Positions 1-64,000 of a stretch of 64,000 bases of DNA are shown here, piece after piece. The stretch is from the NCBI GenBank assembly GCA_963706365.1, contig OY970150.1:1468265-1532264 (forward strand), given 5' to 3'. This stretch comes from an uncultured Alphaproteobacteria bacterium (GTDB taxonomy: Bacteria > Pseudomonadota > Alphaproteobacteria > JAJTHO01 > G963706365). The notes beneath the pieces are model-generated. The model searched no databases and was not told the origin of the DNA. It saw only the letters and a list, made by a program, of their open reading frames with translations. Positions within the stretch are counted from its first letter, which is position 1. Every line of letters begins with the position of its first letter. The position numbers were made by a program, and so were the translations under genes.

Positions 1-90
1 TAGGTAATTCTGCTATTTATACAATCATCAATGTCACATTGGCCTGCTTGAAAGACAACAAGCCAACGCGTATTCCCGCTAATCTGTCGC

Positions 91-220
91 TATAGTACTT
101 CCAAAATAAAACCGTGAGGGGCTGCGAGCGGGGCAAAATTTTGCTTATGTATGAAGAATACACGGCGCTCAATTTTACTTGCTCTTGCCTCCACACGGGT
201 TTATTTTGGAAGCACTCTAT
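91..220 (+). repeat. MITE-like palindromic repeat, family A (copy 1)
   Basis: About 130 bp element with termini tatagt.cttccaaaataaaaccgtgagggg ... ccacacgg.tttattttggaa.cact.tat. The two halves are near reverse complements, so it forms a long hairpin. Near-identical copies at 6781, 17265 and (inverted) 49716. Confidence 0.8.
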
Positions 221-240
221 AATAATCCTACTGCGCTGCT

Positions 241-295
241 CTTAGAGCTTGCCCCAAAATTCAACTTATACGTGGGTTTCCGCGCAAGCTCTTAG
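241..295 (+). repeat. MITE family B, internally deleted copy (both TIRs, about 55 bp)
   Basis: cttagagcttgccccaaaa joined directly to ttcaacttatacgtgggtttccgcgcaagctcttag. These are the left and right terminal inverted repeats of the 170 bp family B element seen full-length at 11374, 17458 and 54443. Confidence 0.7.
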
Positions 296-1675
296 CAAGG
301 CCATTGCTTTGTTAACGGTTTCTGCGTATTCCATTTCAGGGTCTGAATCGGCGACGACACCACCACCGGCCTGCACATACAATGTATTGTTTTTTATCAA
401 AGCCGTACGCAAGGCAATACACATATCCATTTCGCCCTGTATCGTGTTTTTCGAAGAAAAATAGCCAACACCACCGGCGTAAAAACTGCGTCCTTGCGGT
501 TCCAGTTCATGAATAATTTCCATGGCTCTAATTTTAGGGGCACCGGAGACTGTACCGGCAGGGAAACCTGCTAATAACGCATCCAGACAATCTTTATCAT
601 CGCGTAACTTGCCGCGCACCTGACTAACGATATGCATAACATGAGAATAGTACTCGACGGTAAAGCGATCCGTTACCTCTACTGTTTCCGGTTTTGAAAC
701 ACGGCCAATATCATTTCGGCCTAAATCCAGCAGCATTAAATGCTCGGCACGCTCTTTCGGGTCGTTTAAAAGTTCCTCGGCTAATTGTTGGTCTTGTTCT
801 ATGGTCGCACCGCGCGGGCGGGTGCCGGCAATGGGGCGCACATAAACCTGGCCTTCTTCAACTTTAACCAGTGTTTCAGGGCTGGAACCTACCAAAACAT
901 AATCATCAAATTTGATATGAAAAAGATAAGGGGAGGGATTTAAACGTCTTAAACGCCGGTAATAATCAAACGGTTTAATAGAAATAGATTGCTGAAAGCG
1001 TTGCGATGGAACAATCTGGAATGCATCGCCCGCAATAATATAATCCTTGCAGCGTTGCACCATTTCCAAAAACTGTGGTTTGCTAACATTCGATACCGGG
1101 TTAATTTTAGCCTGATAATCAATTTTATGATTAGAGAAAGCGTCTGCAAGTGGCTGCTTTAGTTGCATAGCAGCTTTTTCTAGGATTGCTTTCTGTTGCG
1201 CAGATTGCGCTGTTGCATAAACTGGTGCACACAGAAAAGTGACATCTTTAATGTGATCCATCACCGCAATTAATGTTGGCCGGAATAAACAGCAGTCGGG
1301 AATATCTAGCATGCTGTCTTTGGCATCCGGCAATGTTTCCAGCATTCTAATGGTATCAAAACCTAAATTACCAAAAATACCGGCGGCCATGCTTGGTAAT
1401 TCCTTTGGAAAATCAATCCGACTTTCTTTTATAAGGTTACGCAAACTTTTTAGTGGGGCATTCTCCTGTGCTTGTCCATTAATATAGGCAACCCCGTTTT
1501 TGCATGTCCAGATAACATCAGGCTGGCAACCTATTACAGAATATCGTCCGCGATAGCGGCCTTGTTCAACAGATTCCAGTAAAAAGCTATAAGGCTTATC
1601 TTGTGTTAATTTTAGATAGAGAGAAACAGGCGTTTCCGTGTCCATCACCAATTGTTCAAAATGAAACCCCGCCAT
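266..1675 (-). CDS. trpE: anthranilate synthase component I
   Basis: 470 aa ORF with chorismate-binding-enzyme motifs (LLESVEQGRYRGRYS..., GAPKIRAMEIIHELE, GGVGYFS). Start trimmed to MAGFHFEQ at 1675, 2 bp after the accD stop. The last 9 codons and the stop lie inside the MITE-B terminal inverted repeat. Confidence 0.85.
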   Translation of the reverse strand: MAGFHFEQLVMDTETPVSLYLKLTQDKPYSFLLESVEQGRYRGRYSVIGCQPDVIWTCKNGVAYINGQAQENAPLKSLRNLIKESRIDFPKELPSMAAGIFGNLGFDTIRMLETLPDAKDSMLDIPDCCLFRPTLIAVMDHIKDVTFLCAPVYATAQSAQQKAILEKAAMQLKQPLADAFSNHKIDYQAKINPVSNVSKPQFLEMVQRCKDYIIAGDAFQIVPSQRFQQSISIKPFDYYRRLRRLNPSPYLFHIKFDDYVLVGSSPETLVKVEEGQVYVRPIAGTRPRGATIEQDQQLAEELLNDPKERAEHLMLLDLGRNDIGRVSKPETVEVTDRFTVEYYSHVMHIVSQVRGKLRDDKDCLDALLAGFPAGTVSGAPKIRAMEIIHELEPQGRSFYAGGVGYFSSKNTIQGEMDMCIALRTALIKNNTLYVQAGGGVVADSDPEMEYAETVNKAMALLRACAETHV

Positions 1676-1677
1676 AG

Positions 1678-2535
1678 CTAGACAGCAGTCTTTTTCATTA
1701 AAATATTGGCACATTTTGCCAATTCTTTCGGAATATCTGTGCGTGTCACAATATAATCTATCATGCCGTGTTCCAGTAAATATTCGGCTGTTTGAAAGCC
1801 TTCGGGCAGTTGTTCTCGTATTGTTTCTTCAATAACACGTTTACCGGCAAAGCCAATGGTTGCCTGTGGTTCAGAAAAAGTAATATCGCCCAGCATGGCA
1901 AAACTTGCTGTAACACCGCCTGTGGTGGGGTCAGTTAACAAAACAAAATAGGGCAGGCCAGCTTCTTTTAATTTTTGTACTGCAATGGTGGTGCGTGCCA
2001 TTTGCATTAAAGATAAAATACTTTCCTGCATCCGCGCCCCGCCGGAAGCCGGGATAATAACGAAGGGTAATTTTGACTCTATCGCAATATCAACGGCTTT
2101 GACAATTCCTTCGCCCACGGCAACGCCCATGGAACCTGCCATAAATTCAAAGTTAAAAATGGCGGCAACCATAGGTGTTGCCTCCACATTACCTTTTGCA
2201 ATAATCAGGGCATCTTTTTCACCAGTTACTTTTTCCGCCTCTTTATGGCGTTCACTATATTTTTTCCGATCCTTAAATTTTAAGGGATCAATAGCAACTT
2301 TTGGCAAATCAAATTTTTCATGGCCATTAGAAAACAGCAGTTCCAGACGCTTGTTAACGTTAATCCGGCCATGATGATTACAATGATGACAAACATTATG
2401 ATTGGCGGCATAATCGCGATGAAACAACATTTCGCCACAACCCGGGCATTTATGCCAAAGGTTATCGGGCACGTTTTTTTTCGTATTATTGGTGTGCTTA
2501 ATTTTAGGACGTATTAGATTGGCAAGCCAGCTCAT
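1678..2535 (-). CDS. accD: acetyl-CoA carboxylase carboxyltransferase beta subunit
   Basis: N-terminal zinc ribbon CPGCGEMLF...CHHCNHH followed by a carboxyltransferase domain. 285 aa. Confidence 0.9.
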   Translation of the reverse strand: MSWLANLIRPKIKHTNNTKKNVPDNLWHKCPGCGEMLFHRDYAANHNVCHHCNHHGRINVNKRLELLFSNGHEKFDLPKVAIDPLKFKDRKKYSERHKEAEKVTGEKDALIIAKGNVEATPMVAAIFNFEFMAGSMGVAVGEGIVKAVDIAIESKLPFVIIPASGGARMQESILSLMQMARTTIAVQKLKEAGLPYFVLLTDPTTGGVTASFAMLGDITFSEPQATIGFAGKRVIEETIREQLPEGFQTAEYLLEHGMIDYIVTRTDIPKELAKCANILMKKTAV

Positions 2536-2573
2536 TCTATCTGTTTAGGGCTAAAAGCGCCTGTTTTCAATCG

Positions 2574-2978
2574 TTAGCTGCCAAACTTTTCATATAATGC
2601 CGTTTCAATAAAGCCATAGTACCATTCCAGCATTTCTTGTGGCAGGCTGTATTTGTTTTTTTCGGGTGGAATGGCTTTTTTGGCGGGTAAATGTAGAATA
2701 TGTAGTTGTATTTGATAGCAGGTAGAAGCTGATAAACCTGCACGCCAGCAAAGCGCAGTGCAAAGCTTGGGTTTTCTTGTTTTTAACAAATAGTCAACAT
2801 GCTGCTTAGGGAGTTTTAAAACGGTAGAAATTGCATTGATAACAGCCCAGCGATTGCCTTGTATCGCTTCTTTGTAAACAATGTCATTAACGCCTAAAGA
2901 CTCATCAAAAATTGCTGGTTCGGGGGCTTCAAGCTCTTCAAACTCAGCATCAATAACAAGTGGATTCGCATTTTCCAT
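2574..2978 (-). CDS. hypothetical protein (134 aa)
   Basis: Intact ORF divergent from the transglutaminase operon. No family recognised. Confidence 0.35.
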   Translation of the reverse strand: MENANPLVIDAEFEELEAPEPAIFDESLGVNDIVYKEAIQGNRWAVINAISTVLKLPKQHVDYLLKTRKPKLCTALCWRAGLSASTCYQIQLHILHLPAKKAIPPEKNKYSLPQEMLEWYYGFIETALYEKFGS

Positions 2979-3022
2979 AGACCTATCGACAATTATATGA
3001 TTAAGATGTTGAAAAAGTTATA

Positions 3023-4582
3023 ATGCCTTCACGTTTTCATATTATTGCCCTTACACTGGCACTAACCATCATCGGCCTATGGCTGTTTTGGTATAAATAC
3101 AGTGTATTGCGTTACCCTTTAACCCCTGATTCAGAATACCGCAGCTGGTATGTAGAAACCACTTTAACAGCAAGCCCCAAAGCAAATGAACCGGTTACAA
3201 TTCAAATGTGGTTGCCGTCTAAAAGTAATAACCAGCTGGTTAGCTTAGATGAAACGTTCGTAAGCAGTGGCTATGGTATTCAAAAAAAGTTTGATAGTAA
3301 AACGGGCAATCGTTGGGTTATCTTAACAAAGCGCAATTTAAAAGAATCGGAGTCTATTCTCTATCGTACCACCTTGGTTGAGCTGGACTCTCGTGTTGAC
3401 AGACAACAACAATCAGCCATTAGTAGCCTCTATAATCAGGATAATCGCTACCAGCTCAATCTGCCTGATAATGCCCCGCTGTTTATTGCTATTGATTCCA
3501 TTATCGAAGAAGCCCGCTCTCGTTCTGCCGATGAAAGCAGCTTTGCAACAGAAATTTATCAGCTGGCTGCTTTGCAAGATGAGCGTACACGGATTATTTC
3601 TTATGAAGCAGAAGAACTTAAGCAAAATAAAAACTTGCCCCGCGCAGATGCCTTGGCTGTTCTTCTGTTAAACACTGCTGGCATACCGGCACGGTTAGCG
3701 AATGGTGTATTGCTAGCAGAAGGGCAGCGACGCGTATCCATTAATCATTGGACAGAAGTTTGGATAGATGGACGTTGGCAGGTTTTTACAGATAATATTT
3801 TGCAAAGCAAACCTAAGAATTACTTAACCTGGTGGTATGGTTATCAGCCACTTGTGCGCTATAGCGGGGCGCGTAATTTGGATACATTGATATCCGTTAA
3901 ACGCAACCTGGATAAGGCCTTAACCAGTGAATTAGCGGAGCAAAGACAAAACGCCTTGCCTATTCCAACGCTGTACCAGCTGCCGGTTGGCACACAGCTA
4001 ATTTTTGAAGTATTATTACTGATTCCTATCGGTGGTTTGGTCATTGCCTTTTTACGACAAATTATTGGCTTAATAACCTTTGGTACATTTATGCCCGTAT
4101 TGATTGCGCTGGCGTTCAGAGAAACAGGCTTATTTGCGGGTATTGTTTCTTTTTCTATTGTTGTTTTTCTGGGGTTACTTGTAAGAAGTTATTTCCATAA
4201 GTTACAGTTACTACTGGTGCCAAGGCTGGCTGCTGTCTTAACTGTGACCGTGCTTATTCTAATTGCTTTTAGTTTATTGGTGCATGCATGGGGATGGTCT
4301 GTTGGTTTAAGTGTATCTCTGTTCCCTATTGTGATTATGGCGATGGTTATTGAACGGATGGCCTTGCAATGGGATGAATATGGCGCGAAGAAAGCTATTC
4401 ACACCGGGTTGGGAAGTTTATTGGCAGCAGTCATTAGCTATTTTATAATGAACCTGAAAATTGTGGGGCACTTGCTGTTTACCTTTCCGGAATTACTCTT
4501 AGTTATTTTGGCGCTAACGATTATAATGGGGCGTTATAGTGGTTACAAATTAACAGAGTATTGGCGTTTTAAACAATTATGA
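3023..4582 (+). CDS. inactive transglutaminase-like domain fused to a C-terminal 7-TM region
   Basis: Transglutaminase-like core with the catalytic Cys replaced by Ala (LPRADALAVLLLNTAGIPARLANGV ... HWTEVWIDGRWQVFTD keeps the His/Asp positions). The C-terminal ~200 aa contains about 7 hydrophobic helices. The stop overlaps the next gene's start (ATGA at 4579-4582). Confidence 0.65.
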   Translation: MPSRFHIIALTLALTIIGLWLFWYKYSVLRYPLTPDSEYRSWYVETTLTASPKANEPVTIQMWLPSKSNNQLVSLDETFVSSGYGIQKKFDSKTGNRWVILTKRNLKESESILYRTTLVELDSRVDRQQQSAISSLYNQDNRYQLNLPDNAPLFIAIDSIIEEARSRSADESSFATEIYQLAALQDERTRIISYEAEELKQNKNLPRADALAVLLLNTAGIPARLANGVLLAEGQRRVSINHWTEVWIDGRWQVFTDNILQSKPKNYLTWWYGYQPLVRYSGARNLDTLISVKRNLDKALTSELAEQRQNALPIPTLYQLPVGTQLIFEVLLLIPIGGLVIAFLRQIIGLITFGTFMPVLIALAFRETGLFAGIVSFSIVVFLGLLVRSYFHKLQLLLVPRLAAVLTVTVLILIAFSLLVHAWGWSVGLSVSLFPIVIMAMVIERMALQWDEYGAKKAIHTGLGSLLAAVISYFIMNLKIVGHLLFTFPELLLVILALTIIMGRYSGYKLTEYWRFKQL

Positions 4583-5484
4583 TCTGGTACAAACGCTATA
4601 AGGAAAAAGGTATTGTGGGCATTAATGCGCGTAATAGCCGTTACATATTTCCCAATAACAAGCGAAAATATTTTCAGCTGGTTGATGATAAGCTGGAAAC
4701 GAAGACGGTGGCGGTGCAGGCTGGTATTCCTGTGCCTGAACATTATGAGACAATAATATACCAAGCACAGCTTAAGAACCTGGAACAAATTTTAAAACCT
4801 TATCATTCATTTGTTATAAAGCCCGCGCTGGGCAGTGGCGGGCAAGGCATTATGGTTATTGAAAAAAGGCGCGGCGATTATTTTGTAAAAGCCAGTGGCG
4901 ACGCTGTAACCATGGCTGAAGTTCAGCAACATATCAGTAATATTTTGAGCGGCCTATATTCATTAGGTGGGCAAAGCGATAAGGCTATTATTGAATATCG
5001 GGTACAAATCGACCCTGTTTTTAGTGATATTTCATGGAAAGGTGTGCCTGATATTCGGGTACTACTTTATAAAGGCATACCTGCCATGGCGATGCTGCGC
5101 TTACCAACCCGTGCTTCGGATGGTAAGGCTAACCTGCATATGGGCGGTATTGGGTGTGGTATCAATCTAGAAACAGGTATGACGACCACTGCTACGCAAG
5201 GGAATAAATATATTACCACACACCCTGAAACTGACGTAATTTTAAAAGGTCATATTATTCCTGATTGGCAAAATATTCTTAATATGGCTAGTCGTTTTTA
5301 TAGTCTAACAAAACTAGGCTATCTGGGGGTTGATATTGTACTAGATGAAAAACTAGGCGCCTTAGTATTGGAAGTAAATGCGCGCCCGGGTATTAGTATT
5401 CAAATTGCCAATAAACAGGGGCTTGAACCCATTTTACGAAAAATTGATCAATCTATTACTAATATTCACTTAAATATCACATAA
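4579..5484 (+). CDS. RimK-like ATP-grasp amidoligase (alpha-L-glutamate ligase-related protein)
   Basis: ATP-grasp fold motifs (VIKPALGSGGQGIMV, GYLGVDIVLDEKLGALVLEVNARPG), 301 aa. Translationally coupled to the upstream 7TM-transglutaminase gene. Confidence 0.65.
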   Translation: MIWYKRYKEKGIVGINARNSRYIFPNNKRKYFQLVDDKLETKTVAVQAGIPVPEHYETIIYQAQLKNLEQILKPYHSFVIKPALGSGGQGIMVIEKRRGDYFVKASGDAVTMAEVQQHISNILSGLYSLGGQSDKAIIEYRVQIDPVFSDISWKGVPDIRVLLYKGIPAMAMLRLPTRASDGKANLHMGGIGCGINLETGMTTTATQGNKYITTHPETDVILKGHIIPDWQNILNMASRFYSLTKLGYLGVDIVLDEKLGALVLEVNARPGISIQIANKQGLEPILRKIDQSITNIHLNIT

Positions 5485-5565
5485 ATAACTAATTAATAAC
5501 AAAAAATACCATTAAATCGATCTAAATTTAATCATCTGTTAACATATAAACTGCATAATCATTAC

Positions 5566-6765
5566 ATGATACAGTTTGTTAAAAACACTTCCGGTACTTT
5601 TGCTATAATTGCTGCCATTGTTTTATTACCTATGGTAGGTTTAGGCGGGGCTGTATTAACATCTGGTAATGCTGTTTTAAATAAATCAGATTTGCAAAAC
5701 GCTGCTGATTTAGCTGCTATTTCTGCTAGTGCCACACAATTGGAAAATACTATAAAAGGCATGTCTGCGGAAGAATCTAGCCGAAAAGGTGGGGAAACGA
5801 TGCAACGTTTTTATGCCTACAATATAGATAAAAATCCAGATGAATTTGAGTTTACAGATGAGGGGACTGGAAGATTATCTATTAATGATGCTGGCAGTAC
5901 AGAAATTGCATTTAATGCCTATAATCCTGACAGAATTAACTATAATATTACGGCAACAGCAAGTGGAAATTATGAAGCTACTGCAGGTGGCGAGAGCACT
6001 TTTGAGTTGGTATATATGTATGATACTTCAAATTCAATGTACCGAACCGAAAGCCGAGGGGTAGACAGCGGGAAAACAGGAGTTGAACGTGTTCTAGAGA
6101 GTGCACAATCAAACTATCTTGCGCTCTTAGGGGGCTTATCGCGTGAGCAAAAAGACAATATTAGAGTGGCACAAGGTAGTTATCACTCTGTTACTCAGTT
6201 TATGACACCTGTGTTTACCAGTAATGAAAATCGATTAATCGCTGAAATTGAAAGGCGCTACCCTGGCAACAGAGTTGTTGGTGACCCCAGAACATCCCAT
6301 CCAAGTTATACGCGGGGTAAAACAAATACCCATGAGGCTGTTAGCGCTGCAATTGAAAAACTAAATAATAACAACTTTAATGTTCCCGGCAAAACAAATA
6401 GTCAGATCATAGTACTGATGACAGATGGGGCGCCTAGTTTGAGAACAGAGAACGATGCCTACGGCAATTTTGATCGATTTAATTTTTTTGATACCAGTAT
6501 GACTGAAAAAGAGATTGAAGTTAGACGAATTTCAGAATTGTGTAAATCTTTCACCGATAAACCGAACAACTATATATTTACTATCTATTTTGAAACATAC
6601 AGACACAACCCAACTGACAAAATACTTGAAGTTCAAGGCATGCAGAATTGCCAGAATGCTGGTTTCTATGAAGCAAGAACAGGCGCCGAGCTTGATGAGG
6701 TTTACGGAGCTATCAGAAGAAAACTTAGTGACTTTACTTACAATAAAGTAAAAATTGTTAAATAA
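5566..6765 (+). CDS. TadE/TadG-like pilus-assembly-type protein with C-terminal vWA domain
   Basis: N-terminal TadE-like hydrophobic segment (SGTFAIIAAIVLLPMVGLGGAVLTSG). vWA MIDAS residues are present: DTSNS (DxSxS), a conserved T (NTHEAV) and LMTDGAPS. Confidence 0.5.
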   Translation: MIQFVKNTSGTFAIIAAIVLLPMVGLGGAVLTSGNAVLNKSDLQNAADLAAISASATQLENTIKGMSAEESSRKGGETMQRFYAYNIDKNPDEFEFTDEGTGRLSINDAGSTEIAFNAYNPDRINYNITATASGNYEATAGGESTFELVYMYDTSNSMYRTESRGVDSGKTGVERVLESAQSNYLALLGGLSREQKDNIRVAQGSYHSVTQFMTPVFTSNENRLIAEIERRYPGNRVVGDPRTSHPSYTRGKTNTHEAVSAAIEKLNNNNFNVPGKTNSQIIVLMTDGAPSLRTENDAYGNFDRFNFFDTSMTEKEIEVRRISELCKSFTDKPNNYIFTIYFETYRHNPTDKILEVQGMQNCQNAGFYEARTGAELDEVYGAIRRKLSDFTYNKVKIVK

Positions 6766-6780
6766 GGAGTTTCAATTAAC

Positions 6781-6909
6781 ATAGTGATTCCAAAATAAAA
6801 CCGTGAGGGGCTGCGAGCGGCGCAAAATTTCGCTTATGTATCAAGAATACACGGCGCTCAATTTTACTTGCTCTCGCCTCCACACGGATTTATTTTGGAA
6901 TCACTATAT
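6781..6909 (+). repeat. MITE family A (copy 2)
   Basis: atagtgattccaaaataaaaccgtgaggggctgcgagcggcgcaaaatttcgcttatgta...ccacacggatttattttggaatcactatat. Over 90 percent identical to copies 1 and 3. Confidence 0.85.
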
Positions 6910-7001
6910 TTTTGAGGAATAGGTTCCAGCCAACGTTTAAACGGTAATTTTGCCTTTTGCAGAGGTTTCTTTAGAAAAATATGCTGGTAGCATGATATTG
7001 C

Positions 7002-8543
7002 TTATTGCAAAAACCAAAGCTTATTGAGTAATCGGTTCGGGGTTTTAAATATCACTGTTAACGGCTGGCCAGGTTTCCCGATGATGGATTGATGTGTTGC
7101 AAGAATGATTCGAGCATATTGCGGGTTCTGGCTCATTTCTTTAGGCAGGCCGATCATTTGCTGATTGCTGGCACCTTCAATAGCCTTGATTTTTGCTTGT
7201 ATAGTTGTGTTATCTGCAAGTTTAATAACCGCCTGTGTACCAGTAGAAAGTTGCGGAACATTTTGCCAGGAAATCAAAGCCTCAACCGTTGTTTCTGGAT
7301 ATTGTAATACCATTAAAGGCGCGCCTTCTTTTACCCAGCTGCCATCAGCCACTAAAAGTTCGACCGGCTTGCAATCACAAGGGCTATCTAGTTTTATTTG
7401 TTGTAACTGCTGTTCCAGAAGCTCTTGTTTTTTAGAGAAAAAATCTATTTCGGCGTTCACCAATGCTATATCGCGCAGCACTTCATCGGGAGTATCTTTA
7501 TTGTTAAAAATTTCAGCCACTTCAGCACGCTCATTGGCTTCTTGAAGCTGTGCTTTTACTGCTGCTAAGGTTGCCTGTGTTGTTTTAAATTCCTGTTCTG
7601 CTATTTGTAATTGTTCAGCTGTAACATGACCTTTATCATAAAGATTTTCCGTACGTTGATAGGCTTTTTCAGCCTGCTCAGCCATAGCAGTGGCGGCAAC
7701 ACCTTCAGCCAGGCGCTGTTGGCTAACACTTTTGGCGGCTTTGCGCTGATAATAGGCATTACGCCCGGCTTTTTTTAATTGGCTTTCTAATACGGCAAGA
7801 CGCTGCTGTTGTAATTCTGTTTGAATTTTAACGGCTTTTTGTTCCGCCATTAAATCCATGTTTTCAATATGTAATAACGGTTGTCCCTTTTTAAAAGCTG
7901 TGGTGTTCTTCGTGTTTTTAGACAACAAGACACGCCCATCACTAGGGGCTGTAAGGGTTATGGCTGGTGCAGTAATCGCGGCATACGGCGATTCCAAGCG
8001 GAAAAACCAATAATGCAGGTAGGAACCTATAATAAATAATAGGCCTGCTAAAACCGCTAATGCAATAATATGGCGGGTGGGGTGTACTTTGGCATTTGTT
8101 TGTATATCTTGGTTGCGCTGCAGCACAGCCGCGCTGGCAGCAGCTTCTATGCCGCGTACCTGTACAGGAATTTGCTGTCGATAACAATTAACCATATAAT
8201 GCAACATGCCGGCAGTGGCAGGGGAAACATCAATAAATTGAAAGCCAATGTAACCGCCTTCTGTAATGTGCACTACTTCGGCTTTAACGCTACAGTTTTT
8301 TAGTTGCCCTTCATCTGTTGGCAATTGCAGGCGAATATCGACTTGCTGTTTTAAAATATAGCGGTTTTTACGATCTATTATAGCTATGCCCCCTTGCGAC
8401 CAGTTAACAATATGCGCGGGACGCCGGTTAATTAAGGCACCAAAATGCTGTGCCTTGTAACGCTCAAATAAACGCTGGCTACCATTCAGGTGCATCACAT
8501 TGTCATGCTCGTTTTGTGGGTTATCGGCCATATTGGATGACAA
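7002..8543 (-). CDS. Alg44-like co-polymerase: N-terminal PilZ domain, one TM helix, HlyD-type membrane-fusion domain
   Basis: PilZ motifs RxxxR (RRPAH) and NxSxGG (NWSQGGIAI), then the TM helix IIALAVLAGLLFIIGSYL, then a long coiled-coil / membrane-fusion region. Overlaps the upstream Alg8-like gene by 23 bp. Confidence 0.6.
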   Translation of the reverse strand: MSSNMADNPQNEHDNVMHLNGSQRLFERYKAQHFGALINRRPAHIVNWSQGGIAIIDRKNRYILKQQVDIRLQLPTDEGQLKNCSVKAEVVHITEGGYIGFQFIDVSPATAGMLHYMVNCYRQQIPVQVRGIEAAASAAVLQRNQDIQTNAKVHPTRHIIALAVLAGLLFIIGSYLHYWFFRLESPYAAITAPAITLTAPSDGRVLLSKNTKNTTAFKKGQPLLHIENMDLMAEQKAVKIQTELQQQRLAVLESQLKKAGRNAYYQRKAAKSVSQQRLAEGVAATAMAEQAEKAYQRTENLYDKGHVTAEQLQIAEQEFKTTQATLAAVKAQLQEANERAEVAEIFNNKDTPDEVLRDIALVNAEIDFFSKKQELLEQQLQQIKLDSPCDCKPVELLVADGSWVKEGAPLMVLQYPETTVEALISWQNVPQLSTGTQAVIKLADNTTIQAKIKAIEGASNQQMIGLPKEMSQNPQYARIILATHQSIIGKPGQPLTVIFKTPNRLLNKLWFLQ

Positions 8544-10005
8544 TATAGTTTAAGAGATAAATAAACGTAAAACTGACCACCAGTTGAGTGCTAACAGCGA
8601 TAGCCGTGTGCTGGTGTTTTACGGAAAGCAGGCTGTTCAGTTCGGGCAGAATCTGCCCTGTCCAGCCTTGTAATTGCGGGCGAAACACCGCACGCAATTT
8701 TATAACAGCACCGGCAACCTGATTGTAGTACAGCATGATCGGCATAGAAGGTTGCCAATTACGACCCATTATAGTTAGGCTGTAGATTGTACGGGTAATG
8801 AGAACCCATAAAATATAGAGTGTTAACAGCGGAAGAAACGCATAGCCCTGGATGCTTGATAATAATAGCAAAACGGGAGCCGATAAGGTTGTCCACGGTG
8901 CGATAAATTGATCAGCCAGTGACCACCAGGTAAATACTGGCATGCGGTGCGGGCCGATATTAATCGCTTTGCGCCCGGCACGATACATATTGCCGTACCA
9001 TCGGCGCATTAGTGGAATAGTCTGTTGCGTGAAGGAACCCGGTTTTGGTGTTTCCAAACTAGTGACCATTACATCAGGCAAATACAGCATCTGCCAGCGT
9101 CGCTTTAACAGCCATAGCCAACTGGACTTATCCTCGCCTGTTACAAACTTAATGCGCCCATATAGCCAATGTTTGATAGTATCGTGCTGAATTTGTGTAA
9201 TAAATGAATCTTGCGTCACTAAATGCGTGCGAAATACAGAAAATCGCCCTGTTAAAACCAATAGGCATTTTGAAAGTGCCATAGAGCCCATTAACCAATG
9301 CCGCTGGCAATGTTTCAAATTATACCATTGTTGTAACATCGGGTTATCGGGTTGCACGACAGCGCGGTTATTCACTGTTAATGCCCCTAGTTTTTCATTG
9401 GCATAAAAGTAGGGGGAAACTTCTTCAAAGCAACCGTGCGGAATTAAACTATCGCCATCCATTAAAATGGTCAGCCCATTTTGTTGCTCTGGTTGCCGCT
9501 GTAAAGCACGCAAGGCACTGGCCATGGCCGGGCGTTTGCCTAATCCATTTTGTGGCTCCGTGATTAAGCGATTTTGCGCGCAGGGATATTGACGAAACAA
9601 GCTTTCCGCATATAGTTGCTCGTCATGGTTGGTAACGCTGGCAATAATGGTGATAGGGTGGGGGCTTTCTGCCGCCTCTTCAAATAACCTTCTGAAAACA
9701 GCTTCAAAAACAATTTCATCTGTCTGGTAGGACATAATAATACAGTTGATGGGGTAATCATGCGCAGCCTGCTTATACAGACAATCTGTTGCGTTTCTCT
9801 TGATGGCCGGAAAGCGTACGGTGCGATAATATAAAGAGCGCAATAAATGCAGCCCGCCCCAGCTGTAACGCCAAATACCTATAGCACCCAAGGCAAACAA
9901 AACAGCAGGAGGCTGATAGCCTTGTGGCAACATTGCCAGTATGGATAAACATAATAAACAAAGCAAAAACAAACTGATAATAAATTTGGAGAAGCTGCCT
10001 TGCAT
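8521..10005 (-). CDS. Alg8-like processive family-2 glycosyltransferase (polysaccharide synthase catalytic subunit)
   Basis: 494 aa polytopic GT2 with GIWRYSWGG near the N-terminus, DGDS, and an LMRRW (QxxRW-type) motif. Same length as Pseudomonas Alg8, and the gene order matches alg8-alg44. Confidence 0.6.
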   Translation of the reverse strand: MQGSFSKFIISLFLLCLLCLSILAMLPQGYQPPAVLFALGAIGIWRYSWGGLHLLRSLYYRTVRFPAIKRNATDCLYKQAAHDYPINCIIMSYQTDEIVFEAVFRRLFEEAAESPHPITIIASVTNHDEQLYAESLFRQYPCAQNRLITEPQNGLGKRPAMASALRALQRQPEQQNGLTILMDGDSLIPHGCFEEVSPYFYANEKLGALTVNNRAVVQPDNPMLQQWYNLKHCQRHWLMGSMALSKCLLVLTGRFSVFRTHLVTQDSFITQIQHDTIKHWLYGRIKFVTGEDKSSWLWLLKRRWQMLYLPDVMVTSLETPKPGSFTQQTIPLMRRWYGNMYRAGRKAINIGPHRMPVFTWWSLADQFIAPWTTLSAPVLLLLSSIQGYAFLPLLTLYILWVLITRTIYSLTIMGRNWQPSMPIMLYYNQVAGAVIKLRAVFRPQLQGWTGQILPELNSLLSVKHQHTAIAVSTQLVVSFTFIYLLNYIVIQYGR

Positions 10006-10084
10006 ACAGTGGTACTAAAATACAACACTGTAAAAAGTAAAGAAAAATATTCTTAAAAATCAACTATTGGCCTATGCTTAGAAA

Positions 10085-11368
10085 GTGAAAAGGTATCTTC
10101 CACGCAGTTTATTTGGCCGTATTCTTATGATTATACTGTTGCCAATTATTTTGGTGCAGTTGCTTTCAACCTATTTTTTCCTCGAAAGGCATTGGGATAC
10201 TGTGTCTAGGCGACTAGCTATTTCACTGGCTAATGACATTGAACTGTTATTGAATCTTGAAGAAAATAACACAAAAGCGCAAAAAATACTGCAAGTACGC
10301 ATGCAACCTGTAGAAACAAATTGGCAAAACTTGCCATCTACAGCCAAGCCTTTTGGCTACCCGGCCTTAAAAAAAGAATTGAATAACCGGTTTCCCTACC
10401 CTTTTTATGTAACCAATGCCGGGGAAGATACTCTGGCTATTTATATCAAAAAGCCGGATCAAATTTGGCTATTTTCAGCCAATCACAAGCGCCTGTATAG
10501 TATTACTGTTTATCTTTACGTGCTAATTTCAACAATAATGGCGGTTATTTTAGCGACTATAGCCGTGCTATTTTCTCGTAATCAAATAAGGCCTATTCGT
10601 AGCCTGGCAAAAGCGATGATCCAGTTTGGTAAAACCAATCATGTGGTGCCTTTAAAGCCAAGTGGCGCAAGGGAAATACAGCTGGCTGCCACCGCTTTTA
10701 ATCGGATGCAGCAACGCATTAAAAACCAGGTAGAAGAGCGCACCTTTATGCTGGCGGGCATATCCCATGATTTGCGTACCCCTATTGCCCGCATGAAACT
10801 GGAATTAGCCATGCTACCGGATGAAACGGCTGGCAATTTCAAGCTAGATCTGAGAGAAATGGAGCATTTAATTAATAGCTATATTGAATTTGTAGAGGCG
10901 GGGCAGCATCATCAAAAAGAAGAGATTAGTTTGATAGATCTTTTAGAAGAGAGCATCCAGGATGTTCCTCAGTCAAACAGAGATAAAATACAGCTGCTTG
11001 CAAAGGAAAGTATTAGTGTTAAGCTGGACAGAAAAGCAACAAAGCGCTGTTTCTTAAACATACTATTAAACGCATGTCGCTATGGCAATAAAGTTGAAGT
11101 TTATGTTCAACGTAAAAAGAATTATTGTCGCATTTGTTTTCATAACGATGGTGAATCTATTCCTTTAACCGATCAGGAAAAGATATTTCAACCATTCTAC
11201 TCCGCTGATGGCAGTCATCAGCAAGGGGCTGGTTTAGGTTTGGCAATTTGCAAGGATATTATCGAACGGCATAATGGTATTATCTATGTTAATAATAATT
11301 TTCGCACGGATGGTGCAACAATTTGTATTGAACTGCCTCTAAAAGCTTACCCCAAAACCCACGTATAA
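10085..11368 (+). CDS. sensor histidine kinase, EnvZ-like (2 TM, HAMP, HisKA, HATPase)
   Basis: H-box GISHDLRTPIARM and G-box GAGLGLAICKDIIERHNG. No response regulator is adjacent. The last 5 codons and the stop (PKTHV*) lie in a solo MITE-B-type terminal inverted repeat. Confidence 0.8.
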   Translation: MKRYLPRSLFGRILMIILLPIILVQLLSTYFFLERHWDTVSRRLAISLANDIELLLNLEENNTKAQKILQVRMQPVETNWQNLPSTAKPFGYPALKKELNNRFPYPFYVTNAGEDTLAIYIKKPDQIWLFSANHKRLYSITVYLYVLISTIMAVILATIAVLFSRNQIRPIRSLAKAMIQFGKTNHVVPLKPSGAREIQLAATAFNRMQQRIKNQVEERTFMLAGISHDLRTPIARMKLELAMLPDETAGNFKLDLREMEHLINSYIEFVEAGQHHQKEEISLIDLLEESIQDVPQSNRDKIQLLAKESISVKLDRKATKRCFLNILLNACRYGNKVEVYVQRKKNYCRICFHNDGESIPLTDQEKIFQPFYSADGSHQQGAGLGLAICKDIIERHNGIIYVNNNFRTDGATICIELPLKAYPKTHV

Positions 11369-11373
11369 GTTGT

Positions 11374-11540
11374 AAGAGTTTACACCAAAACCCACGCAAA
11401 AGTTGAATTTTGTCTTTTTCGCTGCAAATTCCTTTGAAAAAGATACGAAATAGCCCGCTAGTCCGCCCTTTCCCAAAGAAATTTTCACAGAAAAATACTT
11501 CTTTCAACTTATACGTGGGTTTCCGCGTAAGCTCTAAAGA
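11374..11540 (+). repeat. MITE family B (copy 2), preceded by a solo TIR at 11343-11373
   Basis: taagagtttacaccaaaacccacgcaaaagttgaatttt ... ttcaacttatacgtgggtttccgcgtaagctctaaaga. It fills the convergent hisK/pyrB intergenic region. Confidence 0.8.
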
Positions 11541-11550
11541 TTTGGGCTCA

Positions 11551-12471
11551 TTAGCGAACATAGTGCTCTAAAATCGCCATGCGCATGGCAACGCCCAGGG
11601 TTACCTGTTGTTGAATAATGGTATTAGGGTGGTTGTCTAAAAGTTCATCGGTAATTTCAAAGCCACGATTAACAGGGCCAGGATGCATAACGATGGCGGA
11701 TGATTTGGCAAATGAAAGTTTTTCATTTGTTAAAGAGTAATGTTTTTTATAACTTTCGTCATCAATATTAATGGCTTGCATACGCTCCCGCTGCATGCGC
11801 AGCATCATTATAACGTCAGTATCTTTTAAGCCTTGTTCCATGTCTGTATAAGTTTGGCCGTTAACAGCTGTGTCTGGCATCAAAATTTCTGGCGCAATAA
11901 TGCGCACTGTTGCGCCCAAAGATGACAGTAGTTTAATATTACTATGGGCAACCCGGCTATGCTTGATGTCGCCGCAAATGGCGATGGTTAAATCGTTAAA
12001 ATTCTTACCAATTTTTTCTGCGTGAAGTTTGATGGCCAAGGCATCTTGCAATGCCTGCGTTGGGTGTTCCAAGGTGCCGGTGCCCGCGTTTATAACCGGG
12101 CAATCTACATATTTAGACAATTCAATGGCTTTATCGTTTTCCTGGTGGCGTAAAACAACGGCATCTGGGTACATGGCATTAAGTGTCAAGGCGGTGTCCT
12201 TAAAGCTTTCACCCTTTAAAACAGAACTTTTTTCAACCTGTACATTAATAGTTTGCCCGCCCAAACGCTGGGTTGCCATTTGAAAACTAACCAAAGTTCG
12301 AGTAGAGTTTTCAAAAAATAACAGAATTATATTTTTGTTTTCTAATGGCTTTTGATGAAATTCCAGCCTATTTTCATAGAAAAAATTAGCGCGTTTGAAT
12401 AACTGTTGTAATTGCTCAGATGTAACATTATCAACAGTCAGCAGGCTATTTGCTAGAATATTATCCACCAA
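11551..12471 (-). CDS. pyrB: aspartate carbamoyltransferase catalytic subunit
   Basis: STRTLVSFQ and HPTQALQD motifs. 306 aa. Confidence 0.85.
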   Translation of the reverse strand: MVDNILANSLLTVDNVTSEQLQQLFKRANFFYENRLEFHQKPLENKNIILLFFENSTRTLVSFQMATQRLGGQTINVQVEKSSVLKGESFKDTALTLNAMYPDAVVLRHQENDKAIELSKYVDCPVINAGTGTLEHPTQALQDALAIKLHAEKIGKNFNDLTIAICGDIKHSRVAHSNIKLLSSLGATVRIIAPEILMPDTAVNGQTYTDMEQGLKDTDVIMMLRMQRERMQAINIDDESYKKHYSLTNEKLSFAKSSAIVMHPGPVNRGFEITDELLDNHPNTIIQQQVTLGVAMRMAILEHYVR

Positions 12472-12604
12472 TAATCACGTTATAATTGAATAAATTGTTG
12501 CAATTTTTATAATAATTGGCTAAATTGCAATATATAGAAGGTTTAATGGAATTTTTACACTGCCGCATTTATATTAAAACTAACAATTTTCAGGAAACAC
12601 ATCA

Positions 12605-13652
12605 ATGATTTTAACGGCGAACGCTAAAAACAATTTTGAAGAGGAAAAACAGTTTTTACGCGATGTATTTGAAAAAGAAGATCGTAATGGCTCTTCATTT
12701 TATATTTATAACTATGACCAGCGTTATTACAAAGTGCTTTCCGCCTGTGCCAAACTGCGGCTAAAAACACGTAATCTGCCAGAAGGCAACCCGCATTACA
12801 TTGAAATAAATGGCGATGACTGGGCGCGTATCATGGAAGATAATGAAGCCGCTGAAAAAGCAGCAGGAAAAAAAATCAACGTCGCAACAAGAAAAGAAAC
12901 CTTCTCAAAACGCTGAAAATTCAAAACGGGCAGAGCAGAAAAACAAAAAAGAAAATGTTGTGCCCATCAAACAGCATGAAGATGCGGCACCCAAAAAGAA
13001 TACTTTCAGCCTTTATGATGATGAAGAAACTGAAAAATATGATCCATTTGGTTCACTGAAAAACAATAAAGAAAAACAAGCGAGCCAACCACAACAATTT
13101 GAGATAGAGCAATCTGAATCAGAGCCAGACATTGAATCCGCCATTGAAGACCTAGTGAATCAACAAAAACCTGAAGAAGTTTATGTTCCTGAGCAGCCTG
13201 TTGAACAGGAAGCGAGGCCAGAACCTATGTCGCAAACAGCGCCTGCAGAACAGAAAGAAGAACCTATTATGCAACAAGCACCCGTTAATACCGCAAAAAA
13301 ATCTGATGAAGCAACGCAAAGCAATGCACCGCAACACAATCAATCCGATGACGAGAACCGTTTTCAAGGCGGTGGCAAACGATTAGAAGCCCTTCGTCAA
13401 CGTGAAAAAGCGGTGCAAATTCGTGAGCAAGCGGTTGATTCCAGAGAAGAAGAGCTTGATGCTGCTGAGCAGGATCTCATTAAAAAACAACAGTCTATGC
13501 AGCAAGATAAACAACGCCTGGATACACAGCGTCAGCAAATAGAAGAAGTGCGCAGCAAGGTTAATTCCGAGCAGCAAGAGCTGAAAAAAGCCCGTCAAAG
13601 CCTTGAAAAGCTTTCACAAGCACTTTCTGAAACAATGGATGTCTTGTCTTAA
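12605..13652 (+). CDS. hypothetical highly charged coiled-coil protein, apparently frameshifted at an A8 tract
   Basis: Two overlapping ORFs (12605-12916 and 12810-13652) are joined by a +1/-1 shift at aaaaaaaa (12868-12875). The C-terminal part is a Lys/Glu/Gln-rich low-complexity region followed by a coiled coil. Confidence 0.4.
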
Positions 13653-13847
13653 AAGCTTGCGCGGAAAGCTTTTAGAGATTAGAAGCTTTTACTGCCCTCT
13701 AGCTAAAGCCAATTGCCTTTATACAGTGTCGATCTTATTTTAGACGGCGCAATTAAGAACTAGTCAGCTAAAACTGGCAATTTATCTTTCGCTCAAAAAT
13801 ATACCTGAAAACCTAAATCACAAGTTTTAGGCGACTGGTTCGTATTT

Positions 13848-14420
13848 TTAATCCGGACTAACGGCATCTAGATCTTGTAGGCCTACGCCCGCCGCGCGAA
13901 ACGCCGGGTTAATGGGTAAGCCTAAAGCGGCCACGGCTGTATCATCCAGCAAGCCGGGGCTGTTGCTTTGAACCTGTGCTACCAACTGGGTTAAAATAAC
14001 TTGTTGTTCTTCTTCTGGAAAAGCACTGGCTGTTACAATCAAAATTTCTGCAACATTTGTAGGGTCAGCGGCCACAATAGCAGCCACAATATCGGCTAGC
14101 TGATTCTGTATAGCCGCATTATCGCTGTTTGCTAATTGTTGTGCCAATAGGGAGGCTGTGCCGGATGAGCCGTTATTAACAGCAAAACTTGCAATCTGTT
14201 GGCTAAGAGAGGGGTTGGCAATGGCCAAGGTTGCGGCCGCCTGAGAACAAATTGCTGTATTGTCTACATTATCAGGTGATGTATTCGCCTCGTTTTGTAC
14301 ACAAGCGGCATTCAACGCAGTGCTGATATCTGTTGGCAAAGCTGTTTGTGCCAGGCTTGCATTGGCTTGAAAAAAAGTAAGGGCAGCCAGGCTAAACAAA
14401 GAAGCAGTCTTTATCATCAT
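13848..14420 (-). CDS. secreted Ala/Gln/Asn-rich low-complexity protein with signal peptide
   Basis: N-terminus MMIKTASLFSLAALTFFQANASLAQ, with an AXA cleavage-site-like motif. 190 aa. Confidence 0.45.
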   Translation of the reverse strand: MMIKTASLFSLAALTFFQANASLAQTALPTDISTALNAACVQNEANTSPDNVDNTAICSQAAATLAIANPSLSQQIASFAVNNGSSGTASLLAQQLANSDNAAIQNQLADIVAAIVAADPTNVAEILIVTASAFPEEEQQVILTQLVAQVQSNSPGLLDDTAVAALGLPINPAFRAAGVGLQDLDAVSPD

Positions 14421-14573
14421 TTTTTGTTCCTTTTGAAGAAAACAATACTAGTATATTTTTAAAATAAAAGCATTAACATTAGAAATATCACCGGGCGCGA
14501 TGCTGGATGTGGTATGATTGCCACGACTGATTAAAGGGTTTATGCCTTTTATGAAAGTGCTTATAACCATCTC

Positions 14574-17252
14574 ATGATTAAAACACTGTCGCGCGGTATT
14601 TTCGGTTCTGCCAATGATCGCCTGGTTAAAAAATTAAGTAAACGCATCAATAAAATCAATGCGTTGGAACCAGAAATGCAGGCTCTTTCAGATGATCAAC
14701 TAAAAGCAAAAACCCAAGAATTTCGCCAACGTCTTGAAACTGGTGAAGATTTAGATAATATGGTTTCTGAAGTTTTCGCAACGGTTCGCGAAGCCTCGCA
14801 ACGCTGTATGGGAATGCGCCATTTTGATGTGCAGCTGGTGGGCGGGCTGGTTTTGCATAACGGGATGATTACTGAAATGCGAACCGGGGAGGGGAAAACT
14901 CTTGTTGCAACCCTAGCGGCCTATTTAAATGCCTTGTCGGGCAAGGGGGTGCATGTGGTAACCGTAAATGATTACCTAGCCAAGCGAGACGCCCAGTGGA
15001 TGAGCAAGCTTTATGAATTTCTAGGGCTTTCCTGTGCCTACATAATAAACGGCCTGGACGATAGAGAGCGTAAGGCTGCCTATCAATGTGACATTACATA
15101 CGCTACGAATAACGAGTTAGGCTTTGATTACTTGCGGGATAATATGAAATTCCGCGTGGAAGAAATGGTGCAACGCCCTTTGAACTATGCCGTTATTGAT
15201 GAAGTAGATAGTATCTTAATTGATGAAGCCCGAACGCCTCTTATTATCTCTGGCCCGGCTGAAAGTTCTAGCGAACTTTACATAAAAGTGAATGCATTAA
15301 TTGGTAGACTGGATGATAGCGCCGTTAGTATTGATGAAAAGCACAGAAATCTTAGCTTAACCGAACATGGTCAGCAACAGCTGGAAGAACTATTAAAGGA
15401 AACCGGTTTAATTCAACATGGCGGTTTGTATGATATTCATAACGTCAATTTATTGCACCATGCGCAGCAGGCTATTAAGGCGTGGCGGCTTTATACCAAA
15501 GATAAAGATTATGTTGTGCACCAAGGCAAGGTGATGATTGTTGATGAATTTACGGGCCGCATGATGGATGGACGTCGTTTTTCTGAAGGTCTGCATCAGG
15601 CCTTGGAAGCAAAAGAGGGGGTGGAAATTCAACAGGAGAATCAAACACTAGCTTCTATTACATTTCAAAATTATTTCCGTAACTATCAAAAACTATCGGG
15701 AATGACAGGAACAGCTATGACAGAGGCGGCAGAATTTGAAGAAATTTATGGTCTTAGTGTTGTTTCCATTCCTACCAATGTGCCTGTTCAGCGGCAAGAC
15801 GAACAGGATAAAATTTACCGTACAGAAGCGGAAAAAAACATGGCTATTGTTGAAGATGTTCTGGAACGCAGTAAATCTGGCCAACCTGTTTTATTGGGAA
15901 CAACAACTATTGCTAAATCAGAACAATTATCGCAGCTGTTTAAAACGCACAAAATTAACCACTCTGTGCTAAATGCGCGGTTCCATGAACAAGAAGCGGA
16001 AATTGTGGCGAATGCCGGTGCACCAGGTGCAATCACCATTGCCACCAATATGGCCGGACGTGGAACAGATATTCAGCTGGGTGGTAATTTAGAGATGCGT
16101 TTGCATAACGCGGATGAGCCTGACGCCGTGAAGCAACAACATGCCAAAGACAAGGCAAAGGTTTTAGAAAGTGGTGGGCTGTATGTTTTGGGTTCTGAGC
16201 GGCACGAAAGCCGGCGGATAGATAATCAGTTGCGCGGTAGAGCCGGTAGACAAGGTGACCCCGGTCTATCTCTTTTCTATATTTCTATGGAAGATGATTT
16301 AATGCGTATATTCGGTTCAGAGCGCATTGACCCCTTATTAAAAAAGCTGGGCCTAAAAGATGGCGAAGCCATTACGCACCCATGGTTAAGTAAATCAATG
16401 GAGCGTGCCCAAAAACGCGTTGAAAACCGCAACTTTGAAATACGTAAAAACCTGTTGAAATATGATAATGTGATGAATGACCAGCGTACGGTTATTTATG
16501 AGCAACGCCGTGAAATTATGGAAGCAGAAGACGTGCGAGACATTATTAAAGAGTTTCGTGATGATGTGGTGTGCGATATCGTTATTTTGGCTGTTCCCCC
16601 TAAATCTTACCCCGATGATTGGGATATTGATGGGCTGGATAATGCCACCAAACGCATTCTAAACCTTGATTTACCCATTCAACAATGGGCCAAAGAAGAT
16701 GGTGTTTCAGAAGAGGAACTGATTGAGCGTATTCGCGGTGCTTCTGATCAGCACTTTGCCCATAAGCGGCAGCAATATGGCGATGATTTGCTGAAAGAAA
16801 TGGAGAAATCTATCATGCTTCAAATGCTTGATCAGGTTTGGAAAGAACATCTTTTAGCATTAGACCATCTGCGCCAGGGCATTAATTTACGTGCCTATGC
16901 CCAGAAAGACCCGCTTAATGAGTATAAACGAGAAGCCTTTGAATATTTTTCCGCTATGCTGGAGCGTTTAAAAGAAAACGTTGTAACCGTCCTTTCTAGT
17001 ATGGAAATAGAAGCTGTTCCAAGCGAACCACTTGATTTATTTGGTGCAGAAGAACAGCAAATGCAGGCGTCACACCCTTCTGTAGCACCTGAACCGGCAG
17101 AGCAGCCGAATGGAACACCGGCACACACAAGAAATCTATCAGCAACAGGAATAGACACGAACAACCCGGAAACATGGGGGCGTGTGGCGCGTAATGCCCC
17201 ATGCCCTTGTGGTTCTGGAAAGAAGTTTAAGCATTGCCATGGGGCTCTTTAG
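14574..17252 (+). CDS. secA: preprotein translocase ATPase SecA
   Basis: 892 aa. Walker motifs present and the C-terminal zinc-binding tail [14 protein letters not shown]. Confidence 0.95.
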
Positions 17253-17264
17253 GTGACTGGTTTT

Positions 17265-17393
17265 ATAGTGCTTCCAAAATAAAACCGTGAGGGGCTGCGA
17301 GCGGCGCAAAATTTCGCTTATGTATGAAGAATACACTGCGCTCAATTTTACTTGCTCTCGCCTCCACACGGATTTATTTTGGAATCACTATAT
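17265..17393 (+). repeat. MITE family A (copy 3)
   Basis: Immediately 3' of secA. Near-identical to copy 2. Confidence 0.85.
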
Positions 17394-17457
17394 TTTGGAA
17401 GCATTATCAATAACGCCCTAATATTGTAAAAATATCCCGCCATGTAGCGGGATATTC

Positions 17458-17623
17458 CTAAGAGCTTACTCCAGAACCCACGCACAAGTTGAATTTTGTC
17501 TTTTCGCTGCAAATTCCTTTGAAAAAGATGCGAAATAGCCCACTATTCCGCCCTTTCCCAAAGAAATTTTCGCAGAAAAATACTTCTTTAAGCTTATATA
17601 TGGGGTTCCGTGCAAGTTCTAGG
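17458..17623 (+). repeat. MITE family B (copy 3, degenerate right TIR)
   Basis: cctaagagcttactccagaacccacgcacaagttgaatttt ... ttaagcttatatatggggttccgtgcaagttcta. Confidence 0.75.
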
Positions 17624-17783
17624 CGTTGTTGAAATAAGGATGAAAAGTATATTTCCAGTCTTTTCGCCCCTAAAATAGGCTTTAAATAACCCAGCTAATA
17701 TATTAGCCGAGTTATTTAAAGCCTATTTTAGGAACAAAAATCCATAAAAATCTATTTTTTTCCCTCTTATCTCAACAACGCCT
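17621..17783. repeat. palindromic element, family C
   Basis: 18-bp TIRs aggcgttgttgaaataag / cttatctcaacaacgcct. Inside is a perfect 22-bp stem (17669-17690 pairs with 17711-17732). Confidence 0.55.
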
Positions 17784-17801
17784 AAGTAAAATGAACAGCT
17801 A

Positions 17802-18497
17802 TTAAGCGGTTAAGCTTGCTAAATCAACTTTCAAACTACGTCCCATTGTGGAACTAATGCTGACGCCTTTCATATATGTTCCCTTAAGCTCGCTGGGCTT
17901 TGCTTTTAAAAGAGCATCATAAAGCGATTTAAAGTTTTCTTCCAACGCATTAGCTTCGAAGCTGGCTTTACCAATACCGGCATGAATAATACCTGTTTTT
18001 TCTGCCCGATATTCCACCTGGCCATCTTTTGCTGCTTTTACGGCTTCGGCTACGTTGGGTGTTACAGTGCCTAGTTTAGGGTTCGGCATTAAACCACGCG
18101 TACCCAAAATTTTACCCAGGCGACCAACGATACCCATCATATCTGGCGTTGCAATGCAACGCTCAAAGTTAATGTTACCGTTTTGAATTTCTTCCATCAG
18201 GTCTTCGGCACCAACAATATCGGCACCGGCTTCTTTAGCGGCTTCGGCTTTATCACCGCGAGCAAAAACAGCTACGCGAATAGATTTTCCGGTTCCGTGT
18301 GGTAAAGAGAGCATGCCACGAATGTTTTGGTCAGCTTTACGCGGATCAACCCCTAGCTTGATTGCAACGTCAATGGTTTCGTCAAATTTTGCTCTCGCAG
18401 CGGCCTTAACAAAGGCAATAGCCTCTTGCAAAGGGTGAAGGGTTTCATGATCAATAGATTGATCAATTGCCTGTAAACGTTTTGAAACTTTTGCCAT
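17802..18497 (-). CDS. rplA: 50S ribosomal protein L1
   Basis: Start taken at MAKVSKRL. L1 family. Sits 1 bp downstream of rplK. Confidence 0.9.
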
Positions 18498-18498
18498 G

Positions 18499-18933
18499 TT
18501 ATTGATCCTCCAACACATCTAGACCCATTGATTTTGCAGAACCGGCGATCATTTGGCTGGCTGCTGCAATATCATGCGCGTTTAAATCTTGCATTTTCTT
18601 TTCTGCAATTTCCGCTATTTGGCTCATTTTAATTTTGCCAATAAAACCACGACCGGTGGTACCGGAACCTTTTTTAATGTTCACTGCCTTTTTAATAAAA
18701 TAACTAACAGGTGGTGTTTTAGTTATAAAAGTAAAGCTGCGGTCATTGTAGGCGGTAATTACAACAGGAATCGGAGTACCCGGCTCCTCATTTTGCGTTG
18801 CAGCATTGAACGCCTTACAAAATTCCATAATGTTTAGGCCACGCTGCCCCAGGGCAGGACCCACTGGCGGGGAGGGGTTGGCCTTACCCGCTTGAATTTC
18901 AAGCTTAATATAGCCTTCTATTTTCTTTCCCAT
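18499..18933 (-). CDS. rplK: 50S ribosomal protein L11
   Basis: [27 protein letters not shown]. 144 aa. Confidence 0.95.
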
Positions 18934-19047
18934 TTTAATCTCCTTTCATAATGTTAAGAGTGGTAGTGCGGCAAAATGGTAAGCCTTCTACCTGTTATAG
19001 GCTGCTGCTTATAAAGGTTTTTCCGAAAAAGGCAAAAAATATTTTGA

Positions 19048-19554
19048 TTAATACTTTCTTATTTTAAGAATTAACGCAAACATCCAAGATGAACCAAATA
19101 TCAAAGTCAAGCCCACAAGCAACTTGGCTATTGAGGTAAATAGCACTAACCACAAGGATTGTGTAAAAGTTTCTAACACAGAGAATTTTATAATAATGCC
19201 TACTATGGAGGATAAGCTTGTAATACTGTTTGCAACTAAAAACAAACCGACTACCACACAGCTTGCAATTAAAAGAGGCTCTAATTCTTTAGTAATAGTG
19301 GGGGTAGAACAATTACCTGTATCCGCTATGTCGCGTATAGTCTTTTTCGTTAGCCACGCGCTTTTACGCCATATTACGATACTGAATATAAGTAAAGCTA
19401 TTCTCTGTAAAAACAGTAGTAACATTTCATGATCTGAGATGATTAAGTCAAAATCTCTTGAAGAAATCTGCATCAAAACGAGAATTGAGTGATAGGCTAT
19501 AAATAATGCGAAAAACTTCCAGCATAAAAATGTGGCCTGAAACAAGGTTAGCAT
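19048..19554 (-). CDS. hypothetical small membrane protein (AT-rich ORF)
   Basis: 168 aa with 4-5 hydrophobic helices. Occupies the position where nusG would normally sit. Confidence 0.3.
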   Translation of the reverse strand: MLTLFQATFLCWKFFALFIAYHSILVLMQISSRDFDLIISDHEMLLLFLQRIALLIFSIVIWRKSAWLTKKTIRDIADTGNCSTPTITKELEPLLIASCVVVGLFLVANSITSLSSIVGIIIKFSVLETFTQSLWLVLFTSIAKLLVGLTLIFGSSWMFALILKIRKY

Positions 19555-19599
19555 AGAACATTTATACTAAATTCGCTCAACATTTCTAATCATTTATTA

Positions 19600-20568
19600 C
19601 TATTGTAAGCCCGCCTTCAAACAATCATGAATGTGTAAAATGCCAATGGGGCAGTGTTGGGAATCAACCGCGAATAGAACTGTAATATTATGCTTGTTCA
19701 TAAATCCCAGTGTTTGCACAGCTAGAGATTGTGGCGTTGTTACTTTAGGATTTTTCGTCATCATTGTTTCAACCAATGTTGTGCGCAATCCTTTTTGATC
19801 TAAGTGATTTACCACATGTCGGCGCAAATCACCGTCAGTAATAATACCAGTTAAACAGCCTTGTTCGTTTACAATTCCCACACAGCCAAAATGTTTCTCA
19901 GACATTTCCAAGGTTGCATCTCGAATACTGCGGCCTTCTTTAATAAGGGGCAGCTCATTTTTTCCGTGCATTAACTCTTGAACTTTGATCAAGTTTTTGC
20001 CCAAGGAACCACCGGGATGATAATCTTTAAAATCATCAGCAGAAAAACCGCGCCATTCTAATAAAGCAATGGCAAGTGCATCGCCAAGTGCCAACATCAT
20101 CGTCGTTGAGGTTGTTGGTGCTAATCTTAGGGGGCAGGCGGGTTCTGCTGCGGGAACCAATAAATGAAAATCTGCGGCACTACCTAAGGTGCTATTGATT
20201 TCACGCGTAAGGGCTATGAGTGGAATTTGATGACGGCGGGTAAAACTGATAATGCCACTTAATTCCTCGCTTTCCCCCGATTCTGAAAGTGCGATGACAC
20301 TGTCTTCGGTGGTGATCATGCCTAAATCACCGTGACTAGCTTCGGAAGGATGCACAAAAAAGGAGGGGGTGCCCGTAGAGGCCAATGTGGCAGCAATCTT
20401 GTTAGCGACATGGCCACTTTTGCCAATACCGGTAAGAATAACACGGTCTTTTGTTTCGCTGATGCATTTCACTGCTTCTTCAAAATGATGGTCTAGGGAA
20501 TTAGAAAGGTCTTTTAGACCGGCAGCTTCAATATCTAAAACGCGACGACCGGCAGTAATAAAAGGCAT
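19600..20568 (-). CDS. kpsF: arabinose-5-phosphate isomerase (SIS + tandem CBS domains)
   Basis: SIS motif GIGKSGHVANKIAATLASTGTPS. CBS pair at the C-terminus. 322 aa. Confidence 0.8.
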   Translation of the reverse strand: MPFITAGRRVLDIEAAGLKDLSNSLDHHFEEAVKCISETKDRVILTGIGKSGHVANKIAATLASTGTPSFFVHPSEASHGDLGMITTEDSVIALSESGESEELSGIISFTRRHQIPLIALTREINSTLGSAADFHLLVPAAEPACPLRLAPTTSTTMMLALGDALAIALLEWRGFSADDFKDYHPGGSLGKNLIKVQELMHGKNELPLIKEGRSIRDATLEMSEKHFGCVGIVNEQGCLTGIITDGDLRRHVVNHLDQKGLRTTLVETMMTKNPKVTTPQSLAVQTLGFMNKHNITVLFAVDSQHCPIGILHIHDCLKAGLQ

Positions 20569-20599
20569 GCGCTATACCTAATGTATTAACAGCCTGTTT

Positions 20600-21361
20600 T
20601 CAAGCCTGATAGCCACTGGCCACTTGCTGTTGGCAATACTGTGACAGCGTTTTACGATTATCAAAATCTTGACGTGCCACCGGAGCGTGCAAGGTCAACT
20701 GCACCGTTGTGTTACCCTGCTTTAAAAATTGCCACAGGTGGCTGGCCATTTCCATGTCGCCAAACCAGGTAAATAATGGGCGGTGCACACGGCGTACGGG
20801 AATACCATCAATATGCGTATAGGCGATAGTAACTGGCTGGATATTTAATTGTTCTGTCTGCTCAATGAGGCGTGCAACGCTAAAAAGTGTGCTTTTAAAA
20901 GGCAGCACTCTGTTACCATTGGCGCTGGTACCTTCGGGAAATAAGATGAGGTTATTACAACTTTTCAGTGCTTTTGCCAAGGAGTCTTGTTGTTCGGCCG
21001 CTTTGCGTGGGTTGCGTTCTATAAACAAGGTATTCTGGCACTTTGATAAAAAGCCGAAAACTGGCCATTTTTCTACTTCTTTTTTTGCCACAAACCATCC
21101 ACTTAGTTTACTGCCTATCACTACAATATCGAGATAACTTACATGGTTAGAAACATATAGAACGGGGGCGTTTGTGCATATGTCGCCGTTTATTTTTACT
21201 TTCAAACCAACACTTTTACACATCATAATGTGCCACCACATGGCCATTTTTAAACCGGCTGGTGCATTAATGCGTTTTACAATGATTAGCGGGGGGATGA
21301 TGATGAATGTCCAGAAAATCATCATAAAAATTCTAAAAACAGCCAGCAGGTTTTGAATCAT
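20600..21361 (-). CDS. plsC: lysophospholipid (1-acyl-glycerol-3-phosphate) acyltransferase
   Basis: HxxxxD motif NHVSYLD and FPEGT. ATGA overlap with the metK stop. Confidence 0.7.
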
Positions 21362-22542
21362 GCGCTTACTTTAAAGCTGTCTTGAAATTTTTCCACCAGA
21401 CTTAATTTTTCCCAGGTAAAAAAACCATCTTCGGTGGGGGCGCGGCCAAAATGCCCATAAGAGGCCGTAGGCTGATAAATGGGTTTATTCAGGTCTAGTG
21501 TTTGCCGAATGCCAGTGGGGGTAAGATCAATTGTCTCGATAATCCAGTCAGCTACCTGCTTTTCGTCCAGTGATGTTGTGTCATGGAAATTTAAATAAAC
21601 CGATAAGGGGCGTGCCACGCCAATGGCATAGGATAGTTGCAAAGTGCAACGTCTTGCCAGGCCTGCGGCTACAATATTTTTAGCTAGATAACGTGCCATA
21701 TAGGCAGCCGAACGATCAACTTTTGTCGGGTCTTTGCCAGAAAACGCCCCGCCGCCATGGGGGGCGGAACCGCCATAGGTATCAACAATAATTTTACGGC
21801 CCGTAAGCCCGGCATCACCGTCGGGGCCACCAATAACGAAGCGGCCAGTGGGGTTAATATGAATGTGTTCTGATGATGGTACCCAGCCTTGCGGCAATTG
21901 CTTTTGTAATGCGTGCATCACAATTTGCCGCACATCTTTTTGCTTGAGATCTTCATTGTGTTGTGTGGAAACCACAATAGAAGTGCAGCCAACGGGGCGT
22001 TCATTTTCGTATAACAGCGTAACCTGGCTTTTGGCATCTGGCCCTAACCCTTTATAAATACCAGCGTGCCGACCTTCGCTTAGGTCGCGTAAAATTTTAT
22101 GGGCATAATAGATGGGGGCGGGCATAAAAATGTCTTTATCGCCCACTACTTCGTTGGTGGCATAGCCAAACATAATGCCTTGGTCTCCCGCACCTTCTAG
22201 TTTATCGCCAGACTGATCAACGCCGACCGCAATATCAACGGATTGCTCGTGTATGTAATTGGCAATGTCCAGACTTTTCCAGTGAAAGCCGCGCTGCTCG
22301 TAGCCGATTTTTTTTACCGTTTCACGCACAATGGCGTCAATCCGATCTTTTGTCATGGTATCCGCGCCGCGCACTTCCCCGGCAAGAATCACACGATTTG
22401 TTGTTGCCATGGTTTCCACCGCTACGCGGGCTTCCGGTAGTTCGGTCAGGTGTGCATCCAAAATAGCATCAGAAATCTGATCACAAATTTTGTCGGGGTG
22501 GCCTTCGGAAACGGATTCACTGGTAAAAAGAAATTGTGACAT
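21358..22542 (-). CDS. metK: S-adenosylmethionine synthetase
   Basis: GHPDK, GAGDQG and DTYGG motifs. 394 aa. Confidence 0.95.
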
Positions 22543-22662
22543 GAATTTTTTGTAGTGTTATTGCGGATCTAGACCAGGGTATTGAGGAAATTTTGTCGTA
22601 TTTATTTATTTCAGCGTTCAGGATTGCGGCGCTAGGCCGCAATATCCTTTCGGCTTATGGCA

Positions 22663-25384
22663 TTAGTCTTCTAAGCTAGAAGCAATTTCTTTCACATCGA
22701 AACATTCAATTTGGTCGCCCACTTTAACGTCAGAATAATTTTCAAAGGCCATACCGCACTCTGTTCCATTACGCACTTCTTTCACTTCATCTTTAAAGCG
22801 TTTCAGGGTTTTTAGCTTGCCTTCATGAATAACCACGTCATCGCGTAGTAAACGAACACGACAACCACGTTTGATGGTACCATCGGTAACAATACAACCC
22901 GCAATATTGCCTACTTTGGTAATATTGAAAACTTCCAGAACTTTGGCGTAGCCAAGGAAATTTTCCTGCAAAGTTGGGTCTAACATACCAGTTAACACCA
23001 TATCAATATCATCCATCAAGTTGTAGATGACAGAGTGATAGCGCACATCCACTTCATCGCGCTTGGCAACTTGGCGGGCTTGGGGGTTGGCACGTACGTT
23101 AAAGCCAACGACAATGGCATTACTAGCTTTGGCCAACACAACATCACTTTCGGTGATAGCACCAACGCCACTGTGAATAACTTTTACACCTACTTCATCA
23201 TTACCCGATTTTTGCATGGCTGCATTAATCGCTTCTAAAGAACCATGCACGTCTGTTTTAACAACAAGCGCCAGGTATTTTTTACCGTCTGCAGCAGCGG
23301 CAAACAAGCTATCAACGCTTTGTGCACGCATGGCGGCGGCTTCTTTTTCGCGAATCTGACGCTGGCGAAACTCTGATATTTCTCGTGCTTTTGCTTCAGA
23401 ATCAACGACAACCAGCGTTATCACCGGCTTTTGGTGTGCCATTCAGGCCTAACACAGCAATCGGCATCGCTGGAATCGCTTCGTTGTGGCGTTGATCATC
23501 TTCATCTAACAAGGCACGCACACGCCCCCATTCCGTGCCAACAACAAAGATATCTCCCACCCGCAAGGTTCCACGCTGTACCAGAACAGTGGCAACAGAA
23601 CCACGCCCTTGGTCTAACTGTGATTCTACCACGATGGCTTCGGCGTTGCGGTTCGGGTTTGCTTTTAGTTCGAGTACTTCGGATTGCAGTAAAATTGCTT
23701 CTTGCAATTTATCCAGGCCTTCGCCGGTTTTTGCAGAAACAGGAACAGACATTACTTCACCGCCCATTTCTTCAACAACAAGTTCATGGCTTAATAAATC
23801 GGAACGTACTTTATCAACATTGGCACCCGGCGTATCAATTTTATTAATAGCAACAATAATAGGTACACCTGCTGCTTTTGCATGGTTTAGGGCTTCTATG
23901 GTTTGTGGCTTGATGCTGTCATCTGCTGCAATGACCAAAATAACGATATCGGTCACATTGGCGCCACGTGCCCGCATTTCGGTAAAGGCCGCATGGCCAG
24001 GGGTATCAACAAACGATATTTTTTCACCGTTATCTGTTTCAATCTGATAGGCACCAATATGTTGTGTGATACCTCCTGCTTCACCATGGGCGACACGTGC
24101 TTTACGCAGCGCATCCAACAAAGACGTTTTACCATGATCAACATGCCCCATAATGGTAACAACAGGCGGGCGTGGTTGCAGGTCTTCGGCTTCATCTTCG
24201 CCAGAAATCAATGCATCTTCCACATCAGTTTCAGCCACTCGTTTTGCACTGTGACCCAGCTCTTCAACAACAAGCTCAGCTGTATCAGCATCAATTGTTT
24301 GTGTGGCCGTAGCCATAATGCCCAGCTTCATTAGCTCTTTTACAACATCGGCTGTTCTCTCGGTCATCCGATTGGCCAGCTCTTGTACAGTAATGGTTTC
24401 TGGCAGAATAATTTCGCGGTAAACTTTTTCTTTTAGAACGGTGTCACCAGTTTTGCGGCGCTCTTTTTGTTGGCGACGACGTGCAGAGGCTAGACTATGG
24501 GTTCTATCATCTCGGCCATTGAGCACGTTGTTTAAACTTAAGCGACGTTGACGACGTGGCTCTATACGGCGTGCTACAGCAGCGGGACGGGCATGCTCTT
24601 GTTCGCTTGCTGGGCGGGCATTCGGGCCAAAATTAGCTTTAACTTTAGCTTGACGCTCTAGCTCTTGCTTATCTTTTTCCTGTTTTGCTTCCTGTTCCCG
24701 TTCTTTACGTGCTTTTTCAACCTGGGCACTTAAGTCCGGTTTATCGCGGCGCACAATACGCCGCAATGGTGTTGTAGGAATTGTAGAAGTTGTTTTTCTT
24801 GGGGCCACAACAGGTGTTTTTGGTGGTTCTGGAACCACGGCCATTTCCTTGGCGGCAGCGGCAAGCTCTTGGGCTGTGTCATCAACCTTGATATTTAGTT
24901 TAACTTTTTCCGGCTTTGCCTCGGGTTGCGGGGCAGGTTGCTCGAATGCGGTTTTAATTTCTGTGTCAACCGGTTTCGTTTCTTTTTCAGCTGCTGGCGC
25001 ACTTTGCTCTACTTTTTGAATGCCACGCAATTGCTCTGCTTGTTTTGTTTTGGGTGCATCGCCGGAATCAATGTTTTGTAGGGCTTTTAACCGCGTTGCC
25101 CGCTCAGCCGGCGTTAGGCGAGCTAGTTCTTCAGAAATCTGGTTGCCGTCGGCATCAACTTCTTTTTTATCAGTAGGGGCTGTGATGGCGGGTGTGAACG
25201 TCGGCTTTAACCCCCCTGCATTGGCCGGGCGCTGCAATACACTACGCTTACGTTTTACTTCAACAGTGACAGTGCCTGACCCAGCACGTTTATTTAGGTC
25301 AATCGGCTTTTTTAAACCAAGGGTTCCGCCGCTAATGCTTAGCGGTTTTTGGGGGTTGTTATCTTTTTTATCGCTTGCGCTCAT
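22663..25384 (-). CDS. infB: translation initiation factor IF-2, split by an apparent frameshift near 23416
   Basis: ORF 23402-25384 encodes the N-terminal, G and part of the beta-barrel domains and ends ...[18 protein letters not shown] 22663-23442 continues ...[13 protein letters not shown] in another frame. The join is aac-g-ctg. Confidence 0.85.
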
Positions 25385-25676
25385 AATTATCTCGTATCTG
25401 TTATGACATTATAACAGGACGGTATTTATGAGGCAGATAATCTGCCTTAATCGGCTAAAGCGATTATAACATAAAAGGATGCCCCGTTGATTGAATAGTC
25501 ATGTCTGGATCATGGTTTTACAGAATTTCTTTAATATTTCAAGTTTTAACTTTCATTGGAACAAAATTAAAAGCTTGTATTATGTATAAGGATTGCCTTA
25601 TAATGATGCAGCCTGTTTATCAAAAACGCAACGGCTCGTAACAAATCTTTATTCCCATTACTATTACATAAAATCC

Positions 25677-26990
25677 ATGCATTTATTAGACCTAAAGCAG
25701 AAAACAGCTGCTGAACTATTAACCCACGCTGACGAACTTGGCATTGAAAATGCCACGGACATGCGCAGCCAGGAGCTTATGTTTGCCATACTAAAGCAAT
25801 TGGCCGAGGACGATGTAGCCATTTACGGCCAAGGTGTTTTAGAAAAACTGAATGATGGTTTCGGCTTTCTACGTTCTCCGGAATCAAACTATTTACCAGG
25901 GCCAGACGACATTTACGTTAGCCCACAGCAAATTCGAAAATTTGCGCTGCGTACCGGTGATACCATTGAAGGTGAAATTCGTTCCCCCCGCAATGGCGAG
26001 CGCTATTTTGCATTAAAAGAAATTAAGCACATTAACTTTGATGCGCCGGATCAGACAAAAAAACGCGTAAATTTTGATAATTTAACCGCGCTTTACCCCG
26101 ATGATAAATTGCACATGGAAATGACAGATGATGGCGCGGCTATTATTTCCACCGGGAAAAAAGGTAAAAAGCAGGGCGACAACAGAAGCCCGAAAAAGGA
26201 CTATACCCACCGGGTGCTTGACCTAATTTGCCCATTAGGGAAAGGCCAGCGTGCCTTAATTGTTGCGCCGCCAAGAACCGGTAAAACGGTAATGTTGCAG
26301 TCTATTGCCCATTCCATTGCCGCAAATCACCCCGAAACCTATTTAATTGTATTGTTGATTGATGAGCGGCCTGAGGAAGTGACGGATATGGATCGCTCTG
26401 TGCGGGGAGAAGTTATTAGCTCTACATTTGATGAGCCCGCCCACCGCCATGTGCAAGTGGCCGAAATGGTTATAGAAAAAGCCAAACGTTTGGTAGAGCA
26501 TAAACGTGACGTGGTTATTCTGCTGGATTCTATTACAAGACTGGCGCGAGCCTATAATACCGTTGTGCCTTCCAGTGGTAAGGTTTTAACCGGTGGAGTA
26601 GACGCCAACGCGTTGCAAAAACCAAAACGCTTTTTTGGTGCCGCGCGTAACGTGGAAGAGGGTGGTTCTTTAACAATTATTTCCACGGCATTAATTGAAA
26701 CCGGCTCTCGGATGGACGAAGTTATCTTTGAAGAGTTTAAAGGAACTGGTAATAGTGAAGTGGTGCTAGACCGCAAGCTGGCTGACAAGCGTACCTTCCC
26801 GGCATTAGATGTTACAAAATCAGGTACCCGCAAAGAAGAGTTGCTGGTTGATAAAACGGCACTAACTAAAATTTACGTTTTGCGCCGCATTCTGATGCAA
26901 ATGGGGCCAACAGACGGTATGGACTTCTTAATTGATAAGCTGAAACATTCTAAAACAAATGATGATTTTTTTGAGGCGATGAATTCCTAG
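25677..26990 (+). CDS. rho: transcription termination factor Rho
   Basis: Start trimmed to [18 protein letters not shown]-binding and RecA-like ATPase domains. Includes an N-terminal insertion. Confidence 0.95.
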
Positions 26991-27025
26991 GCTTAGTTTA
27001 GATAGGATCGAAAATATATACTTTT

Positions 27026-27875
27026 TACCCGAGTCTCAACACTGATTTAGCCTGATATAGAAATTAAAACTAACCTTATCTCGCCTTAAACATTATTCGT
27101 GTTACATACAGCTATTAACTTTAGTTTTGATTGCTTGAATTATCGGGTTGATTGCATTTATAGAACAGCATGAAATTACTCAATATACTTATAGGTTCAT
27201 TCTTCCTTTTGTCTTCCTGCAGCAATTCTACTCAGTACCAAGAGGTAATACGCCTTTCAGCCGAAGGGACACCAGAAGAACTTCGTAGTGAAATTGTTGC
27301 GGAGAGTATCGAAAATATTTCTACAATTCGTTTTGGGCGCAACTATAGTCTTATTCATATTGCTATTGGTAACCAGTCTTATCCGGAGGTGATTCGCGTT
27401 CTCCATGACTTTGGTGCAGACTTAAACGCCCAAGATGATGATTTACGAACTCCTTTAGACTATGCGGTAGACAATGATAATGCAGAATCAGCACGCATCT
27501 TACTCGAACTTGGTGCTGACCCTTTAAGCAAAAATATTGCTGAGGTCAACGTAATCGAGTCCTGTAAGAACGTTGTTCTTAGAGACTTTCCAAATCACAA
27601 TACTTGCAACGTGATTCTGAGTTTGGCAGGTAAACAATAACCTTATCTAAAACGTTCTACTATGGGCTTGTTCGATTTTTCGGGACTAAATTCTGGTCAG
27701 ATTACTGGCTTAGTACGACTAGCTGCCGCTTCTTATGATGGTATTGCACCTCCTGGTTCAAACAGTATATCTTTATGATAATTTCTTCCTGATTCATCGC
27801 TTTCCTGCCTTTCTTCAAAAAACAGCCTAGTGGTGAATCACCTCTTTTTTATATCTGGTTGTTGAGACTCGGGTA
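27026..27875. mobile_element. about 850 bp cassette bounded by perfect 16-bp inverted repeats (tacccgagtctcaaca), carrying the ankyrin lipoprotein gene
   Basis: Left IR 27026-27041, right IR 27860-27875 (reverse complement). The cassette sits between rho and yggS. Confidence 0.45.
27170..27640 (+). CDS. ankyrin-repeat lipoprotein
   Basis: Lipobox LLSSC. Two or three ankyrin repeats (LIHIAIGNQSYPEVIRVLHDFGADLNAQDDDLRTPLDYAV...ARILLELGADP). Confidence 0.7.
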   Translation: MKLLNILIGSFFLLSSCSNSTQYQEVIRLSAEGTPEELRSEIVAESIENISTIRFGRNYSLIHIAIGNQSYPEVIRVLHDFGADLNAQDDDLRTPLDYAVDNDNAESARILLELGADPLSKNIAEVNVIESCKNVVLRDFPNHNTCNVILSLAGKQ

Positions 27876-27897
27876 CTTTTTTATCCTTTATATTATT

Positions 27898-28572
27898 TCA
27901 GTGTTGACGTTCCCCAAACAAAATCGTTCCCACCCTAATATGCGTTGCCCCCAGTGCAACAGCTGTTTGCCAGTCATTACTCATGCCCATACTTAATTGA
28001 TGCAGTCCATGCTGTTCAGCTATTTGTCTTAGGAATGCAAAATGGGGGGCTGCTACTTCTTCTTGTGGGGGGATGCACATCAACCCTTTTACTGGCAAGT
28101 TTGTACAGCCTTGAATAAATTTGTGAGTTTCCATAGGTAACACGCCAGATTTCTGTGCTTCCTCTCCTGTGTTCACCTGAATAAAAAGCTCGGGGCAATT
28201 ATCTAGGCTTTCCAAAGAGGATTTCAGGCTTTCTCTATCTAATGTATGAATGGCACTAAATAACTGCGCTGCTTGCTTCGCCTTGTTACTTTGTAAGGGG
28301 CCGATCAAGTGCAATTGCGTATCAGGATATTTTTTTAATAATGATGGCCATTTTTCATATGCTTCCTGAACCCTGTTTTCAGCAAAATGTCTGTGACCAT
28401 GCGCTAGCAATACTTCAATAGCTTCAATAGATTGCTTTTTAGAAACGGCTAAAACAACTGGTTTTGGCCTTTCATATTGCATGCAAACCTTGCGCAGCAT
28501 TTGTTGAAAAGCGTCATAACGATTTGATAAGGCGCTGTAATCAGATTTAATCGCTTGTGTCGCTGTGCTCAT
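27898..28572 (-). CDS. yggS: YggS-family PLP homeostasis protein
   Basis: LAVSKKQS and HLIGPLQSNK motifs. Start trimmed to MSTATQ. Confidence 0.8.
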   Translation of the reverse strand: MSTATQAIKSDYSALSNRYDAFQQMLRKVCMQYERPKPVVLAVSKKQSIEAIEVLLAHGHRHFAENRVQEAYEKWPSLLKKYPDTQLHLIGPLQSNKAKQAAQLFSAIHTLDRESLKSSLESLDNCPELFIQVNTGEEAQKSGVLPMETHKFIQGCTNLPVKGLMCIPPQEEVAAPHFAFLRQIAEQHGLHQLSMGMSNDWQTAVALGATHIRVGTILFGERQH

Positions 28573-28607
28573 TATGATGTGATAACAGGGTGAAGAAGTT
28601 TTTTGCA

Positions 28608-29174
28608 ATGATTGCTATCACGGATGATCATCGTCCTGATCTTCTGTTGCAGATACCCCAGACAATTCCCAAAGGATATTTATGTATTTTGCGGGGCAGG
28701 GCGTGTCATCAGGTAAAAACCAGAGGCAATGTGAGTTATGCCAATAGTGTTAACCTGGCAATTCAAAGTAGAGCTGTTGGGCTGCATTTATCAGAGCGAC
28801 AATTAAGATGTCGGGGGAAATTAAACCTGAGGCTAATGCAAAAGCGATTCTATGTAACAGCGGCCTGTCATAAACAGACAACTTTAAAGCATGGGAAGCA
28901 TATTGATGCCTTGCTGATTAGCCCACTATTTAAAACTTTAAGTCATCCTGAACTGCCACCTGCAAATATATATAAGTTAAGATGTATTGTAAGAAAATCT
29001 GAAAAGCCAATTTATCTGATGGGGGGGATTAAGACGTGCGAAACTGCCAAAATTGAGAAAATGTTCGCTTTTCCAATGTTTTATGGTATTGCTGGCACCG
29101 CGGTAGTTGCGCATATGTCACAGCGCCAAGGCGCATTAGGTAGATGCCGCCGTAAACACTTGTCGTATGGATAG
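28608..29174 (+). CDS. thiamine-phosphate synthase (ThiE)-like protein, divergent
   Basis: Weak matches to ThiE: IAITDD, IDALLISPLFKT.SHPE, LMGGIKTCETAKIEKMFAFPMFYGIAG. Confidence 0.35.
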   Translation: MIAITDDHRPDLLLQIPQTIPKGYLCILRGRACHQVKTRGNVSYANSVNLAIQSRAVGLHLSERQLRCRGKLNLRLMQKRFYVTAACHKQTTLKHGKHIDALLISPLFKTLSHPELPPANIYKLRCIVRKSEKPIYLMGGIKTCETAKIEKMFAFPMFYGIAGTAVVAHMSQRQGALGRCRRKHLSYG

Positions 29175-29217
29175 AATAACCTGTAGATTCCTATTCTATA
29201 AATAACCAATTAATCCA

Positions 29218-30453
29218 ATGGAGAAAATAATGAAAAAGGTTCTTTTGGGTACAACTGCACTGATTGGTGCACTTGCTACTTCTTCAGCTGTTCTAGCTGA
29301 TGACCACATGCATTCCGATGCCGACGCCCCAATCACTGTAAGAGTTGGTGGTGCTGTAAGATTTATTGCTGGCTATGTTGATGAAGACATTACTGGTGCA
29401 AACGCTGATAGTGCTCGTGACTACGCTGCTGACATTGACGCAAGTGCTTTCATTAGTGCTGAAGGTGTTGCTGCTAATGGTATCGTTTACGGTGCTAAAG
29501 CAGAACTACTGCCTGATGCTTCTGATGAAGAAGAGCACAACGAATACTTTGTGTATGCTTCTGGTACCTTTGGTACAGTTGAAGCCGGACAAGTTGGCGG
29601 TACACTAGATCGTTTATCTGTAGTCGCTCCTAGAGAGTTTGGTACAGGTGGTGCTGATGGTGAATACGAAGATTTCCAAGCACAAACAATTGGTGGATTC
29701 AACACAGGCGAGGGGATTGATAATCTTTCTGCTCTAGACGAAAACTTCAATGCTTTTGACAGTCATGATGACCTAAAAATTAACTACTTTTCTCCATCTT
29801 TCAGTGGATTTCAGTTCGGTTTAAGTTTTACACCTGACGGTGATGACACAGGCAACAGTGGTAACCAAGGTGGTGACCGTACGCTTCGTTCCGACGTAGG
29901 AACACAAGCTGCAAACACACTTAATGGTGTTCTTTCAAAGTCTGGCTTTGAAAACTTCTATGAAGTTGCTTTAAACTACAACACACAGTTTAGTGGTGTT
30001 GGTGTTGCTATCGGTGGTGGTTATAGTGCTGCGGACGCAAAAGAAATTACGGGCGCAAGCTACGAAGATCTTTCTGCTTACCAGGCTGGTCTACAACTAA
30101 GTTACATGGGCTTTGTGCTTGGTGGTGGTTACGTTAACAACGGCGATTCCGGTTACCTTGCAACTGGTGCTAACGACGATGACAACGAAGCTTACAACTT
30201 TGGTATTCAATATGTAGCGGGTCCTGTTACTGTTGGTGCGAACGCCTTGCTTGCTGAAAACGAAGGTTTTTCTGGTACTGCCGGAAACAACGAACTTGAT
30301 GTTTACAGTGTAGGTACAAGTTACCGTGCTGCTCCAGGTTGGACTGCTTTTGTTGAAGCTTCCATGTTTGAAGCTAAGTACGACACAGCTGCTGGTGGTA
30401 CAATCGAAAACGACGGTTCTGTTGTTATGGTTGGTACAGCGATTGAATTTTAA
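29218..30453 (+). CDS. outer-membrane porin-like beta-barrel protein
   Basis: Signal peptide ...ATSSAVLA. Gly/Tyr-rich alternating strands and a C-terminal aromatic residue (EF). Confidence 0.6.
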   Translation: MEKIMKKVLLGTTALIGALATSSAVLADDHMHSDADAPITVRVGGAVRFIAGYVDEDITGANADSARDYAADIDASAFISAEGVAANGIVYGAKAELLPDASDEEEHNEYFVYASGTFGTVEAGQVGGTLDRLSVVAPREFGTGGADGEYEDFQAQTIGGFNTGEGIDNLSALDENFNAFDSHDDLKINYFSPSFSGFQFGLSFTPDGDDTGNSGNQGGDRTLRSDVGTQAANTLNGVLSKSGFENFYEVALNYNTQFSGVGVAIGGGYSAADAKEITGASYEDLSAYQAGLQLSYMGFVLGGGYVNNGDSGYLATGANDDDNEAYNFGIQYVAGPVTVGANALLAENEGFSGTAGNNELDVYSVGTSYRAAPGWTAFVEASMFEAKYDTAAGGTIENDGSVVMVGTAIEF

Positions 30454-30476
30454 TCAATCACTCCTTTAATAGAAAA

Positions 30477-30500
30477 GGCCGGTTTTACCGGCCTTTTTTT
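30477..30500 (+). terminator. rho-independent terminator
   Basis: ggccggttttaccggcc followed by 7 T. Confidence 0.8.
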
Positions 30501-30559
30501 ATTATATAATTTACGTTTAATTGTTACGATTAGAGAGTATTCTCATCAAGCTATAGATT

Positions 30560-31234
30560 ATGCAATTACCTGATACTGTATCTAGAATTCAAATAACTTG
30601 TAAATCTACAAGATTAGAGCATTTGAAAGAAATTATCGCAATAAGAAGAACAGAGGCTTCTGGGAAATACATTTTATTATATCAGTTTTTAATCAATGCA
30701 CCAATCGTATTAATTATAATATTAACAATCGGTTATTTGAAAGAGGATAGATTTTTTATATTAATACTGCCATCAATTGGTTGGGCAACACAGGTTAGCT
30801 ATCTTCTATTACTGTGGATAGTTATAGCGTCATTATTATCTTTAATTAGATATATTATAGATCAGCTACTCGATGTATTAGAAGTTCTGACTAGTTCCGA
30901 GGAAAATTTTTACTCTATTAATTTAGGTGAATTTATAGAGCATCATATAAAAACGCCGACTGGTAAGAGTATTCATAAAAGTATCTGGGAAGATGCCAAG
31001 TATATTAGGGATACTAAAAAATATTTGATACTGGCCTTTTCAGGTTCATTTTACTGTTTGCAAAAAATTGATTTAACGGAAAAGCAGCAGCAAGCTATTA
31101 TTGAATCAATGCCAGCTTATGAAAAGAAAAAAAAGATTTCTTTTGGAGAATTTCTTCGAAAAAATCCGGTTAGACTTGCTGTAACATGTAATATCATTTT
31201 CTGGACACCGGTTATCTGGTTTTTTCTTTTTTAA
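30560..31234 (+). CDS. hypothetical membrane protein (AT-rich)
   Basis: 224 aa with several hydrophobic helices. No family recognised. Confidence 0.3.
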   Translation: MQLPDTVSRIQITCKSTRLEHLKEIIAIRRTEASGKYILLYQFLINAPIVLIIILTIGYLKEDRFFILILPSIGWATQVSYLLLLWIVIASLLSLIRYIIDQLLDVLEVLTSSEENFYSINLGEFIEHHIKTPTGKSIHKSIWEDAKYIRDTKKYLILAFSGSFYCLQKIDLTEKQQQAIIESMPAYEKKKKISFGEFLRKNPVRLAVTCNIIFWTPVIWFFLF

Positions 31235-31276
31235 CCAACCTTGCTATAAGACAAATAATCTTTATATTGCGGCGTC

Positions 31277-32566
31277 ATGATACCTCGTTACAGCCGCCCG
31301 GAAATGACTGCTATTTGGTCTGATCAAAATCGTTTCCAAATCTGGTTCGATATTGAGTTGGCTTCCTGTGAAAAAATGGCAGCTTTGGGCGTAATTCCTG
31401 AAAGTGTGCCAACAAGCATGCGTGAAAAGGGAAACTTTGATATTAACCGTATTCTAGAAATAGAGGCAGAGGTTAAACATGATGTCATTGCTTTTCTAAC
31501 CAATGTGGCTGAATACGTTGGTGAGGATGCACGTTTTATTCACCAGGGCTTAACGTCTTCTGATATTTTGGATACGGCATTATCTGTACAGATGGTACAA
31601 GCCGTTGATCTATTAATCGAAGGAGTGGTAAGGTTATTAGACGCCTTGAAAACACGTGCGCTGGAACATAAGTATACGCCAACAATTGGCCGCAGCCATG
31701 GCATTCATGCCGAGCCTACTACTTTTGGCCAAAAATTATTAGGATTTTATGCAGAGTTTGCCCGGAATCTTCAGCGTTTAAAACAAGTTAGAGAAGAAGT
31801 TGCAACCTGTGCTTTATCAGGGGCAGTGGGAACATTCGCAACTGTTGATCCATCTGTTGAAGTTTATGTGGCTGAAAAATTAGGTCTAAAGCCTGAGCCT
31901 GTCTCAACACAAGTGATTCCTCGTGATAGACATGCCATGTTTTTTGCAGTGCTAGGGGTGGTTGCTGGCGGAATCGAACGACTTTCTACGGAAATAAGAC
32001 ATTTACAACGTACGGAAGTACGGGAAGCGGAAGAATCTTTTGGTAAAAAGCAAAAAGGTTCTTCAGCGATGCCTCATAAAAAAAATCCTATCTTAACTGA
32101 AAATCTTACAGGGCTGGCAAGGGTGGTGCGCGCCGCTGTTAATCCGGCAATGGAAAATATTGCCCTATGGCATGAACGCGATATATCGCATTCATCTGTT
32201 GAGCGCGTCTTTGCACCAGATGCCACGATTACACTAGATTTTGCGCTACATCGCCTGGCTGGTGTTATAGAAAATTTGGTTGTCTTTCCAGAAACTATGC
32301 AGAAGCATCTGAATCATCTAAAGGGGTTGCCATTTTCACAAAAAGTTTTACTGGCCTTAACGCAAGCGGGGTGTAGCCGTGAAGATGCCTATCGTTTGGT
32401 GCAAAAAAATGCCATGAAAGTTTGGGACGAGAATGAACAGTTTGATGTGCTTTTATTGCAAGATACAGAAATAATGCAGCATATTACAGTAGAGCAAATA
32501 AAGGAAATCTTTGACCTGGCCGCTTATCAGAAAAATGTCGATTATGTTTTTAGCCGAGTTTTATAA
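31277..32566 (+). CDS. purB: adenylosuccinate lyase
   Basis: Fumarase/lyase signature SSAMPHKKNP. 429 aa. Confidence 0.9.
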   Translation: MIPRYSRPEMTAIWSDQNRFQIWFDIELASCEKMAALGVIPESVPTSMREKGNFDINRILEIEAEVKHDVIAFLTNVAEYVGEDARFIHQGLTSSDILDTALSVQMVQAVDLLIEGVVRLLDALKTRALEHKYTPTIGRSHGIHAEPTTFGQKLLGFYAEFARNLQRLKQVREEVATCALSGAVGTFATVDPSVEVYVAEKLGLKPEPVSTQVIPRDRHAMFFAVLGVVAGGIERLSTEIRHLQRTEVREAEESFGKKQKGSSAMPHKKNPILTENLTGLARVVRAAVNPAMENIALWHERDISHSSVERVFAPDATITLDFALHRLAGVIENLVVFPETMQKHLNHLKGLPFSQKVLLALTQAGCSREDAYRLVQKNAMKVWDENEQFDVLLLQDTEIMQHITVEQIKEIFDLAAYQKNVDYVFSRVL

Positions 32567-32688
32567 AGAAATCTAAACAGTATTCTCACTAGTTTTTTAT
32601 AAATTTGGATAGCAAGCTATATAGTAAAAATATAAGCCAATTCGTAATTTGTTTACATGGCAAGTAAGCCATAACAAAAGGTAAAAAA

Positions 32689-32787
32689 ATGACAACTCAA
32701 TCACCAAGCAAACAAAACGATAAAACTAAAAAACACGACGATAAAAAATCACCAGAAAAGAAACCTGGTAATTCTACAAAGAAGTAG
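32689..32787 (+). CDS. possible small basic protein (32 aa, Lys-rich)
   Basis: MTTQSPSKQNDKTKKHDDKKSPEKKPGNSTKK. Upstream is an RBS-like aaaggt, and a hairpin terminator follows. Confidence 0.25.
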   Translation: MTTQSPSKQNDKTKKHDDKKSPEKKPGNSTKK

Positions 32788-32806
32788 TTTTTAGAAAATA
32801 CAAGAA

Positions 32807-32832
32807 AAGGGCTGTTAATTCAGCCCTTTTTT
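32807..32832. terminator. bidirectional hairpin terminator between the small ORF and argG
   Basis: aagggctgttaattcagccctttttt. Confidence 0.6.
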
Positions 32833-34048
32833 ATGTTTTGAGTAAGCCTTTCGCAACGCCTCTCAACCGAAGACCTTGTAGCGTAATAAATCCGGCGGCA
32901 TCTTGCTGGTTATAGACTTCATCTTCTTCAAAAGTGGCCATATCCGCGCGATACAAAGAGTTAGTGGCTTTGCGGCCTTCAATAATAACATTGCCTTTGT
33001 AAAGTTTTAAGCGAACTGTGCCAGTCACATTTTGCTGACTGGCGTCAATAGCAGCCTGCAACATTTGGCGTTCAGGGGCAAACCAGAAACCATTATAAAC
33101 CATTTCAGCATATTTTGGCATCAACTCGTCTCGTGTATGCATGGCGCCGCGATCTAGTGTAATGCTTTCCAGGGCACGACGAGCCGCCAAAAGAATAGTA
33201 CCGCCCGGTGTTTCATAACAACCGCGCGATTTAATACCAACAAAGCGGTTTTCAACCATATCAACCCGACCAACGCCGTTTGCACCGCCTAGCGCATTTA
33301 ATTTGGCTAGCAAATGCGCTGGTGATAATTTCTCACCATTAATAGCCACAGGGTCACCTGCTTTAAAATCAATGGTAAGTTCCGTAGGTTTATCTGGTGC
33401 GTTTTCCGGTGAAACTGACCACAAAAACATTTCTTCTTCTGGTGATTGCCATGGGTCTTCTAAAGCTTTGCCTTCATAAGAAATATGCAGCAAATTGGCA
33501 TCCATGGAGTAGGGTGCTTCGCCACGCTTGCTGGCGGCAACTGGAATGTTGTTTTGCTCGGCATAGGCAATTAATTTATTACGAGAGTTTAAATCCCACT
33601 CCCGCCAAGGCGCAATAATTTTAATGTTGTCCGAGAGTGCTATGTAACCAAGCTCAAAACGCACTTGGTCGTTACCCTTGCCTGTTGCACCATGCGAAAC
33701 GGCATCTGCCCCCACTTTATTAGCAATTTCAATTTGCCGTTTGGCAATAAGGGGGCGCGCAATTGATGTACCTAGCAAATAAACGCCTTCATACAAAGGA
33801 TTGGCGCGGAACATCGGAAAAACATAGTCACGCACAAATTCTTCACGCAAGTCTTCAATAAAAATATTTTCGGGCTTAATACCCAAATCTAGGGCTTTCT
33901 GGCGTGCGGGTTCAATTTCTTCCCCCTGGCCAATATCGGCCGTAAAGGTAACAACTTCGGCGCTATATTCATCTTGCAACCATTTTACAATAACGGAGGT
34001 ATCCAAACCACCAGAATAGGCCAGAACAATTTTCTTAACATCAGACAT
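32831..34048 (-). CDS. argG: argininosuccinate synthase
   Basis: [11 protein letters not shown]-loop motif. 405 aa, type I. Confidence 0.95.
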
Positions 34049-34141
34049 GCGCTGTATTTAGCGGTTTTAAAAACAACAATCTATGACAAATGTTTCATTG
34101 ATGCTTGCAGGGTATCTGAAAAACGTTACAACTTTAAGACA

Positions 34142-35308
34142 ATGCGTTCGCAAATGCTTTCTGCCTTTAAAAGTGCTTCCTTAGCCGCTGTCGTTGCCTT
34201 CTTACTGGCGCTTCCGTTGGTGGGTATTGTGCTGGGCAAAGAAATAATCACCTATCGTTGGCAATATGTATTATACGGTGTGGCGGGTATTTTTATAGCC
34301 CGCCTTTTGTTTGAGGGGGGTAAAATCAGGCCACGTCTTACCGTTATGTTGGCTGTGTTAGCGGCGGCAATTGCGCTACCTTTCGTTTTCGAAAGGGGTG
34401 TTATTGATCTGGCGACGATGGTTCTGATCTATATCGTATTGGCGTGGGGGCTGAATATTACAGTGGGGTATGCCGGGTTGCTTGATTTAGGCTATGTGGC
34501 GTTTTACGCGATTGGTGCCTATAGCTATGCCATTATTTCTACTAATACCGGTATAGGATTTTGGCCAATGTTACCGGTTTCTGCTGCTTTTGCGGCGCTG
34601 GCTGCGGGTATTGTCGGCATGCCTATTTTAAGATTGCGGGGCGATTACCTTGCCATTGTAACGTTGGCCTTTGCAGAAATTGTGCGAATTACCTTATTAA
34701 ATTGGTCAAGTCTTACGGGCGGGCCAAACGGTATTGGCGGTATTCCACGCCCAACCCTGTTGGGGCTGGAGTTTAAAGAGGGCGGTTTTAACAAGGCCGT
34801 GGGCATTGCCTATTCTACAGAACAGCGCCTGATCTTTATGTATTTAATTATGATAGGTTTGGCTGTATTTGTTTACTGGCTGAGCCGCCGATTGCGCGTG
34901 TTACCACTGGGGCGTGTTTGGGAAGCAATGCGGGAAGATGAGATCGCTTGTCGTTCGTTGGGTATCAACATCGCACGCGTTAAGCTTTCGGCCTATATGA
35001 TAGGCGCAGCGGTGGCTGGCATGGTTGGCTGCTTTTTTGCTGCAAAGCAAGGTTATATCAGCCCAAAAAGCTTTGAATTTATGGAAACAGCGATTATTTT
35101 AGCCATTGTTGTTCTGGGTGGTATGGGCAGTCAGGCAGGGATTATTGTTGCGGGTATCTTGCTGGTGCTGGTGCCAGAATTATCCCGCGCATTTGCTGAA
35201 TACCGCATGTTATTTTTTGGCGCAGTGATGGTGGCCGTGATGATCTTCCGACCTGGCGGTTTGGTTTCAACCAGGGAAACAACGATCAAGCTGGGAAATA
35301 GTACATGA
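34142..35308 (+). CDS. livM: branched-chain amino acid ABC transporter permease
   Basis: Start trimmed to MRSQML. Polytopic LivM-type permease. No livH or periplasmic binding-protein gene is adjacent. Confidence 0.8.
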
Positions 35309-36123
35309 TTTTTATCAAAGAGAAGCCGACAACCAGCTTGCTGGAGATCAAAAACCTAACAATGCGGTTTGGCGGTGTTACCGCTGTGGATGATGTTTCT
35401 TTTACGGCCAACGGCGGTGATATTACGGCCGTTATTGGCCCAAATGGTGCCGGAAAAACAACCTTGTTTAACTGTATCACCGGTTTTTATAAACCGACAG
35501 AAGGGCAAATGTTATTAAATTTGGATAAAACCAGATATTTGCATCAAATGAAAGGGCATCATATTGCTTCTGCAGGGGTGGCCAGAACATTCCAGAATAT
35601 TCGTTTGTTTCCCAAAATGACGGCATTAGAAAACTTGCTCGTGGCGCAACACAATGCCTTGATGAAGGCCAGCTTTTACAGTGTTGCCGGCGTATTAGGC
35701 TTACCACGTTATAAACAGGCTGAAAAAACAGCCATTGAACGCGCCAAGTATTGGCTGGAAAAAACTAACTTGTTATCTAAGGCCGATCATGCGGCAGGTG
35801 ATTTGCCTTATGGTGAGCAACGTCATCTGGAAATTGCCCGGGCGATGTGTATGCAGCCTAAAATGCTTTGTTTAGATGAACCTGCGGCAGGCCTAAACCC
35901 CAAAGAATCGTTTGAATTAAAAGAACTGATTAAAAAAATTCGGGATGAAGCAAAAATAGGGGTTTTACTCATCGAGCACGACATGGGCGTTGTGATGGGG
36001 ATTTCCGATAAAATCATTGTGCTGGAATATGGTCGTAAAATTGCGGATGGCAAACCAGAAGATATTCGTAATAATAAAAATGTGATTCGTGCCTATTTGG
36101 GGGAAGAAGATGATGCAGCTTAG
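35305..36123 (+). CDS. livG: branched-chain amino acid ABC transporter ATP-binding protein
   Basis: Walker [10 protein letters not shown], signature LPYGEQ, Walker B CLDEPAAG. Confidence 0.85.
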
Positions 36124-36223
36124 ATTAGGCATTAGGGATTGGCCATTGGGCAATAGGGTACTTTCTTGTTAATTCTATTGCCTAATGACTGTCGCGAGTT
36201 GCCTAAAACCAGAGGTTTTAAAG

Positions 36224-36925
36224 ATGCTTAACATCCAAAACCTTCATACCTGTTATGGCAGTGTGGAAGCCTTAAAAGGCGTGAACCTGCATGTGGATAA
36301 GGGCGAGATTGTTACGCTGGTTGGTGCCAACGGTGCGGGGAAAACCACGCTATTAATGACAATTTGTGGTGATCGTCAGCCATCGGCCGGGCAAATAGAA
36401 TTTATAGAACAGGATATAACTACCTGGCCATCGCATAAAACCATGTGCTCGGGCATGAGTATTTCCCCGGAAGGGCGCCGTGTGTTCCCGCGTATGACAG
36501 TAGTGGAAAATTTACAGCTGGGGTGCCTGGATAATCAATATTACAATGAGGATTTGGCGCGCTGCTATGATTTATTTCCCCGTTTGAAAGAGCGTGCACA
36601 CCAACGTGCCGGTACAATGTCGGGTGGTGAGCAGCAAATGCTGGCTATTTCGCGGGCATTAATGGCACGACCTAAATTATTGCTATTAGATGAACCTTCA
36701 CTGGGATTAGCGCCCCTAATCGTAAAGCAAATATTTGAAATTATTAAGGAAATAAATAGCCAGGGCGTGACGGTGTTACTAGTAGAACAAAACGCAGTGC
36801 AGGCCTTAAAAGTGGCACACCGTGGCTATGTTTTGGCCAATGGGCAAATTACCCTTTCAGGAAGCAGCAAAGAATTGCTGGCTAACCCCGAAGTTAAAGC
36901 AGCCTATTTAGAAGGAGCGCATTAG
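36224..36925 (+). CDS. livF: branched-chain amino acid ABC transporter ATP-binding protein
   Basis: GANGAGKTT, MSGGEQQ, LLLDEPS. Start at MLNIQNL. Confidence 0.85.
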   Translation: MLNIQNLHTCYGSVEALKGVNLHVDKGEIVTLVGANGAGKTTLLMTICGDRQPSAGQIEFIEQDITTWPSHKTMCSGMSISPEGRRVFPRMTVVENLQLGCLDNQYYNEDLARCYDLFPRLKERAHQRAGTMSGGEQQMLAISRALMARPKLLLLDEPSLGLAPLIVKQIFEIIKEINSQGVTVLLVEQNAVQALKVAHRGYVLANGQITLSGSSKELLANPEVKAAYLEGAH

Positions 36926-37008
36926 ATTATTAGGATAGCTACGAAATGTAATATATTGTACCCCGCACTTGTTGGGTATTGTTGCTTGGCTTATTCACTA
37001 GCTAAAAA

Positions 37009-37142
37009 CGACGTCATTCCAGCGCAGGCTGGAATCCATGCCACTTAATTTAAGGCTTTATGGTGGTTCAGGAACAACTTTGCACCAGCATATTGGTTTG
37101 ACTTTCCTAGGAATAGATTCCGGCCGCCGCTGGAATGACGGG
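37009..37142. repeat. inverted repeat cgacgtcattccagcg / cgctggaatgacgg, about 100 bp apart
   Basis: Perfect 13-14 bp arms at 37009-37024 and 37127-37142. The left arm also contains a short hairpin ccagcgcaggctgg. Confidence 0.4.
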
Positions 37143-37322
37143 TTGATAGAGTCGTGCAGCAACGCGCAACAAGTGTGGAGAATAGTTAAGCTGGCATAGT
37201 ATATGTTGATGGTTTAGTCTCATCATTCAAATAAAATCGGCAAAACCCTAATGAAATACTTAAATATTTACATAACAACAATTATTATGCTATTCTATTA
37301 ATGTGATTATAGTCACATAATT

Positions 37323-39485
37323 ATGCGCATAAACCGATATCTAAAAATTTTGCTGCTACTAACCTGCCTTTTGGTGGGTGATTCGGCATGGGCGCAATCT
37401 TGTTCCAATGGTAGTATTGATTCGTTAGATGAATTATTTGCAGGGGGTGTAAACTCAGCTGCAGCTATGGCAACCTGTGCCGCAGAAGGGAATTGCACGC
37501 CCTGCAATGGGGGTGCGGGTTGCTACTTTGGTTACAAACGTGGATCTAACTGGCAGGTTCATTCTGATAGGTTGGATAGCAACGGATATGCTAATATGGG
37601 ATATTGTAGCTTACAACGACGCAGTAACCCCAGCGGTACACCTCAAGGTGCTGATCAAATATGTTATGAAAATGCTGCACGACGTGTGAATAATATCAAG
37701 AGCGTCTTTCAAAGTAGGAATATTGACCCTGAGCAAAATGTAGGATGGGTTATGACGGCTGTAGACATGTTGAACCAATTTGGAGAGGGTAATAAAGGTT
37801 TATTAGAACAATATGCTGATTTATTAGTTATAGCGCAGGACAAAGGTTTGACAGGGCCTGATGCTGCATTATTTGCACGTTATAATTCATGTTATGAACC
37901 AAATTCTGGTAGATGGGCTTGTTCGGCATTTAATGAAACAACTGGTTGTACGAATCAAAATAAACATGTTAGTCAAATAGCAAGTGTTCTAAAATCTGTT
38001 TGTGCTGATTATGGTGGTGCTGGGGGTAGTGGAGGCACTGTAATAGACGCGCCAGAAACTGCAAATCCATGCCAGTTCCAACCAGTTTCTGGTGATTATA
38101 GCGGGTCGAATACCTATCAAGAACCAAAATATGAACCTGAAAAAATAGAATTCCTAACCTGCTGGTCATGCAATTTAATTGAAACAATTATGCTAACTGC
38201 TGGCACACTTGGCGAGCGTATATTTGATGCCCTGAAGGGAGGATTAAAAGATATTATTCTAATAGTCGCAACGATTATTATCCTGTTTAGTATTTTTAAA
38301 ATGTTACTGCCATTTGGCCCTTTAGAGCAAGGTCGCCAGATGTTAAACCGCATTGTTGCTGTCATCGGTGTCACAAGTATTTGTATGCTTTTGCTATCTT
38401 CAATGGATTTTTACTGGAAATATATTTACTGGCCGGTGCTAGACGGTGCAATGAAAGCGTCACAATTAATCATTTCTGAAAGTGATGATGCCAATATTGA
38501 TGATTATGATAAATCAAAATACGAATATAATGATCTTGATCCGACATCAGAAGAGATAAATAAGGCTATGGCCGCGCAAATGACAGATACTGTGCGCGAT
38601 ATTAACGAAGCCCTTAGTAAAGGCGCGGCTGTTGGTTGGGCGATGTTGTCTTCTATTTACAATTATAATTTTACCAACTGGGTTACGGGCATAGCAAATT
38701 TCTTTCGGGTATTATTACTGGTATTTAGTGCCGCAATTTTAATGGCGGTGTCCTTTTATGCCAGTTTTGTCTTTTTATATGTGGTTATTGATGTGGCTAT
38801 CCGTTGGACATTTATGAGTGTTTTGGCGCCATTTGCCATTGCCGCCTTTGCTTTTCCGCAAACGCGAGGCTTTGTAAGCTTTTTAGGGCGTGGATTAATG
38901 GAATCGGCCACTGCGCTTATTTTGGTAACTGCTGTTGCCGGGTTATCGATGCAAATGATTGAACAGGTGCGCATAGATCCGCGTAGTTATGATGATCAGG
39001 GGCAGGAAAAATCAAGCGAATACAGCCAATATAAAATGACCTCTTCTTCAGATGATGATAGTTTCAAGGAGTATATTAAAAAAATTCAGGAAGGTAAGGC
39101 GCTTTCCCCCACCATGAATACAACCGCTTTTTGGCACATGACAACCATGTTTATGATTGTGGGGGGATTAATGTTTAAAATGTCTGGTGTGGCCAGCTTC
39201 TTGGTTGGTTCTGCGGTTGGTGTTGGTGTTGCTGCCACAGCTGCGGCCTTCACGGGTGGTGCAACGGCGGTTGCCACGGCACCAATGAAGGGCGGCGATC
39301 AAATAAAAACAGCTTTGGATAACGTTGCCAAAGGGGAGATGTTAAGGCAACAACAGGAAAAAGATAAAGGGGGAGGGGATGATCAGAAAGATGATGCCCA
39401 GCAGAAAAATGATTCTGGAGGCGGAGAAGCCGCATCTGCGCCCGCTGAAGCCCCTGAACCTGCCTCTGTAGGTGCCGGTTCATGA
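37323..39485 (+). CDS. large secreted Cys-rich polytopic membrane protein, VirB6/TrbL-like (paralog 1)
   Basis: Signal peptide (...GDSAWAQ). About 250-aa Cys-rich N-terminal domain, at least 6 TM helices, the motif FKMLLPFGPLEQG after the first helix, and a Gly/Ala-rich C-terminus with an acidic low-complexity tail. ATGA overlap with the next gene. Confidence 0.4.
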   Translation: MRINRYLKILLLLTCLLVGDSAWAQSCSNGSIDSLDELFAGGVNSAAAMATCAAEGNCTPCNGGAGCYFGYKRGSNWQVHSDRLDSNGYANMGYCSLQRRSNPSGTPQGADQICYENAARRVNNIKSVFQSRNIDPEQNVGWVMTAVDMLNQFGEGNKGLLEQYADLLVIAQDKGLTGPDAALFARYNSCYEPNSGRWACSAFNETTGCTNQNKHVSQIASVLKSVCADYGGAGGSGGTVIDAPETANPCQFQPVSGDYSGSNTYQEPKYEPEKIEFLTCWSCNLIETIMLTAGTLGERIFDALKGGLKDIILIVATIIILFSIFKMLLPFGPLEQGRQMLNRIVAVIGVTSICMLLLSSMDFYWKYIYWPVLDGAMKASQLIISESDDANIDDYDKSKYEYNDLDPTSEEINKAMAAQMTDTVRDINEALSKGAAVGWAMLSSIYNYNFTNWVTGIANFFRVLLLVFSAAILMAVSFYASFVFLYVVIDVAIRWTFMSVLAPFAIAAFAFPQTRGFVSFLGRGLMESATALILVTAVAGLSMQMIEQVRIDPRSYDDQGQEKSSEYSQYKMTSSSDDDSFKEYIKKIQEGKALSPTMNTTAFWHMTTMFMIVGGLMFKMSGVASFLVGSAVGVGVAATAAAFTGGATAVATAPMKGGDQIKTALDNVAKGEMLRQQQEKDKGGGDDQKDDAQQKNDSGGGEAASAPAEAPEPASVGAGS

Positions 39486-41071
39486 GCCGCTTAATCTGTG
39501 CGTTTATTCTTATACTAGGGCTTTGGGTTCCTGCAATGCAGGCCGAAGCACAGAATAGTGGGCAGAATTGCCAAGTATTTAGAACTCCTGAACAAGTCGC
39601 GGCTTGTGAGGCGGGCAGAGCAAATCCAAATTCCCAGCCAACGCAAAATACGGATCCGCCTACAGATGAAAGCGATGTGCCGCAGTGTTTTACTGTTAAA
39701 GATAAGGTCAAGAGAGCTGCTTGTGAATCTGATCGAGAAAAAGCCCTTGCCCTGGTTGAGGCGTCAAAAAATGAATGTGTGGGATGTGCAGTCGCTGAGG
39801 CATTCTTAGTAGGTGCTATGAACCTAAGTGTGGGGATGAGCGATGCCCTAGGTGATACAATGATTCGATTGGCTATCGTTATTTTTATTGTTTGGTTAAT
39901 GTTTCAGGTGGCCAAAATGCTTTTACCTTTTGGCCCACTTGATAAAAGCCAGAAAACACTAAACTTAATTGCCACCAAGCTGGGTATTATGATGTTTATT
40001 GTTGTGGCCTTGCAAAGCTTGCCAGTTTACGAGCGTTTAATGTATGGTGTTATTGACGGCGTTATTGGTTTTAGCGGTGTTATTTTGGAAGCCACAGCAG
40101 ACTATAGTGGCCAGGTAACAGAAGCCGTTGTGGAAAGCGGTAAAGCCGATGGCACCATCGATAAAGATGTTACCTTTAATCGGGATACCGTGCAGGTGCG
40201 TAGCGGCAATGATGCTTTTACCGGCGCGGGTGCTATTGATGCCAATGCACCAACAGAAGCGCTGCGCCAAAACCTGATGGACAATCTTAATAACCAGATC
40301 AGTTTAGTACAACGAACCATTGAAGAACCCTTGTGTATCGGCATGCAGATTCTGGGTTTTGACGAAAGACAATGTTTTGCTGGCCGCACGGAAAGTGCGC
40401 GCACCGTGGGAGACTGGATAACGGCAACTCTTAAACAGGGCTGGAGAACATTACAGTCTATTGATAATGGCCTTAAATATTTAAGCCGATTAGAGCAGGA
40501 CAGAGATCAGGCTATTAATGAGTTTATGTTAAACTTGATTGCCGCCTTCATTTTAATTGCTGTTTATGGACTAATCTGGTTAAAGTACCCGCTGGCTTTG
40601 CTGGATGTTGTTTTAAGATGGGCGGTCATTTTAGTATTGTGGCCTGTAGTGGTTATTACGCTAGCGTTTCCACTGTTGCGCGGTACCACAGTTACCTTGT
40701 TAAAAGGCTTTGCGAACGCCTGTCTGGAATTGGTTTTTCAGGCCATTATTGTGGGTGTAGTTGTCTCGATCGTGCAACAAATTGTTGCAACAACGGATAT
40801 TAGAGATTTCGCGTTATTGGCATCAGCTGACTCTTCCATAAACTCCTATACCTTACAGCGCGGTACATACATTATGATCATTCTTTGTGGCTTTATGATG
40901 CTGCACCTAATGAAGCAAGCCCCACAATTTGCTGCCATCTTCATTAGCAGCACGATGGATACAAAAGTTGCTGCTGGAATCTGGAACCAGGTAACCACTT
41001 ATTTCTGGATTGCTGCTGATGCTGCAACCGGTGGGATGACACAGGCAAGGAAAGTTATTCCGATTAAATAA
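39482..41071 (+). CDS. secreted Cys-rich polytopic membrane protein, VirB6/TrbL-like (paralog 2)
   Basis: Signal peptide (...PAMQAEAQ). About 100-aa Cys-rich N-terminal domain, the same VAKMLLPFGPLDKS motif, and multiple TM helices. Confidence 0.4.
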   Translation: MSRLICAFILILGLWVPAMQAEAQNSGQNCQVFRTPEQVAACEAGRANPNSQPTQNTDPPTDESDVPQCFTVKDKVKRAACESDREKALALVEASKNECVGCAVAEAFLVGAMNLSVGMSDALGDTMIRLAIVIFIVWLMFQVAKMLLPFGPLDKSQKTLNLIATKLGIMMFIVVALQSLPVYERLMYGVIDGVIGFSGVILEATADYSGQVTEAVVESGKADGTIDKDVTFNRDTVQVRSGNDAFTGAGAIDANAPTEALRQNLMDNLNNQISLVQRTIEEPLCIGMQILGFDERQCFAGRTESARTVGDWITATLKQGWRTLQSIDNGLKYLSRLEQDRDQAINEFMLNLIAAFILIAVYGLIWLKYPLALLDVVLRWAVILVLWPVVVITLAFPLLRGTTVTLLKGFANACLELVFQAIIVGVVVSIVQQIVATTDIRDFALLASADSSINSYTLQRGTYIMIILCGFMMLHLMKQAPQFAAIFISSTMDTKVAAGIWNQVTTYFWIAADAATGGMTQARKVIPIK

Positions 41072-41117
41072 AGTTTGTAGAAAACAACGTAAAAGGTAGA
41101 AGCACTATACAATCGGC

Positions 41118-42512
41118 CTATGCAGCAGCGTTTTCTGTCATCAAAATAGATTTTACTTTTTCTCGGAATACATTGCCGCGATCTTCAAAGTTTTTGAATT
41201 GGTCAAAGGAAGCAGCAGCTGGGGAAAGAAGCACAACCGCATTGTCCTGGCCTTCCTGTTTGGCCATGTCATGTGCTTGTTGCGTGGCTAAGTCAAGGCT
41301 GCCGGAAAGGGTGTAATCTACTTGATGTCTTTTTAAAATAGCTGCAAAATCCTCGCCAGCATCGCCAATACAAAAAGCATGTTTAACGTTTTTTAGGTAG
41401 GGAATCAGCATATCCAGGTTTTTCTCTTTGGCCTTACCACCCAATATCCAGTAAATATGCTTGTAGCAAATAAGGGCTCGTGCTGTAGCATCTGCATTGG
41501 TTGCTTTGCTGTCGTTTACATAGCGAATACCCCGATGCACAGTAATCAACTCTTGTCGATGCGGTAAGCCGGGAAAACTGGTTATGGCTTTTGCAATGCT
41601 ACGAGTTTTTAGACCACAACTGCGTGCAATACTGTAAGCAATAGCGGCATTTTGCCAATTATGCATGCCAACCAGTTGAGGTAAAGGTTTAAGGTCTAAT
41701 ACCTCAAGCGGGCTTTCTTTGAAATAGCGATCAACAAGAATACCGTTCTGACAATAAATACCTTTTTTTAAGGTGTCTAAAACACTAACAGGAATAACCG
41801 GAGCCTCGCGGGGTAATATTTCTTCATAAATACGCCGGGTAATGGTGTCGTCAATACCGATAACCGCGGTTTGCGTTCCGGTTTGTCGATCAAAAATTTT
41901 TCGTTTGGCGGCAATATAATTTTCCATCGTTTTGTGGCGATCCAAATGATCGGCACTGATGTTAAGCATAGCGGCAACATCAAAAGTAATTTCATTTGAT
42001 AAATCAAGCTGATAGCTAGATGTTTCTAATACATAGGTTTGGCCTTCGGCCAAGGGTTCTAAAGATAAAGCGGCTTGGCCTAAATTGCCCCCAGCAACGG
42101 CATAATTACCCGTCTGATTGAGGATGTGAGCCACCAACGAGGTTGTGGTAGATTTACCGTTTGTGCCAGTAATGCCAACGTATTTAGCCTGTTTTTGATG
42201 CTGGAACAGCATATCCATATCACTGATAATAGGGCAGCGTGCTTTTCTGGCACCCTTGATAATCGGGTTGGGTTCAGGATGAAAGGGCACACCGGGGGAA
42301 ATAAACAAATAGTCCATCCCCGTCCAAAGCATATGGCCAGAGGGGCTGACAGCGAGACCTTCACGTACAGCATTTTCGCGGGTGGGTTCCAGATCATCCC
42401 AGGCAATAACTTTTGCCCCCGCAGCTTGCAGTGATTTAGCGGCTGCAATCCCCGATCTGCCTAACCCCAGGATAGCAACATTTTTGCCTTTATATTGATC
42501 AACTGATATCAT
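41118..42512 (-). CDS. murD: UDP-N-acetylmuramoylalanine--D-glutamate ligase
   Basis: GITGTNGKSTT. 464 aa. Confidence 0.9.
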   Translation of the reverse strand: MISVDQYKGKNVAILGLGRSGIAAAKSLQAAGAKVIAWDDLEPTRENAVREGLAVSPSGHMLWTGMDYLFISPGVPFHPEPNPIIKGARKARCPIISDMDMLFQHQKQAKYVGITGTNGKSTTTSLVAHILNQTGNYAVAGGNLGQAALSLEPLAEGQTYVLETSSYQLDLSNEITFDVAAMLNISADHLDRHKTMENYIAAKRKIFDRQTGTQTAVIGIDDTITRRIYEEILPREAPVIPVSVLDTLKKGIYCQNGILVDRYFKESPLEVLDLKPLPQLVGMHNWQNAAIAYSIARSCGLKTRSIAKAITSFPGLPHRQELITVHRGIRYVNDSKATNADATARALICYKHIYWILGGKAKEKNLDMLIPYLKNVKHAFCIGDAGEDFAAILKRHQVDYTLSGSLDLATQQAHDMAKQEGQDNAVVLLSPAAASFDQFKNFEDRGNVFREKVKSILMTENAAA

Positions 42513-43252
42513 TATGATTCATCTTCTTCATCGGGTATTTCCAAACTGGTGAATACCTGTTGCACATCGTCGTTATCTTCTAAAACATCAATCAGTTTTA
42601 AAACGCCTGCTGTATCCTCGCTTTCCAGGGTAACAGTTGTTTGCGGGTTCCAGCTTAATTTTGCGGATACAGGGTCACCAAAATTCTCCTCCAAACTATC
42701 GCGCACACTGCCAAACTGCTCTACGGAGGTAGTGATAATGTGGCCGTCTTCGGTTGATTCTACATTATCGCCACCCGCTTCTAGTGTGGCTTCAAACATT
42801 TCCTCGGGGTTTGCTTTTTCAGCATCGTAAAGAATTTCACCCACTTGGTCGAACATAAAGGCAACGCTGCCTGTTTCCCCTAATGACCCGCCATGCTTGG
42901 TAAAAGCAGTGCGCACATCAGAAGCAGTGCGATTGCGATTATCTGTTAATGCCTCAACAATAACGGCGATGCCCTTTGCGCCATAGCCTTCATAGCGAAT
43001 ACTTTCGTAATTATCGCCCTCACCAGATTCAATCGCCTTTTTAATGGCGCGGTCAATATTATCCTTTGGCATATTTTCAGCTCGTGCCGCAATAATGGCC
43101 GCACGCAGGCGGGGGTTCATATCAGGGTCTGGCAGGCCGCTTTTGGCCGCCACCGTAATTTCCCGGATCAGTTTTGTGAAAATCTTGCCCCGTTTGGCAT
43201 CTTGTGCCCCCTTGCGGTGCATAATATTTTTAAATTTGGAATGTCCTGCCAT
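42512..43252 (-). CDS. yebC: YebC/PmpR-family transcriptional regulator
   Basis: [15 protein letters not shown]... 246 aa. Confidence 0.9.
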
Positions 43253-43434
43253 ACTGTTAACCGGTTTACAGGAAAACAGGTTTAGGTGAAAGTATATTAT
43301 AAGTTGCTATGTCAGGGGGCTCAATTGGAAGAATCTGTTGAAAATAAGTTGGGGTAAGCTCTTAGATAGTAAATAAGTTTTCCTAAACTAGTTTTAACAA
43401 AATGATACACAGTTTATAAAAAAGCAACTCCTTC

Positions 43435-45686
43435 TTGCGCCTTTTGCATAATATGTCTATAGACAGCACAATGGCAGAAACCACTGAAACGCAACAAAAA
43501 ACTCCGAAGACTCAATTAGATACGCATGTAATGGATTCAGGCTTGATATGCCTGGCTATTATGGCGAAAGTATTGGGTAAACCGGCTGATCCGGAACAGT
43601 TGCGCCATCTAAGCGGGCGGGGCAGTGGGGAAATGGATACCAATACATTATTGCGTCTTGCAAAAGATATTGGCTTTAAAGCACGCCTAATGAACACCTC
43701 TTGGGAGAGGTTGAATAAAGTAGAATTACCGGTTATCGCGCAACACCAATCAGGGGAATATTTTCTCTTGGCGCAAGTTGGAGACGATAAAGTTGCCGTG
43801 CAAGAACCACGTAGCCAGCAGGTAAAAATTCTGGATAAAGAAGCCTTTATGGCGAATTGGAGCGGTGCGTTATTATTATTAACCACCCGGGCGCAACTGG
43901 CTGGTGAAAACCGCAAGTTTGGTCTTAGCTGGTTTATTCCCGCCATTCATCGCTATCGTAAAATTTTAAAAGAAGTTTTAATTGTTTCTTTTATTTTACA
44001 ATTGTTTGCGCTGGCAACACCGCTATTCTTTCAGGTCATTATTGATAAAGTTCTGGTGCACCATAGCCTGAATACCCTGAATATTATGATTATTGCCCTA
44101 TTGTGCGTATCATTTTTCGAGGCCGTTTTAGGCGGGCTAAGAACCTATATATTTACCCATACCAGTAACCGTATTGATGTTGAACTGGGGGCAAGGCTAT
44201 TTAAGCATATGCAGAATTTACCCATTCGCTATTTCGCTAGCCGAAGGGTAGGGCATATTGTGGCAAGGGTACGAGAACTGGAAGGCATCAGACAATTTCT
44301 AACCAGCTCCAGCATTACCGTGTTAATCGATAGCTTCTTTACCATCGTGTTCTTAATTGTGATGTGGTTTTACAGTAAAAACTTGACACTATTAGTGCTG
44401 TTAACGTTGCCATTTTATATTGCGTTAACCTGGTTTATTACCCCGGTTCTACGCCGTCGACTAGAAGAAAAATTCATGCGCGGTGCTGAAAATCAGGCTT
44501 TTTTGGTTGAAAGTATCAGCGGTATTGAAACATTAAAATCTAGCGCTATTGAACCACAGTCACAGCGAAAATGGGAAGAGTTACTGGCAGGTTACACAAG
44601 CTCAGCCTTTAAAGCCTCGCACACCTCTAACATTGGCCAACAAGGCGTGCAGCTGGTTAATAAGGTATCAACTGCATTGGTTCTGTGGTTCGGTGCCACT
44701 TATGTTATTGAAGGCACACTAACTGTTGGGCAACTTGGTTGCCTTTAATATGTTGGCCAGTCGGGTGAGTGGTCCTGTTATGCGTTTTTCGCAATTGTGG
44801 CAGGATTTTCAGCAGGCTAAAATTTCGATTGATCGTTTAGGCGATATTTTAAACTCGCCGCAAGAACCAACTATTAAGGCTGGCTCAGTGACGCTTGCCG
44901 CCTATCAAGGGTGATATTAAGTTTGAAAATGTTACGTTCCGTTATCAACCAGATGGCGCAGCGGCTCTGGATAATGTTACTCTTAAAATACCGGCCGGGC
45001 AAGTAGTCGGTATTGTCGGCTCTTCCGGTTCAGGAAAAAGTACGTTGGCTAAACTGGTGCAACGCATGTACATTCCTAATAATGGCCGTATTATGGTGGA
45101 TGGCGTTGACTTGGCGATGGCTGATCCTGTATGGTTGCGCCGACAAATCGGTGTGGTTTTACAGGAAAATGTTTTGTTTAACCGTACAGTGCGTGAAAAT
45201 ATTGCGCTTATCTAACCCGGGCATGGATAGCGAGCGCGTTATTGCCGCAGCAAAACTGGTTGGCGCGCATGAGTTTATTTTAAAATTGCCGCAGGGTTAT
45301 GACACTATTTTAGATGAACGTGGCGGCAATTTATCTGGCGGACAGCGTCAGCGGCTGGCTATGGCACGGGCCTGGTAACCAACCCGCGCATTCTGATTTT
45401 AGACGAAGCAACTTCGGCCCTGGATTATGAATCGGAACGGATTATTCAGGATAATATGTCGAAAATTGCGCACAATAGAACTGTATTAATTATTGCCCAC
45501 CGACTTTCCACTGTGCGCACCGCTGATAAAATTATTACGATGGAAAATGGTTGTGTTATTGAAGAAGGTTCACACGATGAATTGTTAAAACCGGCGGACG
45601 TTATGCACAATTGTATAGTTATCAGACCGGAGGGCGAGATGCTTAGTAAAATGTATTCAATGCCTGATATGAGACGTATTCAATGA
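43435..45686 (+). pseudogene. type I secretion ABC transporter (HlyB-like, C39-like domain + TMD + NBD), fragmented
   Basis: Intact N-terminal 437 aa, then NBD pieces in 4 ORFs (44726-44914, 44895-45215, 45013-45378, 45456-45686) in different frames. Walker [10 protein letters not shown] and signature LSGGQRQR are recognisable. Confidence 0.7.
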
Positions 45687-47107
45687 GTTTTGCATTCAAT
45701 CGATTGGGAAAAATATACTACGCCTGGAAACATGCCGGCGAGATAGAAAAAGAAGAAAAAAAAGCAAAAGGCAATCAAAGCGCCACAAGGATGAATTACA
45801 GTTTATGCCGGCCGCGTTGGAAGTGCTTAGAAACACCGCCATCGCCCACAGCACGCATTACTCTGTGGCTAATCATTATCATTTTCTTGCTTGCTATTGT
45901 GTTGGCAACTATCGGTAAAACAGATGTGGTGGCCACTGCTGCTGGTCAAATTATCCCCTCTGGCCGACGTAAAGTTATTCAGCCGCTGGAAACATCTAGG
46001 GTACAAAATATTTATGTTGAAGAAGGCCAGTTCGTTGAAAAAGGTGAATTGCTGATTGAACTGAACCCGGTTGAAAGCACCGCAAATAAGCACCAGCTGG
46101 ATGATAATCTGCAGAAAAAACGAGCTGGATGCCATTCGGTTAAAAGGTATTACAGAATAACCCTGCCTATCCCAAGGCAGATTTTCCACCAGATACGCCC
46201 GGCCAACATTGTAAAAGCCCAGCAAATTTTAATGCGCTCGCAAGCTTCTGAATATCGTTCACAGCTAGCCAACCTTCAGCAAATCGAATTACTCAGGAAA
46301 ACTCACAAGCGCGTGCAATTCGGGCGGAAATCGATGCGTTTGCGAAAGTGTGTTACCGGATATCAGGCGCGGCTTGAGCAACAGGAAAGTCTTGATTGAA
46401 AAGAACTCTGACAACCCGTACACAGCTGTTGCGCGTAAGGCAGGAAGTGAATGACACGAGCAATCAGATTAATGTGCAGCGGCAATTGCTGGCACAAGCT
46501 AATGCTGCAGCGCAAACAGCACGACAGGAACAAGAAAGTTATATTAATCAATATCAAAACCAGCGTCTGGAAGAATTGGCCGAAGCAGAAGCTCGTATTT
46601 TCGGGCTAGAGCAGGAGGTTATTAAGGTGGACGCTAAAGTTGCGGCCTTAAACTGATGGCACCAACAAATGGTGTGGTGCAGGAATTAAAAGTTAGCACT
46701 GTGGGTGGGGTCGTGACACCGGCGCAAGAACTTATGTATGTCGTGCCGCAAGATGCTGTTTTGGAAGCGCGTGCATTGCTACCTAATAAAGACCGTGGAG
46801 CGGTTGGCAGAGGGCGATATGGCCAATGTTAAAGTGGAGGCTTTTCCCGTTTACACGTTACGGTACGATTCCCGCCAAACTAAAAACAGTTTCCAGCGAT
46901 GCTATTCAGGATGAAAACCTGGGACCTGTTTTTGCGGTTATTGGCACGCTAGAGCGCGATTATGTTATTAGTGATGAAGGGGAGCGTATTCGTTTAACCC
47001 CCGGCATGGCTGTAACGATGGAAATTAAAACAGACGATCGCCGTATTATTGAATTTATTCTAACGCCAATTATTAAAGGCTTTAAGGAAGCTGCAAGAGA
47101 ACGTTAA
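45683..47107 (+). pseudogene. type I secretion membrane fusion protein (HlyD-like), fragmented
   Basis: Three or more ORF pieces (45683-46399, 46396-46656, 46826-47107) with coiled-coil and beta-barrel segments. Confidence 0.65.
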
Positions 47108-47122
47108 TTTCGCTGTGGCTAA

Positions 47123-49670
<2,548 letters not shown>

Positions 49671-49672
<2 letters not shown>

Positions 49673-49712
49673 GAGCTTGCCTCAAAACCCACGCACAAGT
49701 TGAATTTCGTAT
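49671..49712 (+). repeat. MITE family B left-end fragment
   Basis: aagagcttgcctcaaaacccacgcacaagttgaatttcgtattt. Confidence 0.6.
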
Positions 49713-49715
49713 TTT

Positions 49716-49843
49716 ATAGTGATTCCAAAATAAATCCGTGTGAAGGCGAGAGCAAGCAAAATTGAGCGCAATGTATTCTTCATGCATAAGCGAAATTTTG
49801 CGCCCCTCGCAGCCCCTCACGGTTTTATTTCGGAATCACTATA
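49716..49843 (-). repeat. MITE family A (copy 4, inverted, more divergent)
   Basis: atagtgattccaaaataaatccgtgtgaaggcgagagcaag...cctcacggttttatttcggaatcactata. Confidence 0.8.
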
Positions 49844-49918
49844 GCAAAAATCTGTTGCAAGGACGGGTTATTTGCTATGCTTAGAACAACGAAGCACTAT
49901 AGATACAACAATAAAAAT

Positions 49919-51592
49919 TTAGGCTCTAGCCAACTTTTTATACTTCCCAGTTTTTTCATCATCTCCTAACCGCCGCCGGCGATCTTCTTCATAGGCTTCG
50001 TAGTTTCCGGGGAACCATTCAATGTGGCCATTGCCTTCGAAGGCTAGAATATGGGTGGCGATGCGGTCTAAAAACCATCTATCGTGGGAAATAACCACTG
50101 CACAACCGGCAAAGTTAAAGAGGGCCTCTTCCAAGGCACGTAATGTATCAACATCTAAGTCATTGGTAGGTTCATCCAGTAAAATAAGATTGGCACCCGA
50201 TTTCAACATGCGTGCCAGGTGCACACGGTTACGCTCCCCACCAGAAAGCAAACCTACTTTCTTTTGTTGATCCTGCCCTCGAAAATTAAAACTGGCGGTA
50301 TACATTCGAGAGTTAATTTCTCTGTCACCCAACATGATAATTTCTTGCCCGTCGGCAATAACATCCCAGACCGCCTTGCTGCCATCCAGGTCATCTCGAG
50401 ATTGATCAACATAGCCAAGTTTTACGGTTTCACCCACTTTAAAGGTTCCGGCATCTGGCTGTTCAGCCCCAGTAATCATTTTAAATAGAGTTGTTTTTCC
50501 TGCTCCGTTCGGCCCTACTACGCCTATAATGCCGCCGGGGGGTAATTCAAAAGACAGCTTATCCATTAATAACTTGTCGCCAAAGCTTTTGCTAACATTC
50601 TTTGCTTCAATAACTTTGCCACCCAAACGCGGGCCAATGGGAATAACAATCTGTGAAGGCCCCGGGGCGCGATCTCCTGCTTGTAATAACAATTCTTCGT
50701 AGGCTGCCAAACGCGCCTTTGATTTTGTTTGCCGTGCTTTAGGAGATTGACGTACCCATTCCAATTCTTCTTTAATAGTTTTCTGGCGCGCATCATCCTG
50801 CTTTTCTTCCAGTTCAAGACGCTTCTGCTTCTGATCCAGCCATTCCGTATAATTCCCTTTAAAGGGTAGGGCGTTGCCACGTTCCAGTTCTAAAATCCAT
50901 TCTGCTACATTATCCAGGAAATATCTATCGTGGGTAATGGTTACAACAGTGCCTTTATATTCTTCCAAATGCCGTTCCAGCCAGGAAATACTGCTGGCAT
51001 CCAGATGGTTGGTTGGCTCATCTAACAGAAGCATATCAGGCTTGCTTAAAAGCAATTGGCACAATGCAATACGCCGTTTTTCCCCACCAGACAGCTTTTC
51101 AACACTGCTATCCCCCGGCGGGCAATTCAACGCATCCATGGCAATTTCTAGGGTGCGATCAATATCCCAGCCATCAGCCGCGTCAATGCGCTCCTGCAAT
51201 TCACCTTGTTCTTCCAGCAATTTCATCATTTCATCATTGTCAGTCACTTCACCTAACTGCATGGAAATTTCATTGAATTTCGCTAGATCATCAACGACTG
51301 ACCCTAACCCGGCCATAACGTTCTCTTTTACGTTTTTAGAGGTATCTAGCTGTGGTTCTTGTGCCAGATAGCCCACTGTTGCGCCTTCTGCTAAGAATGC
51401 CTCACCGGTATAATCTTTATCCAGTCCTGCCATAATTTTTAGCACGGTAGATTTACCAGCCCCATTATGACCGATCACCCCGATTTTCGCACCAGGCAAA
51501 AACGAAAGGTTGACGTTTTGAATAATTTTTTTACCGGTTTGCAATATCTTTGATAAGTCTTGCATGGTATAGATGTACTGATAACTGGCCAT
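49919..51592 (-). CDS. ettA: energy-dependent translational throttle ABC-F ATPase
   Basis: Two ABC cassettes. The N-terminus matches EttA (YTMQDLSK...SFLPGAKIGVIGHNGAGKST). Confidence 0.9.
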   Translation of the reverse strand: MASYQYIYTMQDLSKILQTGKKIIQNVNLSFLPGAKIGVIGHNGAGKSTVLKIMAGLDKDYTGEAFLAEGATVGYLAQEPQLDTSKNVKENVMAGLGSVVDDLAKFNEISMQLGEVTDNDEMMKLLEEQGELQERIDAADGWDIDRTLEIAMDALNCPPGDSSVEKLSGGEKRRIALCQLLLSKPDMLLLDEPTNHLDASSISWLERHLEEYKGTVVTITHDRYFLDNVAEWILELERGNALPFKGNYTEWLDQKQKRLELEEKQDDARQKTIKEELEWVRQSPKARQTKSKARLAAYEELLLQAGDRAPGPSQIVIPIGPRLGGKVIEAKNVSKSFGDKLLMDKLSFELPPGGIIGVVGPNGAGKTTLFKMITGAEQPDAGTFKVGETVKLGYVDQSRDDLDGSKAVWDVIADGQEIIMLGDREINSRMYTASFNFRGQDQQKKVGLLSGGERNRVHLARMLKSGANLILLDEPTNDLDVDTLRALEEALFNFAGCAVVISHDRWFLDRIATHILAFEGNGHIEWFPGNYEAYEEDRRRRLGDDEKTGKYKKLARA

Positions 51593-51745
51593 AGTGGGGT
51601 GATAGCCGGTAATTTTTGGAAAATCAAATGTTTGTGTTTAGAAGGTTATACAAGCTTGATGCTAATCAATAAAGTATGACTGTTTAGCGAATTATTAAAA
51701 ACATATTGCACAAATTCATGAGTCTCGCTAAAGTATCGCAACCGT

Positions 51746-51830
<85 letters not shown>

Positions 51831-51909
51831 TGGTGGTTATGCAATTTATGCCTTTATTTTGGCTTAAATCGCATAACCATCACCTTGGAACGAATTAAAA
51901 AGTAGCGCT

Positions 51910-53400
51910 ATGCAAGTTGTTGAAAAATCAAAAGATGGTCTAAAGACTGAGTACACGATCACCATTCCGGTGGAAAAACTGAAAGAGCAACGTCTAGAGC
52001 GACTTAGCGAAATTTCTAAAACTATTAAAGTTGATGGCTTTCGACCTGGTAAAGTGCCGCCTCAATTGATTGAGAAACGCTATGGCGATTCTATAAAAGG
52101 TGAAATTATCCAAAAGGCCCTAGAGGGCAGCATTGCCCAAGTGATTCAGGACAATAAAATTCGCCCGGCTGTACAGCCTAAAATGACGAATTCTAATTTA
52201 GAAGCGCACAACGATAATGATCCTATTATTTTTGACTTAGAAATAGAAGCTTTGCCAGAAATTCCAGAAGTTGATCTGGATTCGATTGAAATTGAGTTTC
52301 TGCAAGTTGAAGTGACAGACGAGGATATTGATGCCGGTATGGAAATGATGAAAGATTCATTTCAAGAATACCAGCCTTTGAAAAGAAAGCGCGCTGTTAA
52401 AATTGATGATGAAGTAACATTTGATTTTTCCGGATCTGTAGATGGTAAAAAATTTGAGGGTGGTACAGCAGAAGATGCGAAACTAATCATTGGCTCTGGT
52501 CAGTTCATTCCTGGTTTTGAAGATCAAATAGTTGGCAAGAAAATCGATGAAGCCTTCGATGTTACAGTCACCTTCCCAGAAAACTATGGCGAGAAAACCT
52601 TAGCCGGTAAAGAAGCGGTTTTTGCTTGTACAATTCATGACATTCAAGAGCCTGCGCCTTTTGAATTAAATGACGAAGTAGCTATTAAAGCCGGTGCGGA
52701 AAGTGTTGACGACTTAAAAGCAAAATTTAAAAAAGCTGCTAAGGATCGTAAAGCGCAAGAAATTCAGCCTTGGAATAAGAAAAATCTACTGGATGTTTTA
52801 GACGATAAAGTACAAATAGACTTACCGCCTAGCTTAGTTGACGAAGAATTTAAGATTATTCAAGCCGAAGATGCTAAAAGCGAATCTGAAAATATTGATG
52901 AAAAAGAGTTGCGTAGTTTAGCTGAGCGCCGTGTAAAACTTGGCTTAGTTGTTGCTGATCTTGGTATGAAAAACAATGTGCATGTAGATGACGAAGAAGT
53001 TCGTGCTACTATTCTAGATCAAGCTTTTCAGATGCCAGAAGCACAGCGTATGCAGTTTTTACAGTTTTTCAGTGAAAACCCACAAATGATCGAGCGTGTA
53101 AAAGCCCCACTTTTTGAAGAAAAAGTGATTGGCTTTTTGTTAGACAAAGTTAAAAAAACAAATAAGGTTATTACCTCTGAAGAGTTTGAAAAGCTTGCTA
53201 ATGAAGATGAGGCGGAATCAACCGCTGACAGTAGTAAGCCCGCTGAAAAACCCAAGAAAAAAGAAACGGCTGCGAAAAAACCTACTGCTGCAAAGAAGCC
53301 TGCCGCTGCTAAGAAAGCGACAGATACTCCTAAAAAAGCTAAAGCTGATGATTCTCCTAAGGCCTCAAAAAGTAAAAAGACCGATACCGTGAAGTCATAG
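51910..53400 (+). CDS. tig: trigger factor with a Lys/Ala-rich histone-H1-like C-terminal tail
   Basis: Ribosome-binding, PPIase and C-terminal chaperone domains. An extra ~60-aa tail with AKKP-type repeats. Confidence 0.9.
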   Translation: MQVVEKSKDGLKTEYTITIPVEKLKEQRLERLSEISKTIKVDGFRPGKVPPQLIEKRYGDSIKGEIIQKALEGSIAQVIQDNKIRPAVQPKMTNSNLEAHNDNDPIIFDLEIEALPEIPEVDLDSIEIEFLQVEVTDEDIDAGMEMMKDSFQEYQPLKRKRAVKIDDEVTFDFSGSVDGKKFEGGTAEDAKLIIGSGQFIPGFEDQIVGKKIDEAFDVTVTFPENYGEKTLAGKEAVFACTIHDIQEPAPFELNDEVAIKAGAESVDDLKAKFKKAAKDRKAQEIQPWNKKNLLDVLDDKVQIDLPPSLVDEEFKIIQAEDAKSESENIDEKELRSLAERRVKLGLVVADLGMKNNVHVDDEEVRATILDQAFQMPEAQRMQFLQFFSENPQMIERVKAPLFEEKVIGFLLDKVKKTNKVITSEEFEKLANEDEAESTADSSKPAEKPKKKETAAKKPTAAKKPAAAKKATDTPKKAKADDSPKASKSKKTDTVKS

Positions 53401-53543
53401 CCTGATTTAGAGCTAGGTGACTGGTTCTAACTATACTGGCTTATATTTTGGAGGAATAGGTTCCAGCCGGGGCTGACAACTATTTTGTCTTCTTTAGAGG
53501 TTCTTATGCTTTATAAAAGGCTCTAAGAGCTTACGCCAAAACC

Positions 53544-53909
53544 CTAAGTAGAATATAATTTCAGAATTCGCTTAGACAGGAGGTTAATGTCGGCAATAAA
53601 GAGTCTAGAGCGGGAGGTATCTGGATTATGTTCGTAATCTTTGGAGAGGCGTCTTTGCCAGTTGATCCAGCCGAAGAAGCGTTCGACAATCCATCGTTTT
53701 GGTATAACAATAAACTTTTTGCTATCAGGGCGTTTGACGACTATCAGGCGTTTCCCCCGGCTTTTGCGGTAGAACCATGTTTGCAGTTTGCCGCTATAGG
53801 CACCATCGGCCAAAACAGCCTGTAACCGGGGCTGTTTGTACAATTCTGCTAGTAGCGGTTTGGCGCCGTCCCTGTCTTGAACGCCAGCGCTATGCACGCT
53901 TGCCGCCAT
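53544..53909 (-). CDS. IS5-family transposase OrfB (DDE region)
   Basis: LADGAYSG ... ERFFGWINWQRRLSKDYE. Confidence 0.75.
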   Translation of the reverse strand: MAASVHSAGVQDRDGAKPLLAELYKQPRLQAVLADGAYSGKLQTWFYRKSRGKRLIVVKRPDSKKFIVIPKRWIVERFFGWINWQRRLSKDYEHNPDTSRSRLFIADINLLSKRILKLYST

Positions 53910-53932
53910 CAGATGGCCGGTGATATCAACAA

Positions 53933-54322
53933 CTATATGGCGTTTTCGACCCTTAGTTTTCTTGCCAGCATCATACCCGCGCGCCCCCCTTTTTGCACCG
54001 TCTTGACAGACTGTGCATCAATTATCCCCAGTGACGGTTCCTCTTCCCGGCCTTCCAGCCGCCGCAACTGCCTGTGCAGCTTTTCCTGTATACGTTCAAA
54101 CAAGCCATTGTCACGCCACTCATAGAAAAAATGCCGCACCACCGCTTCCGGCACCAAATCATTCGGCAGCATATCCCACTGACACCCCGTGCGCTGCTGA
54201 TAACGTATAGCGTTCATTATCTCTCGATTTGAATATATTTTGCGACGCCCCGTCTTATATACCGGAAAAGCATGCGCGATCAGAGCCCACTCCTCATCTG
54301 TTAAATCTGTTCTATACGACAT
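53933..54322 (-). CDS. IS5-family transposase OrfA
   Basis: MSYRTDLTDEEWALIAHAFP...GCQWDMLPNDL. This is the characteristic IS5/IS427 N-terminal domain. Confidence 0.75.
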   Translation of the reverse strand: MSYRTDLTDEEWALIAHAFPVYKTGRRKIYSNREIMNAIRYQQRTGCQWDMLPNDLVPEAVVRHFFYEWRDNGLFERIQEKLHRQLRRLEGREEEPSLGIIDAQSVKTVQKGGRAGMMLARKLRVENAI

Positions 54323-54442
54323 CGTCTACTCCCAGTTATATGTTATCTTACAACATCTTATAAAATATCTCACACAGCCATACTATAATCTATATGCGAT
54401 GTATTCTTCCTTCTTATTCGCTTCTTAGTTTTGGCGTAAGCT

Positions 54443-54610
54443 CTAAGAGCTTGCCCCAAAACCCACGCACAAGTTGAATTTTGTCTTTTTCACTGCAAAT
54501 TCCTTTGAAAAGATGCGAAATAGCCCGCTATTACGCCCTTTCCCAAAGAAATTTTCGCAGAAAAATACTTCTTTCAACTTATACGTGGGTTTCCGCGCAA
54601 GCTCTAAAGA
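54443..54610 (+). repeat. MITE family B (copy 4, reference full-length)
   Basis: ctaagagcttgccccaaaacccacgcacaagttgaatttt...ttcaacttatacgtgggtttccgcgcaagctctaaaga. It directly abuts the IS5 element's right end. Confidence 0.85.
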
Positions 54611-54662
54611 ATAGTACAACAAAATATTTACAAGCAATTGACGGTGCCATTAATAAAATTAA

Positions 54663-54745
54663 TGGTACTCGAGGCGAGACTCGAACTCGCACGACCGAAG
54701 TCATCAGATTTTGAGTCTGACGTGTCTACCATTCCACCACTCGAG
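54663..54745 (-). tRNA. tRNA-Leu (anticodon CAA)
   Basis: On the minus strand: ctcgagtggtggaatggtagacacg, then the anticodon stem-loop tcaga ctCAAaa tctga, a long variable arm, then gttcgagtctcgcctcgagtacca. Confidence 0.8.
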
Positions 54746-54812
54746 CAATTGTTTGTTGGGTATAATCTAAAAATTTGGAAAGCTCAATGGCTATCAGCAG
54801 TGTTAAAGCAAT

Positions 54813-55136
54813 TTAATCTACATCCTGTTGAGCGTAGAAATTATTGTTACTATTAGCGCGACGAAGAGGGTTGCCAGACATTACCGCTGTTTGTGGAACA
54901 TCTTGTGTTACCTCTGCATTAAACGTGCTTGCTTCTAGAATGGCAATTCTTTCTTTTAGTTGTTGATTTTCAAGGGATAGAGAATGAACAGCGTTTTGAT
55001 TTTTATTATTGCAAGCCATTTCTGTGGATACGGCACCATCGGCATAGCCCTGGTGATACCAGTCGTTATAAGCCATGGCAGGGGTTGTAACAGCGATTGC
55101 TGTTGTTACAAAAAATAGTCTAAAAATTGTTTTCAT
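54813..55136 (-). CDS. small secreted hypothetical protein (signal peptide)
   Basis: MKTIFRLFFVTTAIAVTTPAMA. 107 aa. Confidence 0.4.
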   Translation of the reverse strand: MKTIFRLFFVTTAIAVTTPAMAYNDWYHQGYADGAVSTEMACNNKNQNAVHSLSLENQQLKERIAILEASTFNAEVTQDVPQTAVMSGNPLRRANSNNNFYAQQDVD

Positions 55137-55266
55137 CGGTATATCTCTTTTATGCCATCCGTATAGCGAAGCAGATGCTTTGCTGGCAAAACAAAATGCG
55201 GTTTGTCATAAACTTTTCACATTGCCGTCATTTGCTTTTAATATAACAATAAGTTAACACTGCGAA

Positions 55267-56505
55267 ATGCGATTTTATTTACTCTTTTTGCTATTGGTCG
55301 CACCCTTATTATTAGGAAGTAATCGCATAGAGTTTTGGTCTTTTTGGGTATTATTAACCGGGATAGCTGGCCTTATCTGCTATTATCAAAAATCTTATAA
55401 ATTATTACCCACAATTATTTGGCTGCCAGTCAAACTATATTGTGTCGTTATTTTTTGGTCTTTGTTACAATTATTTATATCAGAATCTTTTGGGGTAATA
55501 GATCGGTGGAATGCTTTTCAAGGCACGTTAAAATTAGCAAGTTATCTTATAATTTTTCTTATCGCGGTAATTGTATCAACCAACCGTATGGAGGCGCGAA
55601 AGCTATTGAAAGGCATGGCTATTATTTTAGGCGGTTATGGCCTGCTTAGTCTTATTCTATTCTATTTAGGCAATCACACGCTATTGCTGGAACGTAAAAT
55701 TTTCTATGTTAATGATTTAACAGGTACCTTTATTAATCGAAACTCTTTTGCTACGTTTATGGGGCTGGCCGTAATATGCTGCGCCAGCAGTGGCTTATAT
55801 AAATATCAGAAATTATACGGCATGTATCACCGTCGGCGAGATTTATTGTTTCAGCCGGTGATGATAAAGCAATATTTACTGGTACTATTCTGTTTGGTGG
55901 CATTAATCTTGACCGGTTCGCGGGCGGGAATTCTTGCCAGCTTTATAGCCTTTGCTGTATTTTTATTGCTGCATCTTAAAAGTAAACATTTTTACATAGC
56001 GGGGGGGGCGCTTGTGGGGGCTAGTTTGTTTACTTTGCTAAACCCCGCGTTTTTGCAACGCTTTATGCTAACAAGTTTTGAGGTAGAAACTCGTTTTGCT
56101 GTATGGCGACAAACAAGTCGCTCTATTATATACGCTCCTGAAATTTTAACAGGCATTGGTTTGAATAATTTTGAGTCTTGGTTTTTGGATAAAAAGAACC
56201 AATTGACTGGGCATTATCATAAGCTGCATAATGATTGGTTGCAGAGTATAATAGAGTTAGGGTTTCCTGTGGCTTTCGTTTTATTTGTGGCTATTGGGAT
56301 GGTTTTGTATGCATGTTTGAAAGGTGCCTTACATGAGAATAAAACATTGCATTATGCCATTATGGCGGTCAGTGGAATAACGCTAGTGCTGTTGCATAGC
56401 ATTGTTGATTTCAGTTTGCAGATTCCTGCAGTGGCTTATTTGGCTACGGTTATGGCCGGGATGGGGTATGGGGAGTATGTTGTCGTTAAAATTAAGAAGC
56501 ATTAG
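55267..56505 (+). CDS. O-antigen ligase / Wzy_C-family polytopic membrane protein
   Basis: About 12 TM helices. A periplasmic-loop motif HYHKLHNDWLQSIIELG is typical of Wzy_C. Confidence 0.55.
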   Translation: MRFYLLFLLLVAPLLLGSNRIEFWSFWVLLTGIAGLICYYQKSYKLLPTIIWLPVKLYCVVIFWSLLQLFISESFGVIDRWNAFQGTLKLASYLIIFLIAVIVSTNRMEARKLLKGMAIILGGYGLLSLILFYLGNHTLLLERKIFYVNDLTGTFINRNSFATFMGLAVICCASSGLYKYQKLYGMYHRRRDLLFQPVMIKQYLLVLFCLVALILTGSRAGILASFIAFAVFLLLHLKSKHFYIAGGALVGASLFTLLNPAFLQRFMLTSFEVETRFAVWRQTSRSIIYAPEILTGIGLNNFESWFLDKKNQLTGHYHKLHNDWLQSIIELGFPVAFVLFVAIGMVLYACLKGALHENKTLHYAIMAVSGITLVLLHSIVDFSLQIPAVAYLATVMAGMGYGEYVVVKIKKH

Positions 56506-56782
56506 AATTACATGGGAAAAGCAGTTTACATATGTTCTCCATGCTTAGAGATGCTTCTATAGGCGGTTGATTAATTCCATCTGAGAATGCTGCTTCAACA
56601 TCTGCTGGAATTTCAGGATTCTCAATTAAGTTCCCTGAGAGAAGAGGTTGTGTAATCTGTATTTCAATAAAACCATTGCTCTGCCTTTGCTGATAAGCCC
56701 GATAAAATTGTAGTGCATCCTGTTCCATTGTTTTAGTATACAATATTAAATATACATTGTTCTGTAATTAATAACACTAAAA

Positions 56783-57304
56783 CTATAAACTATCTGCCCC
56801 ACGCGCAATGGCGATGGCGCCAGTTCTAACAACCTCTATGTCGCCCAGGGGGTGCATCAATTCTATAAAAGCGGTTACCTTTCTGGAGGAACCGGTAATT
56901 TCAAAAGTGAAGCTTTCTACGGTGCTGTCTACGACCTGACAGCGAAAGGCATCGGCGATGCGGAGGCTTTCTAAGCGTTGATTGCCTTTGCTAACAACTT
57001 TAATCATAGCCAGTTCGCGTTGCACATAGGGGCCGGAAATTGTTAAATCGGAAACTTTTATAACCGTTACAATGCGGTTAAACTGCGCCTTAATTTGCTG
57101 TATCGTATGCGGTGTGCCCGTGGTAACAACCGTAATGCGGGATAGTTGTTTTTGTGCGTCCACTTCGGCAACACTAAGGCTTTCGATGTTATAACCACGG
57201 CCTGTAAACAGCCCAACGATACGCGCCAAAACACCTGGCTCGTTTTCAACAATAGCCGCTAGTACATGCGTTTCATGCGGGGCGTTATGATTGGGGGCAG
57301 ACAT
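56783..57304 (-). CDS. ilvH: acetolactate synthase small (regulatory) subunit
   Basis: ACT domain HVLAAIVENEPGVLARIVGLFTGRGYNIESL. 173 aa. No adjacent large-subunit gene. Confidence 0.85.
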   Translation of the reverse strand: MSAPNHNAPHETHVLAAIVENEPGVLARIVGLFTGRGYNIESLSVAEVDAQKQLSRITVVTTGTPHTIQQIKAQFNRIVTVIKVSDLTISGPYVQRELAMIKVVSKGNQRLESLRIADAFRCQVVDSTVESFTFEITGSSRKVTAFIELMHPLGDIEVVRTGAIAIARGADSL

Positions 57305-57318
57305 AAAAGAAACTGCCC

Positions 57319-58506
57319 TTAATCAGAAACTTTAATTTGATATTGATCAAAGCTGCTTGCAACAGCCTGTGGCACTGTTTGTTGAATACCATTTTCTTTA
57401 GGAACAATAGAAAGCGTAATACTGTCTTGATCGCCTTTTAATAGTGCAACAAGGTTTTTCTTAACATCATTAATAACGCTGTTTGTTGCCTCAGTATTCT
57501 TTTTAGGAGACTGATACCCTTCAATAAACTGAATGGCCATATTACGGAAGTTTTGTTTGATTGGCTCAATATCCGTAGTGCCCTTTGGCTTCTGGAAGCT
57601 GGCTATTAAGGTAAATGCCTTGTCAATAAGGCCATCGTTTTTGATTTCAATGCGTGCTTTTTCCAAAATACCTTTAAAGTCATAGTCTTTAAGGTTTTCA
57701 GAAAGGTCTTTACCGGCACCACCAAATAAAACAGATTGCTGCATCATGCGGGCACTCTTCTCATTAACGCCGCTAACGGCCATGGAAAATTCCAGTGCGG
57801 CCATGTCGGGTAGTTCCATCTGAAAGCCGGTCGCTAAATTCTCCAGTTTTGGGTTATACCGATAATTAACAACGCCACTGATGTTGGCTAAACTGTTGAT
57901 AACAGCATCGGGCAAGTCCTGTAGTTCTTGTGATTGCTCTTTTAAACCCTGTTTAATTTTGTTAATGCCGTCTTGTAATTTTGTTAAGCCTTCGCCGCTG
58001 GCAATGCCGCCTTCAAAAGATTGATCGATGGAAATTAACAAGCCATCCTGTAATTTGTAATTGCTGATAGAGGCCTTTTTTAAACCCAGGGCAACATTAT
58101 CGCCGGATTCTGTTTGGCTACCCATCAAAAAGTTGCTGATTTCTGCCGCACCATCGTCGGTGAATTTAGCCTTTTTGATCATGATATTCGTGATATCTTT
58201 TTTGGTGGTCATCGCCTTATTGGCGGCATTACTTTTAACCACATCAAAAACAATATTTTTGTAAATAACCTCATCCGCAGTGTTTTTTACAGTTTCATAG
58301 TTTACCGTATTGTTTTGGGCGATTTTTTCCAGCTGGGTGATAAAGTCTTTGGCGATTTGTTTAGCGCCTGGGTACGCGCCTTCATTGGATACTACCTTTA
58401 AGGTATCATCCAGGCTTTCAGGCTTATCACCAGAAAATAATAAATAGCCACCGGCAAATAATGCTACAACAACCAGCAAAATAACAGGAACAGTAATTTT
58501 ATTCAT
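57319..58506 (-). CDS. hypothetical membrane-anchored periplasmic protein (395 aa)
   Basis: N-terminal TM anchor, then a hydrophilic Lys/Asn-rich domain. Confidence 0.4.
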   Translation of the reverse strand: MNKITVPVILLVVVALFAGGYLLFSGDKPESLDDTLKVVSNEGAYPGAKQIAKDFITQLEKIAQNNTVNYETVKNTADEVIYKNIVFDVVKSNAANKAMTTKKDITNIMIKKAKFTDDGAAEISNFLMGSQTESGDNVALGLKKASISNYKLQDGLLISIDQSFEGGIASGEGLTKLQDGINKIKQGLKEQSQELQDLPDAVINSLANISGVVNYRYNPKLENLATGFQMELPDMAALEFSMAVSGVNEKSARMMQQSVLFGGAGKDLSENLKDYDFKGILEKARIEIKNDGLIDKAFTLIASFQKPKGTTDIEPIKQNFRNMAIQFIEGYQSPKKNTEATNSVINDVKKNLVALLKGDQDSITLSIVPKENGIQQTVPQAVASSFDQYQIKVSD

Positions 58507-58521
58507 AATAGTTTTTAATCT

Positions 58522-59277
58522 CTATGCTTTTAACTTATAGCCACTGCTGAAAACATGTAGGCACAACAAGCATAACAGGGCATTTACTGTAAGTAAAACA
58601 AATATCCCCACCTGTACATTGCCATCACTATGGTTGGTCATCGCATAGCGTAAACCGTCAATGACATAGAAAAACGGATTATACAGCGCTACCCATTCCC
58701 ACATGGGGGGTAAATTTCGGATAGAGTAAAATGTACCCGATAAAAACGACAGGGGTGTAATAACAAAATTCGTAATGGTTGCAAGATGGTCAAATTTTTC
58801 TGCCCAGATGCCGGCAAGGATACCCAGCATAGCTAGCATAGCAGCGCCACTTAATACATAATATATCACCAACATAGGGTGATGAATAGTTAAAGGTAGA
58901 AAGAACATCATACTGGTGGCCACCATTAGACCGGATAAAACACCGCGTGTCATAGCACCCAGTGCGTAACCGGCGGTTAAGGTCATGGGGGATAGGGGGG
59001 GCAGTAAAACATCAACTATATTACCATTCACTTTACCGATAATGAGAGAGGAAGAGCTGTTCGCAAAAGAATTTTGCAAAATAGTCATCATAATTAACCC
59101 AGGTGCTAAAAAAAGCGGAAAGCTTAAATTGCCAATCATGTTGCCGCCGCGTCCCAAAGCCAGTTGAAAAACGGCCAGATAAAGCAACGTTGTAACCACG
59201 GGTGCCAGCAGCGTTTGCATAATCACTTTGAAAAAGCGCTGCACCTCTTTTTTATAAAGGGTAAAGAAAGCAATCAT
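58522..59277 (-). CDS. ABC-2 type transporter permease
   Basis: Six TM helices. ABC-2 family. 251 aa. No ATPase gene adjacent. Confidence 0.6.
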   Translation of the reverse strand: MIAFFTLYKKEVQRFFKVIMQTLLAPVVTTLLYLAVFQLALGRGGNMIGNLSFPLFLAPGLIMMTILQNSFANSSSSLIIGKVNGNIVDVLLPPLSPMTLTAGYALGAMTRGVLSGLMVATSMMFFLPLTIHHPMLVIYYVLSGAAMLAMLGILAGIWAEKFDHLATITNFVITPLSFLSGTFYSIRNLPPMWEWVALYNPFFYVIDGLRYAMTNHSDGNVQVGIFVLLTVNALLCLLCLHVFSSGYKLKA

Positions 59278-59918
59278 TTTGAAATGCTTATGGACAAGGT
59301 TGCGCCCTCTAATGACTTGTTCAGCGTTAATGCCTTACTTTCTGCATACCAACCTGTGTAATGTGCCTGAACGGTATAAGCGGATAAATCTTCGGTGGTA
59401 GTATTATCGATAATTAAGGCGCCCTCTTTTGGCGGGTGGGTAGCGTCCTGGCTTACGGCTTTTACGATCAGGCTATCGACTGTTTGTTCCACAACAATGT
59501 CGCCACCGCGTGGCAGTGCATCAGCCGCACATAAAACACAATTGATGAATAGCTTTTTTTCTTCGTCTGTTATGTCGCTAGGCAAGTTGCCGGGTTTAAG
59601 ATTTAACCTTTTTTCGCTGCGGAAAAAGTTTTGTAATAGTTCAATTAAAGACTGTAAATAATAGCCGGTAACGCCTGAAGTTGTGCCATAGGCTATGCGG
59701 TAAATTTTAAGACGGCTTGCCACGGTTGCGGCGCTTGTTTTGACCATGCCCAAGGCTTCTTCGGCGAAATCACCCTGTAAATCATCGGACACCAGTTCTA
59801 AACCATTTTCCACCGCGCCCACCGGGCTGGCCAAGTCATGAACCAGTTTAGAAATAAGCATTTCTGCCATAATCGTAGGCATTGCCTGATTTTCCGGAGT
59901 ATCCTTTTTAAACAACAT
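59274..59918 (-). CDS. chpT: ChpT-like histidine phosphotransferase
   Basis: HDLASPVGAVENGLELV H-box-like motif near the N-terminus. 214 aa. This family is specific to Alphaproteobacteria. Confidence 0.5.
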   Translation of the reverse strand: MLFKKDTPENQAMPTIMAEMLISKLVHDLASPVGAVENGLELVSDDLQGDFAEEALGMVKTSAATVASRLKIYRIAYGTTSGVTGYYLQSLIELLQNFFRSEKRLNLKPGNLPSDITDEEKKLFINCVLCAADALPRGGDIVVEQTVDSLIVKAVSQDATHPPKEGALIIDNTTTEDLSAYTVQAHYTGWYAESKALTLNKSLEGATLSISISK

Positions 59919-59946
59919 GGCGGTACTATAGCGTCACTATATAAAA

Positions 59947-60681
59947 TTAAAATGTGTTTCTGGCAGTTCTTAATTCTATAAAACGCTTCTGATCATGCGA
60001 TAAAAACGGATTAATTTCCTTCTGCTTGCCTAAATTAAGGGGCACTGTTGGCAGCTGTTTGGCGCGTAATTGTTTTATGGTTCTGTAATATTCCATAAAG
60101 GCCGGATCATCCTTTAAATAATCATAGCAAAATTCTGCATTTGTTTTTGTATATTCATGGGCGCAATAAACTTTTGTTACATCGGGTAGTTGCGCCAGCT
60201 TTTGTAAAGATTGCCATGTTTGCGGCATCGTACCTTCAAAAACCCTGCCACATCCCATACCAAATAGGACGTCACCAGAAAACAATATGTTTTCTTTCTT
60301 AAAGTAATAGGCGATATGATCCAGTGTATGGCCTGGAAAAAATAGAATTTTTGCGGTTAAATCTCCAATAGTAACGCTATCGCCTTCTTTTAAATAGTGC
60401 GTAACGCAGGCAATATCTTTAGAGCCATAATCTGCAGAGGGGGCATAGACCGGGCAATTATAACGGCTTACTAAATTTTTAATACCATCGGTATGATCCC
60501 AATGATGATGTGTAACCCAGATGGCATCTAAATTATAATTTTTTTCTTCTAATATCCGCTGGAAAGTATCCGCACAACCCGGGTCGATAGCTATTGTTTT
60601 TCCTTGATGGTGTAGAACGTAAAAATAATTACCGTCAAAACGTTGTGGCGATGGTTGTTGTATAATTTCCATGATATACAT
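59947..60681 (-). CDS. gloB: hydroxyacylglutathione hydrolase (glyoxalase II)
   Basis: MBL fold THHHWDHTDG. 244 aa. Confidence 0.85.
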   Translation of the reverse strand: MYIMEIIQQPSPQRFDGNYFYVLHHQGKTIAIDPGCADTFQRILEEKNYNLDAIWVTHHHWDHTDGIKNLVSRYNCPVYAPSADYGSKDIACVTHYLKEGDSVTIGDLTAKILFFPGHTLDHIAYYFKKENILFSGDVLFGMGCGRVFEGTMPQTWQSLQKLAQLPDVTKVYCAHEYTKTNAEFCYDYLKDDPAFMEYYRTIKQLRAKQLPTVPLNLGKQKEINPFLSHDQKRFIELRTARNTF

Positions 60682-60688
60682 TTAGGAA

Positions 60689-61399
60689 ATGTTTTGTGAC
60701 GTGACGACCCTTGATGATTTTTATCAGTCTGCTTTAGGGCAAACCGCGGCCACTGTTGTGAAACAGCATATTCACCATGAAGAAGGTTTGAAGCTATCTA
60801 TTGGTTTTCCGGAACCATTTATTGATGACCCGCAAGACCATTTTGTAGTGATGCCGGCACAGCAGGGCGCAACGCGACAAAACAGTTTGCCAACGGTTTT
60901 GGCTTATGAAGATCATCTGCCATTTGAAGATGCTACTTTCCGACAAGTGATGCTGGTGCATATAGTGGAAAGCACGGAATATCGTTCGCAGTTATTACAG
61001 GAATGCTGGCGGGTTTTAGATGCACACGGCCAGTTAATTGTTATTATAGCCAGTCGTCGCGGTGTGTGGTCACATTCTGAAAATACGCCGTTTGGATATG
61101 GGCATCCTTTTTCTGCCCGACAAATGGAAGCCATCCTTACTAATCATCGCTTTACCGTTGATTCTGTTGATCGTGCGTTATATTTTATGCCTAACAGCGG
61201 GTTGTTGGGGTTGAAGGGCGCAAAATTATTGGAAAAAATCGGGGGCAAAATATTTACACGGATGAGCGGTGTTATTATTCTGCATGCTCGCAAAGAAGTT
61301 TTTTCTAAAATAAAACCGGCTAAACGCATTTTACCACGTATCGAACTACCTACTATTGCACCGCAAACCGCCACAACCACCAGTAAGCCTGTATCATGA
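60689..61399 (+). CDS. putative methyltransferase-domain protein (divergent from gloB)
   Basis: 236 aa. Weak class-I methyltransferase-like features. The stop overlaps the next gene's start. Confidence 0.3.
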   Translation: MFCDVTTLDDFYQSALGQTAATVVKQHIHHEEGLKLSIGFPEPFIDDPQDHFVVMPAQQGATRQNSLPTVLAYEDHLPFEDATFRQVMLVHIVESTEYRSQLLQECWRVLDAHGQLIVIIASRRGVWSHSENTPFGYGHPFSARQMEAILTNHRFTVDSVDRALYFMPNSGLLGLKGAKLLEKIGGKIFTRMSGVIILHARKEVFSKIKPAKRILPRIELPTIAPQTATTTSKPVS

Positions 61400-62709
61400 T
61401 GAAATCATTTCTATTGAATGTTTTATTTGCATTATTTGTATGCAGTACTTTACAGGCACAACCGCTAATTCGCGATGCTGAAATAGAAGAGACGATTGCT
61501 CTTTACGCACAGCCACTTTTCAAGGCGGCGGGCTTAAACGAACAGGCAATTGACGTCTTTATTGTAAATGACGAGCGTTTAAACGCATTTGTATCCAACG
61601 GACAGAAAATATTTATGCATACTGGCCTGTTAATGGAAAGTACCACGCCAGAGGCTGTTATGGGGGTAATTGCCCACGAAGCAGGGCATATTGCCGGGGG
61701 GCATTTGGCAAAATTACGTAGTAAAGTTGATGAATTATCTACTGCCAGTATTTTAGGCTATATATTGGGGGCAGCAGCAGCGGCTGGCGGGGCAGGGGAT
61801 GCCGCTATCGCCATTTTAACAGGTGGCCAGCATTTGGGGCAACGAACCCTGTTGGCACATACCCGCGGCCAAGAGCGTGCCGCCGACAGCTTTGCCATTA
61901 CTACCCTTGCAAAAGTAGAGTTATCGCCCGCCGGTTTGAAAGAAATATTAAGTACACTAGAACAACAAAACCTGTGGCAGCCATCTGGCCAGGATAACCC
62001 CTATGCCCGTAGCCACCCTTTAACAACAGAACGATTGGCCTTTGTAGAAGATCAATTAACCAAATCGCCCTACCGCGATAAAACAGTGCCAATAAGCCTG
62101 CAACAGCGGCATGATCGTATGCGAGGAAAACTGTATGGTTTTATAAAGGGTATGCCCACTGGGCAGGTTTTTGAGGACGCCCCTATTGCCAAACAGTATG
62201 CCACGGCTATTGCCGCCTACAAGCAGGGAGATTTTTATACCGGTGATGCAGAATTAGAGAAATTAATGCAACAGTTTCCCAACGATGCCTATCTCTATGA
62301 AGTAAAAGGACAACTGTATTTTGAAAATGGTGGCGATGCTGAGGAAACAGTACAGGCCTATAGAGAAGCAGTGCAATTAAGGCCGAATGTTGTTTCTTTA
62401 AAGCAAGGTTTGGCGCGTATATTATCAGCGCAAAATCAGCCAGAGGAAGCTGCAGAATATTTGCAACAGGTTGTACAGCGTGAACGCCGCAACAGCCGCG
62501 CCTGGAGTGAATTAGCCAATGCCTATGGTCAAATGGGTAATGAACTGCAAGCGTTGCTAGCCAGTGCAGAAGCTTCACTTATTCAGGGAAATACAGGCCA
62601 AACAAGCAGTTTTTTATCGCGAGCTAAACCACTGCTTAAAAATGCCGATGGCAAAACAAAATTGCATTACGACGATTTAAAAAAGGCTGTTTCAATTCAG
62701 AACAAATAA
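61396..62709 (+). CDS. M48-family zinc metalloprotease with C-terminal TPR repeats (BepA-like)
   Basis: Signal peptide. HExxH as IAHEAGHIAGGH. TPR-like C-terminal half. Confidence 0.65.
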   Translation: MMKSFLLNVLFALFVCSTLQAQPLIRDAEIEETIALYAQPLFKAAGLNEQAIDVFIVNDERLNAFVSNGQKIFMHTGLLMESTTPEAVMGVIAHEAGHIAGGHLAKLRSKVDELSTASILGYILGAAAAAGGAGDAAIAILTGGQHLGQRTLLAHTRGQERAADSFAITTLAKVELSPAGLKEILSTLEQQNLWQPSGQDNPYARSHPLTTERLAFVEDQLTKSPYRDKTVPISLQQRHDRMRGKLYGFIKGMPTGQVFEDAPIAKQYATAIAAYKQGDFYTGDAELEKLMQQFPNDAYLYEVKGQLYFENGGDAEETVQAYREAVQLRPNVVSLKQGLARILSAQNQPEEAAEYLQQVVQRERRNSRAWSELANAYGQMGNELQALLASAEASLIQGNTGQTSSFLSRAKPLLKNADGKTKLHYDDLKKAVSIQNK

Positions 62710-62746
62710 GGTTGGAAAACCGATTTCAGTATAGTAACCTATCTGA

Positions 62747-63502
62747 ATGAAATATTTGATCGGTGCCTTGCTCATTGCCACATTGGGGTTGTCATTATAC
62801 AATTACAATCAATCAGAAATAGGGCAGGGCAAGGTTGGTAAAAAATTTATTGCTGCTGGTGATGCCATTGACGAAGATGCGTTGCGCGCCTTAATTCGTG
62901 AAGAGGTTGAAAAAAACCCGGATATTGTCATTAATGCCATTGAAAACTATCGCGTGGAACAGCAAGCCAAACAGCAAGGTAGTGTAAAAGAAACCTTTGA
63001 AGAGCTGAAAGATAGTCAAGATTTCCCCATAGTAGGTGACACAGGAAGTGACGTAACGGTTGTAGAATTTTTTGACTATAATTGCGGTGCTTGTCGTATT
63101 ATGGCTGAAACGATTCAGGAATCGAAGGATGCTGCCAAATATGTATTGATAGATTTCCCCATTCTTTCCCCCGGTTCTCGTCTGGCCGCTAAAGGCAGCT
63201 ATGCGGCTAAGAAAATTGGTAAATACCAGGAATATCACTTTGGTTTGTTAGGGGGAAATCAGCCTATACAGACAGAAAAAGACCTAATGCAAGTGGTTGA
63301 AAAAGTGGGAATTGACAAAGAAGCCTTTGAGAAAGAATACAACAGCCAAGCCGCAGATGCCTACGTTCAATCTGCCCTGGCACTGGCCAGTCGCTTAAAC
63401 CTAAACAGTACACCATCATTAATTGTAAATGGCCGCTTAATCGTTTCCGCCATGCGCAAACCACAGTTTGATGCGCTGCTAAAACAGGTTCGCGCCGAGT
63501 AG
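62747..63502 (+). CDS. DsbA-family thiol:disulfide oxidoreductase
   Basis: Thioredoxin fold with CGACR (CxxC). N-terminal signal / anchor. Confidence 0.75.
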   Translation: MKYLIGALLIATLGLSLYNYNQSEIGQGKVGKKFIAAGDAIDEDALRALIREEVEKNPDIVINAIENYRVEQQAKQQGSVKETFEELKDSQDFPIVGDTGSDVTVVEFFDYNCGACRIMAETIQESKDAAKYVLIDFPILSPGSRLAAKGSYAAKKIGKYQEYHFGLLGGNQPIQTEKDLMQVVEKVGIDKEAFEKEYNSQAADAYVQSALALASRLNLNSTPSLIVNGRLIVSAMRKPQFDALLKQVRAE

Positions 63503-63520
63503 AGTTCTTGAATATTTCTA

Positions 63521-63545
63521 AAGCGTCTTTCCACCGCAGGGTGGA
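63521..63545 (+). terminator. possible hairpin terminator after the dsbA-like gene
   Basis: ttccaccgcagggtggaa, a 7-bp perfect stem. Only a weak T-tract follows. Confidence 0.3.
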
Positions 63546-63722
63546 AACCATGCCTCAGGATTTGCAGCCATGTGACTTTTTAAAGTGGAATGACTATATT
63601 TCAATTTCAGTGGAATAGGTTCCCCCCACGCAAAAAGACATTGATGGAAGTAAATAATTTACTCTTATTTGGAATCACGTAAATTTATAGAGGTTTTCAG
63701 AATGAGTATAAGCCTGGTATTT

Positions 63723-64000
63723 TTACTGACAAGCCAGGCATTCTTCATACTTTGCTACTTCTGGCATGGGTTCTTTTCCTGCACTGGCACGCAGAGACAC
63801 GTTATCAGCACGTTGCATAGATTTTGAGCGGCAGTAATACAAACTTTTTACGCCACGTTTCCAGGCCAGGTAGTGCAATCCATGTAAATCTTTTTTATTG
63901 ACATCAGCAGGCAGAAAAATATTTAAGGATTGCGCCTGACAAACGTATTCCGAGCGATCCGCCGCATGTTCGATAAGCCAACGCTGGTCTAGTTCAAAGG
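63723..64000 (-). CDS. nrdA: ribonucleoside-diphosphate reductase alpha subunit, C-terminal fragment (runs off the window)
   Basis: Translated minus strand: ...VCQAQSLNIFLPADVNKKDLHGLHYLAWKRGVKSLYYCRS...EECLACQ*. It ends with the C-terminal Cys pair. Confidence 0.75.
   Translation of the reverse strand, partial: FELDQRWLIEHAADRSEYVCQAQSLNIFLPADVNKKDLHGLHYLAWKRGVKSLYYCRSKSMQRADNVSLRASAGKEPMPEVAKYEECLACQ

Follow-up and report, generated by a model that had tools for sequence, protein, structure and literature searches.

An rloB–rloC gene pair from an alphaproteobacterium, encoding a membrane protein with a triad-less transglutaminase fold and an ATP-grasp ligase

Two overlapping genes in a 64-kb stretch of alphaproteobacterial DNA (64,000 nucleotides, hereafter the window) are a translationally coupled rloB–rloC pair, homologous to genes 2 and 3 of the Pseudomonas aeruginosa rloABC operon. 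The first product, RloB, is an inner-membrane protein consisting of an anchor helix, a beta-sandwich, a dead transglutaminase fold, a bundle of seven transmembrane helices (7TM), and a basic tail, while the second, RloC, is, to judge from its sequence, a cytoplasmic ATP-grasp carboxylate–amine ligase with nucleotide- and metal-binding motifs intact. The usual partner gene, rloA, which encodes a secreted protease, is absent from the window. The association of a transglutaminase-like membrane protein with an ATP-grasp protein was reportedly first described by Iyer et al. in 2009.

An earlier note on this DNA, made from the letters alone, had called the association experimentally uncharacterised, a statement now outdated by the rloB and rloC genetics published in 2025 (PMC12239564) and by a Shewanella mutant (PMC12096838). 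In P. aeruginosa (RloB, PA14_41710; RloC, PA14_41730; Lormand et al., mBio 2025; PMC12239564), RloA is a periplasmic protease that cuts poly-Glu in vitro and is specific for Glu runs, the delta-rloA1-3 strain dies in low-salt medium, and deletion of either rloB or rloC fully suppresses this hypo-osmotic lethality, which puts the two proteins upstream of RloA, generating something that it has to clear.

The gene pair and its genomic setting

Open reading frames and sequence bear out the two genes proposed previously, together with their ATGA overlap, which implies translational coupling of rloB and rloC. The features, in window positions, are as follows.

2979–3022, no strand: divergent intergenic region of 44 bp, at the site where relatives carry rloA (ORF map and sequence)
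3023–4582, forward strand: rloB-like gene, 519 aa (ORF map; PF14400, PF01841, PF14402; NF052267)
3032–3103, forward strand: N-terminal signal-anchor transmembrane helix, residues 4–27 (AF2 helix 4–27; hydrophobicity peak at residues 5–23)
3143–3382, forward strand: periplasmic beta-sandwich, residues 41–120 (six AF2 strands)
3470–3910, forward strand: transglutaminase-like domain without catalytic triad, residues 150–296 (Transglut_core covers 211–255)
3980–4531, forward strand: 7TM domain, residues 320–503 (PF14402, 6e-85)
4532–4579, forward strand: conserved basic cytoplasmic tail helix, GRYSGYKLTEYWRFKQL (invariant G503, Y505, K509, E512, Y513, R515, and F516)
4579–4582, forward strand: ATGA stop/start overlap, CAATTATGATCTGG (read from sequence)
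4579–5484, forward strand: rloC-like gene, 301 aa, cytoplasmic ATP-grasp ligase (ORF map; TIGR02291; PF14397)

The neighbour upstream of rloB is a divergent 134-aa ORF, and the 44 bp between them leave room for a promoter and a ribosome-binding site only. Promoter and terminator scans for operon signals gave nothing above shuffled controls; the single weak promoter-like match (2972–3001) is equalled by shuffled sequence. Further upstream lie trpE (TIGR00564) and accD (TIGR00515), each scoring above cut-off, and downstream lies a Tad/TadG-like protein, which the earlier note had named a stand-alone TadG-like vWA protein and whose vWA match falls below cut-off. The same note had the pair "inserted" between these genes: the position is right, but the GC content of the pair is unremarkable and no mobile element flanks it. 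A defence-system reading was rejected as well, since PADLOC anti-phage defence models matched none of RloB, RloC, and the two flanking ORFs.

Across relatives, the pair itself is what recurs. The ligase gene directly follows rloB in 80 of 80 loci, each from a different species, and rloA, directly upstream of rloB in 58 of the 76 informative loci, is the only other conserved neighbour, with no fourth conserved partner at the related rloBC loci. None of the genes near the window pair (trpE, accD, the 134-aa ORF, the TadG-like gene, PilZ-HlyD, and the GT2 glycosyltransferase) stands beside rloBC in any of the 80 other species, so a functional tie to them was discarded.

Compared with the P. aeruginosa operon, the window pair has the same gene order and two-protein architecture, and both ligases belong to TIGR02291; rloA lies upstream there and in the relatives of the window pair, but not in the window. 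The P. aeruginosa operon belongs to a gammaproteobacterium, the window to an alphaproteobacterium whose GyrB reaches no more than 69% identity, with Rhodospirillales-type sequences, and the window RloB differs from that of P. aeruginosa in having the shortest tail of the family and a 5-residue insertion at the former catalytic Cys site.

RloB and RloC

Both diagnostic Pfam models of the 7TM-fused inactive transglutaminase family match RloB well above their gathering scores: PF14400 (Transglut_i_TM; 3e-24, 86 bits against a cut-off of 25, residues 24–186) and PF14402 (7TM_transglut; 6e-85, 285 bits against 25), the latter with residues 276–519 spanning profile positions 2–247 of 248. Between them, PF01841 (Transglut_core) matches residues 211–255 at 2e-06. 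Residues 5–518 give an end-to-end alignment of 318 bits with the NCBIfam RloB model, NF052267 ("osmotic stress tolerance membrane protein RloB"); this is an exception-level model with a curated, Pseudomonas-level cut-off of 900 bits, so by the NCBI naming rule the window protein is a homologue and not a Pseudomonas-level orthologue. RloC in turn scores 382 bits against TIGR02291 (alpha-L-glutamate ligase-like; curated cut-off 314), its residues 5–296 covering positions 5–296 of 317, and matches PF14397 (ATPgrasp_ST) at 1e-84. The profile check proposed for gene 2 is thereby passed, and the Pfam and TIGR02291 matches together make the earlier family assignment correct.

The periplasmic part of RloB keeps a fold and appears to have lost its chemistry. 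In the AF2 model (pLDDT 84.8), the beta-sandwich and transglutaminase core resemble 3ISR, a transglutaminase-like putative cysteine protease from Cytophaga hutchinsonii (Foldseek E = 3e-9, probability 1.00, target-normalised TM-score 0.53), while by sequence neither the family profile nor the transglutaminase-like domain alone found any solved structure. We set the register of the catalytic triad by alignment to canonical transglutaminase-like proteins from Hyphomonas loci (L052, L055, and L061; motifs GVC...GFPAR...GHAWAEAW...GWVGFD). The Cys column of RloB is a gap between L205 and P206; the His column holds N241, with H242 one residue late; and the Asp column is a gap/T256, with D257 one residue late. 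The family has His at the H242 column in only 32 of 200 members and Asp at the D257 column in 149 of 200. The former Cys site is occupied by a window-specific insertion, NLPRA (residues 204–208), at columns gapped in at least 191 of the 200 relatives. RloB contains no cysteine in its 519 residues, and the periplasmic domain is Cys-free in 198 of 200 family members. With no cysteine anywhere and His and Asp out of register, the triad is entirely missing, and RloB is predicted from these alignments to be catalytically dead as a thiol enzyme. The earlier note had been right that the catalytic Cys is gone, but had placed an Ala (in RADALAV) where the column is in fact a gap, and its claim that His and Asp are kept does not hold. 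Active PF01841 enzymes carry the Cys-His-Asp triad in register, and RloB, as expected of its family, has the transglutaminase fold without the catalytic Cys; it thus differs from bacterial transglutaminase-like cysteine proteases both in its triad and in its fusion to a 7TM bundle.

By sequence comparison, conservation in the Rlo system is highest in the 7TM bundle and on its cytoplasmic face. The nearest relative of the window RloB is 49% identical, and identity to relatives reaches 59% in the 7TM domain versus 33% in the periplasmic part. Among the invariant positions are charged residues and prolines, both inside the membrane helices and facing the cytoplasm, and the 7TM invariants include R345, Q346, the TFGTFMP motif, E367, R388, P400-R401, E444-R445, E452, and FPELL. 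A Foldseek search found no solved-structure relative of this domain (best E = 1.1).

In RloC, the family-invariant residues K81, the Gly-rich loop 85–90, N185-L186-H187-x-G189, D252, E265, and N267 align to the motifs of RimK, the poly-alpha-L-glutamate ligase of ribosomal protein S6, whose retropepsin-like trimming protease is RimB. Searching with the RloC family profile brings up the RimK structures 7QYS, 5ZCT, and 4IWX (about 1e-7), with NLHxGG and D..E.N as the motifs that align, and RimK is the best solved match to this profile, at only 34 bits; the best single-sequence match is the ATP-grasp domain of cyanophycin synthetase, at E = 0.0025 and over the nucleotide-binding core only. The nearest solved relatives are thus RimK (poly-alpha-Glu ligase), cyanophycin synthetase, and the polyglutamylase TTLL7. 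All three are polymer-forming ATP-grasp enzymes that add amino acids. The "RimK-type" label given to gene 2 in the earlier note captures this distant kinship and goes too far as a class: the RimK family model TIGR00768 gives 48 bits against a cut-off of 143, leaving RloC outside RimK proper (TIGR00768/PF08443), and residue 25 of RloC pairs with residue 86 of RimK, which means that RloC has no counterpart of the RimK N-terminal domain. By analogy with these enzymes, the putative substrate is most probably L-glutamate, though the kinship to RimK is remote and the substrate could be another.

The pairing of an ATP-grasp ligase with a retropepsin-like protease is common to RimK/RimB and to the Rlo system of most species, and the NLHxGG and Mg/ATP motifs align, but in Rlo a membrane partner is obligatory (80 of 80 loci) and the protease is secreted, where the RimB type is cytoplasmic (PMC12239564). 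By further analogy with S6 and RimK, the RloB C-terminus was considered as a substrate of RloC and rejected here, since the tails vary and that of the window, after the conserved motif, is only "KQL", the shortest in the family (median 18 residues). The commonest last residue of family RloB tails is Glu (35 of 133).

The missing rloA

An rloABC operon has the gene of a secreted retropepsin-like protease (PF05618) upstream of rloB, and the window does not. The earlier note had proposed looking for such a third partner elsewhere in the genome; the partner normally lies directly upstream, where genes at related loci score better with RloA1/2/3 models than with RimB and encode signal peptides. A motif scan of the 64-kb window found no rloA, and neither did a six-frame search with an RloA profile built from the RloA ORFs of related loci (best E = 3.9). 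In a profile search of a 5.8-billion-protein collection, none of the best 120 of 2567 matches came from the 1.87-Mb contig that contains the window. Every nearest alphaproteobacterial relative has rloA. Should the product be toxic when RloA is lacking, as it is in P. aeruginosa, the arrangement in the window is unexpected. Another 17 species from several lineages carry rloBC without rloA within ~10 kb.

Both proteins nonetheless look functional, because about 97% of the family's conserved positions (those at least 95% conserved) are kept, namely 63 of 65 in RloB and 70 of 72 in RloC, which is within the range of other members. Both thus appear, from these counts, to be under clear constraint despite the unlinked protease gene. 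We see a small chance that the 1.87-Mb genome has no rloA at all and that RloB and RloC form a self-sufficient two-gene module, their Glu-containing product being kept, in what is probably a host-associated bacterium, as a periplasmic or surface polyanion instead of being removed. If true, the protease would be a regulatory add-on and not the obligatory detoxifier suggested by P. aeruginosa genetics.

Proposed function and rival explanations

The reading we prefer, and judge about equally balanced between right and wrong, is that RloC makes a Glu-containing product, RloB passes or displays it in the periplasm, and RloA trims it in most species, to the benefit of envelope homeostasis. At the cytoplasmic side of RloB, RloC would spend ATP on joining amino acids, L-glutamate being the likeliest, either into an oligo- or poly-Glu chain or onto a carboxylate-bearing acceptor. 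The 7TM domain of RloB would then pass or present this product to the periplasm, with the dead transglutaminase-like domain serving for binding and not for catalysis, and in most species the secreted retropepsin-like RloA, encoded immediately 5', would trim it. In the window genome, where rloA is unlinked, trimming would presumably fall to an unlinked paralogue, or the product may stay untrimmed. The physiological output would be osmotic tolerance, cell shape, and wall integrity. The "exporter" part of this proposal rests on conservation and on genetics elsewhere because the 7TM domain resembles no solved transporter. A precedent is the poly-gamma-glutamate synthase PgsBCA, in which a cytoplasmic ligase has its polyanionic amino-acid polymer carried out of the cell by coupled membrane proteins; the likeness is a functional analogy only, PgsB being a Mur-ligase-type enzyme and not an ATP-grasp protein.

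Receptor-controlled tagging is an unlikely alternative but the best placed of those we weighed. RloB would here be a 7TM sensor through which a periplasmic ligand, bound by the dead transglutaminase-like ectodomain, switches RloC on or off, and RloC would polyglutamylate a cytosolic protein in the manner of RimK-type signalling, with no export. Bacterial receptors commonly place an extracytoplasmic ligand-binding domain before seven membrane helices, the RloB ectodomain has kept its fold while losing catalysis, and RloC, whose nearest solved relative, RimK, tags S6, could dock on the conserved tail and cytoplasmic face. However, a sensor would not usually have its proposed ligand-binding domain so much less conserved than its membrane helices, and RloC lacks the N-terminal domain of RimK. 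Further, the signal peptide and poly-Glu cleavage of the usual partner RloA (PMC12239564) indicate that its target should lie outside the cytoplasm.

Somewhat less probable still, in our estimate, is modification of a cell-wall precursor, in which RloC would aminoacylate a stem peptide or lipid-linked envelope precursor that RloB flips or scaffolds, its transglutaminase/NlpC-P60-like fold binding stem peptides. Phenotypes elsewhere speak for a role at the wall: P. aeruginosa rlo mutants show altered cell shape, beta-lactam sensitivity, and low-osmolarity lysis (PMC12239564), the Vibrio cholerae operon is induced by VxrB, a cell-wall-damage regulator (PMC12239564), and a Shewanella mutant of the rloB type forms membrane vesicles in excess (PMC12096838). 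The Pfam name of the ligase family, "sugar-transfer associated", points the same way. Gene neighbourhoods do not, as rloA alone is conserved beside rloBC, with no peptidoglycan or polysaccharide genes, and the window neighbours recur in none of the 80 loci; moreover, the specificity shown for RloA is for Glu runs and not stem peptides, and the fold of the 7TM bundle does not resemble that of MurJ or of other flippases.

It is very improbable that rloBC fell out of use after loss of the linked protease gene and is decaying towards pseudogenes in a shrinking genome, for although all nearest alphaproteobacterial relatives retain the rloA that the window lacks, the contig is small (1.87 Mb), and other window genes look broken (infB is in two pieces and a C39-ABC exporter is truncated), the rloB and rloC ORFs are full length and translationally coupled, their retention of conserved positions is normal for the family, and the rloA-less arrangement is shared with the 17 other species.

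Three features of the comparison may guide experiments: the conservation of the 7TM domain and cytoplasmic face, the loss of the ectodomain triad, and an RloC without the RimK N-terminal domain. The window locus is a routine family member, annotated correctly, and not a new system, and it adds a divergent alphaproteobacterial example of rloBC to a system that, in P. aeruginosa, affects osmotic tolerance, beta-lactam sensitivity, biofilm formation, and cell shape.

The rloBC pair and its usual protease partner

Both same-strand open reading frames (ORFs) described in the earlier note are present, and their ATGA overlap could be read in the junction, CAA TTA TGA TCT GG, where these four bases are common to the gene 1 stop and the gene 2 ATG.

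3023..4582, + strand: gene 1, rloB-like, 519 aa
4579..5484, + strand: gene 2, rloC-like ATP-grasp ligase, 301 aa
2574..2978, - strand: divergent ORF, 134 aa, 44 bp upstream of rloB, acidic N-terminus

The pair does lie, as had been claimed, between trpE and accD upstream (each above its equivalog cut-off) and a Tad/TadG-like protein downstream, although the vWA domain attributed to the latter is matched only below threshold. GC content over rloBC resembles its surroundings, and no mobile elements flank the pair.

The module is known and widely distributed: a single scan (one genome per species; 80 loci kept) gave relatives from at least 594 species, and the ligase gene directly follows rloB in all 80 loci. 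Neighbour-ORF clustering yielded a sole other conserved partner, rloA, which encodes a secreted retropepsin-like protease. Of the 76 loci whose fetched DNA reaches far enough upstream, 58 have directly before rloB a 150-230-aa gene with a signal peptide and KLDTGA...LIGR motifs, assigned to PF05618 (precomputed Pfam) and fitted better by the NCBIfam RloA1/2/3 models than by RimB. In one locus rloA lies elsewhere, and in 17 it is absent from the fetched flanks; since these 17 species belong to several lineages, the protease-unlinked layout arose repeatedly. They comprise a Steroidobacter group (loci L023, L037, L057, L059, L062, L080), Chromatiales and related gammaproteobacterial MAGs (L025, L026, L047, L068, L069, L078), and further loci (L011, L012, L049, L076, L077). 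All nearest alphaproteobacterial relatives (L002, L003, L005-L010) carry rloA, and an RloA profile run against six frames of all 64 kb of the window found nothing (best E = 3.9). Two unlinked rloA paralogues are carried by P. aeruginosa (PMC12239564). The window locus is a divergent, rloA-unlinked member of the known module.

The divergent 134-aa ORF stands in the slot that rloA takes in relatives and matches DUF2336 below threshold (24.7 versus 34.6 bits). It was found near rloBC in 0/80 other loci, and none of the window's own rloBC neighbours recurs beside rloBC in any other species of this set.

Predicted architecture of RloB and RloC

The family proposed for gene 1 was borne out by Pfam matches to Transglut_i_TM (residues 24-186, 3e-24) and 7TM_transglut (residues 276-519, 6e-85), with Transglut_core between them (residues 211-255, 2e-06); NCBIfam NF052267 ("osmotic stress tolerance membrane protein RloB") aligned end to end at 318 bits, below its narrow cut-off of 900. 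A confident AlphaFold2 model of full-length RloB (mean pLDDT 84.8, pTM 0.76) has these parts:

Residues 4-27: N-terminal transmembrane (TM) helix
Residues 41-120: beta-sandwich
Residues 150-296: transglutaminase-like domain of helices and beta-strands
Residues 320-503: helical membrane bundle
C-terminus: short amphipathic helix

Taken with hydrophobicity and the positive-inside rule, this model suggests an N-in, C-in topology with a periplasmic domain and seven TM helices. In Foldseek searches of the PDB, the periplasmic part resembled 3ISR, a transglutaminase-like putative cysteine protease (E = 3e-9), and, weakly, TglA; sequence searches of the PDB with RloB gave no match.

The earlier note had this domain inactive with its His and Asp kept, of which only the inactivity holds. 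Loss of the thiol nucleophile is independent of any alignment because window RloB has no cysteine at all and 198 of the 200 members of a family alignment have none in the periplasmic domain. Register was checked by aligning RloB sequences with canonical transglutaminase-like proteins from fetched Hyphomonas loci (motifs GVC...GFPAR...GHAWAEAW...GWVGFD). At the catalytic Cys column, window RloB shows a gap between L205 and P206; most relatives have this segment deleted, and the NLPRA insertion there is private to window RloB. N241 occupies the His column (W243 minus 2), the proposed H242 coming one residue late, and only 32/200 relatives have His in that column. At the Asp column (W252 plus 4) stands gap/T256, with D257 likewise one residue late, and 149/200 members have Asp there. 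Window RloB thus lacks the entire Cys-His-Asp triad in register, and the family overall keeps only the Asp.

Mean identity to relatives is 59% in the 7TM part versus 33% in the periplasmic part. Invariant positions include R345, Q346, TFGTFMP 352-358, E367, R388, P400-R401, LFP 433-435, E444-R445, E452, FPELL 488-492, and the tail G503...R515-F516, with many polar residues and prolines. Judged by this conservation, the functional core of RloB lies in the membrane domain, cytoplasmic face included, which is no passive anchor. When the 7TM domain was modelled on its own (pLDDT 80.8), no solved structure proved related to it (best E = 1.1). Ala, Glu, and Lys abound in the family's C-terminal tails, where Glu is the commonest last residue (35 of the 133 with a recognisable tail in the 200-sequence alignment), a feature weakly reminiscent of the Glu-ended RimK substrate S6; window RloB is almost tail-less.

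For gene 2, described earlier as a RimK-type ATP-grasp protein, the fold was upheld (ATPgrasp_ST, 1e-84), as was TIGR02291 ("alpha-L-glutamate ligase-like protein"; 382 bits versus a curated cut-off of 314), while RimK family membership was not (48 bits versus 143). A profile of 27 RloC-type sequences matched the RimK structures 7QYS, 5ZCT, and 4IWX first (E about 1e-7, 32-34 bits), then cyanophycin synthetase and the tubulin polyglutamylase TTLL7; a single-sequence search placed cyanophycin synthetase best (E = 0.0025). The alignments span the ATP-binding Lys, Gly-rich loop, NLHxGG motif, and D..E.N metal ligands, all family-invariant. RloC residue 25 aligns to RimK residue 86, so RloC is without the RimK N-terminal domain, in whose place is a conserved basic 30-residue N-terminus. 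"RimK-like" is fair for fold and chemistry, with RloC outside the RimK family proper.

Host and remainder of the window

Ordinary chromosomal DNA makes up the window (secA, rplA/rplK, metK, infB, rho, gyrB, tig, argG, purB). Window RloB and RloC are encoded on a contig of 1,867,446 bp and are singletons at 90% identity; the nearest RloB relative is 49% identical, named relatives being Rickettsiales or alphaproteobacterial MAGs, and GyrB reaches no more than 69% identity to any other sequence, its named matches being Rhodospirillales-type alphaproteobacteria. It is reasonable, though unproven, to see the bacterium as an alphaproteobacterium with a small genome and possibly a host-associated lifestyle. 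Other features are as follows.

7002..10005, - strand: GT2 glycosyltransferase (494 aa) overlapping a PilZ + HlyD-type membrane-fusion protein (513 aa)
10085..11368: HAMP histidine kinase gene, after that pair
22663..25384, - strand: infB (translation initiation factor IF-2), split into overlapping ORFs of 660 and 259 aa
27170..27640, + strand: ankyrin-repeat protein, 156 aa, amid housekeeping genes
37323..41071, + strand: two adjacent large ORFs (720 and 529 aa), 4-base overlap
43435..46399, + strand: peptidase-C39 + ABC-membrane protein (437 aa) without ATPase domain, then fragments
53544..54322, - strand: IS4/IS5-family transposase as two consecutive ORFs, DUF4096 then DDE domain
54663..54746: tRNA-Leu(CAA), adjoining the transposase

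The GT2/PilZ-HlyD pair shares gene order and architecture with Alg8-Alg44 and so points to an exopolysaccharide synthase under c-di-GMP control; the pair is linked to rloBC in no other species among the 80 loci. In infB, the reading past ...GDN near 23410-23420 continues only after a shift of one base (GAT AAC G CTG GTT); the gene, an essential one, is frameshifted here or the assembly contains an indel. Behind the peptidase-C39 protein come an ABC_tran fragment (121 aa) and an HlyD-like one (238 aa), and the region resembles a broken exporter of the bacteriocin type, or else reflects more assembly indels. Ankyrin-repeat proteins are common in host-associated bacteria, and frameshift-expressed IS5-group elements typically show the two-ORF layout seen for the transposase. 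The 720- and 529-aa ORFs had no Pfam match at E <= 0.001.

Possible mechanism

The system is not experimentally uncharacterised, as had been thought. Lormand et al. (mBio 2025) gave the operon in P. aeruginosa the name rloABC and described RloA as a secreted retropepsin-like protease that cuts glutamate runs in vitro; a triple rloA1-3 mutant does not grow in low-salt medium and has biofilm, beta-lactam, and cell-shape defects, and deleting rloB or rloC rescues the osmotic defect fully and the others partly (PMC12239564). The same paper states the biochemical roles of RloB and RloC as unknown and places the V. cholerae operon among the genes that VxrB induces most strongly (PMC12239564). In Shewanella vesiculosa, disrupting the inactive-transglutaminase-7TM gene increased membrane vesicles (PMC12096838). 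We found no later literature on the rlo system.

Alongside the observed domain architecture, gene coupling, triad loss, intact ligase motifs, and conservation pattern, we propose a mechanism in which our belief and doubt are evenly balanced. At the cytoplasmic face of RloB, RloC would join glutamate, or some other amino acid, to an acceptor or into an oligomer; the 7TM bundle would then pass this product to the periplasm or display it there, the dead transglutaminase-like domain would bind it on that side, and RloA, where present, would trim it. This mechanism fits the epistasis (RloB and RloC make what RloA must remove), the periplasmic location and poly-Glu specificity of RloA, and the polymer-forming nature of RloC's nearest relatives; its main misfit at the window locus is the missing rloA. 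It is unlikely that RloB is instead a 7TM receptor controlling cytosolic tagging, and a little less likely again that a cell-wall precursor is modified. Decay of rloBC to a remnant is very improbable, because at family positions conserved in at least 95% of members window RloB keeps 63/65 and window RloC 70/72, within the normal range of other members.

At the locus itself, only the missing protease gene is unusual.

Follow-up and report, generated by a model that had tools for sequence, protein, structure and literature searches.

A two-gene relative of alg8-alg44 that may encode a c-di-GMP-gated exopolysaccharide synthase with a drug-pump-like adaptor

Introduction

Alg8 and Alg44 of Pseudomonas and Azotobacter are encoded by adjacent genes, and the pair is activated post-translationally by c-di-GMP (PMC8461298). 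[quoted passage not shown] Most relatives of the two proteins are encoded in operons of the type algD-alg8-alg44-.... Compact versions of these operons are arranged as algD-alg8-alg44-PL14-AlgL-Sel1 protein in Halomonadaceae and Thalassobaculum and as algD-alg8-alg44-algA-algG-algI-algX-algF... in Alphaproteobacteria, and similar "atypical alginate operons" have been noted (PMC7112194).

Two other kinds of system are relevant here. The periplasmic adaptors EmrA, HlyD and MacA consist of a barrel-sandwich, a long alpha-hairpin and a beta-barrel in this order, and the adaptor motif R-x3-L-x6-S/T (RLS/RLT) has been defined and shown to bind TolC, including that of HlyD (PMC3391258). These adaptors pair with an MFS, ABC or RND transporter in the inner membrane, and for emrAB and hlyBD the outer-membrane partner is encoded elsewhere. 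In the alphaproteobacterium Sinorhizobium meliloti, the c-di-GMP-activated GT2 enzyme BgsA and the membrane-fusion protein BgsB form a two-gene module for the synthesis of mixed-linkage beta-glucan; we know of no dedicated outer-membrane component for it. The relatives of BgsA are cellulose and curdlan synthases, and c-di-GMP is received in this module by the C-terminal part of BgsA and not by a PilZ domain of the adaptor.

Here we analyse a gene pair situated in a 64-kb stretch of DNA (the window).

Results

Layout of the locus

The pair has the gene order and adjacency of alg8 and alg44 in Pseudomonas and Azotobacter. Every element of the locus listed in a preliminary description was recovered in its place:

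6781..6907, no strand: MITE of 127 bp with terminal inverted repeats, 94 bp downstream of the partner stop codon
7002..8531, minus strand: Alg44-like partner, 509 amino acids (PilZ domain, one transmembrane helix, EmrA-like periplasmic adaptor)
8521..10005, minus strand: GT2 synthase, 494 amino acids, ATG start
10006..10084, no strand: divergent intergenic region of 79 bp separating the kinase gene from the synthase operon
10085..11368, plus strand: EnvZ-like sensor histidine kinase (two transmembrane helices, HAMP, HisKA, HATPase_c)

The open reading frame of the partner (7002-8543, minus strand) would yield 513 amino acids from a TTG start and 509 from the ATG at 8531; the latter form was also called in an independent assembly, in which the proteins of both genes are identical to those of the window. 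Counted from this ATG, the start of the partner gene and the stop of the synthase gene overlap by 11 nt, and the partner is translationally coupled to the synthase. Of 86 loci, 75 have the partner gene next to the synthase gene. Synthases without an adjacent partner (loci L006, L008, L009, and L014) occur in the same clade as the window pair; therefore the adaptor is not always linked.

The pair ends at a MITE, as had been described. The 19-nt terminus of this element occurs nine times in the window (0.05 occurrences expected), and four copies are complete (92-218, 6781-6907, 17265-17391, and 49716-49842).

On the other side, the distance to the kinase gene on the opposite strand, previously put at 80 bp, measures 79 bp. 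The best NCBIfam match of the kinase is EnvZ (6e-62), with 209.9 bits below the cutoff of 415 bits. Its designation as an orphan holds within the 64 kb: three response regulators used as jackhmmer queries retrieved no receiver domain from the window, and Pfam Response_reg matched none of the window ORFs scanned. The kinase gene shows a dN of 0.25 against a dS of 2.1. No promoter signal above the shuffled background was found in the 79-bp region. In one relative (L002) kinase and pair have the same divergent layout with a gap of 76 bp, and by this single case of synteny the pair may be under transcriptional control of the kinase.

Accessory genes in the window

That no export, modification or lyase genes of the alg type follow the pair was borne out by two approaches. 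Searching the window by tblastn with proteins of related operons (AlgD-like, PL14, AlgL, and Sel1/TPR) gave no match. Of the 51 window ORFs with 150 or more amino acids, 46 were scanned against Pfam, which revealed no other alg genes and no TolC-like gene; the remaining five are pyrB, secA, and three short ORFs that lie within longer genes. Hence none of algD, K, E, G, X, L, I, J, F, and A lies within the 64 kb. Neither a GDP-mannose dehydrogenase gene, or any other nucleotide-sugar gene, nor a diguanylate cyclase gene was seen in the window.

The synthase

The synthase matches Pfam Glyco_tranf_2_3 (6.5e-27) and Glyco_trans_2_3 (3.1e-11) and is composed of two N-terminal transmembrane helices, a cytoplasmic GT-A domain, and a C-terminal transmembrane bundle (AF2 model, pLDDT 92.3). 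The strings GIWRYSWGG, DGDS, and RRW, named previously as GT2 hallmarks, are all present. The main motifs are:

9451..9459, minus strand: DGD (DxD) metal/nucleotide-sugar motif, residues 183-185, invariant in 121 homologues
9124..9138, minus strand: GEDKS, residues 290-294; G290, D292, K293, and S294 invariant
8986..9012, minus strand: LMRRWYGNM, residues 332-340; R335, W336, G338, N339, and M340 invariant

The family consensus at the second motif is GDDKS, in contrast to GEDKS in the window protein. We infer that it occupies the position of the GED/TED catalytic-base motif of processive GT2 synthases and that LMRRWYGNM, which served as the search pattern for the family, is the family's form of the QxxRW acceptor-binding motif.

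With the Alg8 of a canonical algD-8-44-K-E-I-J-F-X-L-G operon the synthase shares 32% identity over its full length (E 4e-75). Its closest sequence relatives outside its own clade are the synthases of the compact alginate-like operons (35–43% identity), and the homologues labelled in IMG as Alg8/mannuronan synthase fall in this same range. At the sequence level it matched none of the solved GT2 synthases, BcsA included, which sets it apart from BgsA. The assignment to the Alg8/Alg44 type rather than the cellulose or PNAG type was thus upheld, cellulose and PNAG synthases not being its best homologues. Hyaluronan, chitin, and cellulose synthases are the best fold matches (E 1e-14 to 1e-8), a ranking that reflects merely which synthases have solved structures. 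The synthase thus shows both the fold and the motifs conserved in processive, membrane-embedded GT2 enzymes and is homologous to Alg8.

The partner protein

The partner matches Pfam PilZ (8.7e-07) and HlyD_3 (1e-08), and its transmembrane helix sits between these two domains. The AF2 model (pLDDT 90.5) and a family alignment gave the following features:

8178..8480, minus strand: cytoplasmic PilZ domain, residues 18-118
8460-8474, minus strand: PilZ motif R20xxxR24 (R20 in 42/44, R24 in 43/44 aligned homologues)
8388-8405, minus strand: PilZ motif N43xS45xxG48 (S45 in 42/44, G48 in 44/44)
8001..8081, minus strand: single transmembrane helix, residues 151-177, hydrophobic HIIALAVLAGLLFIIGSYLHYWFF, modelled as helix
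7398..7859, minus strand: periplasmic alpha-helical hairpin, residues 225-378 (AF2 helices 225-299, 305-338, and 348-378)
7620..7655, minus strand: hairpin tip RTENLYDKGHVT, R293-x3-L297-x6-T304, matching the RLS/RLT TolC-binding motif of periplasmic adaptors
7371..7385, minus strand: SPCDC signature (P384 invariant, each Cys in 38/44)

The protein shares with Alg44 the N-terminal PilZ domain with RxxxR and (D/N)xSxxG, the single transmembrane helix, and the periplasmic membrane-fusion-like domain with SPCDC, which aligns with the SPCDC of an Alg44 from a canonical operon (P0275). Both PilZ motifs are conserved across the 44 partner homologues. The key residues that a PilZ domain might have lacked are in place, and the c-di-GMP-binding signature of the partner is intact.

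The partner differs from Alg44 in its length of 509 amino acids, which is due to an alpha-hairpin inserted, relative to short Alg44s, as a stretch of 140–155 amino acids. In the model one helix of 75 residues ascends, and two further helices descend. EmrA is the best match by fold (Foldseek, 4tko, 3.6e-17), followed by EmrAB-TolC (1e-14) and then MacA and MexA; it is also the best match by sequence (NCBIfam EmrA/EmrK subfamily, 3.1e-16, below the cutoff). The periplasmic domain order is that of EmrA, HlyD, and MacA, whereas the Alg44-specific Pfam domains BSH_ALG44 and Beta-barrel_ALG44 were not matched. Thus, of the Alg44-type partner proposed before, the relation to Alg44 stands, but the protein is not a plain Alg44. 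As modelled, it appears to resemble the drug-pump adaptors that dock onto outer-membrane channels of the TolC type. It differs from pump adaptors in that a cytoplasmic PilZ domain is fused to its N-terminus, its inner-membrane partner is a glycosyltransferase, and its cargo would be a nascent polysaccharide.

Among the long-form homologues the tip motif is well kept (R 37/39, L 37/39, S or T 25/39). It is short and is also kept in Halomonas-type partners, which likewise carry a hairpin insertion with an R-x3-L tip and coexist with large Sel1-repeat proteins; the motif may serve a contact other than TolC. In the partners from compact operons the hairpin is absent or about 70 amino acids shorter than in the window protein. 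Accordingly, the spacing between PilZ and SPCDC is 198–211 amino acids in alphaproteobacterial alginate operons and 277–282 in Halomonas-type operons; a spacing of 340–355 was found solely in pairs without accessory genes.

A clade without accessory genes

In a tree of 88 relatives, built by neighbour-joining only, a split with a bootstrap value of 97/100 places all pairs without accessory genes on one side and every synthase with algD/A/G/I/X/F/L/K neighbours on the other. The subclade of minimal pairs and orphan synthases is weakly supported (60/100). An AlgD-like dehydrogenase is encoded beside the synthase in 61 of 85 related loci, many of which also carry homologues of AlgA, AlgG, AlgI, AlgX, AlgF, AlgL, or Sel1. 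In contrast to the compact operons, which retain GDP-mannose dehydrogenase, lyases, and Sel1/TPR proteins, the window pair retains none of these, and none of the well-flanked loci of its clade has accessory genes within about 10 kb. The clade also includes alphaproteobacterial MAGs, metagenome contigs, and Vibrionaceae, and it recurs in unrelated genomic contexts. Judged by sequence, Alg8/Alg44 have an old, separate and uncharacterised sister clade without accessory genes, of which the pair is a member. It was right to call the pair stripped-down in so far as these genes are missing, but the recent loss that the term implies does not agree with a separate clade.

Discussion

We considered three alternatives. 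First, the pair could be an ordinary alginate (polymannuronate) synthase core that works as in Pseudomonas, with its helper genes (algD, algA, algK, algE, algL, and others) scattered in a rearranged, MITE-rich genome. This we consider rather unlikely. The homology to Alg8 and Alg44 of canonical operons, the retention of almost all catalytic and family-invariant residues, the scrambled gene order and frequent MITEs of the window, and the unlinked position of algC even in P. aeruginosa (PMC8461298) are in line with it. However, its relatives without accessory genes all stand apart from the operon-embedded Alg8s and include free-living Vibrionaceae as well as alphaproteobacterial MAGs from freshwater, with ordinary genomes. 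As accessory genes are absent from every well-flanked locus of the clade, dispersal would be needed in all of them. The long hairpin, missing from operon-type Alg44s, and the unmatched Alg44-specific domains also speak against this alternative.

Second, the synthase could have changed its substrate and make a neutral or amino-sugar polymer, like hyaluronan, chitin or mixed-linkage glucan synthases and with the BgsA/BgsB-like logic of a GT2 enzyme plus a membrane-fusion protein, its resemblance to Alg8 being ancestry only. We regard this as unlikely. A gene for GDP-mannuronate supply, adjacent in most relatives, is not nearby, GEDKS replaces GDDKS, and hyaluronan synthases are the best structural matches, although that ranking mirrors only which synthases have been solved and sequence-level similarity to them is absent. 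Operon-embedded Alg8s have about 100 positions with a conservation of 90% or more. Only six of these are consistently replaced in the minimal-pair subgroup (D129E, T211V, L288V, G356P, G376A, and Y104F, the last in just 43% of the subgroup), and the window synthase departs from the set at about 20. D129E and T211V fall in the GT domain and, together with the separate clade, favour a changed substrate; against it, very few Alg8-invariant positions are altered.

Third, a decaying, inactive alginate-operon remnant in a reduced, host-associated genome, as the small contig (1.87 Mb), the MITEs, an ankyrin-repeat protein, a frameshifted infB, a fragmented ABC exporter nearby, and fragmented alpha-amylase genes on a relative's contig might suggest, is highly improbable, as both ORFs are full length with identical proteins in a second assembly, all catalytic and c-di-GMP motifs are intact, pair and overlap are conserved in a relative (73% and 59% identity), the two-gene architecture is widespread, and dN of synthase and partner (0.21 and 0.33, synonymous sites being saturated) is similar to that of the neighbouring housekeeping gene pyrB (0.22), purifying selection on both genes meaning that they are not relics.

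The reading that we prefer, and to which we give an even chance, is a two-gene c-di-GMP-gated synthase-dependent exopolysaccharide machine from an uncharacterised sister clade of Alg8/Alg44, whose adaptor leads to a TolC-type channel. [quoted passage not shown] The polymer would most simply be an acidic homopolymer resembling mannuronan, because the synthase keeps nearly all residues that do not vary among operon-embedded Alg8s, and it would be unmodified, since epimerase, acetylase, and lyase are absent from the window. Such a polymer would require an unlinked GDP-mannose dehydrogenase; as none was seen in the 64-kb window, a different sugar donor is possible.

Canonical Alg44 relies on its scaffold for the next step, whereas the window partner carries an EmrA/HlyD-like hairpin instead. 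Its anatomy suggests that the partner probably oligomerises around the synthase and that the hairpin probably docks onto an outer-membrane channel of the TolC family, whose gene would lie elsewhere in the genome, unlinked as it is for emrAB and hlyBD. The result would be a conduit for the polymer resembling a tripartite pump, with which algK and algE would be unnecessary. Where the export route had been left blank in the preliminary description, the EmrA-like hairpin and its RLT tip therefore allow a concrete hypothesis, namely that the polymer may leave the cell through a TolC-family channel.

Organization of the locus

The locus consists of a gene pair for an Alg8-like GT2 synthase and an Alg44-like partner with PilZ and adaptor domains. 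In the preliminary description a minimal, c-di-GMP-gated Alg8/Alg44-type pair had been proposed at 7002-11368, with a divergent histidine kinase and a MITE as neighbours. All of these features were found at the locus, and the strings quoted for the synthase (GIWRYSWGG, DGDS, RRW) are present in the protein.

6781-6907: MITE of 127 bp with terminal inverted repeats, downstream of the pair
7002-8531, minus strand: partner, Pfam PilZ and HlyD_3, 509 aa from an ATG at 8531 (513 aa from a TTG at 8543)
8521-10005, minus strand: synthase, 494 aa, ATG start, Pfam GT2
79 bp from the synthase start, plus strand: sensor kinase, 427 aa, with HAMP, HisKA and HATPase_c domains

The mechanical ORF list starts the partner at the TTG, and an independent assembly of the same organism starts it at the ATG. 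With the ATG start the partner gene overlaps the synthase stop codon by 11 nt. The kinase has EnvZ as its best NCBIfam match (6e-62), scoring 209.9 bits and thus under the 415-bit cutoff. A scan for promoters and terminators around the pair gave counts not above the shuffled background.

The 127-bp element is a genuine MITE. The window contains nine occurrences of its terminus, where 0.05 are expected, and these make up four full copies (92-218, 6781-6907, 17265-17391, and 49716-49842), all intergenic and bounded by terminal inverted repeats of about 25 nt (ATAGTGATTCCAAAATAAAACCGTG...); a partial fifth terminus lies at 17389-17407. A second, distinct palindromic element of about 190 bp (11344-11535) covers the last kinase codons and takes up the interval from the kinase stop to pyrB. 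Its 34-nt arms are 88% complementary and its inner 68-nt arms 75%, and it may represent another MITE family.

Conservation and integrity of the pair

The closest relative, L002, conserves the arrangement pyrB, kinase, synthase, and partner, and the four genes were compared with their counterparts there.

Substitution rates relative to L002
Gene; dN; dS
synthase; 0.21; saturated
partner; 0.33; saturated
kinase; 0.25; 2.1
pyrB (housekeeping); 0.22; saturated

Because dS is saturated, dN/dS can only be bounded; the dN and dS values indicate strong purifying selection. Both proteins of the pair are identical in a second, independent assembly, which matters because there are signs of indels elsewhere in the window. 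The infB gene for IF-2 (22663-25384, minus strand) is split into the overlapping ORFs 23402-25384 and 22663-23442; near 23415-23425 the sequence reads GGT GAT AAC G CTG GTT GTC GTT GAT, with one extra base before a conserved protein stretch. The result is a +1 frameshift in a gene that is essential, to be explained either by an indel of the assembly or by something unusual. At 43435-45690 (plus strand) lies an exporter of the bacteriocin or type I secretion type, with Peptidase_C39 and ABC_membrane domains (437 aa) and without an ATPase domain. The approximately 900 bp that follow hold only ORFs of 62-121 aa, so this gene looks fragmented; an intact exporter of this type needs an adaptor and a TolC-like channel. 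On the L002 contig, runs of short ORFs at 13579-16880 and 20637-21482 all match Alpha-amylase, which suggests a fragmented glycoside hydrolase gene and gene decay under way in the lineage.

The synthase is a member of the Alg8 family

The synthase matches Glyco_tranf_2_3 (6.5e-27) and Glyco_trans_2_3 (3.1e-11) in Pfam. When the PDB was searched with the single sequence and with a 121-sequence profile, no PDB sequence was matched; the protein is therefore no close relative of BcsA, PgaC, or the hyaluronan and chitin synthases. With no match to any solved synthase, we ruled out that it is a cellulose, PNAG, or hyaluronan synthase. Moreover, no PilZ domain is fused to its C-terminus as in a BcsA-type enzyme; the PilZ domain is found on the partner protein. 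An AlphaFold model built from the family alignment (pLDDT 92.3, pTM 0.91) retrieved hyaluronan synthases first in a Foldseek search of the PDB (about 1e-14), followed by chitin synthases and BcsA (about 1e-8). The likeness to these solved GT2 synthases is at the fold level only, with 12-14% identity. According to the model, the 494-aa protein is predicted to be a membrane-embedded, processive GT2 synthase with flanking TM helices.

In a collection of 5.8 billion proteins the nearest relative is 72% identical and all others are 35-43% identical; those of the latter that have a name are annotated as glycosyltransferase Alg8 or mannuronan synthase. The motifs of the Alg8 family (WRY.W, GKR, DGD, TGR, G[DE]DKS, LM.RWYGNM, and DQ) are all present, and the invariant columns of the alignment include DGD, TGR, G-DKS, and R335-W336-x-GNM. 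As canonical reference we used L088, a metagenomic operon that carries the complete set of alg genes and stands in for P. aeruginosa PAO1. The window synthase is 32% identical to the L088 Alg8 over 464 aa (E 4e-75).

The gene neighbourhoods of the relatives were compared in 80 species-representative loci taken from the matches listed in a GTDB scan, together with several metagenomic contigs; neighbouring ORFs were clustered and representatives annotated with Pfam. An AlgD-like UDPG/GDP-mannose dehydrogenase lies beside the synthase in 61 of 85 loci among the matches listed. Other recurrent neighbours are AlgA-type GDP-mannose pyrophosphorylase/isomerases, AlgG-like beta-helix proteins, MBOAT (AlgI) and AlgX/AlgJ SGNH proteins, AlgF, alginate lyases (AlgL), PL14 lyases, and large Sel1-repeat proteins. 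From these neighbours the family is an alginate-type synthase family, and it reaches far past Pseudomonas into the Alphaproteobacteria and Halomonadaceae. The metagenomic contig L088 carries algD-alg8-alg44-algK-algE-algI-algJ-algF-algX-algL-algG. "Atypical" alginate operons without algKE or modification genes have been reported before (PMC7112194), and alg8 and alg44 of Halomonas are mentioned in passing (PMC11890756).

About 100 positions are at least 90% conserved among the Alg8 proteins embedded in such operons. Synthases of minimal pairs, which have no alg-type accessory genes beside them, consistently exchange only six of these as a subgroup: D129E, T211V, L288V, G356P, G376A, and Y104F (Y104F in just 43% of its members). 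The window synthase itself departs from about 20. As so few positions are exchanged, the catalytic chemistry is probably conserved with that of the operon-embedded enzymes, and the substrate possibly too.

The partner combines a PilZ domain with an EmrA-like adaptor

In Pfam the partner matches PilZ (8.7e-07) and HlyD_3 (1e-08). A word-indexed search with the partner returned the protein itself and one relative (59% identity); an exhaustive HMMER search returned 585. In an alignment of 44 of these 585 relatives, the PilZ residues R20 (42/44), R24 (43/44), S45 (42/44), and G48 (44/44) are kept. The c-di-GMP signature RxxxR...(D/N)xSxxG is represented in the partner by R20LFER24 and N43WSQGG48. 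A PDB sequence search with the PilZ region found nothing significant, the Alg44 PilZ entries included, so the motifs were assessed by how well they are kept in the family alignment.

An SPCDC signature is common to the partner and to a set of short proteins (about 380 aa); among these is P0275, which sits in the canonical operon L088 and is named Alg44 in IMG. Partner and P0275 align in two blocks (25% and 32% identity, E 1e-12 and 5e-10) with their SPCDC motifs in register, and the blocks flank a long insertion in the window protein. With 509 aa the partner is not the compact form of Alg44, which has about 380-390 aa and no long alpha-hairpin. Neither BSH_ALG44 (PF25964) nor Beta-barrel_ALG44 (PF25965) was found in it at E <= 0.01, whereas both are recorded for P0275.

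The AlphaFold model of the partner (pLDDT 90.5) shows, in this order, a PilZ barrel (31-118), a TM helix (151-177), a barrel-sandwich domain, a hairpin, and a beta-barrel. The hairpin is made of a 75-residue helix (225-299) and the returning helices 305-338 and 348-378. Barrel-sandwich, alpha-hairpin, and beta-barrel together fit the adaptor architecture. With this model, Foldseek placed EmrA first (4tko, 3.6e-17), then the EmrA chains of the EmrAB-TolC complex (1e-14), and then MacA, ZneB, and MexA. EmrA is likewise the only PDB match at the sequence level (phmmer 2.5e-4) and, under cutoff, the best NCBIfam subfamily (TIGR00998, 3.1e-16). The hairpin turn reads R293-TEN-L297-YDKGHV-T304 and corresponds to RxxxLxxxxxxS/T, the RLS/RLT motif; in MacA, AcrA, MexA, and HlyD this motif makes the contact with the tip of TolC (PMC3391258). 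Among 39 long-form homologues the arginine and the leucine are each kept in 37 and a serine or threonine in 25.

Adaptors such as EmrA, HlyD, and MacA pair with an MFS, ABC, or RND transporter, whereas the gene overlapping the window partner encodes a GT2 synthase. Across the matches listed, the partner adjoins a synthase in 75 of 86 loci. Long-form partners are labelled "multidrug resistance efflux pump" in IMG; we rejected this as their function, given that they carry a PilZ domain and SPCDC and are constantly paired with the synthase.

Pairs without accessory genes form a separate clade

A neighbour-joining tree of 88 synthases with 100 bootstraps contains a split, supported in 97 of 100 replicates, that places all synthases with alg-type neighbours on one side and all those without on the other. 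The window synthase falls outside the operon-embedded Alg8 proteins, on the accessory-less side. With it are L002, pairs from alphaproteobacterial MAGs and unassigned metagenomes (L007, L026, L086, and L087), five freshwater MAG synthases without an adjacent partner, and Vibrionaceae pairs with the partner gene upstream of the synthase. A narrower grouping that joins minimal pairs with orphan synthases has weak support (60/100). With the main split, the lack of accessory genes at the window pair reads as the mark of a separate clade and not as a recent stripping. The minimal pairs have unrelated genomic neighbourhoods, with comEC alongside, an MCP gene in front, or glutathione peroxidase on one side and fliL/fliM on the other.

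The two sides also differ in the distance from PilZ to SPCDC, which is 198-211 aa in alphaproteobacterial alginate operons and 277-282 aa in Halomonas-type operons. A spacing of 340-355 aa occurs only in pairs without accessory genes, and the spacing in the window partner is 340 aa. Thus, in this sample the longest hairpin accompanies the absence of dedicated periplasmic and outer-membrane genes.

Two variants of the accessory-less loci were observed. In four freshwater alphaproteobacterial MAGs (L006, L008, L009, and L014) the synthase follows genes for an aminotransferase, an M23 peptidase, and an S41 (CtpA-like) protease in conserved order, with no PilZ/adaptor gene adjacent; here the partner may be unlinked or unnecessary. 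In Enterovibrio and Grimontia (L004, L036, and L045) the gene for a long-hairpin partner precedes the synthase, which is the reverse order. In the Enterovibrio locus L004, the only annotated one of these three, genes for a response regulator and a hybrid histidine kinase of 1334 aa lie about 1 kb upstream of the pair, separated from it by a 112-aa ORF; this is another minimal pair with signalling genes adjacent.

Judged from the sequences, the preliminary description appears essentially right in the kinship with Alg8/Alg44 and in the gating by c-di-GMP; that the pair belongs to a distinct, conserved clade with a pump-type adaptor had escaped it.

Gene content of the window and the host organism

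A tblastn search of the 64 kb window gave no match for AlgD-like, lyase, or Sel1 proteins. A Pfam scan of 46 of the 51 window ORFs of at least 150 aa (the other five being pyrB, secA, and three short ORFs nested in longer genes) revealed no TolC/OEP, GGDEF, nucleotide-sugar enzyme, or response regulator, and jackhmmer with three receiver domains as queries also detected no response regulator in the window. Neither a linked GDP-mannuronate supply (algD/algA) nor an alginate apparatus for the periplasm or the outer membrane was thus detected within these 64 kb.

The SecA encoded in the window is at most 62% identical to Rhodospirillales and places the organism as a deep-branching alphaproteobacterium. 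A ChpT-type histidine phosphotransferase (PF10090) is encoded at 59274-59918 (minus strand); ChpT is a marker of the alphaproteobacterial CckA-ChpT-CtrA relay. This agrees with SecA and shows that the organism is no gammaproteobacterium, despite EnvZ and a Legionella-type CpxA among the NCBIfam kinase matches. The 1.87-Mb contig, the MITEs, and an ankyrin-repeat protein (27170-27640) suggest a host-associated lifestyle. Two large consecutive ORFs at 37323-41071 (plus strand; 720 and 529 aa, 4-nt overlap) have no Pfam match and are, together with the ankyrin-repeat protein, candidates for host-interaction proteins. The stretch 3023-5484 (plus strand) holds two overlapping genes, the first for an RloB-like inactive-transglutaminase/7TM protein (1e-94; its 318 bits are far under the cutoff of 900) and the second for a RimK-related alpha-L-glutamate-ligase-like ATP-grasp protein (TIGR02291, 1.9e-114, above cutoff). 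The two genes are a conserved module, after which a TadE/VWA protein is encoded at 5566-6765.

Discussion

The pair comprises an Alg8-homologous processive synthase translationally coupled to a partner with an intact PilZ signature, one TM helix, an EmrA-like adaptor, and an RLT tip. By the precedent of Alg8/Alg44 (PMC8461298), the two proteins would form an inner-membrane complex that is activated by c-di-GMP via PilZ. Its anatomy and the correlation with hairpin length suggest that the adaptor could oligomerise and dock onto an unlinked TolC-family channel, and this docking would replace the AlgK/AlgE route. The polymer would most simply be an unmodified mannuronan-like chain. We give this combination of a c-di-GMP-gated complex, TolC-coupled export, and, most simply, a mannuronan-like polymer about an even chance of being correct.

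The main alternative is an ordinary alginate core whose helper genes are dispersed in the genome, which we consider rather unlikely. A changed substrate seems to us unlikely as well: the missing algD in the window keeps a different donor possible, and the few exchanges at Alg8-conserved positions point to a substrate that is possibly the same. That the pair is a dead relic is highly improbable for genes under such purifying selection.

If the TolC-coupled reading is true, the pair is in effect a tripartite "efflux pump" for a polysaccharide. To our knowledge, every well-studied Gram-negative synthase-dependent exopolysaccharide system (alginate, cellulose, PNAG, and Pel) crosses the outer membrane via a dedicated TPR protein and beta-barrel. 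A clade without these components, in which the co-polymerase carries a TolC-docking hairpin instead, would suggest a different and much simpler export. It is conceivable, if doubtful, that the accessory-less pairs are a distinct, widespread type of exopolysaccharide secretion, in which an EmrA/HlyD-type adaptor that senses c-di-GMP connects a glycosyltransferase directly to a TolC-family channel without a TPR lipoprotein or dedicated beta-barrel, and whose product may differ from alginate.

The pair would also offer a system of just two proteins in which to study how an Alg8-type synthase is switched on when c-di-GMP binds the PilZ domain of an Alg44-type protein. A structure of the Alg8/Alg44 complex was outstanding according to a 2021 review (PMC8461298), and our sequence and profile searches of the PDB, which gave no synthase match, found none. 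The family kinship is already implicit in database annotation, and atypical alginate operons are known from the literature; in a full-text literature search neither the two-gene clade nor its TolC-type hairpin was found described. A confirmed TolC-coupled export or a non-alginate product would raise the importance of the pair. Members of the family come from freshwater alphaproteobacterial MAGs, from Vibrionaceae, and from an alphaproteobacterium that appears to be host-associated; given this range, the product of the family could be a matrix or capsule polymer that has been overlooked.

Follow-up and report, generated by a model that had tools for sequence, protein, structure and literature searches.

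The DNA analyzed here, a 64-kb window from an uncultured alphaproteobacterium, contains two adjacent genes, hereafter ORF1 and ORF2, which a first, sequence-only reading had described as an orphan pair of giant VirB6/TrbL-like membrane paralogs. This raises the question of whether the pair is indeed of the VirB6/TrbL type and, if so, whether it acts as a stand-alone membrane channel or as part of a type IV secretion system (T4SS) whose other genes are scattered. The reading frames and their junction are as follows:

37323..39485, + strand: ORF1, 720 aa (reading frame checked at these coordinates)
39482..41071, + strand: ORF2, 529 aa, paralog of ORF1 and putatively coupled to it in translation (reading frame checked)
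39482..39485, + strand: ATGA stop/start overlap of ORF1 and ORF2 (read directly)

The coordinates and the overlap first proposed were borne out. The junction at 39482 to 39485 reads GGTTCATGAGCC, and this stop/start overlap implies translational coupling of the two genes.

Both proteins share the layout that had been described for them: a signal peptide, a Cys-rich N-domain, a first transmembrane (TM) helix, the motif KMLLPFGPL(E/D), and at least five further TM helices. ORF1 comprises a signal peptide (residues 1 to 24), a Cys-rich N-domain (25 to 279) that is conserved across nine orthologs, a CxxC (280 to 283), a polytopic core of predicted VirB6 fold (about 283 to 650), and an acidic, Gly-rich low-complexity tail (about 655 to 720); both this tail and the Gly/Ala stretches noted in the first reading are present. 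ORF2 consists of a signal peptide (1 to 23), a short Cys-containing N-region (24 to 98), a CxxC (99 to 102), TM1, and KMLLPFGPLD, followed by three more strong hydropathy peaks in its C-terminal half. The predicted signal peptides, read directly from the sequence, end in ...LLVGDSAWA before QS (ORF1) and ...WVPAMQAEA before QN (ORF2). Fourteen of the 16 cysteines of ORF1 lie within residues 27 to 283, and ORF2 has six within residues 30 to 102. Hydropathy and AF2 helices give ORF1 six to seven TM segments, with helices at approximately 303 to 325, 340 to 362, 455 to 478, 483 to 508, 525 to 546, and 606 to 635. The TM2-TM3 loop is longer in ORF2 (about 160 aa; residues about 183 to 340, with two cysteines) than in ORF1 (about 90 aa). 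The features of a VirB6-type topology, i.e., a periplasmic N terminus, at least five TM helices, and a large loop after TM2, were found, with the orientation deduced from the signal peptide. The ORF1 N-domain carries a motif, C-x-A-E-G-N-C ... G-H-x-D ... N-x-G-W-C-S, whose apparent resemblance suggested a lysozyme-like, SLT, or Rpf-type hydrolase. This identification found no support, with no Pfam or NCBIfam match and an hhalign probability of 0.04 against the SLT neighbors of relatives; a profile of the domain found nothing below an E value of 0.5 in the PDB.

BLASTP aligned ORF1 with ORF2 in two colinear segments, one between ORF1 280 to 389 and ORF2 99 to 207 (29% identity; E, 3e-13) and one between ORF1 421 to 534 and ORF2 303 to 419 (E, 1e-7), with 27% identity over the cores. 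By these alignments, the two are shown to be true paralogs, as had been proposed. KMLLPFGPL(E/D) is common to both, and an additional feature, absent from the earlier reading, is a CxxC located exactly 46 residues upstream of the motif Lys in each protein. Together they form a signature, which was located with a custom DNA pattern:

38160..38321, + strand: signature CxxC-N42-K-M-L-L-P-F-G-P in ORF1 (pattern match at 38160), spanning helix alpha-1/TM1
39776..39937, + strand: signature CxxC-N42-KMLLPFGP in ORF2

Of 71 strict-motif relatives, 68 keep the distance of exactly 46 residues from Cys to Lys, and the two CxxC cysteines are conserved in 133 and 128 of 137 aligned relatives. Both proteins retain the family-invariant residues, namely, CxxC, PFGP, and, in ORF1 numbering, P371, D490, R494/W495, P503, and R515. 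The paralogs share the R494-W495 pair, which close relatives also keep. VirB6 has a conserved, functionally essential Trp in its central TM region (PMC2653234), for which W495 is a candidate counterpart; over 147 family members, W is only the commonest residue at this position (52 W, 36 L, and 15 F). ORF1 and ORF2 belong to a divergent, mostly unannotated VirB6/TrbL subfamily, here called CxxC-PFGP, with the rigid signature CxxC-N42-K.L.PFGP. The signature offers a simple handle for finding further members: in a metagenome scan, the hand-written pattern worked, and an automatically chosen one gave no true match.

Pfam and NCBIfam scans of ORF1 and ORF2 gave no significant match to either protein. 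Against Pfam TrbL (PF04610), ORF1 reached 6.8 bits (E, 7; gathering cutoff, 25.9 bits), colinear with profile positions 2 to 183 of 215, and ORF2 had no match. Three word-indexed homolog searches returned nothing beyond ORF1 and ORF2 themselves and protein P0003, the A1 and A6 profile searches of PDB sequences gave noise or low-complexity matches only, and an A1 scan of a genome collection from which the source genome is absent yielded zero relatives. Exhaustive HMMER searching recovered 243 relatives at an E value of ≤1e-3 and 75 at ≤1e-10, and Pfam TrbL was matched by 48 of the 80 scanned relatives at an E value of ≤0.01 (best, 5e-12). P0007 and P0013, with E values of about 1e-47 and 1e-41 to the family profile, passed the TrbL gathering score (30.2 and 30.8 bits, respectively), and their match runs through the region aligning to ORF1 463 to 550; gene 1 of relative L003 scored 51.5 bits. 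Membership of the pair in the VirB6/TrbL family is shown by this transitive homology.

The AF2 model of the ORF1 core, built from a 106-sequence MSA (pLDDT, 85.4; pTM, 0.81), was compared to the PDB with Foldseek. The top nine matches were all TrwI/VirB6 (probability, 0.99 to 1.00; TM on target, 0.51 to 0.62), and the next match had an E value of 0.33. The modeled core is shown by this comparison to have a VirB6 fold; the ORF2 model, predicted from a single sequence without an MSA, was uninformative (pLDDT, 44). The sequence-only reading had made its assignment depend on a profile match or a related fold. Pfam fails on both proteins, yet the fold is that of VirB6 and not an unrelated one, and the VirB6/TrbL assignment holds through the TrbL matches among relatives and an ORF1 core model that is specifically TrwI/VirB6.

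In plasmid R388, five copies of the VirB6/TrbL protein form the membrane platform on which the T4SS stalk stands. The sequence identity to this protein, TrwI (PDB 7O3V, 8RT9, and 8RTD), is 12 to 15%, and the family profile does not match it at the sequence level. Several features set ORF1 and ORF2 apart from TrwI: a signal peptide predicted to be cleaved, followed by a Cys-rich N-domain that would be periplasmic; a helix 1 that opens with a CxxC; a PFGP turn behind TM1; a longer TM2-TM3 loop; and, in ORF1, a low-complexity tail. Moreover, the TrwI gene lies inside a complete trw operon, unlike ORF1 and ORF2. With respect to PF04610, which includes Agrobacterium VirB6 and P-type TrbL, relatives match and ORF1 is colinear below threshold, whereas the family CxxC sits N-terminal to the Pfam model and the pair has no operon context. 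DotA of the Legionella Dot/Icm T4BSS (PDB 9NGY) is also among the closest known systems.

The expanded paralog arrays that had been invoked for the pair do occur in its relatives: three to four paralogs stand in L003 to L006 and L009, among housekeeping genes, in alphaproteobacterial MAGs, some of which are labeled Holosporales. ORF1 and ORF2 correspond as orthologs to the final two genes of the arrays (ORF2 to the last gene in L003, L004, and L002), and the ORF1-type-then-ORF2-type order is kept in L002, L003, and L004 at 26 to 50% identity, which shows that it is conserved in relatives. In Rickettsiales, multicopy diverged VirB6 is taken as a hallmark of the rvh system (PMC11077975, PMC2653234), and the window might be read as part of a Rickettsiales genome that has the usual rvh archipelago, the two genes being RvhB6 proper. 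We consider this very improbable. RvhB6a to RvhB6e are likewise VirB6 paralogs that stand in tandem, have diverged strongly, and carry large additions on either side of the TrbL domain, and the rvh genes are scattered rather than in one operon (PMC2653234); two tandem copies are found here. However, the rvhB6 array directly follows rvhB3-rvhB4 (PMC2653234), whereas livG and livF precede ORF1, and no virB3 and no VirB4-sized or VirB4-like gene was found upstream of the arrays in L004, L006, and L009. Rickettsia typhi RvhB6b and RvhB6e are annotated as TrbL/VirB6 (PMC2653234), in contrast to ORF1 and ORF2, which get no Pfam match. The rvh system additionally has duplicated RvhB4, RvhB8, and RvhB9 and no VirB5 (PMC11077975). 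At 529 to 720 aa, the two proteins are smaller than RvhB6a to RvhB6e (670 to 1,150 aa), with which they are compared here by published description. They are roughly double a canonical VirB6 in length and fall short of most RvhB6, and "giant" was an overstatement. The NCBI labels of the relatives are Holosporales, Holosporaceae, or unclassified Alphaproteobacteria. In addition, trpE, argG, and genes for an OTCase and acetolactate synthase are present in the window, which is unusual for classical Rickettsiales. With the rvh-defining virB3-virB4 linkage absent here and in L004, L006, and L009, the Rickettsiales RvhB6 type first suggested is not supported.

The surroundings of the pair were scanned for partner genes. 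No core T4SS family, including VirB4, VirB8, VirB9, VirB10, VirB11, and VirD4, was among the families listed for the 64-kb window, where every ORF of 150 aa or longer was scanned along with 14 small ORFs from intergenic regions. Four such scans were made, and weak VirB2, VirB3, or VirB7 matches may have been missed because two of them give the best 25 families only. The claim that the window contains no virB genes therefore stands for strong matches, whereas weak ones of these three families could escape. tblastn searches of the window with proteins from relatives, i.e., the SLT, pilin-like, VirB3-like, and VirB4 proteins of L016, the A24 peptidase, and the 85-aa ORF, found nothing. The source genome measures 1.87 Mb, and the absence of strongly matching T4SS genes, and with it the orphan status of the pair, covers the 64-kb window.

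This absence would also suit a pair that is nonfunctional or in decay, left over from a T4SS or integrated conjugative element that has been lost, its frames open by chance. A T1SS ABC exporter and an HlyD-like gene directly downstream are fragmented pseudogenes, and in the closest relative, L002, both orthologous genes are frameshifted (approximately three frameshifts), which could reflect decay, and lie beside IS and resolvase genes. In contrast, the pair itself is intact, its reading frames running without interruption for 3.75 kb and its ATGA coupling kept, while the adjacent exporter is full of frameshifts. Both proteins retain all family-invariant residues, the ortholog order is maintained over lineages merely 26 to 34% identical, the pair matches its flanks in G+C content, and its neighbors in the window include no mobile-element genes. 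A chance-preserved remnant is improbable.

Gene neighborhoods of the relatives help to weigh a stand-alone channel against a scattered T4SS. By BLASTP, the L016 protein is a homolog of both ORF1 and ORF2 (5e-14 and 2e-18, respectively), and it lies about 4.5 kb from two virB2-like (pilin-like) ORFs, a virB3-like ORF, and virB4 (Pfam, 5.9e-11; TrwK, 2e-15). It adjoins a divergent SLT gene, SLT being the Pfam family of VirB1, and an SLT neighbor is common to six loci. M23, SLT, and NlpC/P60 domains are fused to the family in 8, 1, and 1 of the 80 scanned relatives, respectively, and in 10 loci the family gene is directly preceded by a conserved ORF of some 85 aa that matched no family. Around the arrays of L002 to L006 and L009, no VirB4, VirB8 to VirB11, or VirD4 was found within up to 10 kb. 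None was reported next to L017, L022, and L035 either, which are single-copy members and adjoin helicase or aminotransferase genes; a virB2-B3-B4 reading of the L017 neighbors was discarded, the large ORF being a RecD2 helicase. tblastn of the ORF1 core and L003 gene 1 against 72,556 plasmids gave zero relatives.

Several of these observations would suit a membrane platform of VirB6 fold that works independently of a VirB4-powered machine, an envelope scaffold or conduit that might anchor periplasmic Cys-rich domains and cooperate with peptidoglycan hydrolases, expanded into heteromeric arrays in this lineage. Most sampled loci show housekeeping neighbors only, hydrolase domains recur as fusions or neighbors, the 85-aa ORF matched no family, and the 72,556 plasmids yielded no relative. 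In Holosporales, the conserved secretion system is the T6SS, and T4SSs are sporadic rather than a conserved feature (PMC11909080, PMC9992710). Against such a platform stands the L016 member beside its virB2-like, virB3-like, and virB4 genes, and an SLT neighbor is exactly what a virB1-containing T4SS locus shows. Furthermore, the view per locus was at most 10 kb, with many short contigs, and scatter of T4SS genes is well documented in Rickettsiales (PMC2653234). Overall, a T4SS-independent platform seems unlikely. No VirB6-family protein is known to work without a T4SS. More doubtful still is a wholesale departure of the CxxC-PFGP family from the T4SS, in which the Holosporales-like arrays of two to four paralogs, conserved and heteromeric with distinct Cys-rich periplasmic heads, would be self-sufficient without VirB4, VirB11, or VirD4, for example, as a host interaction conduit or anchor.

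One relative, L016, lies in a virB2/3/4 locus, which tilts the balance toward ORF1 and ORF2 as a T4SS component. We regard as probable, though far from certain, that the two are ancient, cotranslated VirB6/TrbL paralogs forming the membrane base of a T4SS or pilus whose other genes are elsewhere. Sec export and signal peptide cleavage would place the Cys-rich N-domains in the periplasm, where they are probably disulfide bonded. The helical cores would enter the inner membrane and coassemble, probably as a hetero-oligomer, so that both proteins together would make up the membrane base of a machine for type IV secretion or of a pilus. The genes for its other parts would presumably lie at other chromosomal sites, like the scattered rvh genes of Rickettsiales. 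Counting against this T4SS model are the subsignificant Pfam/NCBIfam scores of the pair, the lack of a family-profile match to TrwI, the lack of a reported core T4SS gene in the 64 kb and around the sampled arrays and single-copy members, the lack of a plasmid-borne relative, the sporadic occurrence of T4SSs in Holosporales, and the frameshifted L002 pair.

The multicopy VirB6 pattern is hereby extended to a different, poorly studied group, alphaproteobacteria labeled Holosporales or Holosporaceae at NCBI, an order for which reviews give a type VI system as the conserved machine of host interaction (PMC11909080, PMC9992710). The named relatives are all "hypothetical protein" except one named for its M23 domain, and neither the window proteins nor P0003 carry a precomputed Pfam domain; therefore, standard annotation would miss the subfamily, and counts of T4SSs in surveys of these symbionts may be too low. 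Arrays that work without the VirB4 ATPase would put the VirB6 fold to a new use; arrays that are part of a scattered T4SS would mean that the expansion of VirB6 arose, or was kept, outside Rickettsiales as well. Either outcome bears on why host-associated alphaproteobacteria multiply this subunit.

Two candidate elements were found between livF and ORF1:

37267..37296, + strand: candidate sigma-70-like promoter, TTTACA-18-TATTCT plus an extended TG; 27 nt separate it from the ORF1 ATG downstream
36963..37178, no strand: nested inverted-repeat hairpin (repeat arms and folding energy)

The promoter candidate is a consensus match only, and such matches are no commoner in the region than in shuffled sequence. 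An Rfam search returned two tRNAs only. The hairpin could have arisen as a MITE/REP-like insertion, or it could terminate the liv operon, and its place in the unit is uncertain. The inverted repeat first described as 134 bp long is real, but it is larger than stated and nested, with inner arms of 31 nt (37012 to 37042 and 37110 to 37140) and outer arms of 23 nt (36963 to 36985 and 37156 to 37178), and folds at -103 kcal/mol (z = -8.1).

The pair consists of two overlapping genes:
37323-39485, ORF1, 720 aa
39482-41071, ORF2, 529 aa

Both ORFs and the ATGA overlap between them are as the sequence-only reading described, and the paralogy it proposed is borne out by two colinear BLASTP segments: ORF1 280-389 aligns with ORF2 99-207 (29% identity, E 3e-13) and ORF1 421-534 with ORF2 303-419 (E 1e-7). 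The trimmed cores share 27% identity. The proposed architecture also holds. A Sec signal peptide is plausible at the start of both proteins, followed by a Cys-containing N-region (14 Cys in residues 27-283 of ORF1, 6 in 30-102 of ORF2), a strongly hydrophobic TM1, directly thereafter KMLLPFGPL(E/D), and several further TM segments; the C-terminus of ORF1 is a low-complexity tail, acidic and rich in Gly. In addition, a CxxC motif absent from that reading lies exactly 46 residues ahead of the KMLLPFGP lysine in both proteins. The G+C content of the pair (0.42-0.44) is that of its surroundings.

By fold and transitive homology, the pair is a member of the VirB6/TrbL superfamily, and we propose that it may work like VirB6. 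Residues 270-665 of ORF1 gave a confident AlphaFold2 model (pLDDT 85.4, pTM 0.81) on the basis of a family alignment of 106 sequences. When this core model was queried with Foldseek, the top nine PDB matches were TrwI/VirB6 chains of the R388 T4SS (probability 0.99-1.00; best E 4e-4; TM on target 0.51-0.62), and the first match after this set had an E of 0.33 and a probability of 0.06. This establishes, for the predicted ORF1 core, a VirB6 fold and not an unrelated one. The single-sequence model of ORF2 was uninformative; ORF2 is therefore assigned as VirB6-type through its paralogy with ORF1.

At the sequence level, ORF1 shows a sub-threshold, colinear alignment to Pfam TrbL (residues 317-549 to profile positions 2-183 of 215; 6.8 bits, E = 7). 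ORF2 has no Pfam match, neither protein matches NCBIfam, and no precomputed Pfam domain is present on ORF1, ORF2 or the relative protein P0003. A word-indexed search of 5.8 billion proteins returned nothing beyond ORF1 and ORF2 themselves. Exhaustive HMMER searching of 1.84 billion cluster representatives with a profile built from both trimmed cores yielded 243 relatives at E <= 1e-3, 75 at E <= 1e-10, and 21 at E <= 1e-30. Among the best 80 of the 243, 48 match Pfam TrbL/VirB6 at E <= 0.01 (top 5e-12). The relatives P0007 and P0013 (1e-47 and 4e-41 to the ORF1/ORF2 profile) score about 30 bits, both above the TrbL gathering cut-off of 25.9. Their TrbL-matching stretch is the one aligning to ORF1 ~463-550 (TM3-TM5), and the transitive link therefore passes via the same region. 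The anticipated TrbL/VirB6 profile match holds for most of the best 80 relatives, whereas the pair itself stays below the Pfam threshold and lies outside a T4SS operon context.

As judged from an alignment of 150 family members, the relatives have a common rigid signature, CxxC-N42-K.L.PFGP, which gives the CxxC-PFGP subfamily its name. The two cysteines of CxxC are kept in 133/137 and 128/137 sequences, and further conserved positions (ORF1 numbering) are P503 (142/147), D490 (123/147), R515 (113/147), and P371 (121/142). Of the 150 members, 71 carry the strict CxxC...K-x-L-x-PF motif, and in 68 of these the spacing is exactly 46 residues. The ORF1-type N-domain (window 37395-38156, residues 25-279), which matches neither a known family nor a PDB sequence, is conserved among nine orthologs, in which the motifs C-x2-E-G-x-C, Y-x-G-H-x-D, and N-x-G-x-C-S are invariant. 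Source names for six of the ten relatives looked up are 'hypothetical protein' in five cases and derived from a fused M23 domain in one. Hydrolase domains on the same polypeptide were found among the best 80 relatives (M23 in eight, SLT in one, NlpC/P60 in one).

Relatives are encoded at seven loci from GTDB species genomes, all of them MAGs of uncultured Alphaproteobacteria, one with the label Holosporaceae; a protein that clusters with an ORF1-type relative carries a Holosporales label. Tandem arrays of three or four paralogs are present at L003, L004, L005, L006, and L009, and gene 1 at L003 clearly matches Pfam TrbL (1.5e-13). Synteny is conserved: the second-to-last array gene is orthologous to ORF1 (L003 gene 3, with 31% identity over 589 residues, and L004 gene 2), and the last array gene to ORF2 (L003 gene 4, L004 gene 3). 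The closest relative, metagenome contig L002, keeps the order of ORF1-type then ORF2-type at 46-50% identity. The L002 genes (8971-12810) contain about three frameshifts, one at the TM1/PFGP junction outside a long homopolymer; these may reflect either genuine decay or errors of assembly, and the neighbourhood includes IS and resolvase genes.

Four features set the pair apart: its CxxC-N42-K.L.PFGP signature, a conserved ORF1-type N-domain rich in Cys, a chromosomal position away from T4SS ATPase genes, and tandem heterologous paralogs that are conserved in a lineage carrying Holosporales or unclassified Alphaproteobacteria labels, as opposed to Rickettsiales. The sequence-only reading had likened the pair to Rickettsiales RvhB6. 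Identity with RvhB6 is not demonstrable, and an ordinary Rickettsiales rvhB6 is highly improbable: the rvhB3-rvhB4 linkage is missing, and the taxon labels on the relatives as well as biosynthetic genes encoded in the window argue against it.

The window is housekeeping DNA, with argG and livM/livG/livF upstream of the pair and murD, yebC, a T1SS exporter, and gyrB downstream. Every other ORF of 150 aa or longer, together with 14 small intergenic ORFs, was scanned against Pfam. As proposed from the sequence, strongly matching partners are locally absent: no VirB4, VirB8, VirB9, VirB10, VirB11, or VirD4 family is among the Pfam matches listed for the 64 kb, where two scans comprise the best 25 families only and weak matches to small components may be missed. 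The array loci are flanked by housekeeping genes as well (IMP dehydrogenase, isocitrate dehydrogenase, UppS, FtsW, RNase PH, and others), with no VirB4-sized or VirB4-like gene upstream of the arrays in L004, L006, and L009. Searching metagenomes with a hand-written DNA pattern of the signature gave 33 loci, 12 of them with true members; several single-copy members lie among unrelated genes (RecD2, UvrD, aminotransferase).

A homologous, divergently transcribed neighbour gene occurs at six loci (L016, L038, L019, L035, L039, L040). Both copies scanned encode SLT lytic transglycosylases, SLT being the Pfam family of VirB1:
L016:8932-9693 (+), SLT lytic transglycosylase neighbour
L038:5477-6079 (-), SLT lytic transglycosylase neighbour

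A type IV prepilin peptidase (A24) gene beside the SLT gene is common to L016, L038, and L040 (Pfam-scanned copy, L016). Directly upstream of the single-copy CxxC-VirB6 gene, and co-oriented, 10 loci carry a conserved ORF without a Pfam match, absent from the window and the array loci:
L016:8426-8692 (-), ~85-aa ORF; equivalents in L012, L019, L022, L030, L031, L035, L038, L039, and L040

At L016, the family gene, whose product is directly homologous to ORF1 (5e-14) and ORF2 (2e-18) by BLASTP, lies ~4.5 kb from two pilin-like ORFs, a VirB3-like two-TM ORF, and VirB4 (Pfam CagE_TrbE_VirB 5.9e-11; TrwK 2e-15). Through the SLT neighbours, the hydrolase fusions, and the L016 locus, the subfamily therefore shows a recurrent link to cell-wall hydrolases and, at one locus or more, to a set of T4SS genes. 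The pair could alternatively form a VirB6-fold platform independent of T4SS: T4SS genes are missing at most sampled loci, no relative was found on plasmids, and T6SS, not T4SS, is the conserved secretion system of Holosporales (PMC11909080, PMC9992710). Against such a platform, which we consider unlikely, stand the L016 locus and the limited reach of the contigs.

As described for PDB 7O3V and 8RT9, R388 VirB6 is present in five copies as an inner-membrane platform under the VirB5 stalk. By analogy, ORF1 and ORF2 would be exported by Sec, their Cys-rich heads would be oxidised to disulfides in the periplasm, and their helical cores would assemble together in the inner membrane. The two genes are translationally coupled, and paralogs of such ancient divergence keep a conserved order, which suggests a fixed hetero-oligomer. 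The resulting membrane base would be part of a type IV apparatus with its other genes located elsewhere, comparable to the scattered 'archipelago' of rvh T4SS genes in Rickettsia (PMC2653234). Taken as a whole, we judge this explanation reasonably probable.

The HlyB-like T1SS exporter gene (C39 peptidase and ABC membrane domain; window 43435-46700), 2.4 kb downstream of the pair, contains several frameshifts: both Walker motifs (A at 45018, B at 45390) are encoded in frame 3, but the LSGGQ signature (45331) in frame 1. The HlyD-like gene that follows is also fragmented. Both look like pseudogenes, pointing to ongoing genome decay. These adjacent pseudogenes and the frameshifted L002 pair would fit a decaying remnant, but the pair is intact and conserved, which makes this reading improbable. 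Since its 3.75 kb stays open with every family-invariant residue kept while the exporter downstream is broken, the pair looks maintained by selection.

The upstream inverted repeat noted previously is real and larger than the 134 bp first assigned to it:
window 36963-37178, nested inverted-repeat hairpin, ~216 nt, -103 kcal/mol, z = -8.1

It holds two ATTCCrG-N8-CyGGAAT palindromes, occurs once in the window, and may be a MITE/REP-like element or the liv operon terminator. Elsewhere in the window, the ORFs at 12810-13652 (+; 280 aa) and 13848-14420 (-; 190 aa) match no Pfam family at E<=0.001. At 3023-5484, an inactive transglutaminase-7TM fusion gene is paired with a sugar-transfer-associated ATP-grasp gene, followed by a gene for a TadE/G-like VWA protein (5566-6765).

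Follow-up and report, generated by a model that had tools for sequence, protein, structure and literature searches.

The family of short repeats that we call MITE-B is, in our opinion, quite probably a non-coding and palindromic type II MITE that was moved in trans, now or formerly, by the IS5-family lineage of the insertion sequence (IS) adjacent to one of its copies. It would not be a deletion derivative of that IS, and its amplification would have preceded the IS burst. MITE-B would be an ordinary hitch-hiker of this transposase lineage because its 18-bp ends and its TAA footprint are the same as those of the IS, and it is from these features that we infer both mobilisation in trans and the kind of IS responsible for it. 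The analysis was made on a 64-kb window, by which we mean the whole stretch of DNA of 64,000 nucleotides that was analysed. The window corresponds to 3.4% of a 1.87-Mb genome, and all copy counts given below apply to the window only. Copies of MITE-B were found with blastn and with nhmmer, the model for which was made from the full copies, and the two methods agree.

When the sequence of positions 53300-54900 is read, the order is TAA-IS-TAA-MITE-TAA, with the trigger factor gene (51910-53400) on one side and a minus-strand tRNA-Leu gene (54663-54746) on the other. The TAA at 53524-53526 is the target-site duplication to the left of the IS (53527-54443). The TAA at 54444-54446 is common to both elements, being the second duplication copy of the IS and the first of MITE-B (54447-54604), and the TAA at 54605-54607 is the duplication to the right of MITE-B. 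The single common TAA is all that sets the two elements apart, and the pair as a whole (53527-54604) has TAA/TAA on its outer borders. The original prediction was that a full MITE-B copy directly abuts the right end of the IS. The adjacency is real, through the common TAA; the word "right" holds in window coordinates only, for this end is the transposase-upstream one (IRL) in the IS convention. Three histories yield an identical junction at 54444: the IS could have inserted into the flank of the MITE, the MITE into the flank of the IS, or the pair could have arrived as a unit. The order of arrival is unreadable from the junction because all three leave the same sequence.

There are three full copies of MITE-B in the window, all in plus orientation. 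The copy at 54447-54604 is 158 bp long and has TAA/TAA flanks; that at 11376-11534 is 159 bp long and lies between TAA at 11373-11375 and TAA at 11535-11537; the third, at 17462-17619, is again 158 bp long and lies between TAA at 17459-17461 and TAG at 17620-17622. At least four full copies of 170 bp had been expected. Three of them are indeed full, at a measured length of 158-159 bp, and the one placed at 241 is an internally deleted remnant of 47 bp (245-291, plus strand) in which 15 nt of the left end are joined to 32 nt of the right end, with TTA at 242-244 and at 292-294. The two partial copies were found as earlier described. One is a 45-bp left-end fragment (49673-49717, plus strand) that is preceded by TAA at 49670-49672 and broken off by a family-A palindromic element starting at about 49715. 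The other is a solo end of 30 bp (11343-11372, plus strand), with TAA at 11340-11342, which joins the full copy at 11376 via the TAA at 11373-11375.

The MITE-B copy at 54447 runs from GAGCTTGCCCC to GCGCAAGCTC, and the ends of the family read GAGCTTGC.../...GCAAGCTC. Over its whole length the element is imperfectly palindromic, and its two 79-nt arms show 73% complementarity. Folded as DNA, 54447-54604 forms a single long hairpin (-37.3 kcal/mol, z = -8.6); the RNA fold of another copy has -48.8 kcal/mol (z = -7.9). A comparison of the hairpin in the three copies, a number too small to reveal selection, showed one pair with compensatory changes and several pairs that are broken. Scanning the region for promoters and terminators gave counts no higher than in shuffles. 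The open reading frames of MITE-B have no Pfam match, and neither the translations of its open frames nor a profile made of them found a match in 5.8 billion proteins. That MITE-B might be a known RNA or a known plasmid element was considered and rejected: Rfam gave no match at gathering score (sub-threshold miRNA-hairpin models only), and PLSDB gave none. Searches for the shared termini elsewhere were equally unproductive. The merged terminal pattern of IS and MITE had one chance match, in a Planctomycetota MAG, among 185,579 GTDB species genomes; the subterminal pattern of MITE-B had three chance matches in JGI metagenomes, on 62%-GC contigs; a looser 16-mer gave only single chance-like matches in viral contigs. 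MITE-B has what is expected of a prokaryotic MITE, that is, small size, absence of coding capacity, terminal inverted repeats (TIRs), target-site duplications, dispersed copies and termini shared with an IS.

The IS is 917 bp long, lies on the minus strand and has the ends GAGC...GCTC. It starts with GAGCTTACGCCAAAAC and closes with a perfect 16-bp inverse of that start. The transposase-downstream repeat, IRR, is GAGCTTACGCCAAAACCC (53527-53544, plus strand), the first 16 bp of which recur, perfectly inverted, at 54428-54443; the transposase-upstream repeat, IRL, is GAGCTTACGCCAAAACTA (54426-54443, minus strand). The transposase is encoded in two minus-strand frames. The first, orfA (53933-54322), specifies 129 aa matching Pfam DUF4096, the N-terminal part of a transposase. 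The second, orfB, is listed at 53544-53909 with 121 aa matching DDE_Tnp_1, and its DDE frame is open from about 54000. A -1 shift connects orfA with the DDE frame at the CAAAAAGGGGGGC run of 53983-53995 (minus strand), and this run is identical in all six known IS copies. The slip site, CAAAAAGGGGGG, is an A5G6 run and is non-canonical for a -1 shift. Fusion of both frames gives a product of 259 aa. Residues 3-244 of it match NCBIfam NF033580 (transpos_IS5_3, "IS5 family transposase") with 201.3 bits, where the cutoff is 110. An alignment with nine relatives has 57 invariant columns, and the fused transposase keeps all of them, D102, D173 and E214 among them.

All the relatives in this alignment have a single ORF, as against the two frames of the IS described here, and one additional G in the run would restore a single ORF. 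For these reasons the interruption may be recoding, a mutation shared by the copies or a homopolymer error. If a non-canonical -1 shift is really needed, the transposase could be crippled. On the other side stand the six dispersed copies of the IS. Because all of them carry the two-frame form, at six different sites, this form appears to have transposed, and we infer that the shift was bypassed in some way.

The affiliation of the 917-bp element to the IS5 family is genuine, judging from a profile score above the cutoff, the conserved catalytic D/D/E and the presence of TIRs with a short duplication. Its transposase is 62% identical to the closest protein among 5.8 billion, which is from a cyanobacterium, so that the element would qualify as a new IS. 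Among the named families in PLSDB, ISRl2 comes closest, at 46% aa identity; a PLSDB search with the IS gave weak matches only, and a scan of viral-contig proteins for transposase homologues gave only a partial match of 31%. The subgroup traits are mixed. The IS1031 group has a single ORF, GAG ends and a 3-nt target duplication (PMC2516522), and the element fits this group in its 3-nt target, its GAG ends and its proximity to ISRl2. The IS427 group has two ORFs with a frameshift (PMC3281130) and mostly a 2-bp duplication, and it is the two-frame transposase that fits here.

Exact-protein look-ups in the ENA metagenome assembly ERZ25039505 brought five more copies, which makes six with that of the window. 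One (L002) lies on a contig of 14.8 kb that also has RPA, resolvase and Fic genes. A contig of 122.8 kb, on which there are Rep3, ParA/ParB and toxin-antitoxin genes as well as numerous further IS elements, has at least four (L111-L113). All copies have 917 bp, and the five show 1-2 base differences from that of the window (99.8-99.9% identity). The look-ups also gave a 1.75-kb Logan contig, which ends 25 bp inside the IS. Matching 3-bp duplications flank four of the six, namely the window copy (TAA/TAA), L002 (TTA/TTA), L111 (TGA/TGA) and L113b (TTA/TTA). The flanks of L112 and L113a are unmatched, TTA/TAA in both cases, which suggests recombination between copies. A T-N-A trinucleotide is present on both sides in all six. 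Two more distant transposase relatives have comparable borders. L114, at 51% aa identity, has GAGCGGGCGCGGAAAG (GAGC) ends and C-TAA...TAA-G flanks, and the ISRl2-like L110, at 46% aa identity, has GAGCCTGACC (GAG) ends and TCA/TCA flanks.

The same footprint, a 3-bp T-N-A duplication, is common to the IS and to MITE-B. Around MITE-B, the full copies at 11376 and 54447 have TAA/TAA, the remnant at 245 has TTA/TTA and the full copy at 17462 has TAA/TAG, so that matched 3-bp duplications, which were to be looked for as a check on the connection with an IS, are present at three copies and are compatible with the IS5 family. Both elements also favour the same extended target, CTC-TWA or TWA-GAG. 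A CTC/GAG border is seen at five of nine independent sites, compared with about 3% expected per site (P = 3e-6). The following mechanism can be suggested. The transposase would recognise termini of about 18 bp (consensus GAGCTTRCNCCAAAACCC) and cut there; insertion would take place at a T-N-A trinucleotide, preferably in a CTC-TWA or TWA-GAG context, and 3 bp would be duplicated. An inserted end together with its duplication reads ...GCTC-TAA or TAA-GAGC..., so every insertion would recreate the preferred target. If correct, this would be the reason why elements stand end to end on one TAA, as the IS and MITE-B do at 54444 and the solo end and MITE-B at 11373.

What links the two elements most directly is the likeness of their ends. 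Two 22-mers, one from each element, had been put forward as TIRs with 20 of 22 positions identical. Both are there, with the two differences, and each has seven matches in the window at three or fewer mismatches against none in 100 shuffles. As TIRs they must be shortened, for their first four bases, CTAA, are a flanking C and the TAA duplication; the elements themselves start with GAGC. Over the 18 bp of the true termini, the window-left end of the IS matches the left end of MITE-B at 16 positions and its right end at 15. Terminal repeats unrelated to those of the IS had been named as what would speak against the connection; in the window, the ends of MITE-B are related to the IS at these 16/18 and 15/18. 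The other end of the IS matches the MITE-B ends at 14/18 and 13/18, and the two IS ends match each other at 16/18. Chance would give a terminal identity of at least 16/18 with a probability of 2e-8. The consensus of six MITE-B left ends is GAGCTTRCNCCAAAACCC, in which every non-degenerate position has the base of the IS. The ends of the 51%-identical relative L114 match those of MITE-B at 10/18 and 13/18 (13/18 being for the right end; counted by hand). Terminal similarity is partly clade-wide, with the resident IS still clearly the best match seen.

The two elements differ in the age that can be read from their copies. The full MITE-B copies are 88-93% alike, and the IS copies differ at no more than 2 of 917 positions. 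No near-identical MITE-B pairs hinting at current mobilisation exist among the window copies. On the plasmid-like, IS-rich contigs, about 76 kb in all, no MITE-B was found, where about seven copies would be expected at window density (Poisson P of about 8e-4, with the reservation that these contigs may not share the host of the chromosome); the IS is the only repeat common to them and the window. Because of the contrast in copy divergence and this absence, the spread of MITE-B is placed before the IS burst, and the simplest reading would be that MITE-B amplified first, under this IS lineage or a predecessor, and that the present burst of the IS is a recent and largely plasmid-linked event. The expectation that the IS transposase mobilises MITE-B would hold for the lineage, on account of the ends, the T-N-A duplication and the target, and becomes doubtful for the resident IS, given the divergence of the MITE-B copies and their absence from these 76 kb. 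The mobiliser would be this IS lineage, but not demonstrably the resident IS.

Several other origins for MITE-B can be considered. It could have been born when the resident IS lost an internal part, and could now be mobilised by that IS, which is the view that the original prediction took in calling it a miniature derivative. The termini at 16/18, the same duplication and the adjacency of the two elements would all be explained. A deletion derivative should resemble its parent beyond the ends, and here nothing is alike past 18 bp. When the subterminal 60 nt and the interiors were compared, as had been proposed, local alignments were no better than shuffles (p 0.3-0.8), and blastn between the IS and MITE-B returned the 18-bp ends only. 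The divergence of MITE-B (7-12%, against 0.2% or less in the IS), its GC content (40-42%, against 47.5% in the IS; the window has 42.7%) and its absence from the IS-rich plasmid-like contigs also argue against such a birth, to which we give little chance. MITEs are classed as type I or type II, and in type II only the terminal repeats are shared with an IS (PMC10969869). MITE-B lacks the similarity past the TIRs that characterises type I, and it would be a type II MITE since its similarity to the IS stops at the 18-bp ends. A purely structural or regulatory palindrome similar to REP, with no transposon involved and with the likeness to the IS due to chance or to IS targeting, is extremely improbable. 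A long hairpin at the 3' ends of genes would be in keeping with it. The defined termini, the 3-bp duplications that go with them at four loci and the insertions within the 3' ends of coding sequences would not, nor would the P of 2e-8 for the terminal match, the lack of covariation across the three copies and the lack of an Rfam match above threshold.

A more serious alternative concerns which member of the clade did the moving. A different one, since lost or present elsewhere, could have spread MITE-B, and the resident IS could be a recent plasmid-borne arrival that came to lie beside a CTC-TAA-GAG target and never moved MITE-B at all. The contrast in divergence between the IS and MITE-B copies suits this idea, as do the termini being partly conserved over the clade and the end of MITE-B suiting the target preference of the IS; five of the six IS copies are on plasmid-like contigs with Rep3/ParAB or RPA and toxin-antitoxin genes. 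We regard it as possible, if somewhat doubtful. The resident IS is the best terminal match, with 15-16/18 compared with 10-13/18 (hand count) for the 51%-identical relative. In the 140 kb or so that were examined, no second IS5-family element has these ends; only a truncated and unrelated DUF4096 ORF was seen, in L113. Moreover, a transposase that tolerates a 2/18 difference between its own ends plausibly accepts the ends of MITE-B.

The copies of MITE-B leave traces in several host genes. The 47-bp copy at 245-291 gives trpE its last 8 codons and stop, and the 30-bp solo end at 11343-11372 does the same for an EnvZ-like kinase gene; both tails are in the same fixed frame, ...THV*. The stop codon of gyrB is the target TAA (49670-49672) of the fragment at 49673. 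The GyrB protein itself has a best non-self match of 69% identity, and its named matches are mostly to alphaproteobacteria of Rhodospirillales type. MITE-B copies account for the odd C-terminal extensions of trpE and the sensor kinase and for the hairpins in the intergenic spacers that follow secA, gyrB and tig. The host might tolerate C-termini derived from MITE-B, or even exploit them to obtain new protein tails. The unit of IS and MITE-B at 53527-54604 could also move as a hybrid in which one end comes from the IS and the other from the MITE. Taken jointly, these suggestions describe a self-attracting IS/MITE system that accretes end to end, moves in hybrid units and rewrites C-termini in a way that is tolerated or exploited. 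This is speculative and we think it unlikely as a whole.

Our preferred reading, a type II MITE moved in trans by the lineage of the adjacent IS, requires nothing exceptional. The IS and the MITE family both appear to be new and of a familiar kind, and their pairing raises no new question. A shared TIR tells us that the transposase lineage is shared, but it is evidence of neither parentage nor present activity. What the locus offers is a clean IS-MITE pairing, in termini, duplication and extended target, in an alphaproteobacterium without a close sequenced relative.

We know comparable elements in other bacteria. On the side of the IS, IS5 elements of the IS1031/ISRl2-like and IS427-like groups likewise have about 0.9 kb, GAG... 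termini, a 3-nt duplication and DUF4096 plus DDE_Tnp_1 domains. All close relatives examined have a single ORF, whereas the transposase of the resident IS is split, with a -1 shift, a trait of the IS427 group (PMC3281130). On the side of the MITE, the elements of Correia, ERIC, RUP and QMITE type form hairpins like MITE-B, measure about 100-200 bp and have TIRs as well as short duplications (PMC3184786, PMC5896051, PMC10969869), and size variants, solo ends and changes of protein C-termini by insertion at the 3' ends of genes are typical of bacterial MITEs (PMC10969869; PMC5896051). The sequences of Correia, ERIC, RUP and Coxiella QMITE elements are unrelated to MITE-B, and the partner transposase in this group is mostly unknown or of another family; the duplication of Coxiella QMITE2 is 7-9 bp (PMC10969869) compared with 3 bp in MITE-B. 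The Chunjie MITE of Geobacter was dropped as a comparator, since the literature gives 9-bp repeats for it and not TAA duplications.

Pairings with the IS5 family are known from Porphyromonas gingivalis, where BrickBuilt, MITE293 and MITE700 go with ISPg1/3/4/9, and from Neisseria, where ATR goes with ISNme1; terminal repeats only are shared in these cases (PMC4596501), and they are identical to those of the partner IS or differ by 1-2 nt (PMC4596501). These type II MITEs are like MITE-B in being short and non-coding, with a likeness to the IS5 family that is confined to the terminal repeats, and also in being multi-copy and mostly intergenic, with many truncated copies. They differ in having GAGACCTTTGCA-type termini and variable duplications, whereas MITE-B has a uniform 3-bp T-N-A duplication, and BrickBuilt contains an internal minisatellite where MITE-B is a plain palindrome of 158 bp.

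Two unrelated genes in the window finish in MITE-B sequence: the ends of this 158-bp non-coding palindromic element contribute their final eight codons plus the stop, and the frame is the same in both. The 3' end of trpE (266-1714, minus strand) is made by a MITE-B remnant at 245-291, which gives TrpE the tail ...LLRACAETHV*, while that of the gene for an EnvZ-like kinase (10085-11368) is made by a solo MITE-B end at 11343-11372 and yields the tail ...LKAYPKTHV*. For the MITE-B fragment next to gyrB, the target is the gyrB stop codon TAA itself (49670-49672).

This fragment is cut off at about 49715 by a copy of family A, a second palindromic repeat of about 130 bp with ends TATAGTGATTCC...; family A was therefore active after MITE-B. 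Its copies (91-220, 6781-6909, 17264-17393 and 49715-49843) are 93-97% identical and their ends are unrelated to those of the IS, the 917-bp IS5-family element at 53527-54443. At three loci no more than 100 bp separate family A from MITE-B. Three hairpin elements of different kinds are packed into the spacer downstream of secA, namely the family A copy at 17264-17393, MITE-B at 17462-17619 and, starting right after it, a self-complementary sequence of 165 bp (17620-17784; 77% complementary).

The trigger factor encoded at 51910-53400, beside the IS, reaches 496 amino acids through a C-terminal tail of about 60 residues in which Lys, Ala and Pro are abundant (...KKPTAAKKPAAAKKATDTPKKAK...). Logan's independent assembly of the public run ERR12040027 contains a contig (L001, 1750 bp, equal to 51802-53551) that matches the junction of the trigger factor gene, tig, with the IS exactly. 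This contig ends 25 bp into the IS, a stop that would be expected with multiple copies of the IS in that sample.

Two further IS copies (L112 and L113, each at 9467-10383; ENA ERZ25039505 contig_19487) are flanked by different trinucleotides, TTA to one side and TAA to the other, a mismatch suggestive of recombination between copies of the IS or of an inversion between them. Contig_19487 is plasmid-like, 122.8 kb long and full of IS3-family (rve) and Transposase_mut elements, and it also carries toxin-antitoxin genes and genes for giant proteins with TPS domains.

An A5G6 run breaks the IS transposase at 53983-53995, and each of the five other IS copies is interrupted at the matching position. 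Possible causes of the break are recoding, a mutation that the copies share and a homopolymer error in assembly; the contig_N naming of the ENA contigs may hint at a long-read assembler. One extra G would restore the single frame, and in contrast to this interrupted gene every transposase relative examined has a single ORF.
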